Source of the DNA: an uncultured Candidatus Bathyarchaeia archaeon
GTDB taxonomy: Archaea; Thermoproteota; Bathyarchaeia; RBG-16-48-13; CAYPFQ01
DNA: 64,000 nucleotides
NCBI GenBank assembly: GCA_964473665.1
Contig: CAYYPV010000015.1
Location: 7,793 to 71,792 of the forward strand
Direction: 5' to 3'
Shown here: positions 1 through 64,000 of the stretch, piece after piece
Numbering within the stretch: the first letter of the stretch is position 1
Layout of the letters: every line of letters begins with the position of its first letter
Notes under the pieces: generated by a model
Seen by the model: only the letters and a program-made list of their open reading frames with translations
What the model was told of the DNA's origin: nothing
Databases searched by the model: none
Translations under genes and position numbers: made by a program

Positions 1-2
1 TG

Positions 3-203
3 AACAAATTAGAAGTGAAGTATCCAGGTGTGAAATTTACTATTTTTAAATCTATGGAAAAGATTAGACCAGCCGTCAAATCTGCTGTTGGAAAAATAGA
101 ACTAAAGGAGTGCAAAAATTGCGGGGAGCCTACTATAGGCGACATATGTAAACCGTGTGAAACTTTGCTTAAACTTAAGCTATTGAAAAATAGTGGGCGA
201 TGA
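3..203 (+). CDS. Zn-ribbon protein, probably a C-terminal fragment (frame is open to the window edge; possible GTG start at 15)
   Basis: CxxC...CxxC motif (KECKNCGEPTIGDICKPCE). No in-frame stop upstream to position 3. Confidence 0.3.
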   Translation, partial: NKLEVKYPGVKFTIFKSMEKIRPAVKSAVGKIELKECKNCGEPTIGDICKPCETLLKLKLLKNSGR

Positions 204-205
204 AT

Positions 206-528
206 CCCATGGTTTGGCGTCTAGTTTTCGCCTAATTCACTCGTGCACTAAGCTCATATCCGTGCCCCTTTGAGCGCAGCACGTTCGAATTTAGGTTGCG
301 ACCTCCCGGTCCTAGCCAGATTCATCCGATTGATGTGAAAACAGCTTCCATGCGGAAGCTACCTCACACACGCCAACCCCAAAGGACGGATATTCAACAC
401 TTTATGCAGAGGATTTGGATGAGCTTGGACACCTAGCCTAGGCTTCAGTTTGCCATACGACCGTTTGCAATCAGAGCTTACGCCCATCAGGGAAGGTCGA
501 GCTCCCCACCTAGATTCACCACCCAGAT
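206..528 (-). ncRNA. Candidate signal recognition particle (7S/SRP) RNA
   Basis: A GC-rich island of about 320 nt in AT-rich surroundings with no ORF. The minus strand carries a helix-8-like motif CUAGGACC-GGGA-GGUCGCAAC (GNRA tetraloop plus AGG / GCAAC internal loop), similar to archaeal CAGGCCCGGAAGGGAGCAAC. The 5' end GGGUGGUG...GGUGGGGAGC resembles archaeal SRP RNA 5' ends. Confidence 0.5.
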
Positions 529-585
529 TGTTAAGGAATAAAATAAAGTATAAACATTACGCAAAAAACAAGAATTATCACGAGA

Positions 586-660
586 TGGGCCGGGAGAGAT
601 TCGAACTCTCGACCACCACCTTGTAAGGGTGGTATCCTAACCAGACTAGACGACCGGCCC
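586..660 (-). tRNA. tRNA-Val (anticodon UAC)
   Basis: Cloverleaf with acceptor GGGCCGG/CCGGCCC, anticodon stem CCACC/GGUGG, loop CUUACAA, T-loop UUCGAAU, discriminator A. No intron. Confidence 0.85.
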
Positions 661-873
661 TTTGAAGGGATATCGCGATATCCAGCCTTATTTTGACAAT
701 TAACCCCTATTTGACTGTTTTTTATTTTCGCATTTAATAATACAGCATAATCTTCTGTTTTACTAAATTCTGTAAGACTTACTGTTTTTGTGTTAATGAA
801 ATCCTATTCTTTGGAGATATAGGGTGATTAGCAAGTATTGGTGACGTTATTGGTCTTAATCTTAATTTGGCTC

Positions 874-2040
874 TTAAGCGAACTGTTTAGTATTATCGGA
901 CTGATTTCTCAACCTTTTTGGCGCTCGCGATTGTTCATGCATCTCTTTTGTGACTAATGTTATTACATCTCCATCCATTACATGGTGAGTTATTCCCACT
1001 TTTTGTCCGCTGTATTTTACACTTTTTCCAGATATCTGAGCATAATGCAATGCATTTTTCATCCCTCGATGGACTTTGTTGCATACATCAAGGACTGAAG
1101 CGTTGTTCTTTAATATCATTGGTTTCTCGTAATCTGTTTCTCCGCCCTTTGGGCGCATGAAGACTCTGATGAAGCCCATTTTCTCGTAGATTTTTTCTTT
1201 TAATTGGTCTATGTTGAGGTTGGCGTCTGCCGATATGGGAATGAAACTGTAGTTTATTTTGGATTTAATTTCGTTTAAAGACTCAAGCGGTACTAAGTCA
1301 ATCTTGTTCATCACTGTTACTGTGGGAACGTACTTGCAGTTTTGTAGAAGAACATCAATAAGCTGATCGTATGATGCATCCTCGTTTATCATCACCATGG
1401 CATTGTGTATATCGAACTCTTGAAGAATCTTCTTAACTGTGTCAACCGTCATCTTCGTCATCTTAACTAAGGTGTTGACCAAGATTCCGTCTGAATCTGT
1501 TTTTTCGATGGTCAATCGGGGTTGTCGCTCATCTGGGCGAATACCGATATTTCTTACCTCTTCTTTTAGTATGGAAAGAGTTTCAGGCTGATATGCCTCA
1601 ACGATAAACAGGATCAGATCTGCGGATCGAACCACGGATAGGACTCTTTTTCCCAATCCTTTCCCACTTGATGCCCCATTGATTATGCCAGGCAGATCAA
1701 GAATCTGTATACGTGCCCCCTTGTATTCCATCATTCCAGGAACTACTGTAAGCGTTGTAAACTGATACGCCGCAACCTTAGATTTTGTGTTAGTTAACCT
1801 GTTTAACAAGGTTGATTTTCCAACATTGGGAAGTCCAATCAACACTACTGTTGCATCACCGCTTTTCTTGACTGCGTAGCCAAGCGAGCTGCCTCCACCG
1901 CGATTCCTATCCGCTTCCTCTTCCCGTTTTAGCTTTGCGATTTTAGCTTTCTGGATACCGATGTAACGTTCAGTATGCTTATTCACCTGAGTACGGTGCA
2001 GATCCTTTTGTATGGCCTCAATCTTTTCAGGAATGCCCAT
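874..2040 (-). CDS. DRG-family GTPase (Obg-like, C-terminal TGS domain)
   Basis: G1 motif GLPNVGKST, G3 motif DLPG, NKID, and a C-terminal TGS-like region. 388 aa. Confidence 0.85.
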   Translation of the reverse strand: MGIPEKIEAIQKDLHRTQVNKHTERYIGIQKAKIAKLKREEEADRNRGGGSSLGYAVKKSGDATVVLIGLPNVGKSTLLNRLTNTKSKVAAYQFTTLTVVPGMMEYKGARIQILDLPGIINGASSGKGLGKRVLSVVRSADLILFIVEAYQPETLSILKEEVRNIGIRPDERQPRLTIEKTDSDGILVNTLVKMTKMTVDTVKKILQEFDIHNAMVMINEDASYDQLIDVLLQNCKYVPTVTVMNKIDLVPLESLNEIKSKINYSFIPISADANLNIDQLKEKIYEKMGFIRVFMRPKGGETDYEKPMILKNNASVLDVCNKVHRGMKNALHYAQISGKSVKYSGQKVGITHHVMDGDVITLVTKEMHEQSRAPKRLRNQSDNTKQFA

Positions 2041-2279
2041 TATAAACTAGTCCAATGGAACGTTGCAATGTAACGTAAAGTAAAAAACATTTCGTTTTGT
2101 TTGCGCGCATGATACGTCTTTTCAAATTTGAACTAAGAGAATGTGTGTGCAGCTCTAGATAGAAATACAGCTCTATGTAAGCACAGTAGAAAAGCGGACG
2201 GTGATTATAGATTTCTTGAAGAGTTCTTTTAGATTTACGCGATATTGGTAAGAATAGAAATTTTAAATCTAGGATTCGG

Positions 2280-2393
2280 CGCCGGGGACGGGATTTGAAC
2301 CCGTGCGGGCCTAAAGGCCCACAGACTTTCTGCCCAATATCTTAGCAGGCTTACGCATTTTTTCTGCGCCTTACCAGACTGGGCTACCCCGGC
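2280..2393 (-). tRNA. Type II tRNA, probably tRNA-Ser (anticodon loop CUGCUAA gives GCU), with about 30 nt of intron sequence apparently at non-canonical position(s)
   Basis: Acceptor GCCGGGG/CCCCGGC, discriminator G, long variable arm GGGCCUUUAGGCCC, T-arm ACGGG-UUCAAAU-CCCGU. The 114-nt length requires intron(s). A duplicated GCAGAAA flanks the anticodon region. Confidence 0.6.
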
Positions 2394-2522
2394 TTTCGAC
2401 ATTGTGAAGAGCGTTCATTTTAAAAAAAGTTTACTATTGAGAGTGAGCGCGGTCTGTCTTTATCATTTTTAAACTAGTACGTATTTTGGCTATGTTTTAG
2501 ATTGTTGCAGGAAAGCTTGCAG

Positions 2523-2936
2523 TTATTTTTCTTGTTCGTGTAGTTTTTTGAAGTAATTCTTAAGGGGTTTCCAGTAGAATTCGTTCCATCCTCCTTTGAT
2601 GTCTTCAAACTGTTCTGTAGGGACTTCTGAGTGAACCATTGAAACCTCTGTGCCTCCTTTAACTTCTCTAAGAGTGAGTTCAAAACGTGACGGAGGATAA
2701 CCATCAGGCCATTCAGTCGTAACCCATTCTTGAACTATCCTTTTTCCTTTCTCTAACTTAAGGAACTTTCCAGAAATATATCCGTCCCACGCAGTGAACT
2801 TAGCGCCGACTCTTCCTTCGCCTGTAGCTTTGCTTCCTGTAAATGAGGAGTGTTTTCTCGAGTCAACAAAAGCCTCGTAAACTTCAATAGGCTTTGCCGC
2901 TAATGTGATCTTCTGCCTTATAGTCTCTGTTTTCAT
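2523..2936 (-). CDS. SRPBCC/Aha1-domain protein (START/Bet v1-like); likely start is the internal Met (MKTETIRQ) rather than the longer ORF running to 3026
   Basis: Aha1-like motifs (GAKFTAWDGYISGKFLKLEKGKRIVQEW). About 137 aa from the internal start. Confidence 0.6.
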   Translation of the reverse strand: MKTETIRQKITLAAKPIEVYEAFVDSRKHSSFTGSKATGEGRVGAKFTAWDGYISGKFLKLEKGKRIVQEWVTTEWPDGYPPSRFELTLREVKGGTEVSMVHSEVPTEQFEDIKGGWNEFYWKPLKNYFKKLHEQEK

Positions 2937-3191
2937 AGCTAACCACTTCGAAAAGTAAACTTTCAAATCGAGGAGGGTGAAAGCCCATATAAAAAGTTTC
3001 ATCAGCGTCAAATCGGTATCTAACAATTAGACTTAAGGCCTCATCGATTTGAGTGCAGGCCTGAAAGGCTGAATGAAAGAAATTTATGTTAAATCTAGAA
3101 AGCTGAGGGTAGTTCATTAAACTAATAGGCTTTATAAGTGAAGATAAAAAGAGAGGCGTTGAAGAAGTACTGTTATGTAACAAATAAAAAA

Positions 3192-3292
3192 GGGCCGGTA
3201 GCTTAGCCTGGTAGAGCGCCTGACTTGCATTCTTGCGTATAAATCCAAGACGAGAACTCAGGAGGTCTGGGGTTCGAATCCCCACCGGTCCA
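3192..3292 (+). tRNA. tRNA-Ala (UGC) with a 27-nt intron (about 3230-3256) at the canonical 37/38 position
   Basis: G3:U70 identity pair, D-stem GCUU/GAGC, anticodon stem CCUGA/UCAGG, loop CUUGCA|C, T-loop UUCGAAU, discriminator A. Followed by a T-rich tract. Confidence 0.85.
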
Positions 3293-3462
3293 TCTATAAA
3301 CGGCTGTTTTTGTTCATTTTTTGCAATTTAATCAACAAGCTTAATAAAGTGTTTAATAAAACCTATAGCGCAACTAAATCGTTGTAAAGGGAAGGTAAAC
3401 TTGGTTTAACTTTCTTTTTGCGATTTGGTTAGAGTAAATGATTTAAGGAGAACCCGTGCAGC

Positions 3463-3873
3463 TTGCCTAGAAGATCTTCGTCATCATTTCGGGACGACCG
3501 GGAAGATAGGCGAAAGCCTAGACATTTTCGATCTTATTCTAGACCATTTACAGGGCCTTCGGAGGGACCTGCGAGACCTGTTCCTGTTGAGGAGGGCAAG
3601 GAGTATGAGGTCGCAGTTGAGAGCGTTGGCAGTAAGGGCGATGGAATTGCTAAATTGAGTGGATTCATTATTTTTGTTCCTGGCGGTAAAGTCGGTGATC
3701 GTGTTAAGGTTCGAATTACTGCTGTTCGACGCAACTTTGCCATAGGTGAAATTGTTAAAACTGAAGCCGCCGCCAGTTCTTCTGAATTACCTGTAACAGA
3801 AAAAACGGAAAAAGAAGAAGAGACGTCGGAAAAAGAAGAAGAAACATTCAGTGAAGAGGAGGGAGCACCTTGA
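3463..3873 (+). CDS. TRAM-domain protein with an Arg-rich N-terminus and an acidic C-terminal tail (TTG start after AGGAG)
   Basis: TRAM-like core GKEYEVAVESVGSKGDGIAKLSGFIIFVPGGKVGDRVKVRITAV. Overlaps the next gene by 4 nt. Confidence 0.6.
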   Translation: MPRRSSSSFRDDREDRRKPRHFRSYSRPFTGPSEGPARPVPVEEGKEYEVAVESVGSKGDGIAKLSGFIIFVPGGKVGDRVKVRITAVRRNFAIGEIVKTEAAASSSELPVTEKTEKEEETSEKEEETFSEEEGAP

Positions 3874-4160
3874 AAATTAAAGAGCTTAGAAGCGGAATGA
3901 AAAAGGTTGACGTAGACGTTAATTTGGTTGAGATTTCTGATCCACGTGAAGTTGTTACTCGTTACGGCGAAAGCCACCGCGTTGCTACAGCCGTTGTCAG
4001 TGACGACACTGGCACGATTAAGCTCAGCCTTTGGGACGCCAGCATAGACGAAGTGAAAGTTGGAGACAAAGTAAAGATTGAAAACGGTTATATCACAACT
4101 TTCCGTAACGAAAACCAACTTAACGTTGGGCGATTCGGAAAACTCACAGTAGTTAAGTGA
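3870..4160 (+). CDS. Small OB-fold nucleic-acid-binding protein (SSB-like)
   Basis: 96-aa single OB-fold pattern, translationally coupled (ATGA overlap) to the TRAM gene. Confidence 0.5.
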   Translation: MKIKELRSGMKKVDVDVNLVEISDPREVVTRYGESHRVATAVVSDDTGTIKLSLWDASIDEVKVGDKVKIENGYITTFRNENQLNVGRFGKLTVVK

Positions 4161-4329
4161 CAACTCCACTACTTTTTGTTTCAGTCTTCCCCCCTACTAA
4201 AAGTCTAATCTTTTGTTTAGAGGTCCCTCTAAACCAGAGGAAATTATTTTGAAAATAATTTTGTTAAAAAATATTGGAAGCGGCTACTCGAGCGACTCTC
4301 TATCTTGGGTCCGGTGGCGAGCTTAGTAG

Positions 4330-4716
4330 TCAGCTTACCGCTTTCTTCACGAGCGAACTGATCCTTGCCTCTTCGGCGGCAGTCAGCTCCTTCAGCGCGA
4401 AAGTGGTCGGCCACATGCGGCCTTCGTCTAGGTGTGCTTCGTGCATGAAGCCGAGCGTCGCATACCTCGTCTTAAATTTCTGCGCGCTTTGGAAGAAGCA
4501 TACGACTTTGCCGTTCTTGGCATACGCAGGCATCCCGTACCAGAGCATCGGCGTGAGAGCTGGTGCATTAGCTTTGATGATGGCATGAAGCCGCTCACCT
4601 ATAATACGATCCGGCTCCGACATCGCGGCAATGTTCGCAAGCACCGCACTTTCCCCGTCCGCCTTGTCTGCGCTCGGGGCAGGCTTTTTTTGTTTATTTA
4701 AATTTACTTTTTTCAT
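4330..4716 (-). CDS. DUF1801 (YdhG-like) domain protein
   Basis: Motif [33 protein letters not shown] typical of PF08818-like proteins. Confidence 0.55.
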
Positions 4717-4756
4717 AAGTATCTCCTAATTATTTTTCATTTATAGAGTGAATGAA

Positions 4757-5134
4757 CTATTTTTCCACTATTCGCAAATTTTGAGGCTGACCAACTATTG
4801 ATATATGGACAAAGGATGAGTCTTTAGTGGCTCCATGCCAGTGCTCCTCGCCTGGAGGAACAAAAATAATCATTCCAGGCGTAACGATGTTCTCTTGATT
4901 CTTGTTGGCTACAATTCCCCTGCCTTCGGTGACAATTAAGATTTGCTCAGTCGAGTGGGTATGGAGCTTATTGCGTGCACCGGGCGCAAAACTAACCATG
5001 ATTACTTGGATTTTCTTAGCTTTATGCTCTTCTTCGAAAACAAACTTGGTATATACTTTTCCAAAGAATAATGGATCCCCCACTATTTCCTTAGCCTCTA
5101 CATCTTTAACATCAATTATTTTCATTTTCTTCAC
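4757..5134 (-). CDS. Cupin-domain protein
   Basis: HTHSTEQILIVTEGRG...PPGEEHWHG cupin motifs. 125 aa. Confidence 0.75.
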   Translation of the reverse strand: MKKMKIIDVKDVEAKEIVGDPLFFGKVYTKFVFEEEHKAKKIQVIMVSFAPGARNKLHTHSTEQILIVTEGRGIVANKNQENIVTPGMIIFVPPGEEHWHGATKDSSFVHISIVGQPQNLRIVEK

Positions 5135-5138
5135 CTCA

Positions 5139-6149
<1,011 letters not shown>

Positions 6150-6452
6150 TTAACTCCGTCTATAAAGCGCCACACAATTAAAAAAGATGGTGACACGACC
6201 GCCAATGCTTAGCTCGCTTCTATCGCATATAAACAAACAGCCCATTGACCCTTGGCATTTTTAGCCATTAGGGCTAATTGACTCGAATAAGTTGCCTGAT
6301 TCATCACTCAATCGTGAATCCAATAGAGAAAACATGCAAGAAAATGCCCACATATATTACGAATATTTCAAAAAAATCAAATAAAAAAATAAGCTTTAAC
6401 ATCTCCCGAAAACATAAAACATTAAATGAAACCCAAACACAACTAATAGCGA

Positions 6453-6550
6453 AGCGAGGTGGGGTAGCAAGGTTTAACCCGCAGGGCTCATATGGACGAT
6501 GCCCGACCTGAGAAACCCTGAGATCGGAGGTTCAAATCCTTCCCTCGCTA
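6453..6550 (+). tRNA. Initiator tRNA-Met (CAU) with a 22-nt intron (about 6493-6514)
   Basis: A1:U72, three G:C pairs closing the anticodon stem (CAGGG/CCCUG), loop CUCAUA|A, T-loop UUCAAAU, discriminator A. Confidence 0.8.
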
Positions 6551-6816
6551 TTTTTAGGCTATTTTATTCTGAGTAGTATTCATGTTCTCTTTCTATTTTT
6601 TCTACTTCTCATTTAATCATGTATTCCTTTAGCTTTTTCAAATCTTTTCGGAATCCCAGATGCACATAATGGTATTCGACATCTCTTTCCTCTGAAGTTT
6701 CCTGTCCGCACCTTTCAAGATGAATTCTTTTTTCAGCAGAATAAATCGCGTTTTCAGCTTCATCTTTCCTGTTGTCTTTTCATTTGTCGCTACTGTTTGC
6801 TTGCTGGCTGAATTGG

Positions 6817-9800
6817 TTAATGTAACTTATCCTCTCTTCTCGGTTCAATTGATGTTTCTCCGCGTTGCAGCGCTTCATAGCGGTATTTAACGTCGGCAAG
6901 ATAGCTTTCAATCCCCTCGCTGTACTCTCTGTTAATTGTGATAACACTCTCCTTTGACAAATCTTTACTCAGAATACGGTCGCGCCACTTAACGTTCTGA
7001 ATATTCCTGAGACCAGTCAACTTACTGCAAAGCTTCTCAGCATCCGCACCATCCACGATAAGTCTATACGCGTAACCCTCGGAAAGCACCTTGCTCTTAA
7101 CATCCATCTGCTTATCAAGCCGAATCGCAATCTGGTTCAGTAAGAAACTGTGCTCACTCTTAACAGAAACTTCAGGAACAACTTTATCGTTTCTAACAAT
7201 AGCCTTTACGTAGCCTTTGGCGTCAATGAAGCCACATAATCCTGCGCTGAAACACTCATCACTCATGCGGTCATCTATCCTTTGAGGCTTATCTCTGAAC
7301 AGACTGTAGCTGGAATCCATAAGCACTGTTGCTACGTTGAAGTAGTTGTTGCCTCCATAATTGTTCTGTTGTTCAACGGGTTTAACTTCGAAACTGTATG
7401 ACTTGCCTTCAAGCAGTTCACGAACAACTTCTAAATGCTCAGGTCGATAGACGCGCGTTGAAACCTTAACCTTGCCTCCGTCAACCTCAACGTGGAAAGC
7501 GTAGCTGAAAAACTGCAAGTAAGCATCCTCAAAGGCGTCACCTTCACGTATGTGACCGAGTCTATCATGCAAAGGATCGTTACCCTTCTTCTCAACTTTC
7601 ATACGTAACTTTTCGTCAACAATCATTTCCTTAACCTGTTCAGGTGTAAGGTTAACAGGTTTTCCCATATCGGCAACTGAGAAATTTCCTTCTCCGATAA
7701 AAGCCTGCAACATAACATTAAACTTGGTGAAAGATTCGTCGGTCATCTTTTCAGGGCTATCAGGCAAAAAGGTTTTTCCATCTAAAACCCAGTTCTGCAT
7801 ATCTCCATATAACTTTGAAATTTCCTTATTGCTAATTTCAATAATTCTCTTCGACACGTAAACGCCGTCACCTTTAACTGTAATAATTCCATCGCCAAAC
7901 CTTAACGGGTTCTTCACCAACGCATTATACGGAATCATCCTAGAAGCATACTTAGACTCAATTGCACCCTTAACTTTCGCATTATTTGCTTTGGAAAAAT
8001 TAACTGCCTCTGCCTGAACTTGCTTCTCCTCAGTTCTATGTTTAACTTCTTTCTCAGTTGAAATCTTCTTGCGCTCTTTAGGCGTTTCAGCAGAATCATA
8101 GGAGCGTTCAAGATTTTCTTGAACCATTTTAAAGTAGTTCGGCGACTCTTTCTCAACTTTTTCAGTGTTTTCATAAGGCTTATTCCTAGACTTTAATGCG
8201 GTGAGTTCATTTTCTTTTTGCGCGTTCTCTTCAGCTAGCCACTCGTTCTGCATGCGTACAGTATCAAGCTCACTGACCTCGAAAGTTTTTTTAGTGACCA
8301 TGAAATGTTCTCGAAGCTTCACTTTATTATCATAATAAGAAGCCTGACCATCAATCTCCTGAACATCAATGCCCTCACGCCTGCATGTCTTCGCGAGGAT
8401 GAGGACTTCAAGCATAGTCATACTGCCATGCGCATCTTTGACATTCTGCATTATCATATCCGCCTTCCGTTTTACATCCGCATCCTCCTCCACGCGATGC
8501 GCCTTCACCGTCAGCCTCTCCAAAGCCGACCTATTCTTCTTCATAAAGCTGAGGCTCTCAACATTCTTCTGGTAGGAAAGCCCACGCTTCACCATGTTTA
8601 AGTCGAATCCCTGTTGACCGCAAAACTCCACGAGCTTACCACAGTCATCCAAACTCATACGGCCTTTCTCTTTTTTGACCTCGTCAAACAGTTGATTCGC
8701 CTGTCGATTAACTTCTAATTTTTCCTCATCCTCCTCTCTCTTCTCGAGGTTCATCTGAACTGCTTCACGTGCAGCTGGATTCTTCTCATAGAACTTCTCA
8801 ACAGCTACGTCAGCCCCACTCTTAACCTCAGCCTCATCAATCTCAACTTTCAAGTTAGCCGCATCCTCAGCAGCCTCCTCCCTCCTCCTATCCGACCCCG
8901 CCGCCTCAACTTTTCTTCTAAAAATTTTATCCTTAATTCCGCTCAGCCGACTTGACAGACTGACTTCCGGTTCACGGTAAATTCCCTTCCCAATTACTGG
9001 AGCGTCTCCCATGCCTGCAACATCATTAATCTCCTCAAAACCGAAACCATACACGCTGTAAATTCTGCTGTTCCTCTTATGCAGATACATCGGCCTGGGA
9101 CAGCCGTAGCCAAACTCATCAACTAAACGTTTCGATAAAGCAATGTTTCCCTCCTCCTGATTGATGAAAACGCTGATCAAGTCGCTCATGCCTAAGCGGT
9201 TAATAGGCACAGTTTCGCCTTCCTTAATGGATTTGGACTCAAGCTCATCATTCACTAGAGGAAGAACATCGGTAACATCATGCAGCTTCAAATTTACGAA
9301 CTCCGCCTCAGGCGCAGGCGTGTGACTGAACTTAGATTCGCGTAGGTGATAGCCGTACGCCCTCTGCATTAAACTGTAAACCCGACGGGATTGAAGCGGC
9401 TTATTGCAGCGTACAACATTCATATCACCATGACTGTATGAAGTGAAGTCAACTTTATGATGTTTCAGAGCCTCACTGAACTCACAGGCGCTGTCGACAT
9501 CTCTCGTCAAATAGTACAGTCGTGACTCTCCGTCTGGAAACTGGCGGCTGACGAAGATGCCTTTATTCTTAACGCAGTCAGCAATCTTTCTGAATCCTTC
9601 TCGCCAGATACCTTTTTTGTCACGGCTTCCCTCAATCGGCAGATTCTCACACTTATCGAATATTTTCTGCGTCTCCAGATCAGTAGGAGCCAAGCCGACC
9701 CTATCGCAGAACCATTTAAGCGTTTCACTATTTGCTGAACGGCTCTTCAACACTGTTTTAACAATTTTACGTTCCTCATTAGTTTTTACTAAATCCTCAG

Positions 9801-10539
9801 CATGCTTTCCAGTTCTCGTGAAGACATATTTTCCCAAATCTTTTCCGTCATAATGATAAATCCCCGGATGCTCCCACCACTGAAATCTATCCATAAAAAT
9901 TCTGTCGCCTGCAGTAGTCTCTCTCCTATTAATATGCTGACTCATTTCGTAAAGCGTGCTATGCAATTGTTCTCTAGTGGTTATCGCCCCGGCATCGTAA
10001 AGTTCACGCGGTGTCGTCTTAAACGCTAAACAGACGGCTTCAACATCGTCAACATCAAGTTTTCCTTTCCCCGCCTTTAAGTTGAAGTTCTCAACAATCT
10101 GCCGAGTAATGCTCTTGCCCTCCATCTTCTTTTCTTCGATGTAACATTCGCGGAGAGTTTTGTTCATCTTTGATTTGACTAGTCTCTCGAGACCTTCCAT
10201 TCTCTCCTTTAGAGTTAAACTTCTGGCGCCGCCGAACGGAACAACTCTGTCAAGCTGCCTGTACACGTTTAGGTATTCCTCAGTGTCCTCGCCGTATTTT
10301 TCTCCAGCCGTGAGAAATTCGCATCTAATTAGCCCATCTCCGCCTTCGCCCCAAACACCGTAATCCTTAGGCTTATCGTCCTTCGCCTCCTCCTGTGCGG
10401 TTATGTGATTTAGGTGTGGGCGTTCGTAGACTTCTCCGCGTTGCCGACGTTCCTTGATCTCTCTAAGTTCTCTCTGCCTCTCACTCTCCTTCGGTCGGCC
10501 TGCCGAGCCTTCTCCTTCGCTTAAATTCTCATCAACCAA
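6817..10539 (-). CDS. Very large (1240 aa) hypothetical protein with no recognisable catalytic motif; weak tandem LAGLIDADG-like motifs at the C-terminus
   Basis: Uninterrupted 3.7-kb ORF with a charged/coiled-coil middle region and no P-loop. C-terminal ...FHVEVDGG... and ...SAGLCGFIDAKGYV... are about 90 aa apart. Slightly higher GC than neighbouring genes. Confidence 0.7.
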   Translation of the reverse strand: MVDENLSEGEGSAGRPKESERQRELREIKERRQRGEVYERPHLNHITAQEEAKDDKPKDYGVWGEGGDGLIRCEFLTAGEKYGEDTEEYLNVYRQLDRVVPFGGARSLTLKERMEGLERLVKSKMNKTLRECYIEEKKMEGKSITRQIVENFNLKAGKGKLDVDDVEAVCLAFKTTPRELYDAGAITTREQLHSTLYEMSQHINRRETTAGDRIFMDRFQWWEHPGIYHYDGKDLGKYVFTRTGKHAEDLVKTNEERKIVKTVLKSRSANSETLKWFCDRVGLAPTDLETQKIFDKCENLPIEGSRDKKGIWREGFRKIADCVKNKGIFVSRQFPDGESRLYYLTRDVDSACEFSEALKHHKVDFTSYSHGDMNVVRCNKPLQSRRVYSLMQRAYGYHLRESKFSHTPAPEAEFVNLKLHDVTDVLPLVNDELESKSIKEGETVPINRLGMSDLISVFINQEEGNIALSKRLVDEFGYGCPRPMYLHKRNSRIYSVYGFGFEEINDVAGMGDAPVIGKGIYREPEVSLSSRLSGIKDKIFRRKVEAAGSDRRREEAAEDAANLKVEIDEAEVKSGADVAVEKFYEKNPAAREAVQMNLEKREEDEEKLEVNRQANQLFDEVKKEKGRMSLDDCGKLVEFCGQQGFDLNMVKRGLSYQKNVESLSFMKKNRSALERLTVKAHRVEEDADVKRKADMIMQNVKDAHGSMTMLEVLILAKTCRREGIDVQEIDGQASYYDNKVKLREHFMVTKKTFEVSELDTVRMQNEWLAEENAQKENELTALKSRNKPYENTEKVEKESPNYFKMVQENLERSYDSAETPKERKKISTEKEVKHRTEEKQVQAEAVNFSKANNAKVKGAIESKYASRMIPYNALVKNPLRFGDGIITVKGDGVYVSKRIIEISNKEISKLYGDMQNWVLDGKTFLPDSPEKMTDESFTKFNVMLQAFIGEGNFSVADMGKPVNLTPEQVKEMIVDEKLRMKVEKKGNDPLHDRLGHIREGDAFEDAYLQFFSYAFHVEVDGGKVKVSTRVYRPEHLEVVRELLEGKSYSFEVKPVEQQNNYGGNNYFNVATVLMDSSYSLFRDKPQRIDDRMSDECFSAGLCGFIDAKGYVKAIVRNDKVVPEVSVKSEHSFLLNQIAIRLDKQMDVKSKVLSEGYAYRLIVDGADAEKLCSKLTGLRNIQNVKWRDRILSKDLSKESVITINREYSEGIESYLADVKYRYEALQRGETSIEPRREDKLH

Positions 10540-10825
10540 ACCCTACATCCCTCTTCTCGTTTTTGCGTCTACATTTTTCAGGAACTTCAACGACCTTCAG
10601 TAAAAGTTACATAACGGAACTTCAATCAGAAATGGAGCAAGTTAACATTTTATTCTCACCTTCGCCTAACTCATCAAGTTACATACCACTTGATAATCGT
10701 AAAGCCCACTGTAATTCAAAGTATCACCTGAGCAAACTGTTTAAGCTTTGTGAAGTAGGGGGGACGAAATGATTTCAAATGTATCTAATAGAAAGAGAGT
10801 ATTAATGCGGTAATCTTTTAAAAGA

Positions 10826-11275
10826 ATGAAAATTTATTTCACACGTATGGCTAAAGGATTTGTTGCAAAAGCTTCAATTTCGGTAAATGCTCCAATTGCT
10901 AGGGTATGGGAGTCCTTAGTTAATCCGGGAATAATTAAGCAGTATATGTTTGGAACGGATGTGGTTTCGGACTGGCAGGAGGGTGGCTCAATTGTTTGGA
11001 GGGGTGAGTGGCAGGGAAAGAAGTACGAGGATAAGGGTGTAATTCTACATCTTAAGCCTATGCGTTTGATTCAATATAGTCACTTCAGTCCGCTTTCGGG
11101 GCTTCCTGACAGGCCTGAGAATTATCACTCTGTAACAATTGTGCTGTCAGAAAAAGGAGATTCCACTCTTATTTCGTTATCTCAAGACAATAATAATACT
11201 GAAGAAGCAAAGAAGCATTCTGAACAAAATTGGGCACTAATGCTTGAGAGTTTAAAGGAGTTATTAGAAAAGTGA
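10826..11275 (+). CDS. SRPBCC/Aha1-domain protein (paralogous family to 2523-2936)
   Basis: Aha1-like fold motifs (IARVWESLVNP...GGSIVWRGEWQGK). Confidence 0.55.
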   Translation: MKIYFTRMAKGFVAKASISVNAPIARVWESLVNPGIIKQYMFGTDVVSDWQEGGSIVWRGEWQGKKYEDKGVILHLKPMRLIQYSHFSPLSGLPDRPENYHSVTIVLSEKGDSTLISLSQDNNNTEEAKKHSEQNWALMLESLKELLEK

Positions 11276-11440
11276 ATCTTATGAGGTTGAAAGAAATCGC
11301 AAAGCCGACATGTTCGTAATGAGAACGTTAGCCTATAAAGATAAAAACAAGAGTTAGAAATGCTTAAAGTCAGAAACTATAAAAAAGGTTCTTTCTAACT
11401 AAGTTTTCCAAGAAATCTATGCAAGAAAGGATGCAGTATC

Positions 11441-13558
11441 ATGAAAGGTGAAAAATCTACACTCATCGTAGCGGAAAAGCCTGATGCAGCTTTAAGGATT
11501 GCGGAAGCTTTGGATGATAAAGGTAAACCGAAAAAGAAGTTGGAGAAAAAAGTTCCCTTCTTTGAAGCGGAAAGGGATGGTGAAAAAATTGTTGTTGTTC
11601 CAGCGTTGGGTCATCTTTATACAGTAACTCAGGAGATGGGTAGGCGTAATTTTTACCCGGTTTTCAATTATAAGTGGGCACCGAGGCATGTTGCTGAAAA
11701 GGGTGCAAAACAAGTTGAGAAATGGATCGGGGTCATCGCGGATTTGACTAATAACATAGATGACTTTGTAAATGCTTGTGATTATGATATTGAAGGCAGT
11801 TTAATCGGCTATATGATTTTGAAATATGCGTGTAATAATAGTGAAGGTAAATCTAAGCGCATGAAATATTCAACTTTAATGAAACGGGAACTTGAACAAG
11901 CTTATCAAAATCTTATGCCGCATTTAGATTTTTCTTTAGTTGAGGCGGGACGTGCACGGCATGAAGTTGATTGGCTTTATGGAGTAAACCTGTCTCGTGC
12001 ATTAACAATAGCTGCTGCTAATTGGAGTAAATGGTACAGCACGTTAAGCACTGGAAGGGTTCAGGGTCCTACGCTTAGATTTTTGGTCGATCGGGAAAAA
12101 GAAATCCAAAGCTATGTGCCGATTCCATACTGGAGTATAAAGACGATTGTCGAAATTAATGGATCGCCGTACGAAGTTGAGTTTGAAAAAGAGAAAATTG
12201 ACGTAAAAAGAGAGGCGGACGCGGTTGTTAAAAAATGCGCTGGGAAAAATGGCGTAATAAAGGATATTAGCCTTAAGGAATTTAGACAGATGCCCCCAAT
12301 ACCGTTCGACATTGGAGGATTGCAGGCTGAAGCATACCGGTTATTCGGATTTACGCCGAGTCGAACTTTAAGGATTGCTGAGAGACTTTATCTTGAGGCT
12401 ATGATTTCATATCCAAGAACCAGCAGCCAGAAACTTCCTCCAATAATAAATTATAATGAAATACTAACATCACTACACAAAAGAGAAGAGTATAGAAAAC
12501 TTGCTTCAGAATTGCTTGCCAAAAAAACTTTACAGCCTAACGAGGGAAAGAAGGAGGACCCAGCTCATCCAGCGGTTTACCCCACTGGCCTTATAGCAGA
12601 GCGGCCGTTAGACGAGAGTGAACATAAGTTATATGATTTGATTGTTAGGCGATTTATGGCTGTTTTTGGAGAACCTGCGTTAAAACAAACAATGAATGTT
12701 GCTATTGATGTTGCTGGTTACTTGTTTCACCTTTACGGTAGGAGAGTCCTGGAAAGCGGCTGGTTGAAATTCTATGAACAGCTTGTTAAGAGTGATGAAG
12801 TTTTATTGCCGCCTCTTGAAGTTGGCCAAAAGATTCCGTTAAAAGAAGTGGCTAGTGAGGATAAGTTTGTGAATCCGCCGCCGCGTTACAACCCAAGTAG
12901 TCTACTTAAGTTAATGGAGGAGCAGTCAATTGGAACTAAAGCTACTCGCTCTGAAATCATTGATACTTTGTATGATCGGAACTACATTCAAGATGAAAGA
13001 ATGTTGGTTACGGATCTTGGTTTTTACGTTATTGATACTCTAGAGAGGTATTGCCCAGATGTAGTTTCTGTCGAGCTTACTCGTGAGCTTGAAGAGAGGA
13101 TGGAAAAAATAGAGGTTGGAAAAGAGTTTCGTGATGTTGTGTTAGACGACGCTATTACTAGGTTAAAGCCTATTCTTGGTGAATTTAAGCTGAAGGAGAA
13201 GGAGATAGGTAAAGAGTTAAGTGAAGCTATTAGAAAGGCGCGTGCTCAAGAGAGGACTGTTGGACCCTGCCCTATATGTGGAACAGGAAATTTGATCATC
13301 TTGCGTTCGCGAAAAACTGGAAAACAGTTCATCGGTTGCTCTAATTATTTCAATAAACTGTGTAAAGCAGGATTTCCATTACCGCAAAGAGCTACTGTGA
13401 AACCTCTAAGGAGAAATTGTTCGTCATGCCAGTGGCCTATGGTTCATGTCAGAATCTTTGGGGGACGCCGACCTTGGAATTTATGTTTTAATCCTAACTG
13501 TCCATCAAGGAAGGAGCGAGCAGCTAATGCAGTGCAAAATATGCAATCGAAACAGTGA
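11441..13558 (+). CDS. topA: DNA topoisomerase I (type IA) with C-terminal zinc ribbons
   Basis: Toprim N-terminus (LIVAEKPDAA), topo IA core motifs, C-terminal CxxC zinc ribbons. 705 aa. Confidence 0.9.
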   Translation: MKGEKSTLIVAEKPDAALRIAEALDDKGKPKKKLEKKVPFFEAERDGEKIVVVPALGHLYTVTQEMGRRNFYPVFNYKWAPRHVAEKGAKQVEKWIGVIADLTNNIDDFVNACDYDIEGSLIGYMILKYACNNSEGKSKRMKYSTLMKRELEQAYQNLMPHLDFSLVEAGRARHEVDWLYGVNLSRALTIAAANWSKWYSTLSTGRVQGPTLRFLVDREKEIQSYVPIPYWSIKTIVEINGSPYEVEFEKEKIDVKREADAVVKKCAGKNGVIKDISLKEFRQMPPIPFDIGGLQAEAYRLFGFTPSRTLRIAERLYLEAMISYPRTSSQKLPPIINYNEILTSLHKREEYRKLASELLAKKTLQPNEGKKEDPAHPAVYPTGLIAERPLDESEHKLYDLIVRRFMAVFGEPALKQTMNVAIDVAGYLFHLYGRRVLESGWLKFYEQLVKSDEVLLPPLEVGQKIPLKEVASEDKFVNPPPRYNPSSLLKLMEEQSIGTKATRSEIIDTLYDRNYIQDERMLVTDLGFYVIDTLERYCPDVVSVELTRELEERMEKIEVGKEFRDVVLDDAITRLKPILGEFKLKEKEIGKELSEAIRKARAQERTVGPCPICGTGNLIILRSRKTGKQFIGCSNYFNKLCKAGFPLPQRATVKPLRRNCSSCQWPMVHVRIFGGRRPWNLCFNPNCPSRKERAANAVQNMQSKQ

Positions 13559-13748
13559 CGATAATGAATTTTGTGGATTACATAAGAAAGCGCATGAGAA
13601 TCTTATCCGTGGATATGAGAGCTGGGTAAATGCGATGGAGATTCCTTGGGAGAATTATTTGAGTGATGTTGCGAAAAACCCAAGTACTGGCCTGTGGGTA
13701 AAGGAGGTAGCGGAGTATCTCCAAAAGAAGGAGACGAGCCATAAATGA
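13527..13748 (+). CDS. Small zinc-ribbon protein (internal ATG of ORF 13446-13748)
   Basis: MQCKICNRNSDDNEFCGLH. Overlaps the topA 3' end by about 30 nt in another frame. Confidence 0.4.
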   Translation: MQCKICNRNSDDNEFCGLHKKAHENLIRGYESWVNAMEIPWENYLSDVAKNPSTGLWVKEVAEYLQKKETSHK

Positions 13749-14179
13749 ATTTCGCGGATTGGATCAGGCGTAGAGAAATTTATAGAAAATTAAAGCTAAT
13801 CCGTCTTCCACATGTACGTGGAGTAAAGGCGCCTACAATTATCGTTTTTTTGGCTTTAGTTGTGATAGCAATCTTCTTTTTGAGCGGTGGAATTTATAAC
13901 TATGTTGAATTTACTGCGGGCATGCTTTTCTTTGTTACGCAGTATGGTAACCAATCGGTATTTTATTACCCAAAAGACATTTCTGCACAACTTCTTGGAG
14001 AAAGCTTGCTGGCGATGTTATTTTACGGGGTTGGAATGGTCGGGTGTTATGTTGCTTTTTTGAGCACAAGATATGCGTATAGACGTAGACAAGCTTGGAT
14101 TTTGCTCTCTTTAGGAATAACTATGATAGTGATGGCTTACTTCGGCTTTCAAATACTTTTTAATCTGAAGATGGGCTAG
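13745..14179 (+). CDS. Integral membrane protein (3-4 TM helices), unknown function
   Basis: Hydrophobic segments. ATGA overlap with the upstream small ORF. Confidence 0.5.
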   Translation: MNFADWIRRREIYRKLKLIRLPHVRGVKAPTIIVFLALVVIAIFFLSGGIYNYVEFTAGMLFFVTQYGNQSVFYYPKDISAQLLGESLLAMLFYGVGMVGCYVAFLSTRYAYRRRQAWILLSLGITMIVMAYFGFQILFNLKMG

Positions 14180-14180
14180 A

Positions 14181-14690
14181 TTACCAAGGTTTATCCTTTA
14201 TTTTCAGTAGAAATGCGAGAATGTTGGTTAATACGTGAAGAAATGGCGTAATAATAACTATAAAAATAACTGTTTCAATTTTTGGCGACATTATTATTGA
14301 TGCAAAAAGAAAGGCACCGACTACAAAGTCAAGTTGATCAAGGGGTGGGAGGGGGGCGCCAGGGGCAATGTTTAGTCGTCTTTTGATAAAAGCCCCAGTT
14401 AAATCGCCGATTAATGCACCTAATGTTAGAAGTAGGCCGATTGTCAAAGAAGTGCCTGCTGTTGGTAGTGATATTATTTTTTGAATAATAGTTACAATAA
14501 GTCCAACTATAATACCTGAAACGAAGCCGCGTATTGTTTTATGGGCTCCAAATATTGGTTTTCCGTCAATAAAGTTACGATTGAAGTCAATAGGCTTTTT
14601 TCCTCTAAAGACAGTTGGCGCTGCATTTGCAAAGTATGCTGGCAAAATGTAGTAGATAGCATTTGCAAAGGCGAGTAGACTTAGGTCCAC
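14181..14690 (-). CDS. carS: CDP-archaeol synthase (CarS, DUF46 family)
   Basis: N-terminal AIYYILPAYFANAAP plus KTIRGF motif, polytopic, 169 aa. Characteristic of archaeal CarS. Confidence 0.75.
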   Translation of the reverse strand: MDLSLLAFANAIYYILPAYFANAAPTVFRGKKPIDFNRNFIDGKPIFGAHKTIRGFVSGIIVGLIVTIIQKIISLPTAGTSLTIGLLLTLGALIGDLTGAFIKRRLNIAPGAPLPPLDQLDFVVGAFLFASIIMSPKIETVIFIVIITPFLHVLTNILAFLLKIKDKPW

Positions 14691-14716
14691 TTTTTACACC
14701 TTAGATTTTATGTTTA

Positions 14717-15424
14717 TTATCCCAGATCATTAATTCCAGTTTCAGTTAATTTGAAGTAACATCGAGCGCGCGGATGATTCATTCCTAAAAATTTTTCGAG
14801 TGCAGCTTCCCGAACATCTGTTCTTTGAGTTTTTTCCAAGTGCACAATTACTTTCGACCAGAATTTAAGAACACGTTCAGCTACAGGTTCAATATCTGGC
14901 TTTTGATCTTTACCAAAGACATTGTAAACCTGGCTAGTCAGTATTACTGCAATTTTTTTTTCACCGACGATTTGAGCAAGATAGGCTAGTTGACGATTTA
15001 ACTCTCTATTCAATGCAAATGTTTCTTCCATTGAACCTAATTCAACTCGGTATAAAGATGAAATCGTATCGATAATAACCACAACAACATTTGGTGTAAA
15101 ATAATTATCAAGATTTTCGATTAGATGGATTTGTTCCTTAAAATTTTTGGGAGAAAAAATTACAATATTTGGTGAGATTTTTTCGGTATATTGATGCGCT
15201 ATTTGAGACAGCCGTATTGAAGTGAACGCATTATCTGAATCAATGAATATCGCCTTAAATCCCTTTTTTGCGACGTTTACTGCGCATTGAATTGCAATTG
15301 TTGTTTTCCCAGTGTCTGCCTCGCCATATATCAGTGAAATATTTCCAGTTGGAAAGCCTGTTCTTAGCATTCGATCAAATGAATAGCAACCAGTAGATAT
15401 AGCTTCGATTGATTGGGCGCTCAA
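14717..15424 (-). CDS. RecA-superfamily ATPase, RadB/KaiC-like
   Basis: Walker A GEADTGKTTIA, FIDSDNAF, Walker B-like VVVIIDTISSLY. 235 aa. Confidence 0.65.
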   Translation of the reverse strand: MSAQSIEAISTGCYSFDRMLRTGFPTGNISLIYGEADTGKTTIAIQCAVNVAKKGFKAIFIDSDNAFTSIRLSQIAHQYTEKISPNIVIFSPKNFKEQIHLIENLDNYFTPNVVVVIIDTISSLYRVELGSMEETFALNRELNRQLAYLAQIVGEKKIAVILTSQVYNVFGKDQKPDIEPVAERVLKFWSKVIVHLEKTQRTDVREAALEKFLGMNHPRARCYFKLTETGINDLG

Positions 15425-15490
15425 TTAACATCGACCAAAAAAAGCCAATATACGTTCCTTGATTAATAGTTTCACTACGATTCTAAGAGA

Positions 15491-16120
15491 TTGTTATCTA
15501 TGAGTGCACAGATTGCTGTTGCCACTTTGTCTGGGAAAGCGTATTATGCTATTGTTAACGAGTTAAAGAAAAGGAAGATCCCATTTCTCAGTTTAAAGCC
15601 TGGCGATACCGTTCCGGTGCACGTTAAGGTAATTATTACAACGGCGGCTGAAGAGAGTGAAATAAAATATCCACGTATTCTAACTTGTGATGCAAATAAG
15701 AATGTGGAAAAAATTATTGATAAGGCTCTGCAAATTATCTCTGGAAAAGCTGCTTACAAAAGGGTGGTTATAGGAATCGACCCAGGAAAAACATTTGGAT
15801 TTGCGCTGCTGGCTGATGAAAGAGTTTTGAAAATGTCAAGTTACACGACTGTTCCAGATACGGTTGTTGGTGTACTAGAGGCTTTAGAAGATTTACATGC
15901 TACAAAAAAGATAGTTAGAGTGGGAGATGGCGCGGATCCTTATAGGCTTAGATTGATACAGGCACTTAGTAAAAAGTTGCCAACGGAGGTATCGTTGGAA
16001 ACTGTAAGTGAGAAAGAGACAACCAGAATTGCAAAAGGGTTTATGCCCCGCCGTAAAACGTTACTGGATGCGGCTTCAGCAATCGGTATAGCCTCAAGAA
16101 GTGGACGTAGAATTAGGTAG
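15491..16120 (+). CDS. RNase H-fold nuclease, putative (YqgF/RuvC-like)
   Basis: VIGIDPGKTFGFALL motif typical of RuvC/YqgF-like resolvase fold. Confidence 0.4.
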   Translation: MLSMSAQIAVATLSGKAYYAIVNELKKRKIPFLSLKPGDTVPVHVKVIITTAAEESEIKYPRILTCDANKNVEKIIDKALQIISGKAAYKRVVIGIDPGKTFGFALLADERVLKMSSYTTVPDTVVGVLEALEDLHATKKIVRVGDGADPYRLRLIQALSKKLPTEVSLETVSEKETTRIAKGFMPRRKTLLDAASAIGIASRSGRRIR

Positions 16121-16121
16121 C

Positions 16122-16826
16122 CTACTGACCATAGTAAAGTCTTTCAGCAAGTATTGAAGGCAAACCGGCAGCAAGTATTTCGTCAGCAGTTTTGTCTATA
16201 TTGTATTTAACTCGATAATGTTCGAAATGAAGAATTCCATTTTTTTCTGAAATTATTGCGTAGCTTGCGCCGGGATCCAGGTCTCTAGGTTGTCCGACTC
16301 CGCCCGGATTGAGAATGTATCTGCCTCTAAGTTTAGATTTAAATAACATTGGAATGTGCGTATGTCCTAAAAGTAGTACATTTGAACTTGTCCTCTTAAG
16401 AAGTTCAATAAGAAAATTCTCGTCAGTATTTGGAAAAATGTAATCGTTGAGGGGGTCTAATGGGCTTCCATGAACAAGGAGGAATGTATTTTTATCGACT
16501 CGAAAATTGGCGGTTAACGGGAGTTTATTTAAGAATTTTTTATTCTCATCTGATAGATGTTTATGCGTCCAATGCACAGCAACTGCAGCGTATGGATTAA
16601 GGCCTGACGTATTATCGGTTAGTGAAGCATAGTCATGGTTTCCCATGACTGAAATCATTTTTAGTTCATCAGCTGTTTTGATTACTTCGTTTGGTTTTGC
16701 GCCGTAACCTACGAAATCGCCCAGGGACAGTATTTTATCTACCTTGCCTATTGCAGTAATAACTGCGTTGAATGCTTCAAGATTAGCGTGTATGTCTGAA
16801 ATCACAGCTATTTTCAATTTATTCAC
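16122..16826 (-). CDS. Calcineurin-like metallophosphoesterase
   Basis: DIHAN...GDFVGYG...GNHD...GHTH motifs. Confidence 0.8.
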   Translation of the reverse strand: MNKLKIAVISDIHANLEAFNAVITAIGKVDKILSLGDFVGYGAKPNEVIKTADELKMISVMGNHDYASLTDNTSGLNPYAAVAVHWTHKHLSDENKKFLNKLPLTANFRVDKNTFLLVHGSPLDPLNDYIFPNTDENFLIELLKRTSSNVLLLGHTHIPMLFKSKLRGRYILNPGGVGQPRDLDPGASYAIISEKNGILHFEHYRVKYNIDKTADEILAAGLPSILAERLYYGQ

Positions 16827-17059
16827 GCATCATTTAAACATGAGTTGGATAACTTGGGTTTTTTGTAAATCAAAAAATACTATGAACTATTTGCGCGCTC
16901 TGTATCTTTATAGGTTATAGTTTTCAGCTTCGAATCGTGAGGGTATTTCGTTATTTGTCGAATTTCCTTTATCCAAGTTATTAGCGTAGTAAACTTTGGA
17001 AAAAACTAGATTTATGTATGCATTAGTGAATTTAAGGCATTAAACAGTGGGTATGCCGC

Positions 17060-17416
17060 TTGAAACGCACTAAAATATACATCGAAGAAGTTAAAGAGGG
17101 GGATAAAAAGTTCTCCTTAACTCTATTTGAAGTTGAAAACGCTACGTTAGCCTTTTTTAATGAGGAGGATGTTATGCGGATGGGCACCCTTTCCGTAGCA
17201 ATGCCTTCAATTGAAGGTGAGCCGCCGATCATATCTTCAATACTATTAGGGGACAAAAATACTGCAACAACGCGTATACTTGCGGAAATGTTAGCTAAAT
17301 CGTATGGAAAGATGGCGCTAGTTTCCACCTCTATTAGGACAGTTGATGAGGCTGAAGCTGGACTGGTTTTAATGAAACTAACCAAAAAATTTCTTGTAAA
17401 GAGAGAAAAAAAATGA
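17060..17416 (+). CDS. Hypothetical 118-aa protein, translationally coupled (ATGA) to ubiX
   Basis: ORF ends 4 nt into the ubiX start. No recognisable motif. Confidence 0.45.
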   Translation: MKRTKIYIEEVKEGDKKFSLTLFEVENATLAFFNEEDVMRMGTLSVAMPSIEGEPPIISSILLGDKNTATTRILAEMLAKSYGKMALVSTSIRTVDEAEAGLVLMKLTKKFLVKREKK

Positions 17417-17973
17417 GGGTCGTCGTAGGAATAACGGGCGCTAGTGGAATCGTATACGGTGTACGTTTACTTGAGGTATTAAAGGCCAAAGGTATTGAAA
17501 CACATCTTGTACTCTCAAACAATGCTGAGAAGATTGCAAAAAATGAACTTGATTTAACGCGAAAACAAATAGAGCGTCTTGCTAACTACTCCTATGGGCT
17601 TGATGATTTGGAGTCCCCTATTTCAAGCGGATCTTTCCTAGTAGATGCGGTTATAATTGTTCCTTGCAGCATGAAAACATTGGCTGCAATAGCTAACGGT
17701 TACGCTGATAACCTGATCAGTAGATCTGCTGACTGTGCATTGAAGGAGGGAAAACCCCTAATTTTAGTTATCAGGGAAACCCCGCTTAACGTAATACATT
17801 TAAGAAATCTTATGACAGCTGCGGAGTGTGGTGCAATAATATTGCCGGCTATGCCTGCATTTTACCATAAGCCTAAGTCGGTTAATGATGTAGTAGATTT
17901 TGTGGTTGGGAAAATTTTGGATAGAGTTGGAATTAAACATAATTTATACAAAAGGTGGAAGGACGTTGCCTGA
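17413..17973 (+). CDS. ubiX: Flavin prenyltransferase UbiX (prenyl-FMN synthase)
   Basis: MRVVVGITGASG... flavoprotein motif. 186 aa. Confidence 0.9.
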   Translation: MRVVVGITGASGIVYGVRLLEVLKAKGIETHLVLSNNAEKIAKNELDLTRKQIERLANYSYGLDDLESPISSGSFLVDAVIIVPCSMKTLAAIANGYADNLISRSADCALKEGKPLILVIRETPLNVIHLRNLMTAAECGAIILPAMPAFYHKPKSVNDVVDFVVGKILDRVGIKHNLYKRWKDVA

Positions 17974-19318
17974 TCTAAGAAGTTTTCTAAAAGAATTGGA
18001 GCAGACGAGAGACATCATTAAAATAAAGGATCCAGTTTCAATTAGGTTTGAAGCGGCAGCTATTATGAAGGGGTTCGACTGTGGGCCCGCCATTTTTTTT
18101 GAGAAGATAAAGGAAAGCGATACTCCTATTGTTGCCAACATTTGTGGAACAAGAGCAAGGATTTGCAGATCATTAGGAGTTGGCGGAGATGGACTTTATC
18201 AGAAGATTATGGATTCGCCGATGCATCCGCTTCGTCCAGTTGTTGTTAAGGACTGTCCAGTAAAAGAGGTTGTTGAGGAACCTAAGTTAACTAAGATGCC
18301 GATTTTATCTCACTATGAAAAAGATGCTGGACCGTACATAACTTCTGCAGCCGTTTCAGCCAGAAGCCCGGATGGGAAGATAGAAAATGTCTCAATCCAT
18401 AGACTACTTGTATTGGATGACAATCATCTGGCGATTAGGATTGTACCTAGACATCTCTATAAATTGTATCAGATGTCGAAGAAGTGTGGGAAACCATTAG
18501 ATGTTGCAATTGCTATCGGATTACACCCGACTGTCTCTTTGGCTGCTGCTTTACAGGCACCGTTTGGCGTAAGCGAATATGATCTTGCAAACACGCTCCA
18601 AAATGGAGGATTAAAGCTCACAAAATGTGAACATGTAAATGCCTATGCGCCTGCTGACGCTGAGATTGTCCTTGAAGGACGAATTAGTGAGGAGGATGAA
18701 GCTGTTGAAGGCCCATTCACCGATTTGTTAGGAGTGTATGATATTGAAAGGAAACAGCCTATAGTTGAAGTTGTTGGAGTCATGCGGCGAAATAGGTACA
18801 TATATCAAGCGCTTTTGCCTGCTGGTTCGGAACATATGTTGCTAATGGGGCTTGGAAGAGAGGTTAAGATTTGGGATGCTGTAAGGAATGTTACACCTTT
18901 TGTTAAAGGCGTTAATCTAACTCCTGGCGGATGTGGTTGGCTTCACGCCGTTATTTCGATTGAGAAGCAGAATGAGGGTGATGGAAAAAACGCCTTGATG
19001 GCGGCTTTTGCAGCTCACACAAGCTTGAAACATGCTGTAGTTGTTGATACTGATATTGATGTTTTCAATCCTTATGAGGTCGAGTGGGCGATTGCGACCC
19101 GTTTTCACGGTGATGAAGACTTACTGGTCATTAGGAATGTTCGTGGATCCAGCATGGATCCAGCAAGTGATCAGGAGCATGAGTTAATAACGAAAATAGG
19201 TGTTGATGCTACAAGGCCCTTGTATAAGTCTTCTAAGAATTTTGAGAGGGCTAGAGTCCTTGAAAACAAGAATGTTAAGAGGATTTTGAAGAAAAACGCC
19301 CGAAAGTTGGTTTCATAG
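17966..19318 (+). CDS. UbiD-family decarboxylase, probably anhydromevalonate-phosphate decarboxylase (AMPD); TTG start inferred
   Basis: UbiD-family conservation throughout (N-terminal LRSFLKELE...). ORF is open from 17900, which would overlap ubiX. Confidence 0.8.
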   Translation: MPDLRSFLKELEQTRDIIKIKDPVSIRFEAAAIMKGFDCGPAIFFEKIKESDTPIVANICGTRARICRSLGVGGDGLYQKIMDSPMHPLRPVVVKDCPVKEVVEEPKLTKMPILSHYEKDAGPYITSAAVSARSPDGKIENVSIHRLLVLDDNHLAIRIVPRHLYKLYQMSKKCGKPLDVAIAIGLHPTVSLAAALQAPFGVSEYDLANTLQNGGLKLTKCEHVNAYAPADAEIVLEGRISEEDEAVEGPFTDLLGVYDIERKQPIVEVVGVMRRNRYIYQALLPAGSEHMLLMGLGREVKIWDAVRNVTPFVKGVNLTPGGCGWLHAVISIEKQNEGDGKNALMAAFAAHTSLKHAVVVDTDIDVFNPYEVEWAIATRFHGDEDLLVIRNVRGSSMDPASDQEHELITKIGVDATRPLYKSSKNFERARVLENKNVKRILKKNARKLVS

Positions 19319-20515
19319 TTGTTTTTGACTACTGAAGAGGAAAAGATGTTAAGGGGTGATTATGGATCAGCTGTAGCTTTGGCTATGAAGCTCCTTGTAA
19401 CCTTGGGCGATGTCTTTGAAGCTAAGAAGATGATCAAGGTTGGAAGCGCACAGGTTTCAGGCATTTCATATCAAAATATAGGTGATCCTGGGCTTAGATT
19501 TATTGAAGATTTATCGAAGATGAAGGCAAAGGCTAAAGTTTATTCTTCATTGAACCCTGCCGGGATGGATCTTAAAAAATGGAAAGAGATGGGGATAAAT
19601 GAAGTATTTGCTGAAAAACAGTTGCGAATAATAAACGCGTTTAATAGAATGAGGATAGAGCCAACCTGCACATGTACACCTTATCTTATTGGCAATAGAC
19701 CAGGTATTGGTGAACATGTCGCGTGGGCAGAGTCGTCAGCAGTTGTTTTTGCTAATTCGGTGCTAGGTGCAAGAACAAATAGGGAAGGGGGACCGTCTGC
19801 ACTCGCCAGCGCACTAACAGGGCTTACTCCATTTTATGGTTATCATCTTGACGGTGAAAGGAAGCCGACGCATATCATCAGAGTTGAAGCTGATGTAGGG
19901 GATGAGTTGGGGTTTAGTATCCTTGGATACGCTGTTGGGCGGATGCTGGGGCAGGGGGTCCCTTTCTTTGAGGGATTAGGAACACCTGACCAAGAAGAGC
20001 TGAAAGCGTTAGGAGCGGGTCTGGCGGCGTCAGGATCTATTGCAATTTATCACATTGCAAATATAACGCCGGAAAGCCGTTTGATGACGCATAACGATGT
20101 AGGCAGCTGTGAAAAAATCACGGTCGAAAATAGAGATCTTAGTGAAACCCTTAGTCGACTGTCAGTTGAAGATGATTTCAACTTTGTATGTATCGGCTGC
20201 CCTCACTGCAGCCTTTCAGAAATTAAGAGGGCGGCAGATATGCTTTCCGGTAAAAAGGTGAGAAAGCGCTTCTGGATTTTCACTTCAAAAATGATTCATA
20301 AAGAGGCGGTTAAACGTGGGTTCTCTAAGGCGATTGAAAAAGCCGGAGCGGAGATTATTGACGATACATGTATGGTTGTCTCTCCGCTTAATGAACTTGG
20401 AATTAATGGAGTAGTGATTAACTCCTGTAAGGCGGCACATTATGTCCCGTCGACCTGTCGATTGAAAGTGAATTTACGGAACTTTGAAGATTGCATTAAT
20501 GAGGCTATCAAATGA
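19319..20515 (+). CDS. Aconitase X-like (DUF521) large subunit, probably phosphomevalonate dehydratase
   Basis: AcnX-family N-terminus (MLRGDYGSAVALAMKLL...). Starts immediately after the ubiD stop. Confidence 0.75.
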   Translation: MFLTTEEEKMLRGDYGSAVALAMKLLVTLGDVFEAKKMIKVGSAQVSGISYQNIGDPGLRFIEDLSKMKAKAKVYSSLNPAGMDLKKWKEMGINEVFAEKQLRIINAFNRMRIEPTCTCTPYLIGNRPGIGEHVAWAESSAVVFANSVLGARTNREGGPSALASALTGLTPFYGYHLDGERKPTHIIRVEADVGDELGFSILGYAVGRMLGQGVPFFEGLGTPDQEELKALGAGLAASGSIAIYHIANITPESRLMTHNDVGSCEKITVENRDLSETLSRLSVEDDFNFVCIGCPHCSLSEIKRAADMLSGKKVRKRFWIFTSKMIHKEAVKRGFSKAIEKAGAEIIDDTCMVVSPLNELGINGVVINSCKAAHYVPSTCRLKVNLRNFEDCINEAIK

Positions 20516-20922
20516 TTAGACTTAAAGGACGAGGAGTTGTTGGTGGTGTGGCGGAAGGCGTGGCAGTGGTGTCTAAGGAACCTATTTCATTTTTCGGAGG
20601 AGTTAATCCTAAAACTGGAAAGATAATTGAGAGGGGGCATGCCCTTGAAGGTGTTTGTGTAGCTGGAAAGGTATTGATTTTTCCGCATGGTAAGGGAAGT
20701 ACTGTAGGCTCTTACATTCTTTATGCGATGGCCAAGAATAAAGTGGCACCAGCTGCCGTAATTAACGTTATTACTGAGCCGATAATCGTTGTAGGATGCT
20801 GTTTGGCAGATATTCCGCTTGTTGATAAGCTGGATAAGAACCCCGTCCAGAGCATAAAGAATGGAGACACTGTCAGGGTTTTAGCTTACAAGGGCCTAGT
20901 TGAAGTTATGGACAGGTGTTAG
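20512..20922 (+). CDS. Aconitase X swivel-domain small subunit (DUF126), PMDh small subunit
   Basis: 136 aa, ATGA overlap with the large subunit. Confidence 0.7.
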   Translation: MIRLKGRGVVGGVAEGVAVVSKEPISFFGGVNPKTGKIIERGHALEGVCVAGKVLIFPHGKGSTVGSYILYAMAKNKVAPAAVINVITEPIIVVGCCLADIPLVDKLDKNPVQSIKNGDTVRVLAYKGLVEVMDRC

Positions 20923-20927
20923 TTGAG

Positions 20928-22232
20928 CTAATAAGAAACTCTTGTTGAATAAGGCTTCTTACCGAAGGTTTCGTCAGCAATTTTTCTAACTTTATCTCTA
21001 TATTGTGATGTTGTATAAACCCTAATGACATCCATGTAGCCTTTTAACGTATCAACAAGATGTGAAACTTCGGAGAGACTCTGCACAGTTTTTGATCCGT
21101 CAGGCTGCTTGTGGAAAATTGGAATATCAACTTGTCGCCTCGACATTGGATAATAAGGGACGGAGGGCACAGTGGGTACGTCTATAACTAAATAGTCTGG
21201 ATCTACACCCGTTTTTTCGCTCATTTCCTTCGCTATTTGATTTCGAATTTCTTCTCTGCTTAATATGCTTGTAAAGAATTCATCACGTCTATGAATTATC
21301 ATTTCGTAGGCACATTTGAAAAGTTGTCTATCGTTGAACATTCTTGCTAGATTATAAGCCACTTTTAGTTTTCTATCTTTTTCGTTCTTTAGCGACAACA
21401 ATCCGAGGAGAACACTGGAGTCGTCAAGCTGCAGATAGTCGTCTGGAACTTTAAACCTTGTAAGTCCAAGCTTATCGTTAGCGTACTCCATAGCTCTAAT
21501 CGCCATTATCTCAGCGGCTCTTACGGTACGGTGGAAGTAAACTGCTTTGAACATTTCATATCTGGCAATTATGAAGGCTTCAAGCGCGTAAGAAGCTGCG
21601 ACGTCAATCACTAAAGCGTCGTTTATGACGTCTACGGAATCGATTAGACGATATATGTCAACTTTCCCGTATTCTACCCCAGTGAAATATGAGTCGCGGA
21701 CAAGAAAGTCCATTATGTCCACATCAAATTGACTTGCGATTATTTGGTTCATAAACGGTTTACTTGTTTTTTCTAGAAGACCTACAGATAGTTTAGATAA
21801 TTCCTCAGCCGAGTAGCCATACCTGTTTAATACGTCTTTTACTTCGCTCTCTTTGATAAGCCACTGAGAAACGTCTTCATGCGTCATTTTGCGGTGTTTG
21901 TCTAAAACTTCTTCATATATGTGAGAGAACGGCCCATGACCAATATCGTGAAGAAGCCCAGCAACTCGCATTTTTTGGACTTCGTCCTCTGATATGTAGC
22001 CCATTTGCATGAGACGGTTTGCCAAGATGCCTGCAAGATGCATTACGCCTAATGAGTGGACAAAACGTGAGTGTTCAGCTCCAGGGTAGGATAAATGTGC
22101 TCCAGCAAGTTGCTTCAGTCTTCTTAATCTCTGCAAAGGACGTGAGTCGATTAGTTCCTTTTCTACGTCGGTCATGAATATGTAGCCATGAATAGGATCG
22201 CGGATTTCTCCAACGCGTTTTCTAATTGCCAT
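20928..22232 (-). CDS. HD-domain phosphohydrolase, dGTPase/SAMHD1-like (COG1078)
   Basis: FVHSLGV...HDIGHGPFSH HD motifs. 434 aa. Confidence 0.8.
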   Translation of the reverse strand: MAIRKRVGEIRDPIHGYIFMTDVEKELIDSRPLQRLRRLKQLAGAHLSYPGAEHSRFVHSLGVMHLAGILANRLMQMGYISEDEVQKMRVAGLLHDIGHGPFSHIYEEVLDKHRKMTHEDVSQWLIKESEVKDVLNRYGYSAEELSKLSVGLLEKTSKPFMNQIIASQFDVDIMDFLVRDSYFTGVEYGKVDIYRLIDSVDVINDALVIDVAASYALEAFIIARYEMFKAVYFHRTVRAAEIMAIRAMEYANDKLGLTRFKVPDDYLQLDDSSVLLGLLSLKNEKDRKLKVAYNLARMFNDRQLFKCAYEMIIHRRDEFFTSILSREEIRNQIAKEMSEKTGVDPDYLVIDVPTVPSVPYYPMSRRQVDIPIFHKQPDGSKTVQSLSEVSHLVDTLKGYMDVIRVYTTSQYRDKVRKIADETFGKKPYSTRVSY

Positions 22233-22285
22233 ATTTACTCAGCCTTGCTTAGCATGTTTATCTTGAGTCATGCTTTATTTATACA

Positions 22286-22918
22286 ATGGTAACATTAGAA
22301 GAGACAATAGAAGGCGTGTACGTGAAAAGAGGAATTCTAATAAGCATTGAGGGATGTGATGGGGCGGGTAAAACTACCCATTCTCGCCGTTTAAGAGATA
22401 GTTTAGTGAGATACGGGTTTAATGCGGCTTATACTACAGAACCTAGCTTGAGTAAAGTTGGCAAATTTATAAGGCTGAACGTAAGTAGGGCTAAAAAACA
22501 GATACCGGTTGAGGTTGAGGCGTTACTCTTCGCTGCTGACCGGTTTGAGCATATAAAAACTGTGGTTGAACCAGCTTTACGGCATGGCAAAATTGTGATT
22601 TCAGATCGGTATGTTCACTCTTCACTTGCTTATCAAGGGGCACGAATGGCTAATTTAGATTGGTTAAGGAAAATAAATGTGTTTACGTTAAAACCAGATT
22701 TGGGAATTTATCTTGATGTACCTCCTAAAGTTGGACTGCGTAGAAAGCTAAAAGATAGGACTGTTTTTGAGAATTTCGAACTTCAGCGAAAGGTTCGAAG
22801 AATTTACCTTAAATTTGTTGAAAGAGGCGAATTAACTTTAATTGATGCTACTGGGGATTTAGATAAAGTTGATGCTGATATTTTGAAAGTTGCATTGCGG
22901 TTTTTGAATAAGAAATGA
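22286..22918 (+). CDS. tmk: Thymidylate kinase
   Basis: P-loop GCDGAGKTT, DRY motif. Confidence 0.85.
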   Translation: MVTLEETIEGVYVKRGILISIEGCDGAGKTTHSRRLRDSLVRYGFNAAYTTEPSLSKVGKFIRLNVSRAKKQIPVEVEALLFAADRFEHIKTVVEPALRHGKIVISDRYVHSSLAYQGARMANLDWLRKINVFTLKPDLGIYLDVPPKVGLRRKLKDRTVFENFELQRKVRRIYLKFVERGELTLIDATGDLDKVDADILKVALRFLNKK

Positions 22919-22977
22919 GCGGAAATGCCGTAAGTTGGAAAGTTAATTATCTGTTTATCCCTAACAAGTTTGACTAG

Positions 22978-23688
22978 GTGTTAACTATGTCTAGAATTGA
23001 GACGTTACTCCCATATTTGAAGGAAAAAAAGGAAAATGAACCTACAGTGATTGCCGACAGCCGTGAAGCTGGTTCAGCGCCTAAGGTAATTAAAGGTCTA
23101 GCTGAACTTGGCGCTCAAGTTAAAATAGATGTTCTCCAGAAAGGGGACTATATAATATCTGATCGGTGTGCTATTGAGAGGAAAACTGTAACTGACTTTG
23201 TTCATACTTTAACTAGGCGCTTTTTATTTGAACAACTTTTCACATTAAAGGAGGCATATTTGCAGCCCCTAGTTTTAATCGAAGGCTATATGCCTATTAT
23301 CTACAAGTATAGTAAGATATCGCCCTTTGCAGTTTGGGGAGCTATGTTCGCGTTAGCGAAACAAGGAATTTCGATAGTTCACACGATGAATTCTAAGGAG
23401 ACGGCAGATTTCATCTATACTGCAGCTAAACAAGAGCAAATAGTTGAGAAGAGAGTTCCGATGATACGCCCATTGAAGAAGACTGAAACATTGGCTGAAT
23501 CTCAGTTATTTTTCGTGGCCGGACTCCCGAATATTGGACGTGAAAAGGCGGATGCACTGCTTAGGACATATGAAACGCCTATTGGTGCATTGTCAAAAGT
23601 TGACTGTTGGGCGGATGATGTGGCTGGTCTTGGACCGAAAATTACTGAAAAAGTTAAACAAGTCTTATGCACGCCGTATAAGGCTTAA
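22978..23688 (+). CDS. XPF/ERCC4-type nuclease (short archaeal form, nuclease plus HhH2)
   Basis: ERCC4 motif GDYIISDRCAIERK plus C-terminal HhH. 236 aa. Confidence 0.75.
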   Translation: MLTMSRIETLLPYLKEKKENEPTVIADSREAGSAPKVIKGLAELGAQVKIDVLQKGDYIISDRCAIERKTVTDFVHTLTRRFLFEQLFTLKEAYLQPLVLIEGYMPIIYKYSKISPFAVWGAMFALAKQGISIVHTMNSKETADFIYTAAKQEQIVEKRVPMIRPLKKTETLAESQLFFVAGLPNIGREKADALLRTYETPIGALSKVDCWADDVAGLGPKITEKVKQVLCTPYKA

Positions 23689-23719
23689 GAGATCTGATAT
23701 GTATCCCGTTACAATTTTA

Positions 23720-24058
23720 TTATTTAATCTTTCTTAGTTTCTCGAGAGCCTCGAGCCATGTTGAAAGCAGGTTACCAAGTTTTTGCAGGCGGTCAGGATC
23801 TTTTTCAATTTTTATTTGAGCGATGGTTTCATGGATTTTATTCAGAATAACTTCGTCAATATTTGAAAGAATAATAGTTGTGGATTCCTTCGGAACCTCT
23901 TCCTCACTTTTCACTATGACCACTCGTTTGTTACATTTTGGGCACCAAACGTCTTCGTGAATTTTAAATAGCGGCGAATTGCATTCAGGGCATGACTCCG
24001 AAAGCATTGTGGCTCCTTTTCTCAGATAGTCCGCCATTCTCTTAATGTCCTCGCTCAT
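23720..24058 (-). CDS. UPF0148-family zinc-ribbon protein
   Basis: CPECNSPLF...CPKCN zinc ribbon with the N-terminal ADYLRKGATML pattern. Confidence 0.6.
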   Translation of the reverse strand: MSEDIKRMADYLRKGATMLSESCPECNSPLFKIHEDVWCPKCNKRVVIVKSEEEVPKESTTIILSNIDEVILNKIHETIAQIKIEKDPDRLQKLGNLLSTWLEALEKLRKIK

Positions 24059-24127
24059 GTTGAATTCTTCCTAGAGAAATCTTTTTGTAATAATAGGTAA
24101 TTTGATTATCGCTTAAGGAGACGGCTT

Positions 24128-24409
24128 ATGGCTGCGCGTAAAAAACGGTTGGAAGAATATGAAGAGAGGATTCGTCAAGCCCTCGCAATTCTAGGAAAGG
24201 TCTCTGAGGATACAACTACCCCTAGAAATATTAGGCGTGCAGCGAAAGAAGCTATGGACGCTCTTCAGTTGAAGGGAGTTACTCCAGCCGTTAGAGCTGC
24301 TAACGCTATAAGTATTCTTGACGAAATTTCACAGGACCCGAATATGCCCCCTTACACAAGAGTGGCAATATGGAATGCTGTAAGCATTATCGAGGCAATA
24401 AAAGACTAA
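24128..24409 (+). CDS. UPF0147-family protein
   Basis: 93-aa helical protein, IRRAAKEAMDAL pattern. Confidence 0.55.
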   Translation: MAARKKRLEEYEERIRQALAILGKVSEDTTTPRNIRRAAKEAMDALQLKGVTPAVRAANAISILDEISQDPNMPPYTRVAIWNAVSIIEAIKD

Positions 24410-25212
24410 GTTTTAATTAAAGTACTAATTTTGTTGAATAACTGGTTATTTCCAGCAGCAATGAATGACACCCTTGAGGTTGGAGTAAGGGGTGGATTTA
24501 ATTTACATCCTTCGGGTGTAAGCATTATTCCACCAGATTCTTTTATTATTAAATAAGCTGCAGCTATATCTGTTACTCGAAGTAGTTTTCGTATATCGAC
24601 AAAAGCATTGTATAGCCCGTTAGCAACATAGCATAATTCAAGTGCATTTGCGCCAAAGTGTCGAGGATGCCCCGCTATGTTAAGTAAGGTTGATAAACGC
24701 TGAAGCTGTTCTCTAGGCTCAATTTTGCTGAGATCAACTCCGATAATGGCTTTTTCAACATCTGATACTTGCGCAGGTCTGATTTTTTTCCCATTCTGCT
24801 TAGCGCCTCTTCCCTTTTCAGCTGAAAAAATTACGTTTTTGTAAATGTCCATCACGACGCCGGCTACAACGCCGTTAAGATATGGAGATGTAGAGATAGC
24901 TAAAGATGAGGCGAAGAAGGGGACGGCGTTTACAGCATTAGTTGTACCATCTATTGGATCTGCAACAAGATAAATTGAAGATTCCCTGCCGAATTCTTTA
25001 ACACCCATTTCTTCGCTTACTAATGTGCATGAGATCTTCTTTTTTTCAATAATTTGTATAATGGCTGATTCCGCTACTCTATCTATCTTTTCGGTTAAAT
25101 CTCCGCCCGCGCCTTTGCCAACTATTTTATGCTTACCGAAAAGAGGCATACTGCTAACTCTGACAGAGTTAGCCATTTCGTTTAGAAGCGGTATCCACCC
25201 CATACTTAGCAC
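24406..25212 (-). CDS. Inositol monophosphatase / FBPase family (SuhB-like)
   Basis: VADPIDGTTNA motif. 268 aa. Confidence 0.8.
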   Translation of the reverse strand: MLSMGWIPLLNEMANSVRVSSMPLFGKHKIVGKGAGGDLTEKIDRVAESAIIQIIEKKKISCTLVSEEMGVKEFGRESSIYLVADPIDGTTNAVNAVPFFASSLAISTSPYLNGVVAGVVMDIYKNVIFSAEKGRGAKQNGKKIRPAQVSDVEKAIIGVDLSKIEPREQLQRLSTLLNIAGHPRHFGANALELCYVANGLYNAFVDIRKLLRVTDIAAAYLIIKESGGIMLTPEGCKLNPPLTPTSRVSFIAAGNNQLFNKISTLIKT

Positions 25213-25276
25213 TTCGAACTATTTTTAAAAACGAATAAAATATAACATTTGATGAAGAAAAGCTTCATGCCTATAA

Positions 25277-25362
25277 AGCGGGGGTAGCCAAGTCTGGTCT
25301 AAGGCGCAGGGCTTAGGACCCTGTCCCATAGGGGTTCGTGGGTTCAAATCCCACCCCCCGCA
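25277..25362 (+). tRNA. tRNA-Leu (UAG)
   Basis: Type II tRNA: acceptor GCGGGGG/CCCCCGC, anticodon arm CAGGG-CUUAGGA-CCCUG, variable arm, T-loop UUCAAAU, discriminator A. No intron. Confidence 0.85.
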
Positions 25363-25615
25363 CATTAGTTTAACTAAATCCGTGCAAAGACAATCTTCCT
25401 CACTTCTGGCGAGACTTTCCGACATTTGCTCGGACGAAAAAGAGGTCAAGAGTGATGGCGTGCACTTTGGCTTCAAAGTGGACGACAAACTCGAATATGC
25501 GAAATGGAAACGCTCTTGGCAACAGTTAAGGGGTCTTCTTTTATCTAGGAACAGACTGTAGGAACTAAACTTCCGCGATCCCTATGTCCGACACCTTAAG
25601 TACGAAACCCAGTAG

Positions 25616-26083
25616 CTACTTTTTCGCACGTCTTGCCTTTACGGCGGACATGTTGGCTGCGACTGCCGCACAGATCAAGGCCTTGAAGGCCTTCTCATCA
25701 ATCTCGTCTCCTTCATGAATATCTATGGCGCGCCTGACGTTGCTTTCAAGACTCGAGTTGAATAGACCTGTCGGATCCTTGAGAGAAGCGCCCTTGGAAA
25801 AGGTCAGTTTCACGACGTTCTTGTAGGTCTCGCCAGTGCAAATCAACCCATTGTGGGACCACACTGGAATCCCGGGGTTCGTCGGCTTCATCCACTTCCA
25901 CTCTTCGACGACGTCAGGGTCTGCTTCCCTGATGAGCTTCCGCATCCTGCTCAGGGTTTTCCCGCGCCAATCCCCGATCTCGGCAATTCTTTTCGTGATT
26001 AGTTCAGATGCCGACTCGCCATTTGTCGGAACTGACTTTTTCATGTTATCATCGTGGAAGTTCCAGATATATATCGTTTGCAA
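25616..26083 (-). CDS. DUF1801-domain protein (paralog family of 4330-4716)
   Basis: LIREADPDVVEEWKW...VWSHNG...VKLTFSKGASL pattern. Confidence 0.5.
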   Translation of the reverse strand: MQTIYIWNFHDDNMKKSVPTNGESASELITKRIAEIGDWRGKTLSRMRKLIREADPDVVEEWKWMKPTNPGIPVWSHNGLICTGETYKNVVKLTFSKGASLKDPTGLFNSSLESNVRRAIDIHEGDEIDEKAFKALICAAVAANMSAVKARRAKK

Positions 26084-26227
26084 AACAGTTGAAGATCGTC
26101 ATGTAAGACTTTGTCAGAGCAAATAATAATTCAGTTTTAAGAGACTTACATGTTGTATATATGTAGCTTATTTTGCTTCGATAATTTTTATTTGGTCTTC
26201 TAAGAGAATAATAGTTGGGAAGATTGC

Positions 26228-26866
26228 ATGTTCGAAGATCGTGTAGAGGCTGGTCGAAAGCTCGCTAAGGAATTACTGAAATATAGAGGCCAAAAAATAG
26301 TTGTTTTAGCTATTCCTCGTGGAGGGGTTGTTGTTGGTTACGAGGTGGCAAAAGAACTGAATGCACCACTAGATATTATAGTGCCGCGTAAAATTGGTGC
26401 GCCTGACAATCCCGAGTTAGCTATTGGGGCTGTAACTCAGGATGGAACAGTTATATTGAATCCGCAATTGATGCAGTATTTAGGCGTGTCTGAAATTTAT
26501 GTGCAAGAAGAAGTAAGAAATCAAGTAAATGAAATAGAAAGAAGAATAAAGAAGTATCGCGGAGAAAAGGCGTATCCTTCGCTAAAGGATAAGATAGTTA
26601 TTCTTGTTGACGATGGGATTGCTACAGGTTATACCATGCGTGCAGCTATTGCTTCAATTAAGAAGCAAAAACCTTCAATTTTGATTGTAGCAGTACCTGT
26701 GGGGCCTCCAGATACAATACAGACTCTTAAAAGCGAAGCTGACAAAGTGGTTTGTTTGAGCACTCCTGAGATGTTCCAGGCTATTGGTCAATTCTACCGC
26801 AACTTTAGTCAAACAAGTGATGAAGAGGTAATTCATCTTCTACAGTTGTCCAAAAAAACGGATTAG
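26228..26866 (+). CDS. Phosphoribosyltransferase-family protein
   Basis: PRPP-binding motif IVILVDDGIATGYT. Confidence 0.8.
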   Translation: MFEDRVEAGRKLAKELLKYRGQKIVVLAIPRGGVVVGYEVAKELNAPLDIIVPRKIGAPDNPELAIGAVTQDGTVILNPQLMQYLGVSEIYVQEEVRNQVNEIERRIKKYRGEKAYPSLKDKIVILVDDGIATGYTMRAAIASIKKQKPSILIVAVPVGPPDTIQTLKSEADKVVCLSTPEMFQAIGQFYRNFSQTSDEEVIHLLQLSKKTD

Positions 26867-26870
26867 CTAC

Positions 26871-27533
26871 TCATTTGAAGTGCGTCGTGAACCATTGTTT
26901 TGCTAGTTCTGCTACTTCTTCCATCTTCCCTGGTTCCTCAAAGAGATGCGTCGCGCCTGGTATTATTTTGAGCTCTTTCTCGCATTGTAGCTCGTCGTAG
27001 GCTGCTTGGTTTAACGTTATTACTTCGAAGTCATTTCCGCCTACAATTAGCAATGTGGGGGATTTCACCTTTTTTAGTACTGGAATCACCATGTCGGGGC
27101 GTCCGCCTCGTGAAACAACGGCGCGTATTTTATTTGGGGTGACAATAGAGGCTTTTAAAGCGGCGGCGGCACCTGTGCTTGCTCCGAAGTACCCGATTTT
27201 AAGATTTTTAGTTTTGTTATTTTCCATTATCCAGTCTGTAGCGTGCAAAAGTCTTTGAGCCAGCAAATCTATATCAAAAACATTTGTTCGGTCTTCAGCT
27301 TCTTCATAAGTTAATAGATCAAAAAGTAGTGTGCCAATTCCAGAAACTCTCAAAATTTCGGCAACATACTGATTACGCTTGCTGTGCCGACTACTTCCAC
27401 TGCCGTGGGCAAATAACACAATCCCCCTTGGACTTCTAGGAATTTCCAACATTCCTTCTAATCGCACAGAATCTGCTTTAATATCTATCAGCTCATGTTT
27501 TTCGGAAGAGGTCATTGATTTGGGCAACCTCAC
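26871..27533 (-). CDS. Dienelactone hydrolase-like alpha/beta hydrolase
   Basis: GIVLFAHGSGSSRHS..., nucleophile elbow GASTG. Confidence 0.75.
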   Translation of the reverse strand: MRLPKSMTSSEKHELIDIKADSVRLEGMLEIPRSPRGIVLFAHGSGSSRHSKRNQYVAEILRVSGIGTLLFDLLTYEEAEDRTNVFDIDLLAQRLLHATDWIMENNKTKNLKIGYFGASTGAAAALKASIVTPNKIRAVVSRGGRPDMVIPVLKKVKSPTLLIVGGNDFEVITLNQAAYDELQCEKELKIIPGATHLFEEPGKMEEVAELAKQWFTTHFK

Positions 27534-27634
27534 AACAATTGGGACAGGCGTATCTAGGAATTTTATGCCAGATCATCTTAATTTTATATACTATGTTATC
27601 CTATTAAAATCAGAAAAAATGCTGAGGAACTAAT

Positions 27635-28162
27635 ATGTGCGTTATTGGTAAAGATAAGCTGTTAGAATTGATTGAAAAATACAAGATAATTTACCCGTAT
27701 AGCTTAGATTTACTTGATGGAGACAGCTATATTCTGACAGTTAAGGAGGAGGCAACTTTACAGTATCTTGAACATAGAAACTTAATTTCAAATGAAGTGG
27801 TGTTTACTCCGCCTAACTTTGTTGCGTATCTTACGGCCAAAAGCAAGTTTGGTAGAATGGGATTGTCATTTCTTAACGCGGCAAAAGTTCATAGCGGATT
27901 CGTAGGAAGATTAGCTTTAGAACTCGTAAATTTAAGCAACGAAAGAACGCCTATTACAATTAAGAAGGGCTATCCGATGATGCATATAGAGTTCATAACA
28001 AGAGAGGGAAAACCCTCGCCATACGTTGGCGAATACCAATTCCAATATATGAGTCAGGACGAAATTAAGATGTACATTCCCATACTCAAAGAGCTCTTCC
28101 CTGATTATGAAGAATTATCTAAAATATGGCTGAAAAATCAGCCACGGTTGCTTTCTATTTAA
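27635..28162 (+). CDS. dCTP deaminase / dUTPase-superfamily protein
   Basis: GRMGLSFLNAAKVHSGFVGRLALELVN resembles the Dcd family. Confidence 0.55.
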   Translation: MCVIGKDKLLELIEKYKIIYPYSLDLLDGDSYILTVKEEATLQYLEHRNLISNEVVFTPPNFVAYLTAKSKFGRMGLSFLNAAKVHSGFVGRLALELVNLSNERTPITIKKGYPMMHIEFITREGKPSPYVGEYQFQYMSQDEIKMYIPILKELFPDYEELSKIWLKNQPRLLSI

Positions 28163-28184
28163 TAGATTGCTACCATAGAAATTA

Positions 28185-28892
28185 TTGTTTGGATGCATAT
28201 CTTTGGAAAAAGAACTGTATGAATTTATTAAAATGATTAAGAATCCTGTTCTAAGGAATAAAACGCGTGAATTTCTAGAGAACCCTAGGGTTAGAGTTAA
28301 AGAGCTAAAAGGAAAAGTTGGAATTGCCTTCAACGAAAGCCCGGCAAGCACAACACATCATCATGCATATGAGAGAGGACTTGCCCAGCATACGATTGCA
28401 GTAACAAAACTAGCGCTTAACTTATGTGATATAATAGAGGATGTTTATGGCGGAAAACCTAACCGTGATGTTGTAATCGCCGGGGGCTTACTTCACGACA
28501 TTATGAAGGCGCCTGTCTATGATGCAAGGGAATATGGAGGATACAGACTTTCTCCCCTAGGCGAAAGATTAGACCATTTAACCTTAACAATAGCTGAACT
28601 TTACAGAAGAAAATTCCCACTAGAAGTTATTCACGTAGTAGCAGCACATCACGGCGACCATGGGCCCATATCGCCTAAAACTCTCGAAGCATTAATCGTT
28701 CATTGGGCTGACTACGCTGATTCACAAATAAACTTCGAAATGCTGGACGCGGCGCGCTTCCTTATAAAAGATGCTACAGGTGAAGATGTGAGAAACATAA
28801 CCTCAGAAAAAGCATTCAAAATAGTTTATGCCAAAGCTGAGAAAGGACGGGAAGGCGTAAGACAAGCATGGAAGAAGCTTAAACAAAAATAA
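28185..28892 (+). CDS. HD-domain metal-dependent phosphohydrolase
   Basis: HH...HD motifs (HTIAV...LLHDIMK...AAHHGDHG). Confidence 0.7.
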   Translation: MFGCISLEKELYEFIKMIKNPVLRNKTREFLENPRVRVKELKGKVGIAFNESPASTTHHHAYERGLAQHTIAVTKLALNLCDIIEDVYGGKPNRDVVIAGGLLHDIMKAPVYDAREYGGYRLSPLGERLDHLTLTIAELYRRKFPLEVIHVVAAHHGDHGPISPKTLEALIVHWADYADSQINFEMLDAARFLIKDATGEDVRNITSEKAFKIVYAKAEKGREGVRQAWKKLKQK

Positions 28893-29132
28893 ATTGGTGC
28901 TTGATGCTTTTCGACATTACGATTGAGACAATGTGTTGCAGTTCATGGTGCAGAGAGTGAATGCATCTAGATGGTTAAGGACTGGAAGACTTCAGGCGGA
29001 AGAAACGTCTTATATCAATACATGCGTCCCGAATCGCGAAAAGAATTGAAGAACGCCAAAGAATACGTAGCTAAAATAAAATAGAAAAAGAAGACGCATT
29101 TTATTCTGAATAGGCTGAAGATTTCCCCAAAG

Positions 29133-29237
29133 CGCCGGGTAGGGGATTCGAACCCCTGTGTCCCGAAGGGACAACCGTTCACTCAGATCCTACTGAGAAA
29201 TTCGAGACGGTCACCTTGGCCGCTTGGCTAACCCGGC
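29133..29237 (-). tRNA. tRNA-Ser (CGA) with a 21-nt intron at 37/38
   Basis: Acceptor GCCGGGU/ACCCGGC, discriminator G, anticodon stem ACCGU/ACGGU, loop CUCGAA|A, long variable arm UCCCUUCGGGA, T-loop UUCGAAU. Confidence 0.8.
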
Positions 29238-29335
29238 GCATATGACTGAGGGGCTTACGATTGGATAAATACCTTTTGAGGCGAAGACGTTTATTTGTTA
29301 TTTTAATTACAATCAGTGTTGTGGGAGTCTAGGTT

Positions 29336-30139
29336 TTGAGCTCTAAAAAGCGGTTTTTTTCTGCTGATCGGCCGGAAACTGTTGAGGGACGTCAATACCA
29401 TATTGGTTGTAAGCGTGGTGATGTGGCTAGGTATGTTTTGTTACCTGGTGATCCTGGACGTGTTCCTAAGATAGGAAGGTTATGGGATGAGGCAGGAGAG
29501 GTTGCGTATAATCGGGAGTATAGGACTTGGACTGGTAAGGTTGGCGATGTTGGAATTTCTGCTTGTTCTAGTGGAATTGGTTGCCCTAGCGCCGTGATTG
29601 CTTTGGAGGAGTTGGCTAGAGTTGGAGCGGATACCTTTATTCGTGTTGGAAGTACGGGTGCAATCCAGCCGAATATTAAGGTCGGCGATTTAGTAATATC
29701 CGCTGGGGCGGTTAGATTTGAGGGGACTAGTAAACAATATGTTCCAGTTGAATATCCTGCAGTTGCTAGTTTTGATGTTGTTTGTGCTTTGATTAAGGCT
29801 GCTAAAAAGTTTGGTTATAGATATCATGTTGGGATAACTGCTACTACTGACAGTTTTTATCTCGGTCAAGGGAGGCCGGGTTTTCGGGGATATAGTCCCT
29901 CTTGGGTTAAGGATTTGATTCCTAATCTTCGTAAGGCGAATGTACTGAATTTCGAGATGGAGTCTTCCGCACTTCTTACTGTAGCATCGTTGTATGGACT
30001 TAGAATGGGTGTAATTTGTGCAGTTTTTGCGGAACGTGAAGCAAATAAGTTTGAGCCTATTGGCGAAGAAGAGAGTTGTAGAACTGCGGTTGAAGCTGTT
30101 AAGATTTTGAGTAAAGTGGATAAAGATAGGAGAATTTAA
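29336..30139 (+). CDS. Nucleoside phosphorylase, PNP/UDP family 1 (uridine phosphorylase-like); TTG start
   Basis: PNP/UDP family motifs (GDPGRV..., VGSTGAI, FEMES). Confidence 0.7.
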   Translation: MSSKKRFFSADRPETVEGRQYHIGCKRGDVARYVLLPGDPGRVPKIGRLWDEAGEVAYNREYRTWTGKVGDVGISACSSGIGCPSAVIALEELARVGADTFIRVGSTGAIQPNIKVGDLVISAGAVRFEGTSKQYVPVEYPAVASFDVVCALIKAAKKFGYRYHVGITATTDSFYLGQGRPGFRGYSPSWVKDLIPNLRKANVLNFEMESSALLTVASLYGLRMGVICAVFAEREANKFEPIGEEESCRTAVEAVKILSKVDKDRRI

Positions 30140-30140
30140 G

Positions 30141-30992
30141 TTAGTATAGGCTCATATCGAGTACTTTTGCACATTGACACTGTCTTTCTTTCGGTATTTT
30201 TGGAATTAGTTCATAAATCAGTTTGTTTACGTTAGCGACGTTTTCTTCCATACTTTTACGAACTCTTTCCGCATTGACTGGTAGTAGCCCATATACGTCA
30301 GTGTCTGTTATGAGCGCTATTGTTTCGTAGCACATTTCTACTTCTCTGCAGAGATAAGCTTCTGTAATCGCTGTCATTCCGACTACGCTAAAACCGTGGT
30401 TTTTATAGACTAGACTTTCTGCGCGTGTGGAGAAACGTGGACCTTCTATGCATACGTAGGTGAATGATTTTTTCTGCGTTTCTTCTTCCGCCGTTGGGTG
30501 TACTGTGATTTTTGTTAGTGTTTCTCGTGCTGTGTCTATGATCACTCTTCTCAATTCAGGGCAAATTGGATCAGCAAATACTACATGCCCGACTACTCCG
30601 CCTTCATAGAATGATAGGTGTCGTCTAACTGTTGTTCTATCAAAAAATTGATCTATGACAACAAATTCGTATGGTTTTATGGTTTCAGGTTGAAGAGAAC
30701 CTACAGCACATGGACTTATTACTCGTTTAATGCCTAATTCTTTGAATGCCCATATATTGGCTCTCCAGTTTACTTTGTAATTGGGTAGAATATGCCTTTT
30801 TCCGTGACGGGCTAAAAATGCTACTTTTCTATCCTTTACCCACCCGACGTATATGAAATCGCTTGGTGCTCCATATGGCGTGTAGACTTTGATTTCTTTT
30901 GAGTCTTTGAGCATCGTTGTATCGTAGTTAGCTGTACCGCCGAAGATTCCTATTTCTGCTGATTCTTGAGGTCTAATTCTTTGACTTGCCAT
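30141..30992 (-). CDS. mtnP: 5'-methylthioadenosine (MTA) phosphorylase-like
   Basis: MTAP-family pattern (IGIFGGT...HGKRH...VGMT...). Confidence 0.75.
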   Translation of the reverse strand: MASQRIRPQESAEIGIFGGTANYDTTMLKDSKEIKVYTPYGAPSDFIYVGWVKDRKVAFLARHGKRHILPNYKVNWRANIWAFKELGIKRVISPCAVGSLQPETIKPYEFVVIDQFFDRTTVRRHLSFYEGGVVGHVVFADPICPELRRVIIDTARETLTKITVHPTAEEETQKKSFTYVCIEGPRFSTRAESLVYKNHGFSVVGMTAITEAYLCREVEMCYETIALITDTDVYGLLPVNAERVRKSMEENVANVNKLIYELIPKIPKERQCQCAKVLDMSLY

Positions 30993-31054
30993 AATTGGTC
31001 ACTTTGGTAGATGAGTAGTTTGTCTATGCACTGAATTAATAATTTATGTGTCGA

Positions 31055-32332
31055 CTATGTAATTATAGGTGATTTAATTCCCCATTTTGCCATGTTACTT
31101 TGAACCATTCTATCAATTTTCGCTTCTGTTAACAACTTTATTTGACTTGGTCTAAATGCCCCTATATCTGTAATTATCAGATTGATGAGTTTTGGAGGGG
31201 TTACGTCAAACGCTGGATTATATATTAGAACTTTGCCTTTAGTTGGCCTTTTTTCTCTGGAAATGACTTGTTCAGGCGGCCATTTTTTTAGACTCTTCCC
31301 TGAAATTATCCCTCTTTTCCTTAAATCCTCAGCTTCTAGGTTATAATAGTAAGTAATTTCTTCTGTTTTTCTTTCTTCGATCGGAATTTGTTCTCCTTTC
31401 TCCGTCATTAAGTCAATTGTGCTGTAAGATGTGGCGTAATAGAATGGTATACCATAAGGATAGGCGATCTGAGCTATGTCTAAAGAACCTATTTTATTCG
31501 CTACCGAACCGTCTTTGGCAACCCTGTCAACGCCTAGTATAATTTTTGACACTTGAAAATGTTTGAATGAAGATGTAATCATATTATCTGTAACTATTAC
31601 AATGGGAACTCCTGCTCTGTTCAGTTCCCATACTGTCAATTTGTAGCCTTGGCTTCGAGGTCTAGTTTCTTTGGATATAACCATTAAGTCGGTTCCTTCA
31701 GCATAGGCTTCTTCAATCATTCCAAGAGCATGCCCACCGAAGGACGAAGATAGACTTCCACCGTTGCAGTGGGTCATTATTACATCGCCATCTTCAATGT
31801 GTTTCATGCCTTCTTGACGTAGGAACCAACTCATGACTAGGTCTGAAGCCAATACATAATCTGCAGCATCTTTAATCGCATCAATAACTATGTCGATGTT
31901 TTTGCTGTTTTCCGCGGCCTTGCGTGCCGCGTTCATTGTTAGATTTATAGCCCATATGAGCGGGTAAGCCGTTGGTCTTGTGCTTCTAAGAAATGCTGTT
32001 GCTTCTTCCATATTTTTCATAAAATCCTTTCCAGCATTGCGAAATGCGATGGCTGCGAGCAGGACCGAATAGCCTGTGGCACATCCAATGGCTTGGGACC
32101 CTCGTACAATCATTCCTTTTATCCCAGGATTTCCTGCTTTTTTCCAGTCATTAGTACGCCATGTCTTTATTTCATAGGGGAGTTTAGTTTGGTCGAGTAA
32201 AACTAGTTCATTTGTTTTTTCGTCATAGCATACGGTTAGCGGAATTTTCATTTTTTTATGTGAGTAAATTCCTATTTCGCTGTCAAAGACTAATCCAATT
32301 TTATTAAAGATTTTCTCGAGATTTACAGTCAA
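31055..32332 (-). CDS. mtnA: eIF-2B-family isomerase, probably methylthioribose-1-phosphate isomerase (MtnA)
   Basis: RGSQAIGCATGY, TRPTAY, ETRPRSQG, NPAFDVTP motifs. Adjacent to the MTAP gene. Confidence 0.7.
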   Translation of the reverse strand: MTVNLEKIFNKIGLVFDSEIGIYSHKKMKIPLTVCYDEKTNELVLLDQTKLPYEIKTWRTNDWKKAGNPGIKGMIVRGSQAIGCATGYSVLLAAIAFRNAGKDFMKNMEEATAFLRSTRPTAYPLIWAINLTMNAARKAAENSKNIDIVIDAIKDAADYVLASDLVMSWFLRQEGMKHIEDGDVIMTHCNGGSLSSSFGGHALGMIEEAYAEGTDLMVISKETRPRSQGYKLTVWELNRAGVPIVIVTDNMITSSFKHFQVSKIILGVDRVAKDGSVANKIGSLDIAQIAYPYGIPFYYATSYSTIDLMTEKGEQIPIEERKTEEITYYYNLEAEDLRKRGIISGKSLKKWPPEQVISREKRPTKGKVLIYNPAFDVTPPKLINLIITDIGAFRPSQIKLLTEAKIDRMVQSNMAKWGIKSPIIT

Positions 32333-32427
32333 ATTTTAGTCTCTCCTTTAAATAGCCCGTTAGTATTTATCTTAGCTAAATTGGTTTTACGTACAAAAAC
32401 GTAGGGGTATTTCGTGGAGACAGAGAA

Positions 32428-33324
32428 ATGATCCCGGTATTTAATGCTGCAAGCCATATTCCATTAAAGGAGGATAGACGGAGCCTCGATATTGATAAAG
32501 CACGTTCTGAGACAAGGTGGCTTGAAGAGCACGGAGCAAATAGTCTAGTTATATCAGTTCCTGCTGCCTCTCCTTACCTAACGCCAGACCAGATGATTGC
32601 ATATATTAATGCAGCTAATGATGTGCGGAAAAATTTGAAGATTATTTGTGATGTTGGGGCTCGAGGGACTTTTGAGGCGATAGACTTAGCTCAAAAAGCT
32701 GTGGAAAATGGCGCAGAATTTATAATGATTTGTCCCCCTGTAATTTTTCCGATATCAAATATTTCAAAGAAAAGGTACTTCATGAAGATCGCTTCGTCCA
32801 TTCCGAATACAGAAGTGATTATCTATAATTTGCCTAAGTATACTTTAAACCCGATTGATTTGCCTCTGTTGAAAGAGTTGTTAAGAGACTTAACTAATGT
32901 AGGAGGGGTTAAGGAGACAATTGATAATTTAATTGAGTTCCGACAGGCTAAATCAATAATTGAAGAAATGAAGTTAACGAAGAAAGTCAGATTGGTCATT
33001 GGGGAAGATCTGATTATTTGGGATGCATTTCTCGTAGGACAAGAAATTGGAACTATTTCAACTTTCTGCAGCATGTGGTTGGAGCATGTGATGCAACTTC
33101 GTGAATATGCGAATCAAAATGATAACAGGAAAGGACAGGAACTTGGAAAGAAACTTGAAGCATTTAAAAGTGGAGTAGTAAGGAAGCTAGATTATTTGGT
33201 GGCACAGCAAGCTACAGCGACAATTAGACGTAATACTGGCGGTTATAATCCTGAGCCTTTTGCATCACCAACAAAATCAGATATTGATTTTGTTAAGAAT
33301 AAAATTAATGAAATTGGCCTTTAA
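32428..33324 (+). CDS. DapA/NAL-family class I aldolase-like protein
   Basis: TIM-barrel DapA-like pattern (IIYNLP..., GVKET). Confidence 0.55.
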   Translation: MIPVFNAASHIPLKEDRRSLDIDKARSETRWLEEHGANSLVISVPAASPYLTPDQMIAYINAANDVRKNLKIICDVGARGTFEAIDLAQKAVENGAEFIMICPPVIFPISNISKKRYFMKIASSIPNTEVIIYNLPKYTLNPIDLPLLKELLRDLTNVGGVKETIDNLIEFRQAKSIIEEMKLTKKVRLVIGEDLIIWDAFLVGQEIGTISTFCSMWLEHVMQLREYANQNDNRKGQELGKKLEAFKSGVVRKLDYLVAQQATATIRRNTGGYNPEPFASPTKSDIDFVKNKINEIGL

Positions 33325-33434
33325 CTAAATTCGGCGAATTTGAGATATTAATGGTGGGTTATTTGCCAATGAGACTTTATGAGAGAAGTATAGTCGGGAT
33401 TGTTCTTGCGGGTAAACCGGAGAGAAATTAAAAT

Positions 33435-34976
33435 TTGAGCGAAGAAAGAGCTAAGAAGGCGCTGATAAGCGCAATAAGCGCTGGCTACCAGTTGGATAGA
33501 GATGCCCTTTCGTTCTTGGAAGTACTTCCTGAAACGTGTGAAACTGCGGATGTCGTTAAAAAAGCTGTTGAGAAGGCGAGTGGCCTCCCGCAAAAAACTA
33601 TGTTTATTTCCCGTGACTTATTAGAGGAGGCAGCGGAGGAAATTTTACCTGTAAAAGAAACCGAGAAACCGTGCATTGTTGAAGGGATGACTGGAAAAGA
33701 GATTTTTCACCCATATGCAAAGGAAATAAGTGCAGAAATGAAAATAATCGCAGATCCGACATCAATGAACTCAACCGGATCCATAGATGACTTTCTTCAA
33801 TGTTTCCGCGACCGTTTCAACAAAATTGAGAGGTTGTTAAGACAGAGGATGGATGTAAGGGGCGCCGTTTCAATTCAAGAAGCGTTGAATGCTAGACCAA
33901 ATACAGAAGTAAAAACAATCGGTCTTGTTTATGATAGACGTGAAAGAAAGAGGACAATCATGTTACAAATAGAGGACTTGGAAAATTCAGCGACTGTGAT
34001 GATTCCCCCATCAGCGTCACAGACCGTCTTCGAGAAAGCGCAGAAAATACTCCTCGATCAAGTAATTTGCGTTTGTGTAACTAGAAGTAGAGGCGACCTA
34101 TTAATTGCAAGCGACATAATACTACCAGACATACCTGAAAGAAAACCAATACATGCGAAGGAAAATGTCTGTGTAGCATTAACGTCAGACCTTCATATAG
34201 GAAGCCGCGTATTCCTAAAAGACGTACTTAATAGGTTCATTCTTTGGTTAAACGGCAAACTTGGTTCAACTAGAGATAGGGAATTAGCAGGGTTAGTAAA
34301 ATATGTCGTAATAGCTGGAGACCTAGTTGATGGAATAGGCGTCTATCCCGAGCAGGAAAAAGAGCTTGAAATTTCTGATATCTATGAACAGTACCGGATA
34401 GCGGCTCAGTACATAGAGCAAATTCCAGATTACATTGAAGTCGTGATAATTCCAGGAAATCATGACGCAACTAGGCAGGCCCTACCGCAGCCAGCCATAC
34501 CAAAAAAATATGCTGAACCGATCTACTCGGTAAGAGAAGTCACTATGCTAGGAGATCCAGCAACAGTGCAGCTCCATGGTGTAAACCTTCTACTCTATCA
34601 TGGAAGAAGCTTAGAGGATGTAATAGGATCAGTACCGCACTTAACCTATAACCAGCCTGAAAAAGCGATGGAACTCTTGTTAAAAGCACGTCACGTAGCA
34701 CCCGTGTACGGCAAAAGAACACCGATTGCACCAGAATCACATGACCAGCTAATAATCGAGGACTGCCCAGACATTTTCCATGTCGGCCATATTCATATTA
34801 ATGGCTATGAAAGCTATCGCGGAACCTTGTTAGTAAATTCAGGTGCTTGGCAGAAGACTACAGAATATCAAAGAAAAATGGGACTAACACCGACGCCTGG
34901 AAGAGTACCGATCGTAAATTTAGCAACAATGCAATTAACGGAAATGGATTTTATGGGTTATGAACTGTCTACGTAA
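33435..34976 (+). CDS. DNA polymerase II (PolD) small subunit DP1 (TTG start)
   Basis: N-terminal DP1 domain, OB region, Mre11-like phosphoesterase motifs (DLHIGS, GDLVDG, GNHD, GHIH). 513 aa. Confidence 0.85.
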   Translation: MSEERAKKALISAISAGYQLDRDALSFLEVLPETCETADVVKKAVEKASGLPQKTMFISRDLLEEAAEEILPVKETEKPCIVEGMTGKEIFHPYAKEISAEMKIIADPTSMNSTGSIDDFLQCFRDRFNKIERLLRQRMDVRGAVSIQEALNARPNTEVKTIGLVYDRRERKRTIMLQIEDLENSATVMIPPSASQTVFEKAQKILLDQVICVCVTRSRGDLLIASDIILPDIPERKPIHAKENVCVALTSDLHIGSRVFLKDVLNRFILWLNGKLGSTRDRELAGLVKYVVIAGDLVDGIGVYPEQEKELEISDIYEQYRIAAQYIEQIPDYIEVVIIPGNHDATRQALPQPAIPKKYAEPIYSVREVTMLGDPATVQLHGVNLLLYHGRSLEDVIGSVPHLTYNQPEKAMELLLKARHVAPVYGKRTPIAPESHDQLIIEDCPDIFHVGHIHINGYESYRGTLLVNSGAWQKTTEYQRKMGLTPTPGRVPIVNLATMQLTEMDFMGYELST

Positions 34977-35538
34977 GTCCATGTGCAATAAGTCGAGCTA
35001 TCCTAACAGGTTCAGGTACTTTAGAAATTACAGATAATCTGCGTGTTATTTTTTTAGCCCAACCAAGATTTGCGCCGATAACTTCGATGTAGATTGGCAG
35101 CTCACCTGATTTTGATGTAACCATGTATATTGGTCCAAGTTTTTCAATAATTGCCCAGCGACGCTCCCAATCTTTAAAATGATCCATTAATGCATTTTTG
35201 ACAGCCACATTATCTGGTTTCTTTCTAGAAACGATAATTACAGGTATACCGAGTTTTTTGTTTACCTTGACGGGATCTACTAAATTAAATCCAGCAAAAG
35301 AAACCCCACTAAGCATTACAACGTCGGCACTGATACCTCTCAACGTTCGAAGAAGCTTATCAGTAGCATCCAAACCATCAACAGTAATCGTACAAGAACG
35401 AAAATTTTCAAGTTGCATATCTTTCATCAAAATCACAATGAGTAAAGTCTTTCCATGCCGAAATCCCTCTGCATGAAAACTGCCCTCATCAACACCAGCA
35501 ACTCTAATTGGATTTAGTTTTGAGACAATTCGGCGCAT
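34969..35538 (-). CDS. UPF0215/DUF99-family protein (internal Met start assumed)
   Basis: AGVDEGSF...ITVDGLDAT...PVIIVSRK pattern. Ends overlap both polD-DP1 and orc1. Confidence 0.5.
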   Translation of the reverse strand: MRRIVSKLNPIRVAGVDEGSFHAEGFRHGKTLLIVILMKDMQLENFRSCTITVDGLDATDKLLRTLRGISADVVMLSGVSFAGFNLVDPVKVNKKLGIPVIIVSRKKPDNVAVKNALMDHFKDWERRWAIIEKLGPIYMVTSKSGELPIYIEVIGANLGWAKKITRRLSVISKVPEPVRIARLIAHGLT

Positions 35539-36751
35539 AATCCAGCAACCGTCCAACCCAACTATCATCAATGAAAATGTTCCTAATAACACTGCTAGAA
35601 ACGCCAATTGAAACTTTCTTTGTTCGCCCGTACCGTCCAAAACTAACGACTCGTGCGTTGAGAACACCCATGATATCAAGCTCGTTTATTAGTCCGCTTA
35701 CTCTACGTTGCGTTAAAACTTCGACGCCGAGCTGACCACAAAGTTCCTTGTAAACTTCAAAGACATCGCCGGTAATGGATCCATTTGAATTAGTTTTTTT
35801 TATTAAATATACACCAAAGAGAACAAGTTTGGAGTGTAATGGGAGAGTTTTTAGAACCTCCACAACTCTGTCTTGTTCAATTTTTTCCTGCGCTTGGCGT
35901 ACATGCTCTTCCGTTACATGTTTTTCACTATGTCGTTCAGCTAACTCACCAGCAACCCTCAGTAGATCTAAAGCACGTCTAGCGTCACCGTGTTCAGCTG
36001 CAGCTAAGGCGGAACATAAGTTAATCACCCCTGCTCCCAACGCGCCGTCTAGGAAGGCCAATTTTGATCTCTCTTGAAGTATGTCATGTAGTTCAGGTGC
36101 TGAGTATGGTCTAAATACAGCTTCTTCTTCGCTTAAGCTACTTAGAACTCGTGGGTCTAATAATTCTTTAAACCGTAGATTGTTGGAAATGCCGAGTATC
36201 GAAACTCTACCGAATTTAAGGTTTTCGTTAATTCTAGTTAGCTCGTAGAGTACAGCGTCTCCCTTGGCTTTTATTAACGCGTCTACTTCGTCAAGTACAG
36301 TGATTAATAGAATGCGTTTTGACTCTAATGCGCCCTTGAATCTGTCGAAGACTTCACCGACAGCTAGCCCTGTGAACGGTATGTGTAAACCGATTGATTC
36401 GCAAAGTTGAGAGAGAACGCGGTAATCTGTGCCGGCGATTCTACAATTTACGTAACAAACTTCAATGGACGCATGCAGTTCGCGACTTTTCCTAACCAGT
36501 TTATCTAGCACGAATTTGACGACGGCCGTTTTTCCTGTTCCAGTTTTACCGTAAATAAAAATGTTTGATGGCCTAGATCCATTTAGAACTGGCGCTAGAA
36601 TACTTCCTATCATTCGCGTCTGCTCGTCTCTATGTGGTAAATAAGCTGGAATAAAATCATGACGCAAGACATCTCGGTTCTTAAAAATCCTGGATTCTTG
36701 AAGAAAGCTTTCAAAAAGATTATCAAGTAAATCTGTTCGCTCTAATGTCAT
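35504..36751 (-). CDS. cdc6: Orc1/Cdc6 replication initiator
   Basis: AAA+ Walker A IYGKTGTGKTA, Walker B LDEVD, C-terminal winged helix. 415 aa. Confidence 0.9.
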   Translation of the reverse strand: MTLERTDLLDNLFESFLQESRIFKNRDVLRHDFIPAYLPHRDEQTRMIGSILAPVLNGSRPSNIFIYGKTGTGKTAVVKFVLDKLVRKSRELHASIEVCYVNCRIAGTDYRVLSQLCESIGLHIPFTGLAVGEVFDRFKGALESKRILLITVLDEVDALIKAKGDAVLYELTRINENLKFGRVSILGISNNLRFKELLDPRVLSSLSEEEAVFRPYSAPELHDILQERSKLAFLDGALGAGVINLCSALAAAEHGDARRALDLLRVAGELAERHSEKHVTEEHVRQAQEKIEQDRVVEVLKTLPLHSKLVLFGVYLIKKTNSNGSITGDVFEVYKELCGQLGVEVLTQRRVSGLINELDIMGVLNARVVSFGRYGRTKKVSIGVSSSVIRNIFIDDSWVGRLLDYAPNCLKTKSN

Positions 36752-36881
36752 GTTTAAATCTCTCTGTTTCTAGTTGTAGAACCACAATTTCAATTGGAAT
36801 ATAAAAGCCGCTTCTACAAAAATTCGAATCCTATACCATAAAAAAATAAACAGATCAAAAGTCAAAATAATGATCTAAAGA

Positions 36882-37202
36882 TCATCTTTCAATTTGTTTA
36901 ACCAGATCCGCGAAGATACCAAAGGCCTCATTAATGACTGCTAGCGTTTTATCTGGATTAAGTTTTAGTCCCGCTCTTAAAATCAGCGCAGTTGTTTCGT
37001 CATTAGGATAGTTGCGAACTCTACCGTTTTTCCCTATAAGATAGAAGTAAACCTGCCGCGGGTGTATCCCGACAGCCTTAGCCGTAGCTGTAGGACTGGA
37101 TTCACATTGCCGGTAAACTGCCTTAAATAGTTCCAGCCTTAATTTTTTTGGCATAAAGCTAGCAATCTTATCCAAGCGTTCTGTGTTCAATAGTACGCAC
37201 AC
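36882..37202 (-). CDS. Small putative HTH protein
   Basis: 106 aa, TATAKAVGIHPRQVYFYL helix-turn-helix-like segment. Confidence 0.35.
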   Translation of the reverse strand: MCVLLNTERLDKIASFMPKKLRLELFKAVYRQCESSPTATAKAVGIHPRQVYFYLIGKNGRVRNYPNDETTALILRAGLKLNPDKTLAVINEAFGIFADLVKQIER

Positions 37203-37211
37203 GCCCCATAA

Positions 37212-37230
37212 TTTCCAATGGAAGTCTCCT
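37212..37230 (-). promoter_or_regulatory. ORB-like origin recognition box 1
   Basis: atttccaatggaagtctcc resembles the mini-ORB core TTCCAGTGGAAAC. Confidence 0.45.
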
Positions 37231-37388
37231 TATATTGGGAATACTTACGAAATGAAATTCTTAGAATAGTCTCCGTTTGCTTTTAGCATAGAAATATAAT
37301 AACGATTATTATTGAAAATTTTAGAGCTTTTAGTTGATGTTTTTACTGACGAATGATATAGCGACCTGTTTTCCAAGTTAAGGAAAGA

Positions 37389-37415
37389 TCTCCAGTAGAA
37401 ACGCAGGTGTGGAGG
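37389..37415 (+). promoter_or_regulatory. ORB-like origin recognition box 2 with a downstream G-rich element
   Basis: tctccagtagaaacgcaggtgtggagg matches the archaeal ORB core CTCCAGTGGAAACG. Confidence 0.5.
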
Positions 37416-37563
37416 TTTCGTTTTTGTTTATTCTTGGTTATTAATAAACAATTTTAACGCTGTGAAAGTTGTGAAACCCAGGTTTAATTAGACTTTTTCC
37501 GAGGTATTTTTTATATTCGCCAGCCATTTTTTGGTTATTTTTTATTTTTAACGCAACCCCTAT

Positions 37564-37578
37564 GTTTCCACTGGAAAA
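37564..37578 (-). promoter_or_regulatory. ORB-like origin recognition box 3, adjacent to an AT-rich unwinding tract
   Basis: gtttccactggaaaa is the reverse complement of TTTTCCAGTGGAAAC. Flanked by A/T runs. Confidence 0.55.
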
Positions 37579-37754
37579 TAAGTTACCCCAGTCCTATTTT
37601 ACGCCTATTTTACAAAAAACTTAGTGAAGCTGTGAATTACATGGAAAGCTATAAATCTAGTTTATTTTTTAATTTTAAACTCAAAAAAAGATAATTCAAC
37701 GATTTTAAAAATTCTTATTCACCAAAAATCTCTTTAACTTGTGAATATGTAGAG

Positions 37755-38201
37755 GTGTTAATAACACAAGAGGTTACATCTATGCCGCCACGAAAAGTTA
37801 AATTTGAAGTTCTTGATCAAGAAGGAAATCGCTTCTCGATAGCATTTGAAGGCTGCGTCACAAGAGACAGAGTTTTACAGGTAATTGATTTAATTGAATT
37901 ACTGGGCGGAGTACCTGCCGCAGAATCTAAAACTGAAAGAAATTATAACGAATTATCTAAAGTTGAACGAATTCAAGAGCTTATCAAACAACAATTTCCA
38001 GCTGGCTGGTTCGCATCAAGAGACGTGCAAGATGCGTACGAGAATACAGTTAATCAGCCTATCGGATTAAGCACAGTGGCCACTTACCTAACCAGGCTAA
38101 GTGAGAAAGGCGTACTTATTAGAGGAGGATCTGTAGCAGAGCGGCGGTATCGTCTAAGAAGAGAATTTTTACCAGAAGGATCAATGAAACTTACTACTTA
38201 G
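37755..38201 (+). CDS. Winged-helix DNA-binding protein
   Basis: C-terminal wHTH (STVATYLTRLSEKGVLIRGGSVAERRYRL). Confidence 0.5.
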   Translation: MLITQEVTSMPPRKVKFEVLDQEGNRFSIAFEGCVTRDRVLQVIDLIELLGGVPAAESKTERNYNELSKVERIQELIKQQFPAGWFASRDVQDAYENTVNQPIGLSTVATYLTRLSEKGVLIRGGSVAERRYRLRREFLPEGSMKLTT

Positions 38202-38970
38202 TGAGATGTTTTCGCAATTCTCGCTGAAATTTTTTAGCTAAACTTGCTGCCGTTTCTTCAGGGCTTTCTGCAAGGCCCTCTTTTACTGGAACCTCCGTTA
38301 GTGGAAGTTTCTTCATCATTTCCTCTACAGGGGCTCGTGCTTTTTCGCTAATGCTATAAGTATATGGAATTTTAGATCCCTCTCTTTCAACATAACCCGC
38401 ATCAGAAAGTTTCTTCATAAGGCGTGCTGTATGCTCACGTGATTTTCCAATTATTTTTTGCAGTTCTGGAGCTGGCTTTGAGCCATCTTGAATAAGTATC
38501 TCAAGAACACGCATTTCGGTTGCAGTCAAATGAGCAACCGATGTGGGACTTACTGCCAACGCTTCGGTTTCTGGCAACAATCCTTGATACCTATTGTCTA
38601 AGAGATTTATTTGATCTTGCATTGTTTTTTGCGCTCCAATTAATTTATTGGTTTGTTCACGAACAGTAATCATATGTTTAGCTACTGTTCTTGCTGCAAT
38701 TAGTGATGTTTCAACACCCGTTACTAGGCTATCTATTTTTTCACTCTGTTTACTTACCTGCACTTCTATTTTTTCGACTGATGTGCGCGTTGCTTGCGCT
38801 TCTTGTGCAATAAGGTCAGTTTTTTCACCTTGCTTCTGAAGACGATCGTGGAAGGTTGTAACAATAGCCTGCGTTACATCTTTTTCGTTTACATAACCTG
38901 CTCTTGCTTTCCCAATCCAGCGATAGAGAATAATTAACGTAGCTACCAGTACACCTACTGAGGTAATCAA
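38194..38970 (-). CDS. Membrane-anchored coiled-coil protein with C-terminal MarR-like wHTH
   Basis: N-terminal TM helix, long coiled coil, C-terminal LTATEMRVLEILIQDGSKPAPELQKIIGKSREHTARLMKKL. Confidence 0.5.
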   Translation of the reverse strand: MITSVGVLVATLIILYRWIGKARAGYVNEKDVTQAIVTTFHDRLQKQGEKTDLIAQEAQATRTSVEKIEVQVSKQSEKIDSLVTGVETSLIAARTVAKHMITVREQTNKLIGAQKTMQDQINLLDNRYQGLLPETEALAVSPTSVAHLTATEMRVLEILIQDGSKPAPELQKIIGKSREHTARLMKKLSDAGYVEREGSKIPYTYSISEKARAPVEEMMKKLPLTEVPVKEGLAESPEETAASLAKKFQRELRKHLTK

Positions 38971-39075
38971 TACAGGATCTACTGGACTCAGATTGGAAGC
39001 CCCCTTATCTATAATATAAATTCTAAGTTTTTTCTTAGTTATTTACGTTTTTATTTGCATTCTTCCTAACTAAGG

Positions 39076-39663
39076 TTATTTTCTTCTCTCTGGTTTAATC
39101 AGCGCGGATACTACATCGATTTTAGTTATAATTCCCGAAATATTGCCGACATCACTTAAAACTAACACAGCCGGTTCATTTCTTCCTAAAACTGTTAGAA
39201 CATCAGTTATACTCGCATTTTCAGTAACAGTTGCAAAAGGATCCTCCATTACGTCTTGAACAGGACTACCGTACACTTTTTCAGGTTCATGAGCAAGAAG
39301 TAATCGTTTCACTATAGTCGCCTCTTGAATGCTACCCGCCGTCCTCCTTCCTCTTAGTACTGGTAATTGTGAAACACCATGTCTTCTCATTATTTCAACG
39401 GCTCTTCGAATGCTGTCAGTAATATCAACTGTAATAACTGGAGTATGCATAATGTCCTTCGCCGCTTTCTTTTCCTTCGAAACTGTAATTGCAGTAATAA
39501 TTTTCCTAAGAGTTGACAGACGAGGGTCCACCTGGCCTGATTCAATCCTTGCTATAAGTGCTTGGCTTACTCCCGCGCGTTTTGCAAGCTCCTTTTGAGT
39601 TAACCCAGTTAATTTACGCAGTCTCCGTATATCCTCTGCGCTAGGTAATCTTATTGTTGCCAA
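39076..39663 (-). CDS. HTH (XRE-family) plus CBS-pair domain regulator
   Basis: LTQKELAKRAGVSQALIARIESG HTH followed by two CBS motifs. Confidence 0.7.
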   Translation of the reverse strand: MATIRLPSAEDIRRLRKLTGLTQKELAKRAGVSQALIARIESGQVDPRLSTLRKIITAITVSKEKKAAKDIMHTPVITVDITDSIRRAVEIMRRHGVSQLPVLRGRRTAGSIQEATIVKRLLLAHEPEKVYGSPVQDVMEDPFATVTENASITDVLTVLGRNEPAVLVLSDVGNISGIITKIDVVSALIKPERRK

Positions 39664-40074
39664 GCTAATTCGCCTCTAAAAATTTACAGGATAATTTCTC
39701 TACTACAATAACTAAATAAATTATGGTATCATTTTATTTTATGAAGTTGCTTAATTTTACCGGGAGCTCATTAGGAGGGTCTTAGGGACCTTATTGAGCC
39801 TAGGACACGACCCTGTCCTGAAAGAACTTGTGATATCGCATAATATTACTTTGAACACTGGGATAGCCTGCTCTAGGCTATGCTAGGGCACTATCTTGTG
39901 ACCTAGTGTGATGTAACATTGACTGAGTGCGTAGTTATAGTATCACATGTGATTCTAGCTCTTCAATGCTAATGGTTTTTACATTTAGCGCTTTAAGCAA
40001 TGACAGAATATGAAAAAGAGATAAAAAAGAAGCGTTATTAAACTAAGATTCTATTTTTTGAACCATTTGAGGTT

Positions 40075-42399
40075 TTGATAAGTGAAATGAAGCGAGCGGC
40101 GGTTATACGCATTGCTGGGATAGTTCAGGGAGTAGGCTTCAGACCGTTTGTTTATAGAAGTGCCGTAAAAAATGATTTGCTCGGTTACGTGACAAATCTT
40201 GAAGACGCTACAGTAGAGATAACCGTTGAAGGCGAAGAAGGAAACATTAAACAATTCATTAAAGTACTTAAAAGTGAGGCGCCCCCCGTTGCAAACATTC
40301 AATCTATTAAAATCTCTTGGCAATCATATGAAAGATGTTTTAACAAGTTTGAAATAAAAAAAAGTAAGAAAAAACGTCTCTTCTACGGGTTCATGATACC
40401 GCCAGATATAGGTATATGCCATGAATGTATTGAAGATATTTTAAGTCCAGAGAAAAGACGCTGGAACTACTATCCATTCACATGTTGCGCCCATTGCGGG
40501 CCTAGGTTTACTGCAACATATGAATCGCCATATGATCGTGTTCGAACAAATATGCGTGATTTCCCACTATGCGAAAAATGTCAGCATGAGTATGAAGATC
40601 CGATAAATAGACGCTTTCACGCACAAGGTATATGTTGCCCAAATTGTGGGCCTCAAATTGCGCTCTACACTTCTAATGGCAAAAAAGTGAAAACAGGTAA
40701 TCCTCTCCAAGAAGCCGCCAAGCTCCTTGATGAAGGTTATATAGTCGCAATTAAGGGCATAGGTGGTGTTCATATTGCCGCAAAAACAAAAGATGATAGA
40801 ATTCTTGAAAAGATTCGAAAAAGGCGTAGAAGACCAAATCAACCGTTCGCTGTAATGTCACCCAACGTCGACATAATTAAAACATACGCAGCTGTTTCGC
40901 AGGAAGAAGAAAAACTATTAACCTCCTGGCAAAGACCCATTGTACTTCTAAGAAAATCCTCAAACTATTACTTATCTGAGCTGGTCTCTCCAGGATTAGA
41001 TACAATAGGTGTAATGTTACCTTATACTGGAATTCATCTCATTCTCTACCAATTTGTAAAAGAACCAGCCCTAATAATGACTAGCGGCAACGATCCCGGT
41101 CTACCAATGGTCATCACACATAAAGAAGCTTTCAAAACCCTAGGACGAATAGTCGATTATCTCCTCCTTCATAACCGCGAAATCGTAAACAGATGTGACG
41201 ACTCTGTACTTAGACTAATTAATGGAACACCGACATTCATACGACGCTCACGCGGCTATGTTCCGTCACCAATAAAAATACCCATTAATGATGAAATAAC
41301 CGCTATTTCAGTAGGCGCTGAGCTTAGAAATACTGGCGCAATTATTTACAAAGGAAACTGTTACTTAACTCAACATATAGGTGATATTGAAAACCTTGAG
41401 ACGCTTAACCATTTAGAGCAATCTTTAAGGCATTTATCTGTCCTTCTAGGAGTTAAGAATGATGTAGATGTTATCGCATGTGATTTACACCCAAATTACA
41501 TTACATCGCGTTTAGCGCAAGAGCTATCGCAGAAAAAAAACATACAACTAGTTCAAGTTCAACATCACCATGCTCATATTACTTCAGTAATGGCCGAAAA
41601 CAGAGTTCCACCAGACCAGTCAGTTATAGGAATAGCAATGGACGGCATCGGATATGGGCCTGATGGCACCGTTTGGGGAGGGGAAATTCTTGAAACCGCA
41701 TATCAAAGCTATGTTAGACGCGGCCACTTACAATTACAGCCCATGCCTGGAGGAGATCTATGCACGTATTACCCAGTAAGAATGTTCGTATCAACTCTAA
41801 GTTCAGTTCTGTCAGAGCAAGAAATTCGCGACATCACAAGAAGCCACGTAAAAAAGGGTCTTATACGCGGACAAAGAGAACTGTCAACAATTTTTAAACA
41901 GATTAAAAACTCAACAACAACAAAAACAACAAGTTCTGGTCGCTTATTAGATGCCATCGCTGCAGCTACGGGAATTTGCTATAAAAGAACATACGAAGGT
42001 GAACCTGCTATGCGGCTTGAAACTGCAGCAAACGAGGGAGACCCATATAAAATAAAGTTAAAACCTAAGATTTTACAGATAGATGGTAACTATGTGCTAG
42101 ACACCAGCCAACTCATATATGATATTATTACACTAGACCGCCAGAGGATTGTTGATATATGCGCAGCGGCCCAGCGGGCCTTCGCTATAGGTATGGCTGA
42201 AATGGCTATACGGGTAGCAAACGACCATGGAATACGCACAATAGCCATATCTGGAGGCGTTGGCGTTAACTTTAAAATCACACGTGATATTGAAGACTAC
42301 GTGCGGGGTCACATGTTGCATTGTATCCGTCACAGAATAGTGCCGCCAGGCGACGGCGGCTTAGCCTTAGGGCAAGCTATTTCAGCGTGTTTAATGTGA
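40075..42399 (+). CDS. hypF: [NiFe]-hydrogenase maturation carbamoyltransferase HypF (likely ATG start at 40087)
   Basis: Acylphosphatase domain (GIVQGVGFRPFVY), two CxxC...CxxC zinc-finger pairs, YrdC-like and Kae1-like domains. 774 aa. Confidence 0.85.
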   Translation: MISEMKRAAVIRIAGIVQGVGFRPFVYRSAVKNDLLGYVTNLEDATVEITVEGEEGNIKQFIKVLKSEAPPVANIQSIKISWQSYERCFNKFEIKKSKKKRLFYGFMIPPDIGICHECIEDILSPEKRRWNYYPFTCCAHCGPRFTATYESPYDRVRTNMRDFPLCEKCQHEYEDPINRRFHAQGICCPNCGPQIALYTSNGKKVKTGNPLQEAAKLLDEGYIVAIKGIGGVHIAAKTKDDRILEKIRKRRRRPNQPFAVMSPNVDIIKTYAAVSQEEEKLLTSWQRPIVLLRKSSNYYLSELVSPGLDTIGVMLPYTGIHLILYQFVKEPALIMTSGNDPGLPMVITHKEAFKTLGRIVDYLLLHNREIVNRCDDSVLRLINGTPTFIRRSRGYVPSPIKIPINDEITAISVGAELRNTGAIIYKGNCYLTQHIGDIENLETLNHLEQSLRHLSVLLGVKNDVDVIACDLHPNYITSRLAQELSQKKNIQLVQVQHHHAHITSVMAENRVPPDQSVIGIAMDGIGYGPDGTVWGGEILETAYQSYVRRGHLQLQPMPGGDLCTYYPVRMFVSTLSSVLSEQEIRDITRSHVKKGLIRGQRELSTIFKQIKNSTTTKTTSSGRLLDAIAAATGICYKRTYEGEPAMRLETAANEGDPYKIKLKPKILQIDGNYVLDTSQLIYDIITLDRQRIVDICAAAQRAFAIGMAEMAIRVANDHGIRTIAISGGVGVNFKITRDIEDYVRGHMLHCIRHRIVPPGDGGLALGQAISACLM

Positions 42400-43501
42400 T
42401 GTCACAATAATCATGAATTTTTAGAGGCATCCCAAGCTCAACAAGCTTAAGACCCCTCATGCACTCTCGATAAAATTAAGTGACTCCACAAAATAAAATG
42501 CCCATTTTAGTTTAAAATGAAAAAATTTACCTTGAAAGCAAATAGGTCTGTCTTCTTAGTATCGATAATGAGTATCCAATAAAGAATTGCTAGAAAGATA
42601 CTGGTGAAACTTCTAAAGTTGAAAGGACAAAATCATTTGATCAATAGTGATTAAAGATGGTCGTGATGAAGGATGGAAATGTAACAAGTCATTGGAAACA
42701 AAGGACCTTAATTTTTAAAATAGAAAGAGTTATAATTTATTACAAAATAAATTCAATTTTTACTAGGAAAAGAATGAACCGGAATATCTTCTAATAATAT
42801 CCAACCTGATAATAATTACTTTATCGCGAAATAATTTTGATCTCTTATTAATCTTCGCATATTACCATCTGAATTTATCCAATAAACTCTATTTTTTATA
42901 AAAAATACTATTTTATAAAAAGTTATGCGAATATTAATTATTCAGTTATTAAGCAAACGAATAATAATTATAAAGTATGGATTATATTTGGTCAAATATT
43001 ATACGGGAAAATTAAATTCTATTAAGAAGACCGGGGAAATTAGCTAATTTAATATTTAATTCTATTAAGAAGACTAAGGAAATCAGCTGATTTAATCAAG
43101 AGCTCATTAGTGGACATAAATTTTACTTAAATTTATACCCAGACTAAGTATGACAAATGCAGAACTTTCCTGAAGGGAAGTTTACACACTTGAAAAGTAG
43201 GAAAAACCCTTTGGACGAAAGAGCCAAAATAAAACTTTCAGGTAAAGGAATTAAAGAACTATGATTCGTTTTTTGGTTAGCTAATATTAATCTTAAAATT
43301 ATCCCTGATATTACATTGCACTTGTTAAAGAATAATAACGTAGCTTAGCCTTCGGTGAAACTATTTCAGCGTGTTTAATGTGATGTCACAATATGTCACG
43401 GATTTTTAGAGGCATCCTAAGCTCGACAAGCTTATTCAGCCCCCTTTCCTCAGGAATCAAAGAATTATAATTCTCCACTCGTTTAGCTAATAGTGCGCTT
43501 A

Positions 43502-43573
43502 AAAATCACACGTGATATTGAAGACTATAAGTGGAGTCACATGTTACATTGGATCTGTCACAGAATAGTGTAA
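43502..43573 (+). pseudogene. Fragment copying the C-terminal 23 codons of hypF (KITRDIEDY..HMLH.I.HRIV*)
   Basis: In-frame nucleotide similarity to hypF 42273-42345, ending in a stop. Confidence 0.5.
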
Positions 43574-45724
43574 TCGCTTAGCGCTGGGACAAGCTAATGT
43601 ACGTGTTATATGTGATGCTACATTATATCACGAGTTTTTCGACAAGTATACAGGCTTAAGCAAACTGAACGATTCTTTAGTATTAGTTTCCTATCTTCAT
43701 TTGCTACATTATCTAAGATTGGCTTGGTGCTTTGGCGTTATTCACCTGCTTAGTTCTCTATCTGTTTCACTACGGCCGTTAGTAACTAAGACATCTTAAA
43801 GAGCCTGCCACCTTTGGAAGGTATAAACCCACACCCTAAACCAGTCCGTCAAAGGCTAGAATGTCTAAAATGATAGGTATAGTTCAAGATGTTCCGATAT
43901 ACAACTATTTTCCTTATCTGCTTTCAGGTATCCATAGAATTTAACTATGTTCAATCTTTAGTTGCATAGACCTCTCCATACAGCCAGTAACTATAATGCT
44001 AAATAGGTTTAAGGGCTTTAACAATCTTCTAATGGAAACTAGTTCTGTCATTAAAAATTTTTCCGAAATGGTTTATGAGTATACTTGTCCGATCTTTTTG
44101 ACCGATGAAAGAACGGCCACTGTCTATCTTTGTTTGAGCAAAGCAGGATAAGATATGTTGTGAAGCTGCTTTTCTTTAACCTCATTAACTAATATGAATA
44201 TTTGCTTTATTCCTTCAGGGTTAAGCATTTAGTTCACTTTATTACTTTATTAGATTGTAAATGGGCAATGTTGACAATTGAGTGGATTGCGGCCATTTTT
44301 TTGACCATGTGCAATGGAAAATACGTCATCTATAACATGTAAAGTAATTAAAGAACCGTGATTCGCTTTTTCTTTACTGAACTCTAATAATAAATCATGA
44401 ATAACATTAAGGTTTACACGCAGAGTCCATATACAGCAGACTAGCAAATAGAATAGTGCCGACAGGCGATGACTACTTAGCCTTAGGGCAGTCATTTCAG
44501 TATGTTTAACGCGACATTATTAGACATAACAATTGTTTCTAAGGATAACTGTAATTTTAAGTACTGCTCCCGCCTTTAAATCTGTGATATCACATTATAT
44601 CACATGTTTACGACAGCCTTCTGGGCCTAATACGCTTCCTAAGATCCTTCTAGTGCCCCCTCGGTCAAATTAAGCAATTCTACAAAATAAATAGTCACAT
44701 ATTAGCCTAAAGATGGAAAGATATTGGATGGATTCATCGTGAAGCGATACGACTTTGTCTTCTTAGACTCTACAATAATGATTAATAAACGAATTGATAA
44801 GGCACTTTGGTGAAACTCCAGCGGAAGGAGGATTTCTTTTTATCAATTAGGAAAGCAATGAAGGGATTTTTATTGGAAAATGTAATGTGTCTTAGGGCAA
44901 AATGAATTTGATTTTGAAGAAATAAGATCATTTGTAAAAATGAAAAATAATGGAATTTTATGTATATATAAATAGATTACAAAACAAATGCTGGATTTAT
45001 TCAAAAATAAAAGCATGGACCTTCTTCAAATTGGTGAGTTATGGTGATTTATGCGAACAATTTTTAGATTTCTTATTAATTTTACATATTCGATGATTTG
45101 AATTTATTTAATAAACTCAATTTATGATAATTATTTTATAACTATTGGCCGTTTTCTATTTAGAAGATGTTATCAGTACTGATGGCATCAGTACCAGTTA
45201 TTCAATCATTAAGCAAAATGTGGTAATAGTACGAAAATAGAGTATATGATCCAAATACGTTGAGATATACCGAAATTCTAAGAATGCGGGCTGAAGAGAT
45301 TTAGGATAATCTGACTAAGATTTCAGGATGGATACTAATTTGATTTGTCTAAATTTATACTTAGACTAATTATAGTAAATGAATGATCATTGAAATGTAA
45401 CTTTATATTTGGAAAGCAAAAGAGAATTCATTTAGGAGAAAGGTTAGAGATAGAATTTTGGATAAAGGAATTAAAGAACTGCTATTCTCTTTTGTCTAGC
45501 TAATACCAATATTGAAACCAGTATAAAATTGAGATTTATGGTGTAGTAACATGCTAAATTGTACATACCACTTACAGAGCTGGCGGGCAATACCGTTAAG
45601 GCAAGTTATTTTAGTGATTTATTGTGATATCATAAAATATCACTGCTATTTTTCTTCGGGATTTTTATGGCGTATAATTTGAATTATATATTATTTCGGT
45701 CTAAATATGTGATGTCACATTATA

Positions 45725-46219
45725 TCACATGTTTTTCGACAACTTTCTAGGCTCAACAAGCTTCTTTAGGCTCTCCTCAAGCTCTTGCTGTAGGATCGTA
45801 GTTACTTTAAGATCTTCATTTGTGGCTTCTCCCGCTTCTATTCTTCCCCATATTTCATGGTATGCTTCAGCGTAACGTTTCAGATTATACGCAACTTCTG
45901 CATATTTATCAAACGTTGGATCCTCAAAAAAGCCTACATATCCTAGGAGAAAAAGAGTATAAATTGTTTGAATGACATTTCTACGAGCCTGTTTTAAAGT
46001 CCTCGTGAAGGCCCCGCGGCTTAAACCTTCCTTTTTTAGCCTTAATTTAACTTTTTCACGGTATTTTAGGCGTTTTTCTATATTTTCTTCAGATAAAATG
46101 TCAATTAACAAAGTTTCTAGCTGTATTTTTGTTAAATTACTATTTTCTAGAAGTATTTTTGTTATTGGGTCGTTTAAAATACGTTTTATCCAATTCTGAA
46201 CAGAATTTAAGTCGCTCAA
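45725..46219 (-). CDS. Hypothetical 164-aa protein whose 3' end lies inside a repeat unit; paralog remnants are present at the other repeat copies
   Basis: Intact ORF. C-terminal ...KKLVEPRKLSKNM is encoded by the repeat. Degenerate copies (..KLVELRMPLKI..) at 42400-42460 and 43380-43470 on the minus strand. Confidence 0.45.
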   Translation of the reverse strand: MSDLNSVQNWIKRILNDPITKILLENSNLTKIQLETLLIDILSEENIEKRLKYREKVKLRLKKEGLSRGAFTRTLKQARRNVIQTIYTLFLLGYVGFFEDPTFDKYAEVAYNLKRYAEAYHEIWGRIEAGEATNEDLKVTTILQQELEESLKKLVEPRKLSKNM

Positions 46220-47506
46220 ACTTCACAACTCCTACTTGCTTATTGAGGATACATTTTTGTATACACAACTAGATATTAAAATCGGTGGGCTTTCCATTTA
46301 AATATCCGTCAAAAGTTATCTGAGATATCACAGGGTATTACCTTTTTTCAAATAAAACTTAGCATGCAGTTTTTTGGATGAATAATAACATATTTACATT
46401 AGAATTGCTGTTTGTGCAGTGTACCGTGATTTTATTGAATTGACCAAAAATATTGTGGTTGTTTTCCGACGAATGTAACTTAGTACAAACATTTCTTTCC
46501 TCTTAGGGGAGATTGACTCAATTCTTTCAGTAAAGTTCTATAATAATCCATTTCTGAAGCAAAGATTGTATTAAATTCATTAAAAATGGTATTATAAATT
46601 ATACTGCCTGGATGTTATCAGTGGATTATAGTGTTTCTAATCTCTAACTATGTATTACGTGCTGAGTTCTTATGAAGAAAATGATAAGAATTTTTTTATC
46701 CAAAAAAGAGATGGCCCAAAATATATGAATTGGGAAGGAAGGTAGCAAAATATTAGTAATAAATACATATCATTGATGCAATGCCTGGGATTAAGACGAT
46801 ATTTTCAGTCAGGCATTAATTTGCTTGCGTGAAAAAAGGTATAGTCAGTGCAAAAGCATGATAGTACATGCATTTTTATAGCAAGTGCATGTCAATTTCA
46901 TATCATTATGCAATAAAACGAAGCATATTATTATAGGTACTAAGCGATAAAAGCTGATTTCTAACTGATTATTTTATTAAATATAGGACTCAACTGTTGA
47001 CATTATTCCACTCATAGATCCATATGAAACTCAAGTCAAACCGTTAGGAGTGCATAAAGAAATTTCAAGAGAAATAAGGATATCTTAAAGTGAGTCAGAT
47101 ACTGCAGGATGAGCTTGAGTAGGGCCTAAGGAAGCTTGTTGAACATAGGACATTGTCGAAAAACATGTGATAAATTGTGATATCACATATTTTTAAGGCT
47201 GTAACTTTGTTTAAACTTATGCATTCTTCACCCTTAGATATATGACCCGATCAACTTGATTAGGCAGAACTAGGCCTGAAATATGATATGCTTGGCCTAA
47301 TTCGCTAAGTCTTGAACACAAAATTACGCCTACCAAAATTGTGAAATAATTGGTATACCGCATTCATTAGTTCAAAATTCAAATATAATTAGGCATTGCT
47401 GGAGAACTGAATATAAACAGTTTAGTCCACTAACCTTAAAACTTAGTTAATTGACAAAAGGTATAGACTTTTAGTAATTATCTAAGCGCTGATGTGGGAA
47501 ATAGTT

Positions 47507-47740
47507 ATGGGCAGAAGAAGACGTAAGGTAGTTAGAATTCCTAAGAAGCGAATACCTAAAGTTTTTCGCTGCCCTCGTTGCGGCGAAGATGCTGTAAGAG
47601 TTATAGTTACCAAAGAGCAATCTTCTGCAATTGTTCAATGCGGTAAATGTGGCTTAAAAGAGGAAATTTCTATTTCGCCAGTTCTTCAGCCAGTTGATAT
47701 ATATTGTAAATTTGTTGATATATTTTCCAGCAGAGCATAA
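47507..47740 (+). CDS. Elf1-like transcription elongation factor (zinc ribbon)
   Basis: MGRRRRK...FRCPRCGEDAV...VQCGKCGLKEE...PVDIY matches the eukaryotic/TACK Elf1 pattern. Confidence 0.7.
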   Translation: MGRRRRKVVRIPKKRIPKVFRCPRCGEDAVRVIVTKEQSSAIVQCGKCGLKEEISISPVLQPVDIYCKFVDIFSSRA

Positions 47741-47751
47741 AGTGATCAGCT

Positions 47752-48522
47752 ATGCCTAACAAAATTGAGGCATACTTATTATCCAAAATCAAGCATGATG
47801 GTGCAATTCACTTAACTCTACTTGATCCAGAGAACGTTTCGCCAAATGGAGCTACTGAAATATCAATGGAAGCTGAAAAAGCTGGTACAACAGCCATAAT
47901 GGTAGGAGGATCCACTGTTACAGATATTACAAAAGTAGACTCTATTGTTAAAGCAATAAAAAACTCTGTTAAAATTCCAGTAATCTTATTTCCGAACAAT
48001 GTGACTGGTGTAAGTCGATATGCAGACGCCATTTGGTTTATGTCACTACTTAACTCATCAAATCCGTACTTTATAATAGGGGTACAGGCCTTAGCTTCCT
48101 CGTTAATCAAAAAATATGGACTTGAACCGATTTCAATGGGATATGTAATAGTTGGAGAAGGGGGTGCAGCTGGCCTAATAGGAGAAGCTCATCTAGTGCC
48201 ATATAATAAGCCAAAAATAGCTGTTGCTTATGCTCTTGCAGCAAAATATCTTGGAATGCATTTCGTTTACTTAGAAGCAGGTTCAGGTGCAACAAAGCCT
48301 GTCCCAACAGAAATGATACATGCTGTTAAGAAAGCTTCTGGAATTTACCTAATTGTAGGAGGTGGAATAAAAACAAGAAGTGATGCCATTAAGGCTGTGA
48401 AATCTGGGGCAGATATTATCGTAACTGGGACTGTTGTTGAAGAGGCGAGATTTGTTAAAGTTGAACTTAGTGAAATAGTGCATAGTATAAAGGCTACAAA
48501 ACATAAGCAATCAACAACTTGA
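47752..48522 (+). CDS. Geranylgeranylglyceryl phosphate synthase (GGGPS/PcrB family)
   Basis: LLDPE..., AIMVGGS, ILFPNN, YLEAGSGA, LIVGGGI, GADIIVTG motifs. Confidence 0.8.
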   Translation: MPNKIEAYLLSKIKHDGAIHLTLLDPENVSPNGATEISMEAEKAGTTAIMVGGSTVTDITKVDSIVKAIKNSVKIPVILFPNNVTGVSRYADAIWFMSLLNSSNPYFIIGVQALASSLIKKYGLEPISMGYVIVGEGGAAGLIGEAHLVPYNKPKIAVAYALAAKYLGMHFVYLEAGSGATKPVPTEMIHAVKKASGIYLIVGGGIKTRSDAIKAVKSGADIIVTGTVVEEARFVKVELSEIVHSIKATKHKQSTT

Positions 48523-48588
48523 CAAAAACCAACAAATATTTCTTCAATCAAATTGTTAAGCCCGAGCAACTAAGGCTGAGGTAATTCT

Positions 48589-51500
48589 TTGCAAATAATA
48601 GCGACAGAAAATTACAAGCAATACTTTATGCAGATGGAAAAACAACTCGAAAAACTCTACGCTGTTGCTAAGCAAGCTAGAATTAAAGGACTTGATCCAA
48701 ACCTTGAACCAGAGCCCCGCATTGCAAAAGACCTCGCAGAACGTGTTGAGGGACTCGTCGGCCCAAAAGGAATAGCAGAAAGGATACAAGAATTAAGTGG
48801 AACAATGTCTCAAGAGATGATGAGCTTCAAAATTGCGCAAGAAACCATGTACGGAAAATTCGGTCACATGGATGAAAATCAAGCAGCGGAGCAAGCAATA
48901 CGAACTTCACTAGCCATTTTAACGGAAGGCATAACCGCAGCACCACTACAGGGGATTTCAAGCGTAAAAATAAAGCAAAATTTCGATCGAACCAAATATT
49001 TGGCCATATACTTTGCTGGACCAATTCGTTCAGCTGGCGGTACAGAACAAGCATTGATTCTAGTTATAAGCGACTTCGTCCGGCGAATATTAGGTCTTGA
49101 TAAATACAAACCAACAGAATATGAGATCAAACGCTTCATCGAAGAGATCAGAATTTACGAAAGGGATGTATCACGCTTTCAGTATCATGAATCTGACGGA
49201 TTCCTCGAAAATGTGTTACATAATTTACCAATCGAAGTGACTGGAGTAGGCACTGACCCTATTGAAGTTGTATCATTCAGAAACCTTCCAAGAATTGAGA
49301 CAAATAATGTTAGAGGAGGGGCCCTTCGGGTTGTTAACGATGGTATCGTAGGCAGATCAAGAAAAGTTATGAAAATAATAGACGAACTTGGAATTGAAGG
49401 ATGGGATTGGTTAAGAATAGCACGTGAATTAAAAGAAGAAGAGGCAGCCGAAGTAGCAGAATTCATGTTTATGGAAGATGTAGTTGCTGGAAGATCAGTT
49501 TTCTCCTTTCCATCAAGAAGCGGTGGCTTCAGGCTTCGTTACGGGCGCTCAAGAAATACTGGCCTAGCAGCTATCGGTGTACATCCTGCCACAATGGCCG
49601 TCCTACAAAATTTCCTCGCAATAGGCACACAATTACGCATTGAAAAACCCGGAAAAGCAGGTGTGGTAACTCCAGTAGATACAATCGAGCCTCCAATCGT
49701 TAGGTTAAAAGACGGCTCAGTTATCAGAATTGAATCAATTGAGGAAGCAGAGAAACTTAGAGACAGCATTGATAAAATTCTCTTTGTCGGCGATTTGTTA
49801 ATAGCGTTTGGGGAGTTTCTCGAAAATAATAAACCCTTAGCACCATCGGGATTTTCAGAAGAATGGTGGATTGAATTTCTAAATACGATCATAGCAAAAA
49901 ACTATGATAACTCTGTTGAGGAAGTAGCCGCTGCAATAGGTATACCATTAGCACGATTACAATCTTTACTAAAAAATTTCCTCACAATAAGACCAACTGC
50001 TGAAGAAGCTGTAACCATGACCCAAAAATTGAAAATTCCATTACATCCGCACTATACTTACTTCTGGCACGCAATATCTCTTGACGACTTCTTAAAACTT
50101 AGGAAAGACTTCCAAGAAGCAGAACAACTAACAGAAAACGGGATGATTACAAAGATCGAATTATCACTAAAACCAGACATTAAAAAAATTCTTGATTCAC
50201 TCTGCATACCTCACATAGTTAAGAATAAAAAAATAATACTGATTGAAGAAGCGCCTGCAGTTGCTTTCAGCCTAGGCTTAGTTAACCCTGAAGAAAAAAT
50301 CAAAACAGCAAAAACAACTTTGGAAGCGATTAAAGAACTAACAGGGTTCACTATTATAGAAAAAGCACCCACATCCATAGGTACAAGAATGGGACGCCCA
50401 GAAAAAGCAAAGCAAAGAGCAATGACACCCCCAGTCCACGTTTTATTTCCAGTAAGTCTCGCTGGCGGTTCACAAAGAAACATTCTTGAAGCTATTAAAA
50501 AAGGCTTCATCGAGGTTGAAATTGCCCGAAGAAGATGTCCAAACTGTAGTGAAGTAACCTACAAAATTAAATGCCCGCTTTGCGGCGCTGATACAAAGCG
50601 TGAACAGATATGCCCCATCTGCAATAGAACTCTAAAGGAAGAAACATGCCCAATATGCAAAGTTCGCACAGTATTCTTTGAAAAAAAAACAATAAACATT
50701 AAGGAATTATTCAATGAAGCTTGCAAAAAACTAAACATAACTCCACCAGAGCTCGTAAAGGGAGTAAAAGGTCTTACAAGCGAAACAAAAATACCTGAAC
50801 AGATTGAAAAAGGGCTTCTTCGAGCAAAAAATAACGTCCAAGTATTCAAAGATGGAACAATTCGATTTGATGCGACAAATGTACCATTAACGCATTTCAA
50901 ACCAACAGAAATAAACATCTCTATAGAAAAACTTCATGAACTAGGTTACGATTGTGATATGTATGGAGATTCGCTACAAACTCCAAATCAAATTTGCGAA
51001 TTAAAAGTTCAAGATATAATTATTCCAGAAAAATCTGCAAAATATCTAATCGATATCTCACACTTCATCGATGAAGCACTACAAAAAATTTACAATCTTC
51101 CTCCATATTATAACGCAACAAGAGAAGAAGATTTGCTTGGACATTTAATTCTAGGTTTAGCACCTCACACCTCAGCAGGAGTTATAGGACGGATCATTGG
51201 TTTCACAAAGGCAAACGCTTGCTACGCCCATCCACTTTGGCATGCAGCAAAAAGAAGAGACTGTGATGGAGATGAAGACGCGATAATTTTAGTTCTAGAT
51301 GCTCTAATCAACTTCTCTAAGGAATACCTGCCATCGCAAATCGGCGGAATGATGGACGCACCTTTAATAATAACGCCGATCATTAACCCATTTGAAGTAG
51401 ACGATGAGGCTCACAATATAGACGCTGCATCTAAATATCCAATAGACTTTTACGAAAAAACTCTGCTTGCAGCGGATCCAAAAATTGCCGCGCAAAATAT

Positions 51501-52020
51501 TGACTCAATAGCTCATAGACTAGGCACTCCCGAACAGTATGAAGGTCTACACTATACACATGCAACTACAGACATTAATGCTGGCAATCTTGAGAGTGTC
51601 TATAAGAAACTAGGCGCGATGACTGAGAAAATGGAAGCACAACTTGAACTTGCAGAAAAAATAAGCGCGGTTGACGTTAAGGAAGTAGCCAAAAGAGTTC
51701 TAACAACGCACTTCATTAGAGACATATCGGGCAATCTCAAAGCATTTGCAGGACAGAAATTCCGGTGCATGAAGTGTAATACAAAATTCAGAAGAATACC
51801 AATGGTAGGCAAATGTCCAAGGTGCGGCGGAAAAATCTCTCTAACGGTTCATAGAGGTGGTATTGAGAAGTACCTAGAAGCAGCCGGCAATCTAGCAAAA
51901 AAATACAAAATTGAGGAATACTACATTGACAGAATTTCATTAATAGGAGACGAAATTGAAATGCTTTTTAAATCATCTATTGAAAAGAAAAAGCAACCAA
52001 GTCTAACTGAGTTTATCTAG
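48589..52020 (+). CDS. DNA polymerase II (PolD) large subunit DP2 (start possibly an internal ATG near 48628)
   Basis: DP2 N-terminal pattern (...AKQARIKGLDPNLEPE...AERVEGLVGP), central catalytic region, C-terminal zinc fingers (CPNC...CPLC...CPIC...CPIC; CMKCN...CPRCG). 1143 aa, no intein. Confidence 0.9.
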   Translation: MQIIATENYKQYFMQMEKQLEKLYAVAKQARIKGLDPNLEPEPRIAKDLAERVEGLVGPKGIAERIQELSGTMSQEMMSFKIAQETMYGKFGHMDENQAAEQAIRTSLAILTEGITAAPLQGISSVKIKQNFDRTKYLAIYFAGPIRSAGGTEQALILVISDFVRRILGLDKYKPTEYEIKRFIEEIRIYERDVSRFQYHESDGFLENVLHNLPIEVTGVGTDPIEVVSFRNLPRIETNNVRGGALRVVNDGIVGRSRKVMKIIDELGIEGWDWLRIARELKEEEAAEVAEFMFMEDVVAGRSVFSFPSRSGGFRLRYGRSRNTGLAAIGVHPATMAVLQNFLAIGTQLRIEKPGKAGVVTPVDTIEPPIVRLKDGSVIRIESIEEAEKLRDSIDKILFVGDLLIAFGEFLENNKPLAPSGFSEEWWIEFLNTIIAKNYDNSVEEVAAAIGIPLARLQSLLKNFLTIRPTAEEAVTMTQKLKIPLHPHYTYFWHAISLDDFLKLRKDFQEAEQLTENGMITKIELSLKPDIKKILDSLCIPHIVKNKKIILIEEAPAVAFSLGLVNPEEKIKTAKTTLEAIKELTGFTIIEKAPTSIGTRMGRPEKAKQRAMTPPVHVLFPVSLAGGSQRNILEAIKKGFIEVEIARRRCPNCSEVTYKIKCPLCGADTKREQICPICNRTLKEETCPICKVRTVFFEKKTINIKELFNEACKKLNITPPELVKGVKGLTSETKIPEQIEKGLLRAKNNVQVFKDGTIRFDATNVPLTHFKPTEINISIEKLHELGYDCDMYGDSLQTPNQICELKVQDIIIPEKSAKYLIDISHFIDEALQKIYNLPPYYNATREEDLLGHLILGLAPHTSAGVIGRIIGFTKANACYAHPLWHAAKRRDCDGDEDAIILVLDALINFSKEYLPSQIGGMMDAPLIITPIINPFEVDDEAHNIDAASKYPIDFYEKTLLAADPKIAAQNIDSIAHRLGTPEQYEGLHYTHATTDINAGNLESVYKKLGAMTEKMEAQLELAEKISAVDVKEVAKRVLTTHFIRDISGNLKAFAGQKFRCMKCNTKFRRIPMVGKCPRCGGKISLTVHRGGIEKYLEAAGNLAKKYKIEEYYIDRISLIGDEIEMLFKSSIEKKKQPSLTEFI

Positions 52021-52059
52021 GTGTCACTCTAATTTTATCGAATGTGAGCGCATACTTCT

Positions 52060-52329
52060 ATGCCTATATTAACTTACTATCCTCAAGCATACCTTTCCAA
52101 AAAACGAAACCTCAAAACTGGTCTACGATCAAGAACTAAAATTCTTCAAACGTTAGAATTAGGAGAAAAAACTGCACGCGAAATATCTGAAACTATGAAA
52201 ACAAGTTATGCTTGTGCATCCCATCACTTGCACCTTTTACGAGCAGAAAACTATGTTATAAGAGTCGGAGAAAAGAAACCATTCAAATGGCGAACAACTG
52301 GGTTAGGTCAACAAAAACTTACTACATGA
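52060..52329 (+). CDS. Small winged-helix transcriptional regulator
   Basis: 89 aa, HTH-like segment TAREISETMKTSYACASHHLHLLRAENYV. Confidence 0.45.
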   Translation: MPILTYYPQAYLSKKRNLKTGLRSRTKILQTLELGEKTAREISETMKTSYACASHHLHLLRAENYVIRVGEKKPFKWRTTGLGQQKLTT

Positions 52330-52601
52330 TACTAACCTAGCCTCTATTTAGGAAATATATTAACTCCCTTTACGTAGATGCCTCCAATTATGCACTATAA
52401 TATTCTTCTAATAACTGCAAGCAAATCATCAAATCCCATATTAAATAGAACCCTTTTTTATATGACCAAGCATCCTCCTTAAGCAAACCTACAAAACATC
52501 AATAAGTTTGTAACTATGGCCAACAGTCTGAACGGTATAAGGCATAAGATTGTACTCATCATAACAGCGCGAAACATAACATTAATGTTTAACTATGAGA
52601 A

Positions 52602-52793
52602 ATGCTTCTTTTCGAGGAATATAATTTGAGTAAAAAAAAGGACGAAGAAGCTCCGATGCCGGCGACAAGCGCTGGTCTATTGCGCTTTTTTGAGGAGGAA
52701 ACTGGAGGAATTAAGCTTCGTCCAGAAATTGTAGTTGTAATGACTATTGCTCTAATCATGATAGTTATATTAGCGCTGCTTAGTGTAATTTGA
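52602..52793 (+). CDS. Sec61beta-type preprotein translocase subunit (alternative start at 52656)
   Basis: MPATSAGLLRFFEEETGGIKLRP plus a C-terminal TM helix. Confidence 0.65.
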   Translation: MLLFEEYNLSKKKDEEAPMPATSAGLLRFFEEETGGIKLRPEIVVVMTIALIMIVILALLSVI

Positions 52794-52861
52794 AAGCTCC
52801 TACTTGAGTTGCATATGGAGGGCCTCCTATAAGCAAAGAATCAAGGGAAACGATTTTTAGT

Positions 52862-53104
52862 TTGCTTGAGCGTTCCGTCGGAAAAAAAGTTTTAGTTATA
52901 CTAGATAGAGATATGGGTTATGAAGGAGAATTAAGCGCAGTTTCACAACATCCTCCTGGAATTTGGCTTAACAACGCTTCCGCAGTAGTTCTACGTGGCA
53001 CTCTTGCAAACCCCATTCCGCAAATAATAGGGAGAGAAAAACGAAGTGAGCTATTTATCCATCTAAACTCAGTTTTACGAGTTGAAGTTATTGCAACTGA
53101 ATGA
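52862..53104 (+). CDS. Small beta-rich protein, possibly an Sm-like fold
   Basis: KKVLVILDRDMGYEGELSAV pattern. Tentative. Confidence 0.35.
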   Translation: MLERSVGKKVLVILDRDMGYEGELSAVSQHPPGIWLNNASAVVLRGTLANPIPQIIGREKRSELFIHLNSVLRVEVIATE

Positions 53105-53167
53105 AGGAGTAATTCTTTATAACCTACTCAACTTCATTAAAGGGCGTTTCAGTAGGCGTATCACACT

Positions 53168-54988
53168 ATGAGCCGTCACGCTTCGCATGGTGAAGATGTC
53201 GTTAGGCACTATGATTCACTCTTCATCTTTCCATCACACACCAGAATAATTGTTTACCTATACACTGCCTGCATTCTGATAGGCATTTTACCATTTATTC
53301 TTACCATCCCCTCATACACAAATGCAATCATAGGTGTGATCTTCGGTCTTACATTAGCTACATGTTCACTTATGGCTGATTTAATCACCTGGACATTTTT
53401 AACAAAAGATGATCCGATACTCAACCTAAGAAGACTATCTGCCCTGTCTCTCCTAGCGTGCTTCTTATGGATAGTAATTATAACAATTGGAAGCATACTA
53501 AGTAGATTTTTTGCGTTGCACTTAATTACCTCATACTCGGCTCTTCTTGGCTTTTCAGCTGTTTTTTCATTACGTTTCTTGGTAATATACGCAGTATCAT
53601 CCTTACAAAAATTTACGAAATTAGTTGCATCAATCTTACAACCATTAATTTGCTTTTCAGCGATCACAATTTTTTGGACTAACTTAATAATGGCTCGGAG
53701 TCTCGCAGTCCTAATAGCTACTAGCACTATCCTGGTAATGGCCGCATTCAGCTTTTCAAAAATAATCGATCGTTTTGGAGAAAGAAATGTGGGCACTGGG
53801 GCAGTTACTCTATTTAGAGCATTTATAGCTGACTGGATATCTGACGTGAATACTCCGCTTGAAAGCTTTCTCGAAAAAAATAGTTCACTTGGAGACATAA
53901 ACGTAACAACACTGGCTTTTAGAAAAGATGAAAAACTTAGAGCAATTATGGTCATTCCCGCTTTTCACCCAGGACCATTCAAAAATGTTGGAAGCAGCGC
54001 CTTACCATTTAGAATTCAAGAGACTCTTGAAAAAGAAAAAAACGCGGTTGTTTGCGTTCCACATGGCACATCCGGGCATGAACTAGACGTAGCCTCACAA
54101 GCTGAGTGTGAAAAAATCATTCAAACTACGCTCAAACTATCTACGTTCACTAATTTTGCCGCGTATGCCACAAAAATGGTACGGGCAGAAGTGAATTCTG
54201 CAAAAGCAACATGTCAAATATTCGGAAACTGCGCTTTATTAACTCTCACTTCTGCGCCAAAGGGTATGGAGGATATACCGCAAGAAACGGGAATTGAGAT
54301 ATCCAATCAAAGTAAAAGAGCAGGACTTGATTCTGCAGCAGTTATAGATGCACATAATAGCTTCAAAGACGACGTCTCATCATTATCAACTGATGATGTT
54401 AGTAATTTACAAAAAGCGGCTGAACAGGCCTTATCACTAGCATTAAAGGAGCCACGCGGAAAATTCAATGTAGGTGTTGCAAAAATTGTTCCAAAAGGTA
54501 TCTCCCTCAGTCAAGGAATGGGGCCGGGTGGAATTGTTGTTTTTGCAGTAAAAACTGGCATTCAAACAAGTGCTTATGCAGTAATTGACGGGAATAACAT
54601 GGTAAGCGGACTTCGCGAGAAAATTCTTGAAGGACTTAAAACAATTGGGATAAATGAGGGTGAAGTTCTAACAACTGATACACATATGGTTAATGGAATA
54701 ATTCTCGGGGGGAAGGGTTATCATCCATTAGGAGAAGCGATTGACCATAGAAAATTGGTAGAGCACGTAACAGAGGTAGCTAATCATGCTCTTTTAGATA
54801 TGAACGAGTCTGAAGCGTCTTGGAATCAAGGACAAGCGCATCAAGTTAAGGTTATAGGTTCGAAGCATCTTGGGAGCATTTCATCGCTTATAAATTCCAC
54901 AATAAAACTAGCAAGGAAAATGGCGCTAGTAATATTCTCTATAGCAATAGTTCTTTCAGTTATAATTAGTATAGTGTTGCTATCGTAG
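53168..54988 (+). CDS. Polytopic membrane protein with a large C-terminal soluble domain, unknown function
   Basis: About 7 N-terminal TM helices, then a roughly 350-aa hydrophilic domain and a C-terminal TM helix. Confidence 0.5.
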   Translation: MSRHASHGEDVVRHYDSLFIFPSHTRIIVYLYTACILIGILPFILTIPSYTNAIIGVIFGLTLATCSLMADLITWTFLTKDDPILNLRRLSALSLLACFLWIVIITIGSILSRFFALHLITSYSALLGFSAVFSLRFLVIYAVSSLQKFTKLVASILQPLICFSAITIFWTNLIMARSLAVLIATSTILVMAAFSFSKIIDRFGERNVGTGAVTLFRAFIADWISDVNTPLESFLEKNSSLGDINVTTLAFRKDEKLRAIMVIPAFHPGPFKNVGSSALPFRIQETLEKEKNAVVCVPHGTSGHELDVASQAECEKIIQTTLKLSTFTNFAAYATKMVRAEVNSAKATCQIFGNCALLTLTSAPKGMEDIPQETGIEISNQSKRAGLDSAAVIDAHNSFKDDVSSLSTDDVSNLQKAAEQALSLALKEPRGKFNVGVAKIVPKGISLSQGMGPGGIVVFAVKTGIQTSAYAVIDGNNMVSGLREKILEGLKTIGINEGEVLTTDTHMVNGIILGGKGYHPLGEAIDHRKLVEHVTEVANHALLDMNESEASWNQGQAHQVKVIGSKHLGSISSLINSTIKLARKMALVIFSIAIVLSVIISIVLLS

Positions 54989-55212
54989 AAATGCTTTTAT
55001 TATAACGCTAAGACCCTAGTTCAACTACTATATCCAATCTTAAGGAAACGCGATTAATAGTTTGGGCTTCGCGATATTGGCGCACCTCTTAACCTTCAAC
55101 CGAAGGCTTCACAGAACCTGAATCTGGAAGAAGACAAAGAAATAGTGGCGTATTAATGAAAAGCCTTTCTAAGATAGTTCAATATGAACCATTTTTGGTG
55201 AGGTAACAATTT

Positions 55213-55695
55213 ATGAAAACAAAAATTGTAAAAATAGCCCCTCCAAAAGAATGCAACATAATTCTGGGTCAATCCCATTTCATAAAAACAGCTGAAGATC
55301 TATACGAAGCTTTAGTGAATAGTGTTCCAAATATAAAGTTCGGATTAGCTTTCTGCGAATCATCAGGTCAATGTCTAATTAGGTATGAAGGAAATGATGC
55401 TAAATTAAAGAATATGGCTGCAACAACTGCACTAAATTTAGCCTCAGGGCACTGCTTCATAATATTCCTTAAAGGAGCTTATCCTATTAATGTTATAAAT
55501 GCAATAAAAAATGTTTCTGAAGTTTGCCAGTTATACTGTGCAACAGCAAATCCTGTTGAAGTAATTTTAGCTGAAACGGAACAGGGTCGCGGGATATTAG
55601 GCGTAATCGATGGGCATAAATCAAAAGGAATAGAAACCGAAAAAGATGCCGCTGAACGCAAGCATCTCCTAAGAAAAATAGGCTATAAACTTTAG
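55213..55695 (+). CDS. Adenosine-specific kinase-like protein (PF04008/DUF355-like)
   Basis: [12 protein letters not shown]...[10 protein letters not shown]...[10 protein letters not shown]...[26 protein letters not shown]. Confidence 0.45.
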
Positions 55696-55699
55696 TCTG

Positions 55700-56134
55700 T
55701 CATTTTTTCCCTTCAATAAATGATAAAAGCTCCTCCTCAACCGTCCCGAATTGAAGTGTCTTAACCATGAAACGACCTAACTCGCGCCATTTATCATTAT
55801 ACACAATAATAGTAGGCGCATGGTTGATATTCAATTCCTCAGCTAAATCTCTATGATTATCAAAGTCAATCACTCTGAAGACCAGATTGTTACTGCCTAT
55901 ACTTACTGAAAGCTTGGCTAACGCAGATATTATTTGATGGGAATCAGGAGACCAAGCTGTAGCAAACAAAATGAAATAATACCTCTCAACTATCTGTCCA
56001 AACTTATCTGCGGCATCACTACGTAAAATGTACTCTTGAAATCTACGCTTCATACTTTGTTTTGCATGTTCATTCCTAACTTGGTTTATGTAGTCCATTG
56101 GCTCCAAACCAAACCGTAAAAATGCAGCCATCAT
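55700..56134 (-). CDS. Thioredoxin-fold protein lacking a CxxC motif
   Basis: ...ATAWSPDS...PTIIVYND... thioredoxin-like pattern. 4 nt from the RPA gene on the same strand. Confidence 0.35.
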   Translation of the reverse strand: MMAAFLRFGLEPMDYINQVRNEHAKQSMKRRFQEYILRSDAADKFGQIVERYYFILFATAWSPDSHQIISALAKLSVSIGSNNLVFRVIDFDNHRDLAEELNINHAPTIIVYNDKWRELGRFMVKTLQFGTVEEELLSFIEGKK

Positions 56135-56137
56135 TTC

Positions 56138-57463
56138 CTATTTACCCTCGACAAGTATGCGAAATTCACGGGCCGTCAGCTGAAGCCCACCAGTAAAAGA
56201 ATCATACGTTGCTCTACCAGCAACTATAATCTCTTTACCTAAAATATCTTTACTTGCATTTTTAATTGGAGCTGTATCATCACCTGTCTTGGAAACAAGT
56301 TCCAATGCCTTTTCTGCAGACATACCGAGCATACTTTCAGCTTGTTGGCCGTAAAAAACAGCAACAATATTACCTGAATCATCTTTAAGGGTTGTTTTAA
56401 GGATTATACGGTGTACTGGTGTCTTTACAGATCCACATCGCTCGCAAAATGTGCCTTCAGGCTTTTGTATAATTTTCTTAAAACAAAATGGACAAGCTAA
56501 ATAAATTGAAGCTTTTTCTGCTAGATTTGCAATTTTAGCTTGAACATAAACGACATCGCCATTTTTTAGCTCAGCAATCTTAGCAATCTTCAATCCCACT
56601 TCAGTAACATAGGAAGGTTTTGCAGTAAAAACCGAGACCGCAACATTTCCGTTGATATGAATCTCAACTTCATCGCTCATTCCTTTTTTTGTTCTCGCGC
56701 CCATTATTTGTAAGGTATCGCCCGCCTTTACATCTTTAATCACCTCAACCTTATCGTTCCAAAAAACAGCTGTAACATTTCCAGTATCATCAACTAATCT
56801 CACTCGAGAAACTCGCCCCACATCTTTTTCTCTTTGGAAAATAGAAACTGGAAATGCCTGTGCTACTGAGGCAGTAATATTCACATGCTTCTCATTCACT
56901 TTCAATTCATTAATCTTCTTAAAAAACTCATTAACTTCTGGAAACTCATCTACTTTAAGTCCAGGTGGATTAACAATAACTTCGCCGCGCATACCCAAAT
57001 GAAGCTCAGGTTTACCGTCTAATCCTTCGCGCACATAACCGTGAAGAATTTTAACCACTTGCCCTTGTATTATTTGTTTTTGGCTTACAAGTTCAACTTT
57101 TTCATTCCAAAAAATAACATTCAAAGTCCCTGTTCTATCAGCCACGAGCACCTTAAGCATTTTCCCAACAGTTTTATCAGACTTTAGAAATGTTTGAGAA
57201 GGATAAATACAGATTACCCGACCGGTAATTGACATATCATTAACACCAAGAACTAAATCGCGAACGCTGATTTCGGTCTTAACAACCCCTTTCTCAGTTA
57301 GATTAACACCTAACTCAGAAGCAACAATGTAAGCGGCACCGTCATCGGTAAGTAGCCCACCAACATCTTTCTTTTTCTGTGTAATCATTTTTTTAACGTC
57401 GTCCCGCCTCAAATCTGATCGTTCAGCAAGAATACGTACAACAATTTGATCCAGCGTAAGCAA
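56138..57463 (-). CDS. Replication protein A (multi-OB-fold ssDNA-binding protein with zinc ribbon)
   Basis: Three OB-fold repeats plus CPFCFKK...CERCG zinc finger. 441 aa. Confidence 0.75.
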   Translation of the reverse strand: MLTLDQIVVRILAERSDLRRDDVKKMITQKKKDVGGLLTDDGAAYIVASELGVNLTEKGVVKTEISVRDLVLGVNDMSITGRVICIYPSQTFLKSDKTVGKMLKVLVADRTGTLNVIFWNEKVELVSQKQIIQGQVVKILHGYVREGLDGKPELHLGMRGEVIVNPPGLKVDEFPEVNEFFKKINELKVNEKHVNITASVAQAFPVSIFQREKDVGRVSRVRLVDDTGNVTAVFWNDKVEVIKDVKAGDTLQIMGARTKKGMSDEVEIHINGNVAVSVFTAKPSYVTEVGLKIAKIAELKNGDVVYVQAKIANLAEKASIYLACPFCFKKIIQKPEGTFCERCGSVKTPVHRIILKTTLKDDSGNIVAVFYGQQAESMLGMSAEKALELVSKTGDDTAPIKNASKDILGKEIIVAGRATYDSFTGGLQLTAREFRILVEGK

Positions 57464-57633
57464 AACTAATCCACCATAAAAATTTCGCAGAATAAATTAT
57501 AAGCCCATCATTGCTGAGTCGTATGACGACTCAGTCAAATGCCTTCCGTTCATCAAATCAACGTAACTTTGAGACATCATCGGCGTCAAAAACTCTGAAC
57601 GAGTCACCTATTTTTATACTTTTAGGGTTTAAT

Positions 57634-57864
57634 TTAGGCCTCAACAAGGGTTTCAGTGCTTCTTACGCCATCTATGGAATTAATCCTACCTGAAACCTCT
57701 CTCACGTTCTTGTAATCTAATGCTTCCAAGAAAGCAACTATGTCAAATCTACCGTAAACAAAGTAAGTTTTCTTAACTTCCAGAATTCCACTGACCACCT
57801 TATGAATGGCTTCAGCCTTAACTGGTACTACCTTAATCAAAATACATGCATTTAGCATATTCAA
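57634..57864 (-). CDS. Stand-alone RAM (Lrp/AsnC C-terminal) domain protein
   Basis: 76 aa ...YGRFDIVAFLEA...GVRSTETLV. Confidence 0.65.
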   Translation of the reverse strand: MNMLNACILIKVVPVKAEAIHKVVSGILEVKKTYFVYGRFDIVAFLEALDYKNVREVSGRINSIDGVRSTETLVEA

Positions 57865-58094
57865 CCCTTCTTAACTTCTACAAGAGTCTCTGTAAATACA
57901 ACTCCAGCCATTTTACCCAATCTTAGAACAGTTTCCCCAAGCATCTCAAAACTGGGGGTTTCTAAATCAACTACAATATCAAACCTGCCTAGAACAGTGA
58001 AGACCCGTTTTACTCCATCAAACTGTCGCAATCTTTGGGAAACTTCATCGAACTTTCCTCTCTCAGTACGTATCAATACGCACGCCGAAACCAT
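57861..58094 (-). CDS. Stand-alone RAM (Lrp/AsnC C-terminal) domain protein, tandem paralog
   Basis: 77 aa ...LGRFDIVVDLET...GVVFTETLV. ATGA overlap with the downstream paralog. Confidence 0.65.
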   Translation of the reverse strand: MVSACVLIRTERGKFDEVSQRLRQFDGVKRVFTVLGRFDIVVDLETPSFEMLGETVLRLGKMAGVVFTETLVEVKKG

Positions 58095-58243
58095 AGAGTA
58101 CCCTCCAACAATATTTGGATTAAATATCCTTTTTATTCAAATTAACTCTTTGGGTACTCCATCATGGCTGTAGTAGATAATATTTCAATCCCTTTTTCCT
58201 TGACCCTTATTTGATATGAAAAACATGCAAGCTATGTCTGCCT

Positions 58244-61129
58244 TTAATCCCAGAACATTCTGGTTCTCGCATATTCACGTTCTGCACGAACAATATCCAT
58301 GTAAAACGCCTCCTCAGTTTTATGTGGCTTACGCAAAATTCTAGCAGCAGTTGTGGGACCTATACCTCTTCCAGAAAGAACAATAACCGCCTCTTTACCA
58401 TAAGTTTGAACAAGACCAGCATTCTTCCACGCTGTTAACCACTTCTTCTCTTCTTCACCAGTAAGTTTCTGTTTCTTTATTTTACGATCAACAATCTTTC
58501 TCAGCTCGGTATCTCCCTCATACACGGCGGCAATAAGTGTAAAATTACATTTTGGGCATCTGATTCTATCAGGAACATTTTTAACGCTATAAACGCCTTC
58601 CCAGTCAGCTTTAAAAACACAAACGAGTCTGACACGTGCTGTTTTAAGTCTCTCTTTAACTACATCAACAACCGCTCTCGTTGGAACCGCGGGGCGCAAA
58701 AGATCCTGCGGGGCAATTTTATCCAATATAGGTAGGGCAAACGGAGAGTATTCAGAACCATAAGGTATAATATCAACCTCAATTTTTCCATTCCGAATTT
58801 CCTGAATAATCCTTTGCGTTTTATCAAAATCAAACTTATCCATCTGAAGCTCCCTTAACGCCTCTTGATAAACAGGAGTTCCACGAAGTGCATCAACCAA
58901 AGTGCGAGCCCGCAATAATTTATATTCAGCATTTCTCTCAACAATGCCAAACCTCTTTGCAATATGCCAAAAATGCCAAGCAAAAATAGACGTATCACTC
59001 AACGTTTCAGATAGAATAACTTTTACATCCTCGGGTCTCAGCTCTAACAACTCCTTCCTTAAAACCACACCATCGATACGATGTGGAGCAATAAACGCGA
59101 TTCTATATGGATCTGACTGCACGGCGATAATTGCGCCAAGTCTAGCACTTAAAACCGTACCTAACACTCGGCTCAACGTTTCATTAACTAAATTGCCAAA
59201 ACAAGCATGAATTATTGCATAGTTCTCAAAACATTCAACAACAATCCGATTATGCGTAGGTAATGAAAACCCTTTCTCCATATGTCTCCTTACAGCGTCC
59301 ACCACCTTAGCGGAAGCAAAGCTATCTAACGGGTAGCCCTCTAAGGCTTCCAAAGGATCCCGCGAAGTAACTATCTTTTCTGCCACTCTCCATCTAAGCT
59401 CCCCGACCCGCTGCGCTACTTCAAGCGGGACAGGTATTATTTCTCCTTCCCAACTCGGTATGGCACCGAGAGTTTGAGCTACAGGCTCAACATCAACAGA
59501 CATTTTCTCCTCATTTACACTAATTATTCTCCAAGTCTGGCCATGCATAATAAACTCTACACCCGGCTTCCCATTTCTTCCAACAAACTCCTGATCCAAA
59601 ATACCAATCTTCAGGCGTCTAACAAAATCAAAAACAGTATACTGCTTTACATCAGGAATCATTGAGAGGTTTTCAAAGTAGTATCTATACGCTTTCAATA
59701 GCCTTAACTTTATAATATCGCCATCAAGCCGGATTAACCCCACTCTTTGAAGCTGAGTAACCACCGACATAAACTCCTCTAAGGCTAATGTAGCATATGG
59801 CCCAGCTCCTGTTACAATTCTAAACGCATCGGAAACGCTGACTCTCTTTTTATCAAGAATCATACCAACAATTTGGTGAGCAAGAACATCCATAGCATTT
59901 TGATGAACCGTAAGCGTCTCTAACGCATTTTCTAAAGCAAGTCTCGCTATAACCCCACCCTCCAGGATATCATCAGGCCAAGCGGTCAAAATACAGCCTG
60001 AAGGTTTAGCTCCAATTAAATGTCCGCTTCTACCAACACGTTGAATAAGCTTCGTAACCTGTCTAGGAGACAAGTACTGTATAACAAAGTCAACAGCACC
60101 AACATCAATACCTAATTCAAGTGAAGAAGTGCATACTACCGCCTTTAACTCTCCTTCGCGGAAAGCTCTCTCAGTCTCCATACGAATATCTCGGGAAAGG
60201 GACCCATGATGAATCCCAATCTTAAGATTTGGTTTTAAAACCCTAATTCTTGACGCTAAAGCCTCGGCATGTTCCCTTGTGTTTGTGAAAATTAATGTTG
60301 ATCTATGTTCTTCAACCAAATTAATAAGTCTCCGAATTCTACTCACGCTACCAGCAGAAAGCAAAACATTTTTCGCAAGTCTCTCATCATCATCTGTAGT
60401 CGGCGGGCTCTCAACCCAAATCTCGAACTCTTTTGGCTCAAACGCCTTAATCACTCTGATTTGTCCACCTCTTCCAGCCAAGAATGAAGCTATGGGTTCG
60501 GAGCTTCCAACAGTCGCAGATAAGCCGATTCGCTGGAAATCTAACCCAACAACATCTCTAAGCCTCTCCAAACCTAGTGAAAGCTGTGCTCCACGCTTAT
60601 CCGTGGCAACTTCGTGAACTTCATCAACAATGACCCATCGAACCGAACTTAGATGTCTCTGCATACGTTTACCTGGAAGAATAGCTTGCAATGTTTCTGG
60701 GGTAGTGATTAACATATTTGGGGGGTTAACGGCCTGCATTCTTCTTACATTAGCTGGTGTATCACCATGTCTAACCTGAACATCTATATCCAAGTTTTTA
60801 CCAATCTGTGTTAACCTTCGAAAAATATCGCGGTTTAATGATCGAAGGGGAGTAATGTATAAAATCGATATCCCCTTTAACTGTTCTTCGCTCCGCTTCC
60901 TTAATAACAGTTCAAAAATTGGAAGAACAACTGCTTCCGTTTTTCCCGTGCCAGTAGGTGCAATAAGTAAACTGTTTTCTTTGTTTAAAATTACTGGAAA
61001 AGCGAGTTCCTGAATCTCAGTTGGTTTTTTGAACCCTGCCTTATCCAATTCTTCACGAAAAGATTTTGAAAGAAGCGAAAAAACATCAGACATTAAGTTT
61101 AGGATCGCCTCTGCGCCCTCTCTAAACAA
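58244..61129 (-). CDS. lhr: Lhr-like ATP-dependent helicase (superfamily 2, DEAD/DEAH)
   Basis: Motif I APTGTGKTEA, motif II DEVHE, motif VI QRVGRSGH, long Lhr-type C-terminal extension. 961 aa. Confidence 0.85.
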   Translation of the reverse strand: MFREGAEAILNLMSDVFSLLSKSFREELDKAGFKKPTEIQELAFPVILNKENSLLIAPTGTGKTEAVVLPIFELLLRKRSEEQLKGISILYITPLRSLNRDIFRRLTQIGKNLDIDVQVRHGDTPANVRRMQAVNPPNMLITTPETLQAILPGKRMQRHLSSVRWVIVDEVHEVATDKRGAQLSLGLERLRDVVGLDFQRIGLSATVGSSEPIASFLAGRGGQIRVIKAFEPKEFEIWVESPPTTDDDERLAKNVLLSAGSVSRIRRLINLVEEHRSTLIFTNTREHAEALASRIRVLKPNLKIGIHHGSLSRDIRMETERAFREGELKAVVCTSSLELGIDVGAVDFVIQYLSPRQVTKLIQRVGRSGHLIGAKPSGCILTAWPDDILEGGVIARLALENALETLTVHQNAMDVLAHQIVGMILDKKRVSVSDAFRIVTGAGPYATLALEEFMSVVTQLQRVGLIRLDGDIIKLRLLKAYRYYFENLSMIPDVKQYTVFDFVRRLKIGILDQEFVGRNGKPGVEFIMHGQTWRIISVNEEKMSVDVEPVAQTLGAIPSWEGEIIPVPLEVAQRVGELRWRVAEKIVTSRDPLEALEGYPLDSFASAKVVDAVRRHMEKGFSLPTHNRIVVECFENYAIIHACFGNLVNETLSRVLGTVLSARLGAIIAVQSDPYRIAFIAPHRIDGVVLRKELLELRPEDVKVILSETLSDTSIFAWHFWHIAKRFGIVERNAEYKLLRARTLVDALRGTPVYQEALRELQMDKFDFDKTQRIIQEIRNGKIEVDIIPYGSEYSPFALPILDKIAPQDLLRPAVPTRAVVDVVKERLKTARVRLVCVFKADWEGVYSVKNVPDRIRCPKCNFTLIAAVYEGDTELRKIVDRKIKKQKLTGEEEKKWLTAWKNAGLVQTYGKEAVIVLSGRGIGPTTAARILRKPHKTEEAFYMDIVRAEREYARTRMFWD

Positions 61130-61326
61130 GAAATATAGATATCAACATCAGTACGTTTAGTCACATCATCAATTGATTTGACAGAATCTTCCAACATCTT
61201 ATTTAAGCTTGGTATGTCGTTAACTTTTGGAACTAAGCTCTCCAGCAATGCTTTAATCCAATCTGGATTATACACGTAGGGTCTAGCTTCAGCATAGGCT
61301 TGCCAAACAGCCTCCTCCAGCTTCAA
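61099..61326 (-). CDS. Small hypothetical protein overlapping the lhr start
   Basis: 75-aa ORF only. Confidence 0.25.
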   Translation of the reverse strand: MKLEEAVWQAYAEARPYVYNPDWIKALLESLVPKVNDIPSLNKMLEDSVKSIDDVTKRTDVDIYISCLERAQRRS

Positions 61327-61717
61327 TTAAGGAAACCACCCTTCAACCTGAATTAACGATAATTAATAATTTCTAACTCGCGAATGCTAATACTGTAATT
61401 ATCAGCTCTACAATTTTCCCTTTTTACCATAAGCTACATAAAAGAAAATTAACATCAACACAACGAACGCTAAAATATATAAGAAATCCATTATCAGAGA
61501 GTAGAAGGTATTTACATCCAAAGCTCTCACATCTCGCTATTAATGATTAAACGAAAATCTATACTTAATACCTATATACACTTATTTTTAAACAAATTAA
61601 TGTGACAGTCTGATCCTTTCTCCTCTTTATAAAAGTCTTTACAGCATTAGGATGAATTATCAAAAAGCAATAATCATCGAATTCAATGTAATAGAACCGA
61701 ACTGTATAAGATTATTT

Positions 61718-62224
61718 TTAAGCTGGTTTCCGCCACTCTCTCATCAATGTCTCGTAAAGATAATCCTCTTCCTCAAATTCTTCGTAGGTACCTATCGCTT
61801 CAGCCAGCTTCTGAGCAATTATATGATAGCAAAGATGTATTTCCTCACTCATTACACGGAAAAAAAAGTCGTCACAGGTACAGAAATTTGCGCCTGGAAT
61901 AATCTGGTAGTCCTTCTCTTTTCCAACAACAATCCATACCACTCTTTTACTTGGTTTGAAAACATATTTTTTTATACGCCCCCTCTGCAGTGCACGAATG
62001 GCATTTTTAACTCTAATGCCGAAGGTTGCGGACAATGTAATCAACTCCTCATCCGTAATCTCTCCACTGTGCTTAATCTGTTCACATATTCTGTCGAGCA
62101 ACACTAACTCGGAACTTTTATGCGGATTTAGCGTGCTCAGATGGCTCTTCCCCCGAAACTCAATTTTAGTTGTAGCAGTAAAACATTTTTTGGTAGGGCA
62201 TCCTCTTGATAAATCCAGTTCCAC
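61718..62224 (-). CDS. SWIM-type zinc-finger protein
   Basis: CTCDDFFFRVMSEEIHLCYHIIA (CxC...CxH). Confidence 0.45.
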   Translation of the reverse strand: MELDLSRGCPTKKCFTATTKIEFRGKSHLSTLNPHKSSELVLLDRICEQIKHSGEITDEELITLSATFGIRVKNAIRALQRGRIKKYVFKPSKRVVWIVVGKEKDYQIIPGANFCTCDDFFFRVMSEEIHLCYHIIAQKLAEAIGTYEEFEEEDYLYETLMREWRKPA

Positions 62225-63042
62225 CTTGGCAAGCTCTTCTAGTAGAGGAGAAAAATGAAATTACACTCATAGTCGCAGACCTTCACTTAGGCTTTGAAAA
62301 TGAGTTAGTGGAGATGGGAATAAATATTCCCTCCCAAACACCGAAAATACAGGAGAAACTCGTACAAATCATAAAATATACAAAACCAAAACGTCTAATA
62401 ATACTTGGAGATTTAAAACACAACGTTCCTAAAATATCCCTTCACGAATGGGAATTTATACCACGTTTTTTTGAAAATATCCAAAAAGTTTTGCTTGATG
62501 TAGAAATCATTCCAGGAAATCACGATGGTAACTTAGAATTATTAACTCCTAAAACAGTGAGAATCCTTTCACCAAGAGGTATCGTCATAGGTGAGAAAGA
62601 AAAAGTAGCTCTAATGCATGGCCACGCATGGCCTTCTCCTGAACTGCTAGGGGCAGACTTCTTAATCATCGCTCACAATCATCCCACTGTTCATTTCATC
62701 GAGCCAACCGGCTTCCGCATAATAAGACAAATTTGGGTAAAAGCGGACTGCGACGGAAAGAAATTAGCTGAATCCTTTCTTCGCTATAATGGAGTAAAAG
62801 ATAGAACTGATCCAATAAAACAAATGGAAAAGAAATATGGCGTTAAAGTTAGAAATCCAAAACTAATTATGATACCCTCTTTTAACGAAACCTATGGTGG
62901 TTTACCGATAAATCTTTTGAAAAAAGAGAAATTACTAGGGCCAATACTTCGATCAGGCGCGGTGGATATGGACGCTGCTGAAGCTTATCTCCTAGACGGT
63001 ACATTCCTAGGTTCAATTAGACAGCTTCGCCGAATTAGGTAG
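62206..63042 (+). CDS. Calcineurin-like metallophosphoesterase (TTG start)
   Basis: ADLHLG...LGDLKHN...GNHD...HGHAWP...AHNHP motifs. Confidence 0.7.
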   Translation: MINPVPPWQALLVEEKNEITLIVADLHLGFENELVEMGINIPSQTPKIQEKLVQIIKYTKPKRLIILGDLKHNVPKISLHEWEFIPRFFENIQKVLLDVEIIPGNHDGNLELLTPKTVRILSPRGIVIGEKEKVALMHGHAWPSPELLGADFLIIAHNHPTVHFIEPTGFRIIRQIWVKADCDGKKLAESFLRYNGVKDRTDPIKQMEKKYGVKVRNPKLIMIPSFNETYGGLPINLLKKEKLLGPILRSGAVDMDAAEAYLLDGTFLGSIRQLRRIR

Positions 63043-63105
63043 GCTAAAGCATATATTCACCAACTGATACTTTCTTTTCGGTTCTAGCAAAGGAGCTTAA
63101 GCCAT

Positions 63106-64000
63106 TTGGATTATAACGTTATAATCGTTGGAGCTGGTCCAGCTGGGCTTTGTGCAGCAAAAGAGATCATGGAGCATAGCAAACTAACAGTGCTAGTAAT
63201 AGATCAAGGGCATGACGTGGATCAACGAGTATGTCCAGCCACAACCTACAGAGGGTGCACAAAATGTACCCCGTGTAACATAATGTGTGGAATAGGCGGA
63301 GCAGGAACACTATCCAGTGGTCTTCTTAATCTTCGACCAGATATTGGTGGTGACTTAACAAACCTTATAGGAAGCGAAAAAACAGCACTTGCACTAATCG
63401 ATGAAGTCGATAGGACATTCCTGCGGTACGGTGCACCAAACGATATTTACAACCCAACTTCAGCTGAAGCTGAAGAATTGGAACGCGAAGCAGCTGCCGT
63501 AGGAGTAAAGTTCATACCTATTCCGCAGCGCCACATAGGGACAGATCGTGCGCCTCAGGTAATCAAAAACTTCGAAGCTGATTTAGAAAAGAAGGGCGTA
63601 AAATTCCTCTTGGATAAAAAGGTTGAACAAATCGAACAAAGGGTAGTGAAATTAGAAGACAGAACAAATATCGGTTGTCACTATATGATTTTAGCTCCAG
63701 GACGTGTAGGTGCTGACTGGCTTCGTGAAGAAGCAAAAAGGCTTAAAATACCTACAAAATATGAGCCGCTTGACATAGGAGTGAGAGTTGAAGTTCCTTC
63801 AGTTGTTATGGATCCTGTAATAAAAATAAGTAGAGATCCTAAATTTCACATCTACTCAGATACATACGATGACTTCGTAAGAACATTTTGCGTTAATCAT
63901 CAGGGTTTTGTAGTGCAGGAAGTTTACGATGATTTTGTAGGAGTTAACGGCCACGCATTAGCTCATAAAAAATCGCATTATTCAAACTTCGCATTTCTCG
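63106..64000 (+). CDS. FAD-dependent oxidoreductase (COG2509-like), 3'-truncated by the window edge
   Basis: TTG start after AGGAG. Rossmann motif IIVGAGPAGLCAA, Cys cluster CPATTYRGCTKCTPC. No stop before the window end. Confidence 0.65.
   Translation, partial: MDYNVIIVGAGPAGLCAAKEIMEHSKLTVLVIDQGHDVDQRVCPATTYRGCTKCTPCNIMCGIGGAGTLSSGLLNLRPDIGGDLTNLIGSEKTALALIDEVDRTFLRYGAPNDIYNPTSAEAEELEREAAAVGVKFIPIPQRHIGTDRAPQVIKNFEADLEKKGVKFLLDKKVEQIEQRVVKLEDRTNIGCHYMILAPGRVGADWLREEAKRLKIPTKYEPLDIGVRVEVPSVVMDPVIKISRDPKFHIYSDTYDDFVRTFCVNHQGFVVQEVYDDFVGVNGHALAHKKSHYSNFAFL

Follow-up and report, generated by a model that had tools for sequence, protein, structure and literature searches.

The interval between hypF and the Elf1 gene of an uncultured Bathyarchaeia archaeon holds about 5 kb of mostly dead DNA, with eight copies of the hypF/ORF164 gene-end junction at the locus, and is tentatively read here as a decayed scar of insertion and recombination, in which one or a few Campbell-type insertions may have been followed by the spread of copies of copies, by gene conversion and by decay. 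Given the compactness of archaeal genomes, a 5-kb stretch with one intact gene, here ORF164, is unusual. The repeats themselves are real, statistically strong and confined to the hypF–Elf1 locus of the window, as the whole 64-kb stretch of DNA under analysis is called. At least four independent metagenome assemblies carry the identical arrangement at 99.6–99.9% identity (those compared were JGI Ga0187769 and Ga0187770, ENA ERZ27251294 and ERZ27251255, and Logan SRR7004203), and the arrangement is thus not an assembly artefact. Among 99.7%-identical strains, SNPs number about 3 per kb within the desert and about 0.8 per kb in the flanks.

The repeated junction module

The repeated module joins ~130 nt from the 3' end of hypF to ~100–125 nt from that of ORF164, with a palindromic motif between them, and with a length of 230–330 nt it spans the ends of two convergent genes (Table 1). 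Complete copies have a common left boundary at ~42270 and a common right boundary ~100–125 nt into ORF164, and in four cases a conserved flank that is not hypF sequence, the P-arm, stands ahead of the module; nor does the P-arm derive from the sequence upstream of hypF. Every copy is centred on the 12-nt palindrome TGTGATRYCACA. With up to one mismatch allowed, this palindrome has 18 strand matches, which fall on 10 sites, all of them in 39829–47187, against a chance expectation of 0.66; the motif is absent from the rest of the window and from the hypF loci of other archaea and bacteria (1.36 Mb). In J0, J1, J2 and J7 the two palindromes have become fused.

The hypF 3' end (42270–42449) matches 43343–43434 (89%, E 1e-27), 43498–43642 (74% overall, 88% over the first 73 nt, E 4e-21) and 44450–44509 (84%, E 9e-11), while the ORF164 3' end with its motif recurs at 44577–44638 and 43608–43659 and, inverted, at 47082–47192 (83%, E 2e-26). 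Blast and repeat searches recovered every one of the gene-end repeats listed in a preliminary description of this DNA, including the in-frame hypF C-terminal pseudo-fragment, which lies in the copy at 43498–43642 and encodes residues 731–756 followed by a stop; the colinear flanking blocks about 2.2 kb apart are likewise present and longer than was first thought (42334–43298 versus 44450–45517). All copies fall within 39.7–47.2 kb, and blast found none in the rest of the 64-kb window. The desert had been portrayed as built of such decayed copies. These are genuine, but they account for only ~1.6 of its 5.1 kb, and its other contents are the fillers A1, A2 and X, the intact ORF164 and a nadE pseudogene. 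The ORF164-end remnants on the minus strand are also there, although with no sign of the separate paralogue to which they had been attributed: their source is the 3' end of ORF164 itself. Two features had been overlooked, namely the nadE pseudogene and the complete inverted copy J7 upstream of hypF.

The copies bear traces of their own history. One identical 11-nt frame-breaking deletion is carried by J1, J2 and J7, which shows copy-of-copy spread from an already dead copy and contradicts the earlier view of each copy as a formerly functional, displaced gene end. J0 and J1 are 89–92% identical over ~90 nt in their right parts and strongly different in their left parts, a pattern that argues for recombination between copies, be it recent gene conversion or crossover. 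The distal copies are more decayed (J3 63%, J4/J5 64%) than J1 and J2, which lie nearest hypF (79%), and all copies carry a 1-nt deletion state particular to the window lineage.

Table 1. Features of the locus in window coordinates
Feature	Position	Strand	Remarks
J7, inverted complete module: type II ORF164 end, fused palindrome, hypF end with 11-nt deletion	39733–39970	-	z=18.6; fused palindrome 39829–39840; upstream of hypF, replacing ~40–108 nt of ancestral sequence
hypF (carbamoyltransferase), intact	40075–42399	+	all HypF Pfam domains present
J0, left half: last ~130 nt of hypF	42270–42399	+	left part of repeated module
J0, right half: palindrome overlapping hypF stop, fused to decayed type II ORF164 3'-end remnant	42395–42500	+	ancestral spacer lost; 42359–42449 is 89% identical to 43343–43434; 42430–42500 matches 44621–44691, and inverted 39730–39805
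A1, AT-rich filler, 27% GC	42501–43238		colinear with A2; 43-nt tandem duplicate at 43008–43093
P-arm copy 1 (AAAGGAATTAAAGAAC...TTAGCTAATA)	43239–43298	+	blast 80–86%; abuts left edge of J1
J1, dead module: hypF end with 11-nt deletion, fused palindrome, ~40 nt of ORF164 end	43299–43434	+	z=24.8; fused palindrome 43379–43390
P-arm copy 1b, degenerate	43445–43497	+	repeat family, 64%
J2, dead module: hypF residues 731–756 and stop, 11-nt deletion, ORF164-end remnant	43498–43705	+	tblastn E 2e-5; palindrome 43611–43622
X, filler, 36% GC	43706–44335		unrelated to A1/A2 and to ancestral locus
P-arm copy 3	44336–44394	+	repeat families 75–82%; blast 86%
J3, ancestral-form module: hypF end (residues 751–768), spacer, palindrome, type II ORF164-end remnant	44395–44691	+	z=23.7; palindrome 44583–44594; spacer resembles that of relatives; 22-mer 44583–44604 identical to the L090 motif
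A2, AT-rich filler, 28% GC	44692–45455		homologous to A1
P-arm copy 4	45456–45517	+	80% to copy 1
J4/J5: decayed hypF end, palindrome a, native-like spacer, palindrome b	45518–45734	+	z=11.6, 64% to hypF end; hypF end 45518–45620, among the two most decayed; palindrome a 45623–45634; palindrome b 45708–45719, overlapping ORF164 stop codon
ORF164, intact	45725–46219	-	native convergent neighbour of hypF
nadE (NAD synthetase) pseudogene, many stops and frameshifts	46513–47447	+	tblastn with nadE of L085, L089 and L090
J6, inverted truncated module: last ~126 nt of ORF164, palindrome, part of spacer	47077–47245	-	palindrome 47176–47187; sits in nadE, replacing ~25 nt; similarity of hypF-side part not significant

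The ancestral junction and the filler DNA

In eight related archaea hypF and ORF164 stand tail to tail, 7–90 nt apart, with nothing inserted between them (ORF164 is syntenic in L085, L214, L089, L090, L087, L215, L217 and L218), and intact nadE precedes Elf1 in three of the eight (four loci). This comparison shows the ancestral order: the convergent ends of hypF and ORF164 lay between a few and 90 nt apart, and in the closest relatives nadE and Elf1 come next, both reading in the direction of hypF. L214, the closest relative, is syntenic with the window over 32868–56329, and measured against it three insertions are specific to the window lineage, namely 3.3 kb at the hypF/ORF164 junction (42400–45701), an inverted junction copy inside nadE (47077–47245) and another upstream of hypF (39733–~40003). 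The nadE pseudogene shares 68% nucleotide identity with nadE of L214 and has a GC content of 0.31 versus 0.42. The preliminary description had suggested a search of relatives for an intact element inserted between hypF and Elf1; all eight are empty at the hypF/ORF164 junction, and they share the palindrome yet lack any such expansion. A duplicated hypF 3' end occurs in 0 of 75 other hypF loci, and hypF is therefore not a general hotspot. Relative to its L214 orthologue hypF is 83.5% identical at the nucleotide level, and its last 130 nt, at 85.4%, are as similar as the whole gene; there is thus no discontinuity at 42270, and any donor would have carried the window lineage's own junction sequence.

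ORF164 encodes a conserved, all-alpha protein with 327 matches at E<=0.01, of which the best 120 are 49–99% identical; searches of Pfam, NCBIfam, PDB and protein folds gave no match. An ORF164 homologue had been proposed as element cargo. Its native convergence on hypF in the eight relatives makes the convergent gene-end junction the native target rather than a feature of an element, and ORF164 is a conserved chromosomal gene. Its stop codon sits in a conserved 22-nt motif, which orthologues with as little as 53% protein identity retain at their 3' ends; in some of them the motif falls within the coding sequence, which implies selection on the DNA element itself. A similar motif holds the hypF stop among the relatives that retain the spacer. 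The orientation of the 22-nt motif is inverted in the window lineage.

The filler DNA amounts to ~2.1 kb. A1 and A2 have a GC content of 27–28% compared with ~40% in the flanking genes, and they are related (z=21), with a global identity of 55%, colinear patches of 74–90% and a common colinear stub of ~0.8 kb; they are too diverged for a recent in-place duplication. None of A1, A2 and X resembles the body of ORF164, its upstream region, hypF, nadE or the genes of relatives, and none has a match elsewhere in the 64-kb window. A1 matches nothing in relatives, phages, plasmids or viral contigs, and X has neither a protein nor a DNA homologue and no match in Pfam or PHROG (the filler frames scanned against these two libraries were the stop-free frames of X and one frame in A1). 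Plain tandem segmental duplication, the alternative raised at the outset, is disfavoured on these grounds: the units are not contiguous ancestral local sequence, and the DNA between the copies is unrelated to the local genes and to the ancestral locus.

Origin of the array

According to the reading tentatively preferred here, one or a few non-local or extrachromosomal pieces (of an A type and an X type), each with a junction copy of ~230–330 nt and a P-arm, would have recombined into the junction in Campbell fashion, through either a site-specific recombinase or homologous recombination, duplicating the junction and leaving hypF and ORF164 intact. Recombination among the direct repeats would then have spread already dead copies (J1, J2 and J7), made J0 and J1 more alike and, in several copies, fused the two palindromes; templated repair may have set down two further copies in the vicinity in inverted orientation, one of them within nadE, now a pseudogene. 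The region now evolves near-neutrally, and no function is detectable in it. Several observations speak against a scar by insertion: the units are non-coding and only 0.2–1.1 kb in length, integration does not predict inverted ectopic copies, and the repeated core has several times the length of the att sites of crenarchaeal elements, for which 29–69 bp is reported (PMC6563490). Pfam scans of the insert and of ~50 ORFs, that is most window ORFs of at least 110 aa, revealed no integrase, transposase or other element gene or fragment, in agreement with the preliminary description, and neither a free nor an intact relative of any of the sequences involved (A, X, P-arm, hypF end and motif) turned up in viral contigs, phages or plasmids. 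Of the hallmarks of an array made by a site-specific recombinase, the locus displays direct repeats with the 3' end of the target gene, an intact gene and an empty site in relatives; a recombinase gene, recognisable cargo or free elements, and displaced ends that had once been functional were not found.

A rearrangement hotspot of purely endogenous nature is, in our judgement, rather unlikely. Here the palindrome would stall forks or cause breaks, template switching and unequal crossing-over would duplicate the junction, and both the filler pieces and the inverted copies would be inserted from other templates, all at convergent genes a few kb from a likely replication origin. The replacement of a short native stretch by each of J6 and J7 is typical of templated break repair, and the deletion common to J1, J2 and J7 amounts to copy-of-copy spread. 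The palindromes at the centre of all copies and their fusion in four, the lineage's own 1-nt deletion state, the absence of a divergence jump at 42270, the empty searches for integrase and element genes, and the location of Cdc6/Orc1 with a 1-kb intergenic region 2–6 kb away also speak for such a hotspot. It does not account for the ~2.1 kb of filler, for which neither the 64-kb window nor the relatives offer a match; the four units with the same P-arm/module boundary look as though a single founder structure had spread, and not as though breaks had occurred independently, and the eight relatives have the same palindrome and no expansion. Serial, independent site-specific integrations at hypF, each supplying a new functional hypF 3' end and pushing the earlier functional end downstream, with every element later deleted to a stub, had been the original proposal. 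Parts of it stand, since the insert is lineage-specific, the site is empty in relatives, hypF is intact and the module boundaries are sharp; moreover, the copies are in direct orientation, the P-arm/core/ORF164-end structure of the internal ones resembles an attP, J1 and J2 are less decayed than J3 and J4/J5, and A1 and A2, though strongly diverged, share an origin, as is expected of two related elements. However, the 11-nt deletion would require three origins if the ends had once been functional, the same colinear ~0.8-kb stub in A1 and A2 is unlikely to survive independent deletions, the inverted ectopic copies are not predicted by one att site, no integrase remnant or element gene is present, and ORF164 is host DNA. 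Pure serial integration thus fails too, and we regard it as improbable.

More speculative still, and very improbable, is the idea that the ~1-kb units of P-arm, junction copy and A-type filler represent a mobile DNA of Bathyarchaeia-like archaea that is integrase-less, non-autonomous and as yet undescribed, and that would target the 22-nt palindromic element at the ORF164 stop and be mobilised in trans by some recombinase or by ORF164; were this true, the inversion of the motif and the fusions of its two copies would be recombination footprints. When the array was compared with MITE- and REP-like repeats, J6 and J7 were found to replace native bases without target duplication, and within the 64 kb the copies are confined to the locus. 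A functional non-coding locus would be an array of regulator sites (candidate regulators being ORF164 and its HTH-CBS and TrmB-like neighbours), a group of genes for small RNAs or an accessory origin of replication whose AT-rich unwinding region is flanked by repeated palindromes. This reading is already disfavoured, and hardly any probability attaches to it. The conservation of the 22-nt motif, sometimes inside coding sequence, the clustering of ten motif sites in 7.4 kb and the proximity of AT-rich blocks to the Cdc6/Orc1 and PolD genes would suit it, whereas the absence of the expansion from all eight relatives, the random deletions and stop codons in the copies, a polymorphism above that of the flanks, the low overall identity of A1 and A2 and the lack of any Rfam family in the hypF–Elf1 region do not. 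An archaeal replication origin was rejected in its own right, as the expansion is missing from all relatives and cdc6 (35504–36751) has its own 1-kb intergenic region.

Significance and known parallels

Comparison with relatives in which the site is empty shows here how a gene-poor stretch arose. A convergent gene junction native to the chromosome, with a conserved palindrome at its centre, appears to have served as a recombination substrate, gathering non-local DNA and dead copies of itself, and the NAD synthetase gene next to it has also been lost. There is no hint of a current function and the locus is of limited wider importance, but it offers a useful worked example for the annotation of integration scars in uncultured archaea: a gene end present in several copies is by itself no proof of serial integration. 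A more interesting lead may lie in the conserved motif found at the 3' end of ORF164, a family that is uncharacterised.

Archaeal mobile elements are known to integrate in the 3'-distal parts of protein-coding genes and to re-use sites in tandem, as a survey of the Thaumarchaeota documents (PMC6563490). The tyrosine-recombinase arrays of integrated mobile elements described there resemble our locus in the targeting of a gene 3' end, the intact gene, the direct repeats, the empty site and the tandem units (PMC6563490). Unlike these arrays, the present one contains no integrase or element genes, its units are non-coding and 0.2–1.1 kb long, its core of 230–330 nt extends over two gene ends, and it includes copies of dead copies, two of its copies being inverted and ectopic. 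Casposons form tandem insertions at the 3' end of ef-2 and thereby also re-use the end of an archaeal protein-coding gene as a target (PMC6563490, PMC4779613). They have terminal inverted repeats, short target-site duplications and genes for Cas1 and PolB, none of which occurs at this locus; a casposon was rejected for want of Cas1 or PolB in the Pfam scans and because the repeats are 230–330-nt direct copies. A diversity-generating retroelement was likewise rejected, there being no reverse transcriptase in the scanned ORFs and the copies differing by deletions and mixed substitutions.

The 3' end of fda in Streptococcus thermophilus is the site of an accretion of integrative elements that includes degenerate, recombinase-less remnants (CIMEs). 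There, as in our array, att-flanked remnants without recombination genes persist in tandem beside a gene 3' end and can accumulate; the fda system is bacterial and has a known integrase and ICE partners, whereas no partner elements were found for the window locus. Replication-based repair, through template switching or microhomology-mediated break-induced replication, yields templated insertions and duplications and is similar in that nearby sequence is copied ectopically, often inverted and with the loss of a few native bases, in events that cluster at a palindrome. On its own it explains neither the 2 kb of filler, for which there is no local source, nor the uniform P-arm boundary. REP/BIME-type repeats are palindromic intergenic repeats, and compared with these the motif described here is specific to one locus, being absent elsewhere in the 64 kb and in the other hypF loci, but it shares with them the position of its palindromes just past the stop codons of convergent genes.

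The native hypF/ORF164 junction

In eight related loci (L085, L214, L089, L090, L087, L215, L217 and L218), hypF and an ORF164 orthologue are arranged tail to tail, 7-90 nt apart, and in L085, L214, L089 and L090 they are followed by an intact nadE and then by Elf1-PcrB-PolD. By this gene order the convergent junction is native and ORF164 a host gene rather than element cargo, so that the preliminary description, in which ORF164 was borne by an integrating element, has to be revised on this point. The close relative L214 (a 1.25-Mb contig, ~84-86% identical) is syntenic with positions 32868-56329 of the window, and the window departs from it in three lineage-specific places (table below); the relatives lack the insert, which bears out the earlier proposal of an insertion at the hypF 3' end. 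The window nadE is a pseudogene broken by numerous stops and frameshifts, 68% identical to L214 nadE and with a GC content of 0.31 vs 0.42, and in L217 and L218 nadE is missing at the corresponding position. Outside 42400-47490 the window is densely coding; within this desert ORF164 is the sole ORF longer than about 80 aa, and GC is 24-33% compared with ~40% in the flanks.

The neighbourhood of the junction shows further variation. Close to its end (42380-42399), window hypF lacks 1 nt that is present in L085, L214 and L089, and its C-terminal tail is shorter and different (..AISACLM and stop, vs ..AISGVFNVTS and stop in the relatives). In the more distant relative L087 (10553-10892), the hypF beside the ORF164 orthologue appears degenerate, with a 46-aa HypF_C fragment called and an apparent internal deletion and stop; this lineage may have lost hypF and retained the junction motif. 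The intergenic region that separates hypF from the HTH-CBS regulator gene, the site of J7 in the window, varies among close relatives, and in L085 it holds a 106-aa ORF (12956-13276) that is lacking in L214 and the window.

Anatomy and reproducibility of the repeats

When all copies were aligned with the junctions of L214 and L085, and pairwise alignments were tested against shuffled sequence, one module emerged. It joins the 3'-terminal ~130 nt of hypF (from ~42270), a palindromic motif and the 3'-terminal ~100-125 nt of ORF164. The ancestral spacer between the hypF-side and ORF164-side palindromes is retained in J3 and J4/5, and the two palindromes are fused in J0, J1, J2 and J7, a form that is native in L087, L217 and L218. 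All four internal direct copies have in front of them a conserved ~60-nt non-hypF flank, the P-arm. Neither the P-arm nor the filler DNA between modules aligned significantly with hypF upstream sequence, from which they might have decayed; another lineage was considered as the source of the decayed ORF164-end remnants in J0, J3 and J7 (type II), and these are no closer to any of nine orthologues.

Window-wide blastn recovered all the repeats of the preliminary description, far above chance, and tblastn the hypF pseudo-fragment with its stop. In addition, 42334-43298 and 44450-45517 match as a series of colinear blocks at an offset of 2.1-2.26 kb, and no repeat copy lies beyond 39.7-47.2 kb in the 64-kb window. 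Allowing <=1 mismatch, the palindrome TGTGATRYCACA has ten sites in the window, none of them outside the scar locus, with 0.66 matches expected. Independent metagenome contigs (L003/L212, L001 and L004, L088 and L216, L211, L002) have the same architecture, at 99.6-99.9% identity, and this agreement rules out an assembly artefact.

Contigs of the independent assemblies stop at common positions (38025, 42374-42405, 45419-45430 and 47867); an alternative arrangement was not found. The breaks at 42374-42405 and 45430 suggested population structural variation, for which there is no evidence since L216, from the same sample, keeps the arrangement up to 45419. Over ~700 nt (44206-44896), the window differs from the L003 and L001 assemblies at 12 positions including three single-base indels, a density far above the 0.2-0.4% divergence elsewhere, and this may be a recombined haplotype segment. 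Across the locus, 15 of the 19 differences between L003 and the window fall within the 5.1-kb desert and four within 4.75 kb of flanks, a distribution among near-identical strains that is consistent with relaxed constraint in the desert.

Coordinates of the features of the scar, its surroundings and the 22-nt motif
Feature	Position	Orientation	Remark
Insertion vs L214	42400-45701		3.3 kb, hypF stop to ORF164 stop; 77-nt spacer in L214
Insertion vs L214	47077-47245		within nadE
Change vs L214	39733-~40003		in place of ~108 nt upstream of hypF
nadE pseudogene	~46513-47447	+	
J0		direct	live hypF end
J1, J2, J3		direct	
J4/5		direct	live ORF164 end
J6		inverted	truncated, inside nadE
J7		inverted	complete, upstream of hypF
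A1	42501-43238		filler, homologous to A2
A2	44692-45455		filler, homologous to A1
X	43706-44335		filler between modules
hypF C-terminal pseudo-fragment	43493-43570		residues 731-756, then stop (tblastn)
Further hypF C-terminal pseudo-fragments	43345-43380; 44441-44494		tblastn
Repeat pair	42359-42449 / 43343-43434		89%, E 1e-27 (blastn)
Repeat pair	42270-42425 / 43498-43642		74%, E 4e-21 (blastn)
Repeat pair	42334-42394 / 44450-44509		84%, E 9e-11 (blastn)
Repeat pair	45703-45813 / 47192-47082	inverted	83%, E 2e-26 (blastn)
PolD small subunit	33435-34976		replication cluster
Endonuclease dU	34969-35679		replication cluster
Cdc6/Orc1	35504-36751	-	replication cluster
PolD large subunit	48589-52020		near replication cluster
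RPA	56138-57463		near replication cluster
22-nt motif, window	45702-45734		
22-nt motif, relatives	L085 10491; L214 10491; L090 2578; L215 595; L087 10505; L086 10490; L217 ~4536; L218 ~4799		

Origin of the scar

The best-supported origin of the scar is a hybrid, i.e. an insertion followed by local recombination and decay. Simple tandem duplication, the alternative offered in the preliminary description, predicts that the filler derives by decay from the body of ORF164 and the sequence upstream of it. Against that region, A1, A2 and X aligned locally at z<1, alignments with the hypF body scored no better than shuffled sequence, and in six-frame translations an ORF164-family HMM found only the intact gene and a remnant at 47051-47161, which speaks against duplication of the whole gene. 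The hypF-end copies adjoining the filler are still 63-79% identical to hypF, so uniform decay cannot account for the unmatched filler; judging from these comparisons it is not decayed local sequence but non-local DNA. A1 and A2 resemble each other (z=21; colinear patches of 74-90%, global identity 55%), and remnants of the relatives' variable genes were rejected as the source of the filler because tblastx against the relatives' loci matched hypF-end copies only. Pfam and PHROG scans of open frames in X and A gave nothing significant, and a protein search with the concatenated X open frames gave no match at E<=1, a weak negative as it also missed an 81-aa ORF in the collection. Related sequence was likewise absent from phage, plasmid and viral-contig collections: the 3.3-kb insert had no match among phages and plasmids, a P-arm 16-mer had only chance matches in viral contigs, without extended similarity, and a hypF-end 19-mer, the A1/A2 composite pattern and the 22-nt motif had none there. 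Within AT-rich A1, a 43-nt tandem duplicate (43008-43093, 84% identical, one related copy in A2) resembles an iteron and is without known counterpart.

Serial integration in its pure form, with each event displacing a functional hypF end, is contradicted on several counts. Of the 16 nt that hypF has between AGAATAGTG and GCTTAGC, exactly 5 remain in each of J1, J2 and J7; this is a single 11-nt deletion common to all three, which breaks the frame, and these copies descend from a dead copy and not from three successive functional gene ends. J6 and J7 are, moreover, inverted and ectopic and stand in place of native bases. J0 and J1 are 89-92% identical over ~90 nt and their left parts differ strongly, a sign that the copies have recombined or undergone gene conversion with one another. 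The live hypF end is 85.4% identical to that of L214 and the rest of the gene 83.5%, and all copies in the window have the 1-nt deletion state near the stop; with no divergence excess at the live end, any donor would have carried the window lineage's own junction. As had been noted before, no integrase is left: none was found among the open frames of the insert or the ~50 window ORFs that were scanned, nor was any other element gene such as a transposase, a reverse transcriptase or Cas1. The absence of reverse transcriptase and of Cas1 led to rejection of DGR and casposon readings, respectively, and hypF is not a general integration hotspot, as none of 75 other hypF loci has a duplicated 3' end.

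Between the window and L214, hypF third-codon positions are 67.7% identical and the nadE pseudogene and ORF164-nadE spacer 65-68%, from which total neutral divergence is estimated at ~0.4-0.47 substitutions per site. The 79% identity of J1 and J2 to hypF fits an origin after the split. The divergence of J3, J4/5 and J7 (63-68% identity) and of A1 vs A2 (55% global identity) exceeds what neutral decay in place since the split would easily yield, and this excess, over short segments with uncertain alignments, mildly favours donors that had already diverged.

For the first step we infer one or a few Campbell-type insertions of non-local DNA in which a junction copy was accompanied by a common flank. 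The repeats would then have recombined homologously, so that copies of copies spread, the palindromes fused and J0 and J1 were homogenised; templated ectopic insertions would have produced J6 and J7, and the later decay of the region would have been AT-biased. The main rival is a rearrangement hotspot at the palindrome that involves no element, which accounts for the inverted copies and the missing element genes but does not explain where the 2.1 kb of filler came from or why the P-arm boundary is uniform. A functional locus is disfavoured because none of the relatives has the expansion and the copies show visible decay.

In streptococci, recombinase-less att-flanked remnants accrete at the 3' end of a gene, and the scar is similar to these. 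The closest documented phenomena are the integration of archaeal elements into 3'-distal parts of protein-coding genes and the tandem re-use of their sites (PMC6563490). Unlike those elements, the scar has no integrase or element genes, the feature that defines them, and its repeated core exceeds the att sites quoted in the same source several-fold in length and covers two gene ends; it is therefore classed as a variant of the insertion-scar kind rather than an established member.

ORF164, its motif and the wider locus

The ORF164 family has 327 matches at E<=0.01, the best 120 of which are 49-99% identical, and some lie on Mb-scale chromosomal contigs; 31 columns are invariant among 34 sequences. 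ORF164 is syntenic with Elf1-PcrB-PolD in Bathyarchaeia-type genomes, and almost all relatives of window hypF and ORF164 are Bathyarchaeia-type MAGs. The protein, encoded at 45725-46219 on the minus strand, matched no Pfam or NCBIfam family and no PDB sequence, and Foldseek found no PDB structure at E<=0.001; its predicted structure is all-alpha (pLDDT 76). All orthologues examined, the most distant at 53% protein identity, have at their 3' end a 22-nt motif composed of the palindrome GTGATRTCAC (TGTGATRTCACA) and an ATCAC half-site 0-4 nt away, which overlaps the ORF164 stop codon or sits within the last codons. It was not found in 1.36 Mb of other hypF loci, and its orientation to ORF164 is reversed in the window compared to relatives. 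A conserved cis element beside an uncharacterised conserved gene may merit separate study.

The window is archaeal, and an Rfam search located an archaeal SRP RNA in it and found no family in the scar region. A replication gene cluster spans 33435-37754, and the 1-kb gene-free stretch after its Cdc6/Orc1 gene (36752-37754) is probably the replication origin, at a distance of 2-10 kb from the scar. On the minus strand, an ORF of 1240 aa (6817-10539) matches no Pfam family at E<=1e-5. Four tRNAs of 98-114 nt (2280-2393, 3192-3292, 6453-6550 and 29133-29237), detected by Rfam and missed by ARAGORN, are probably intron-containing archaeal tRNAs.
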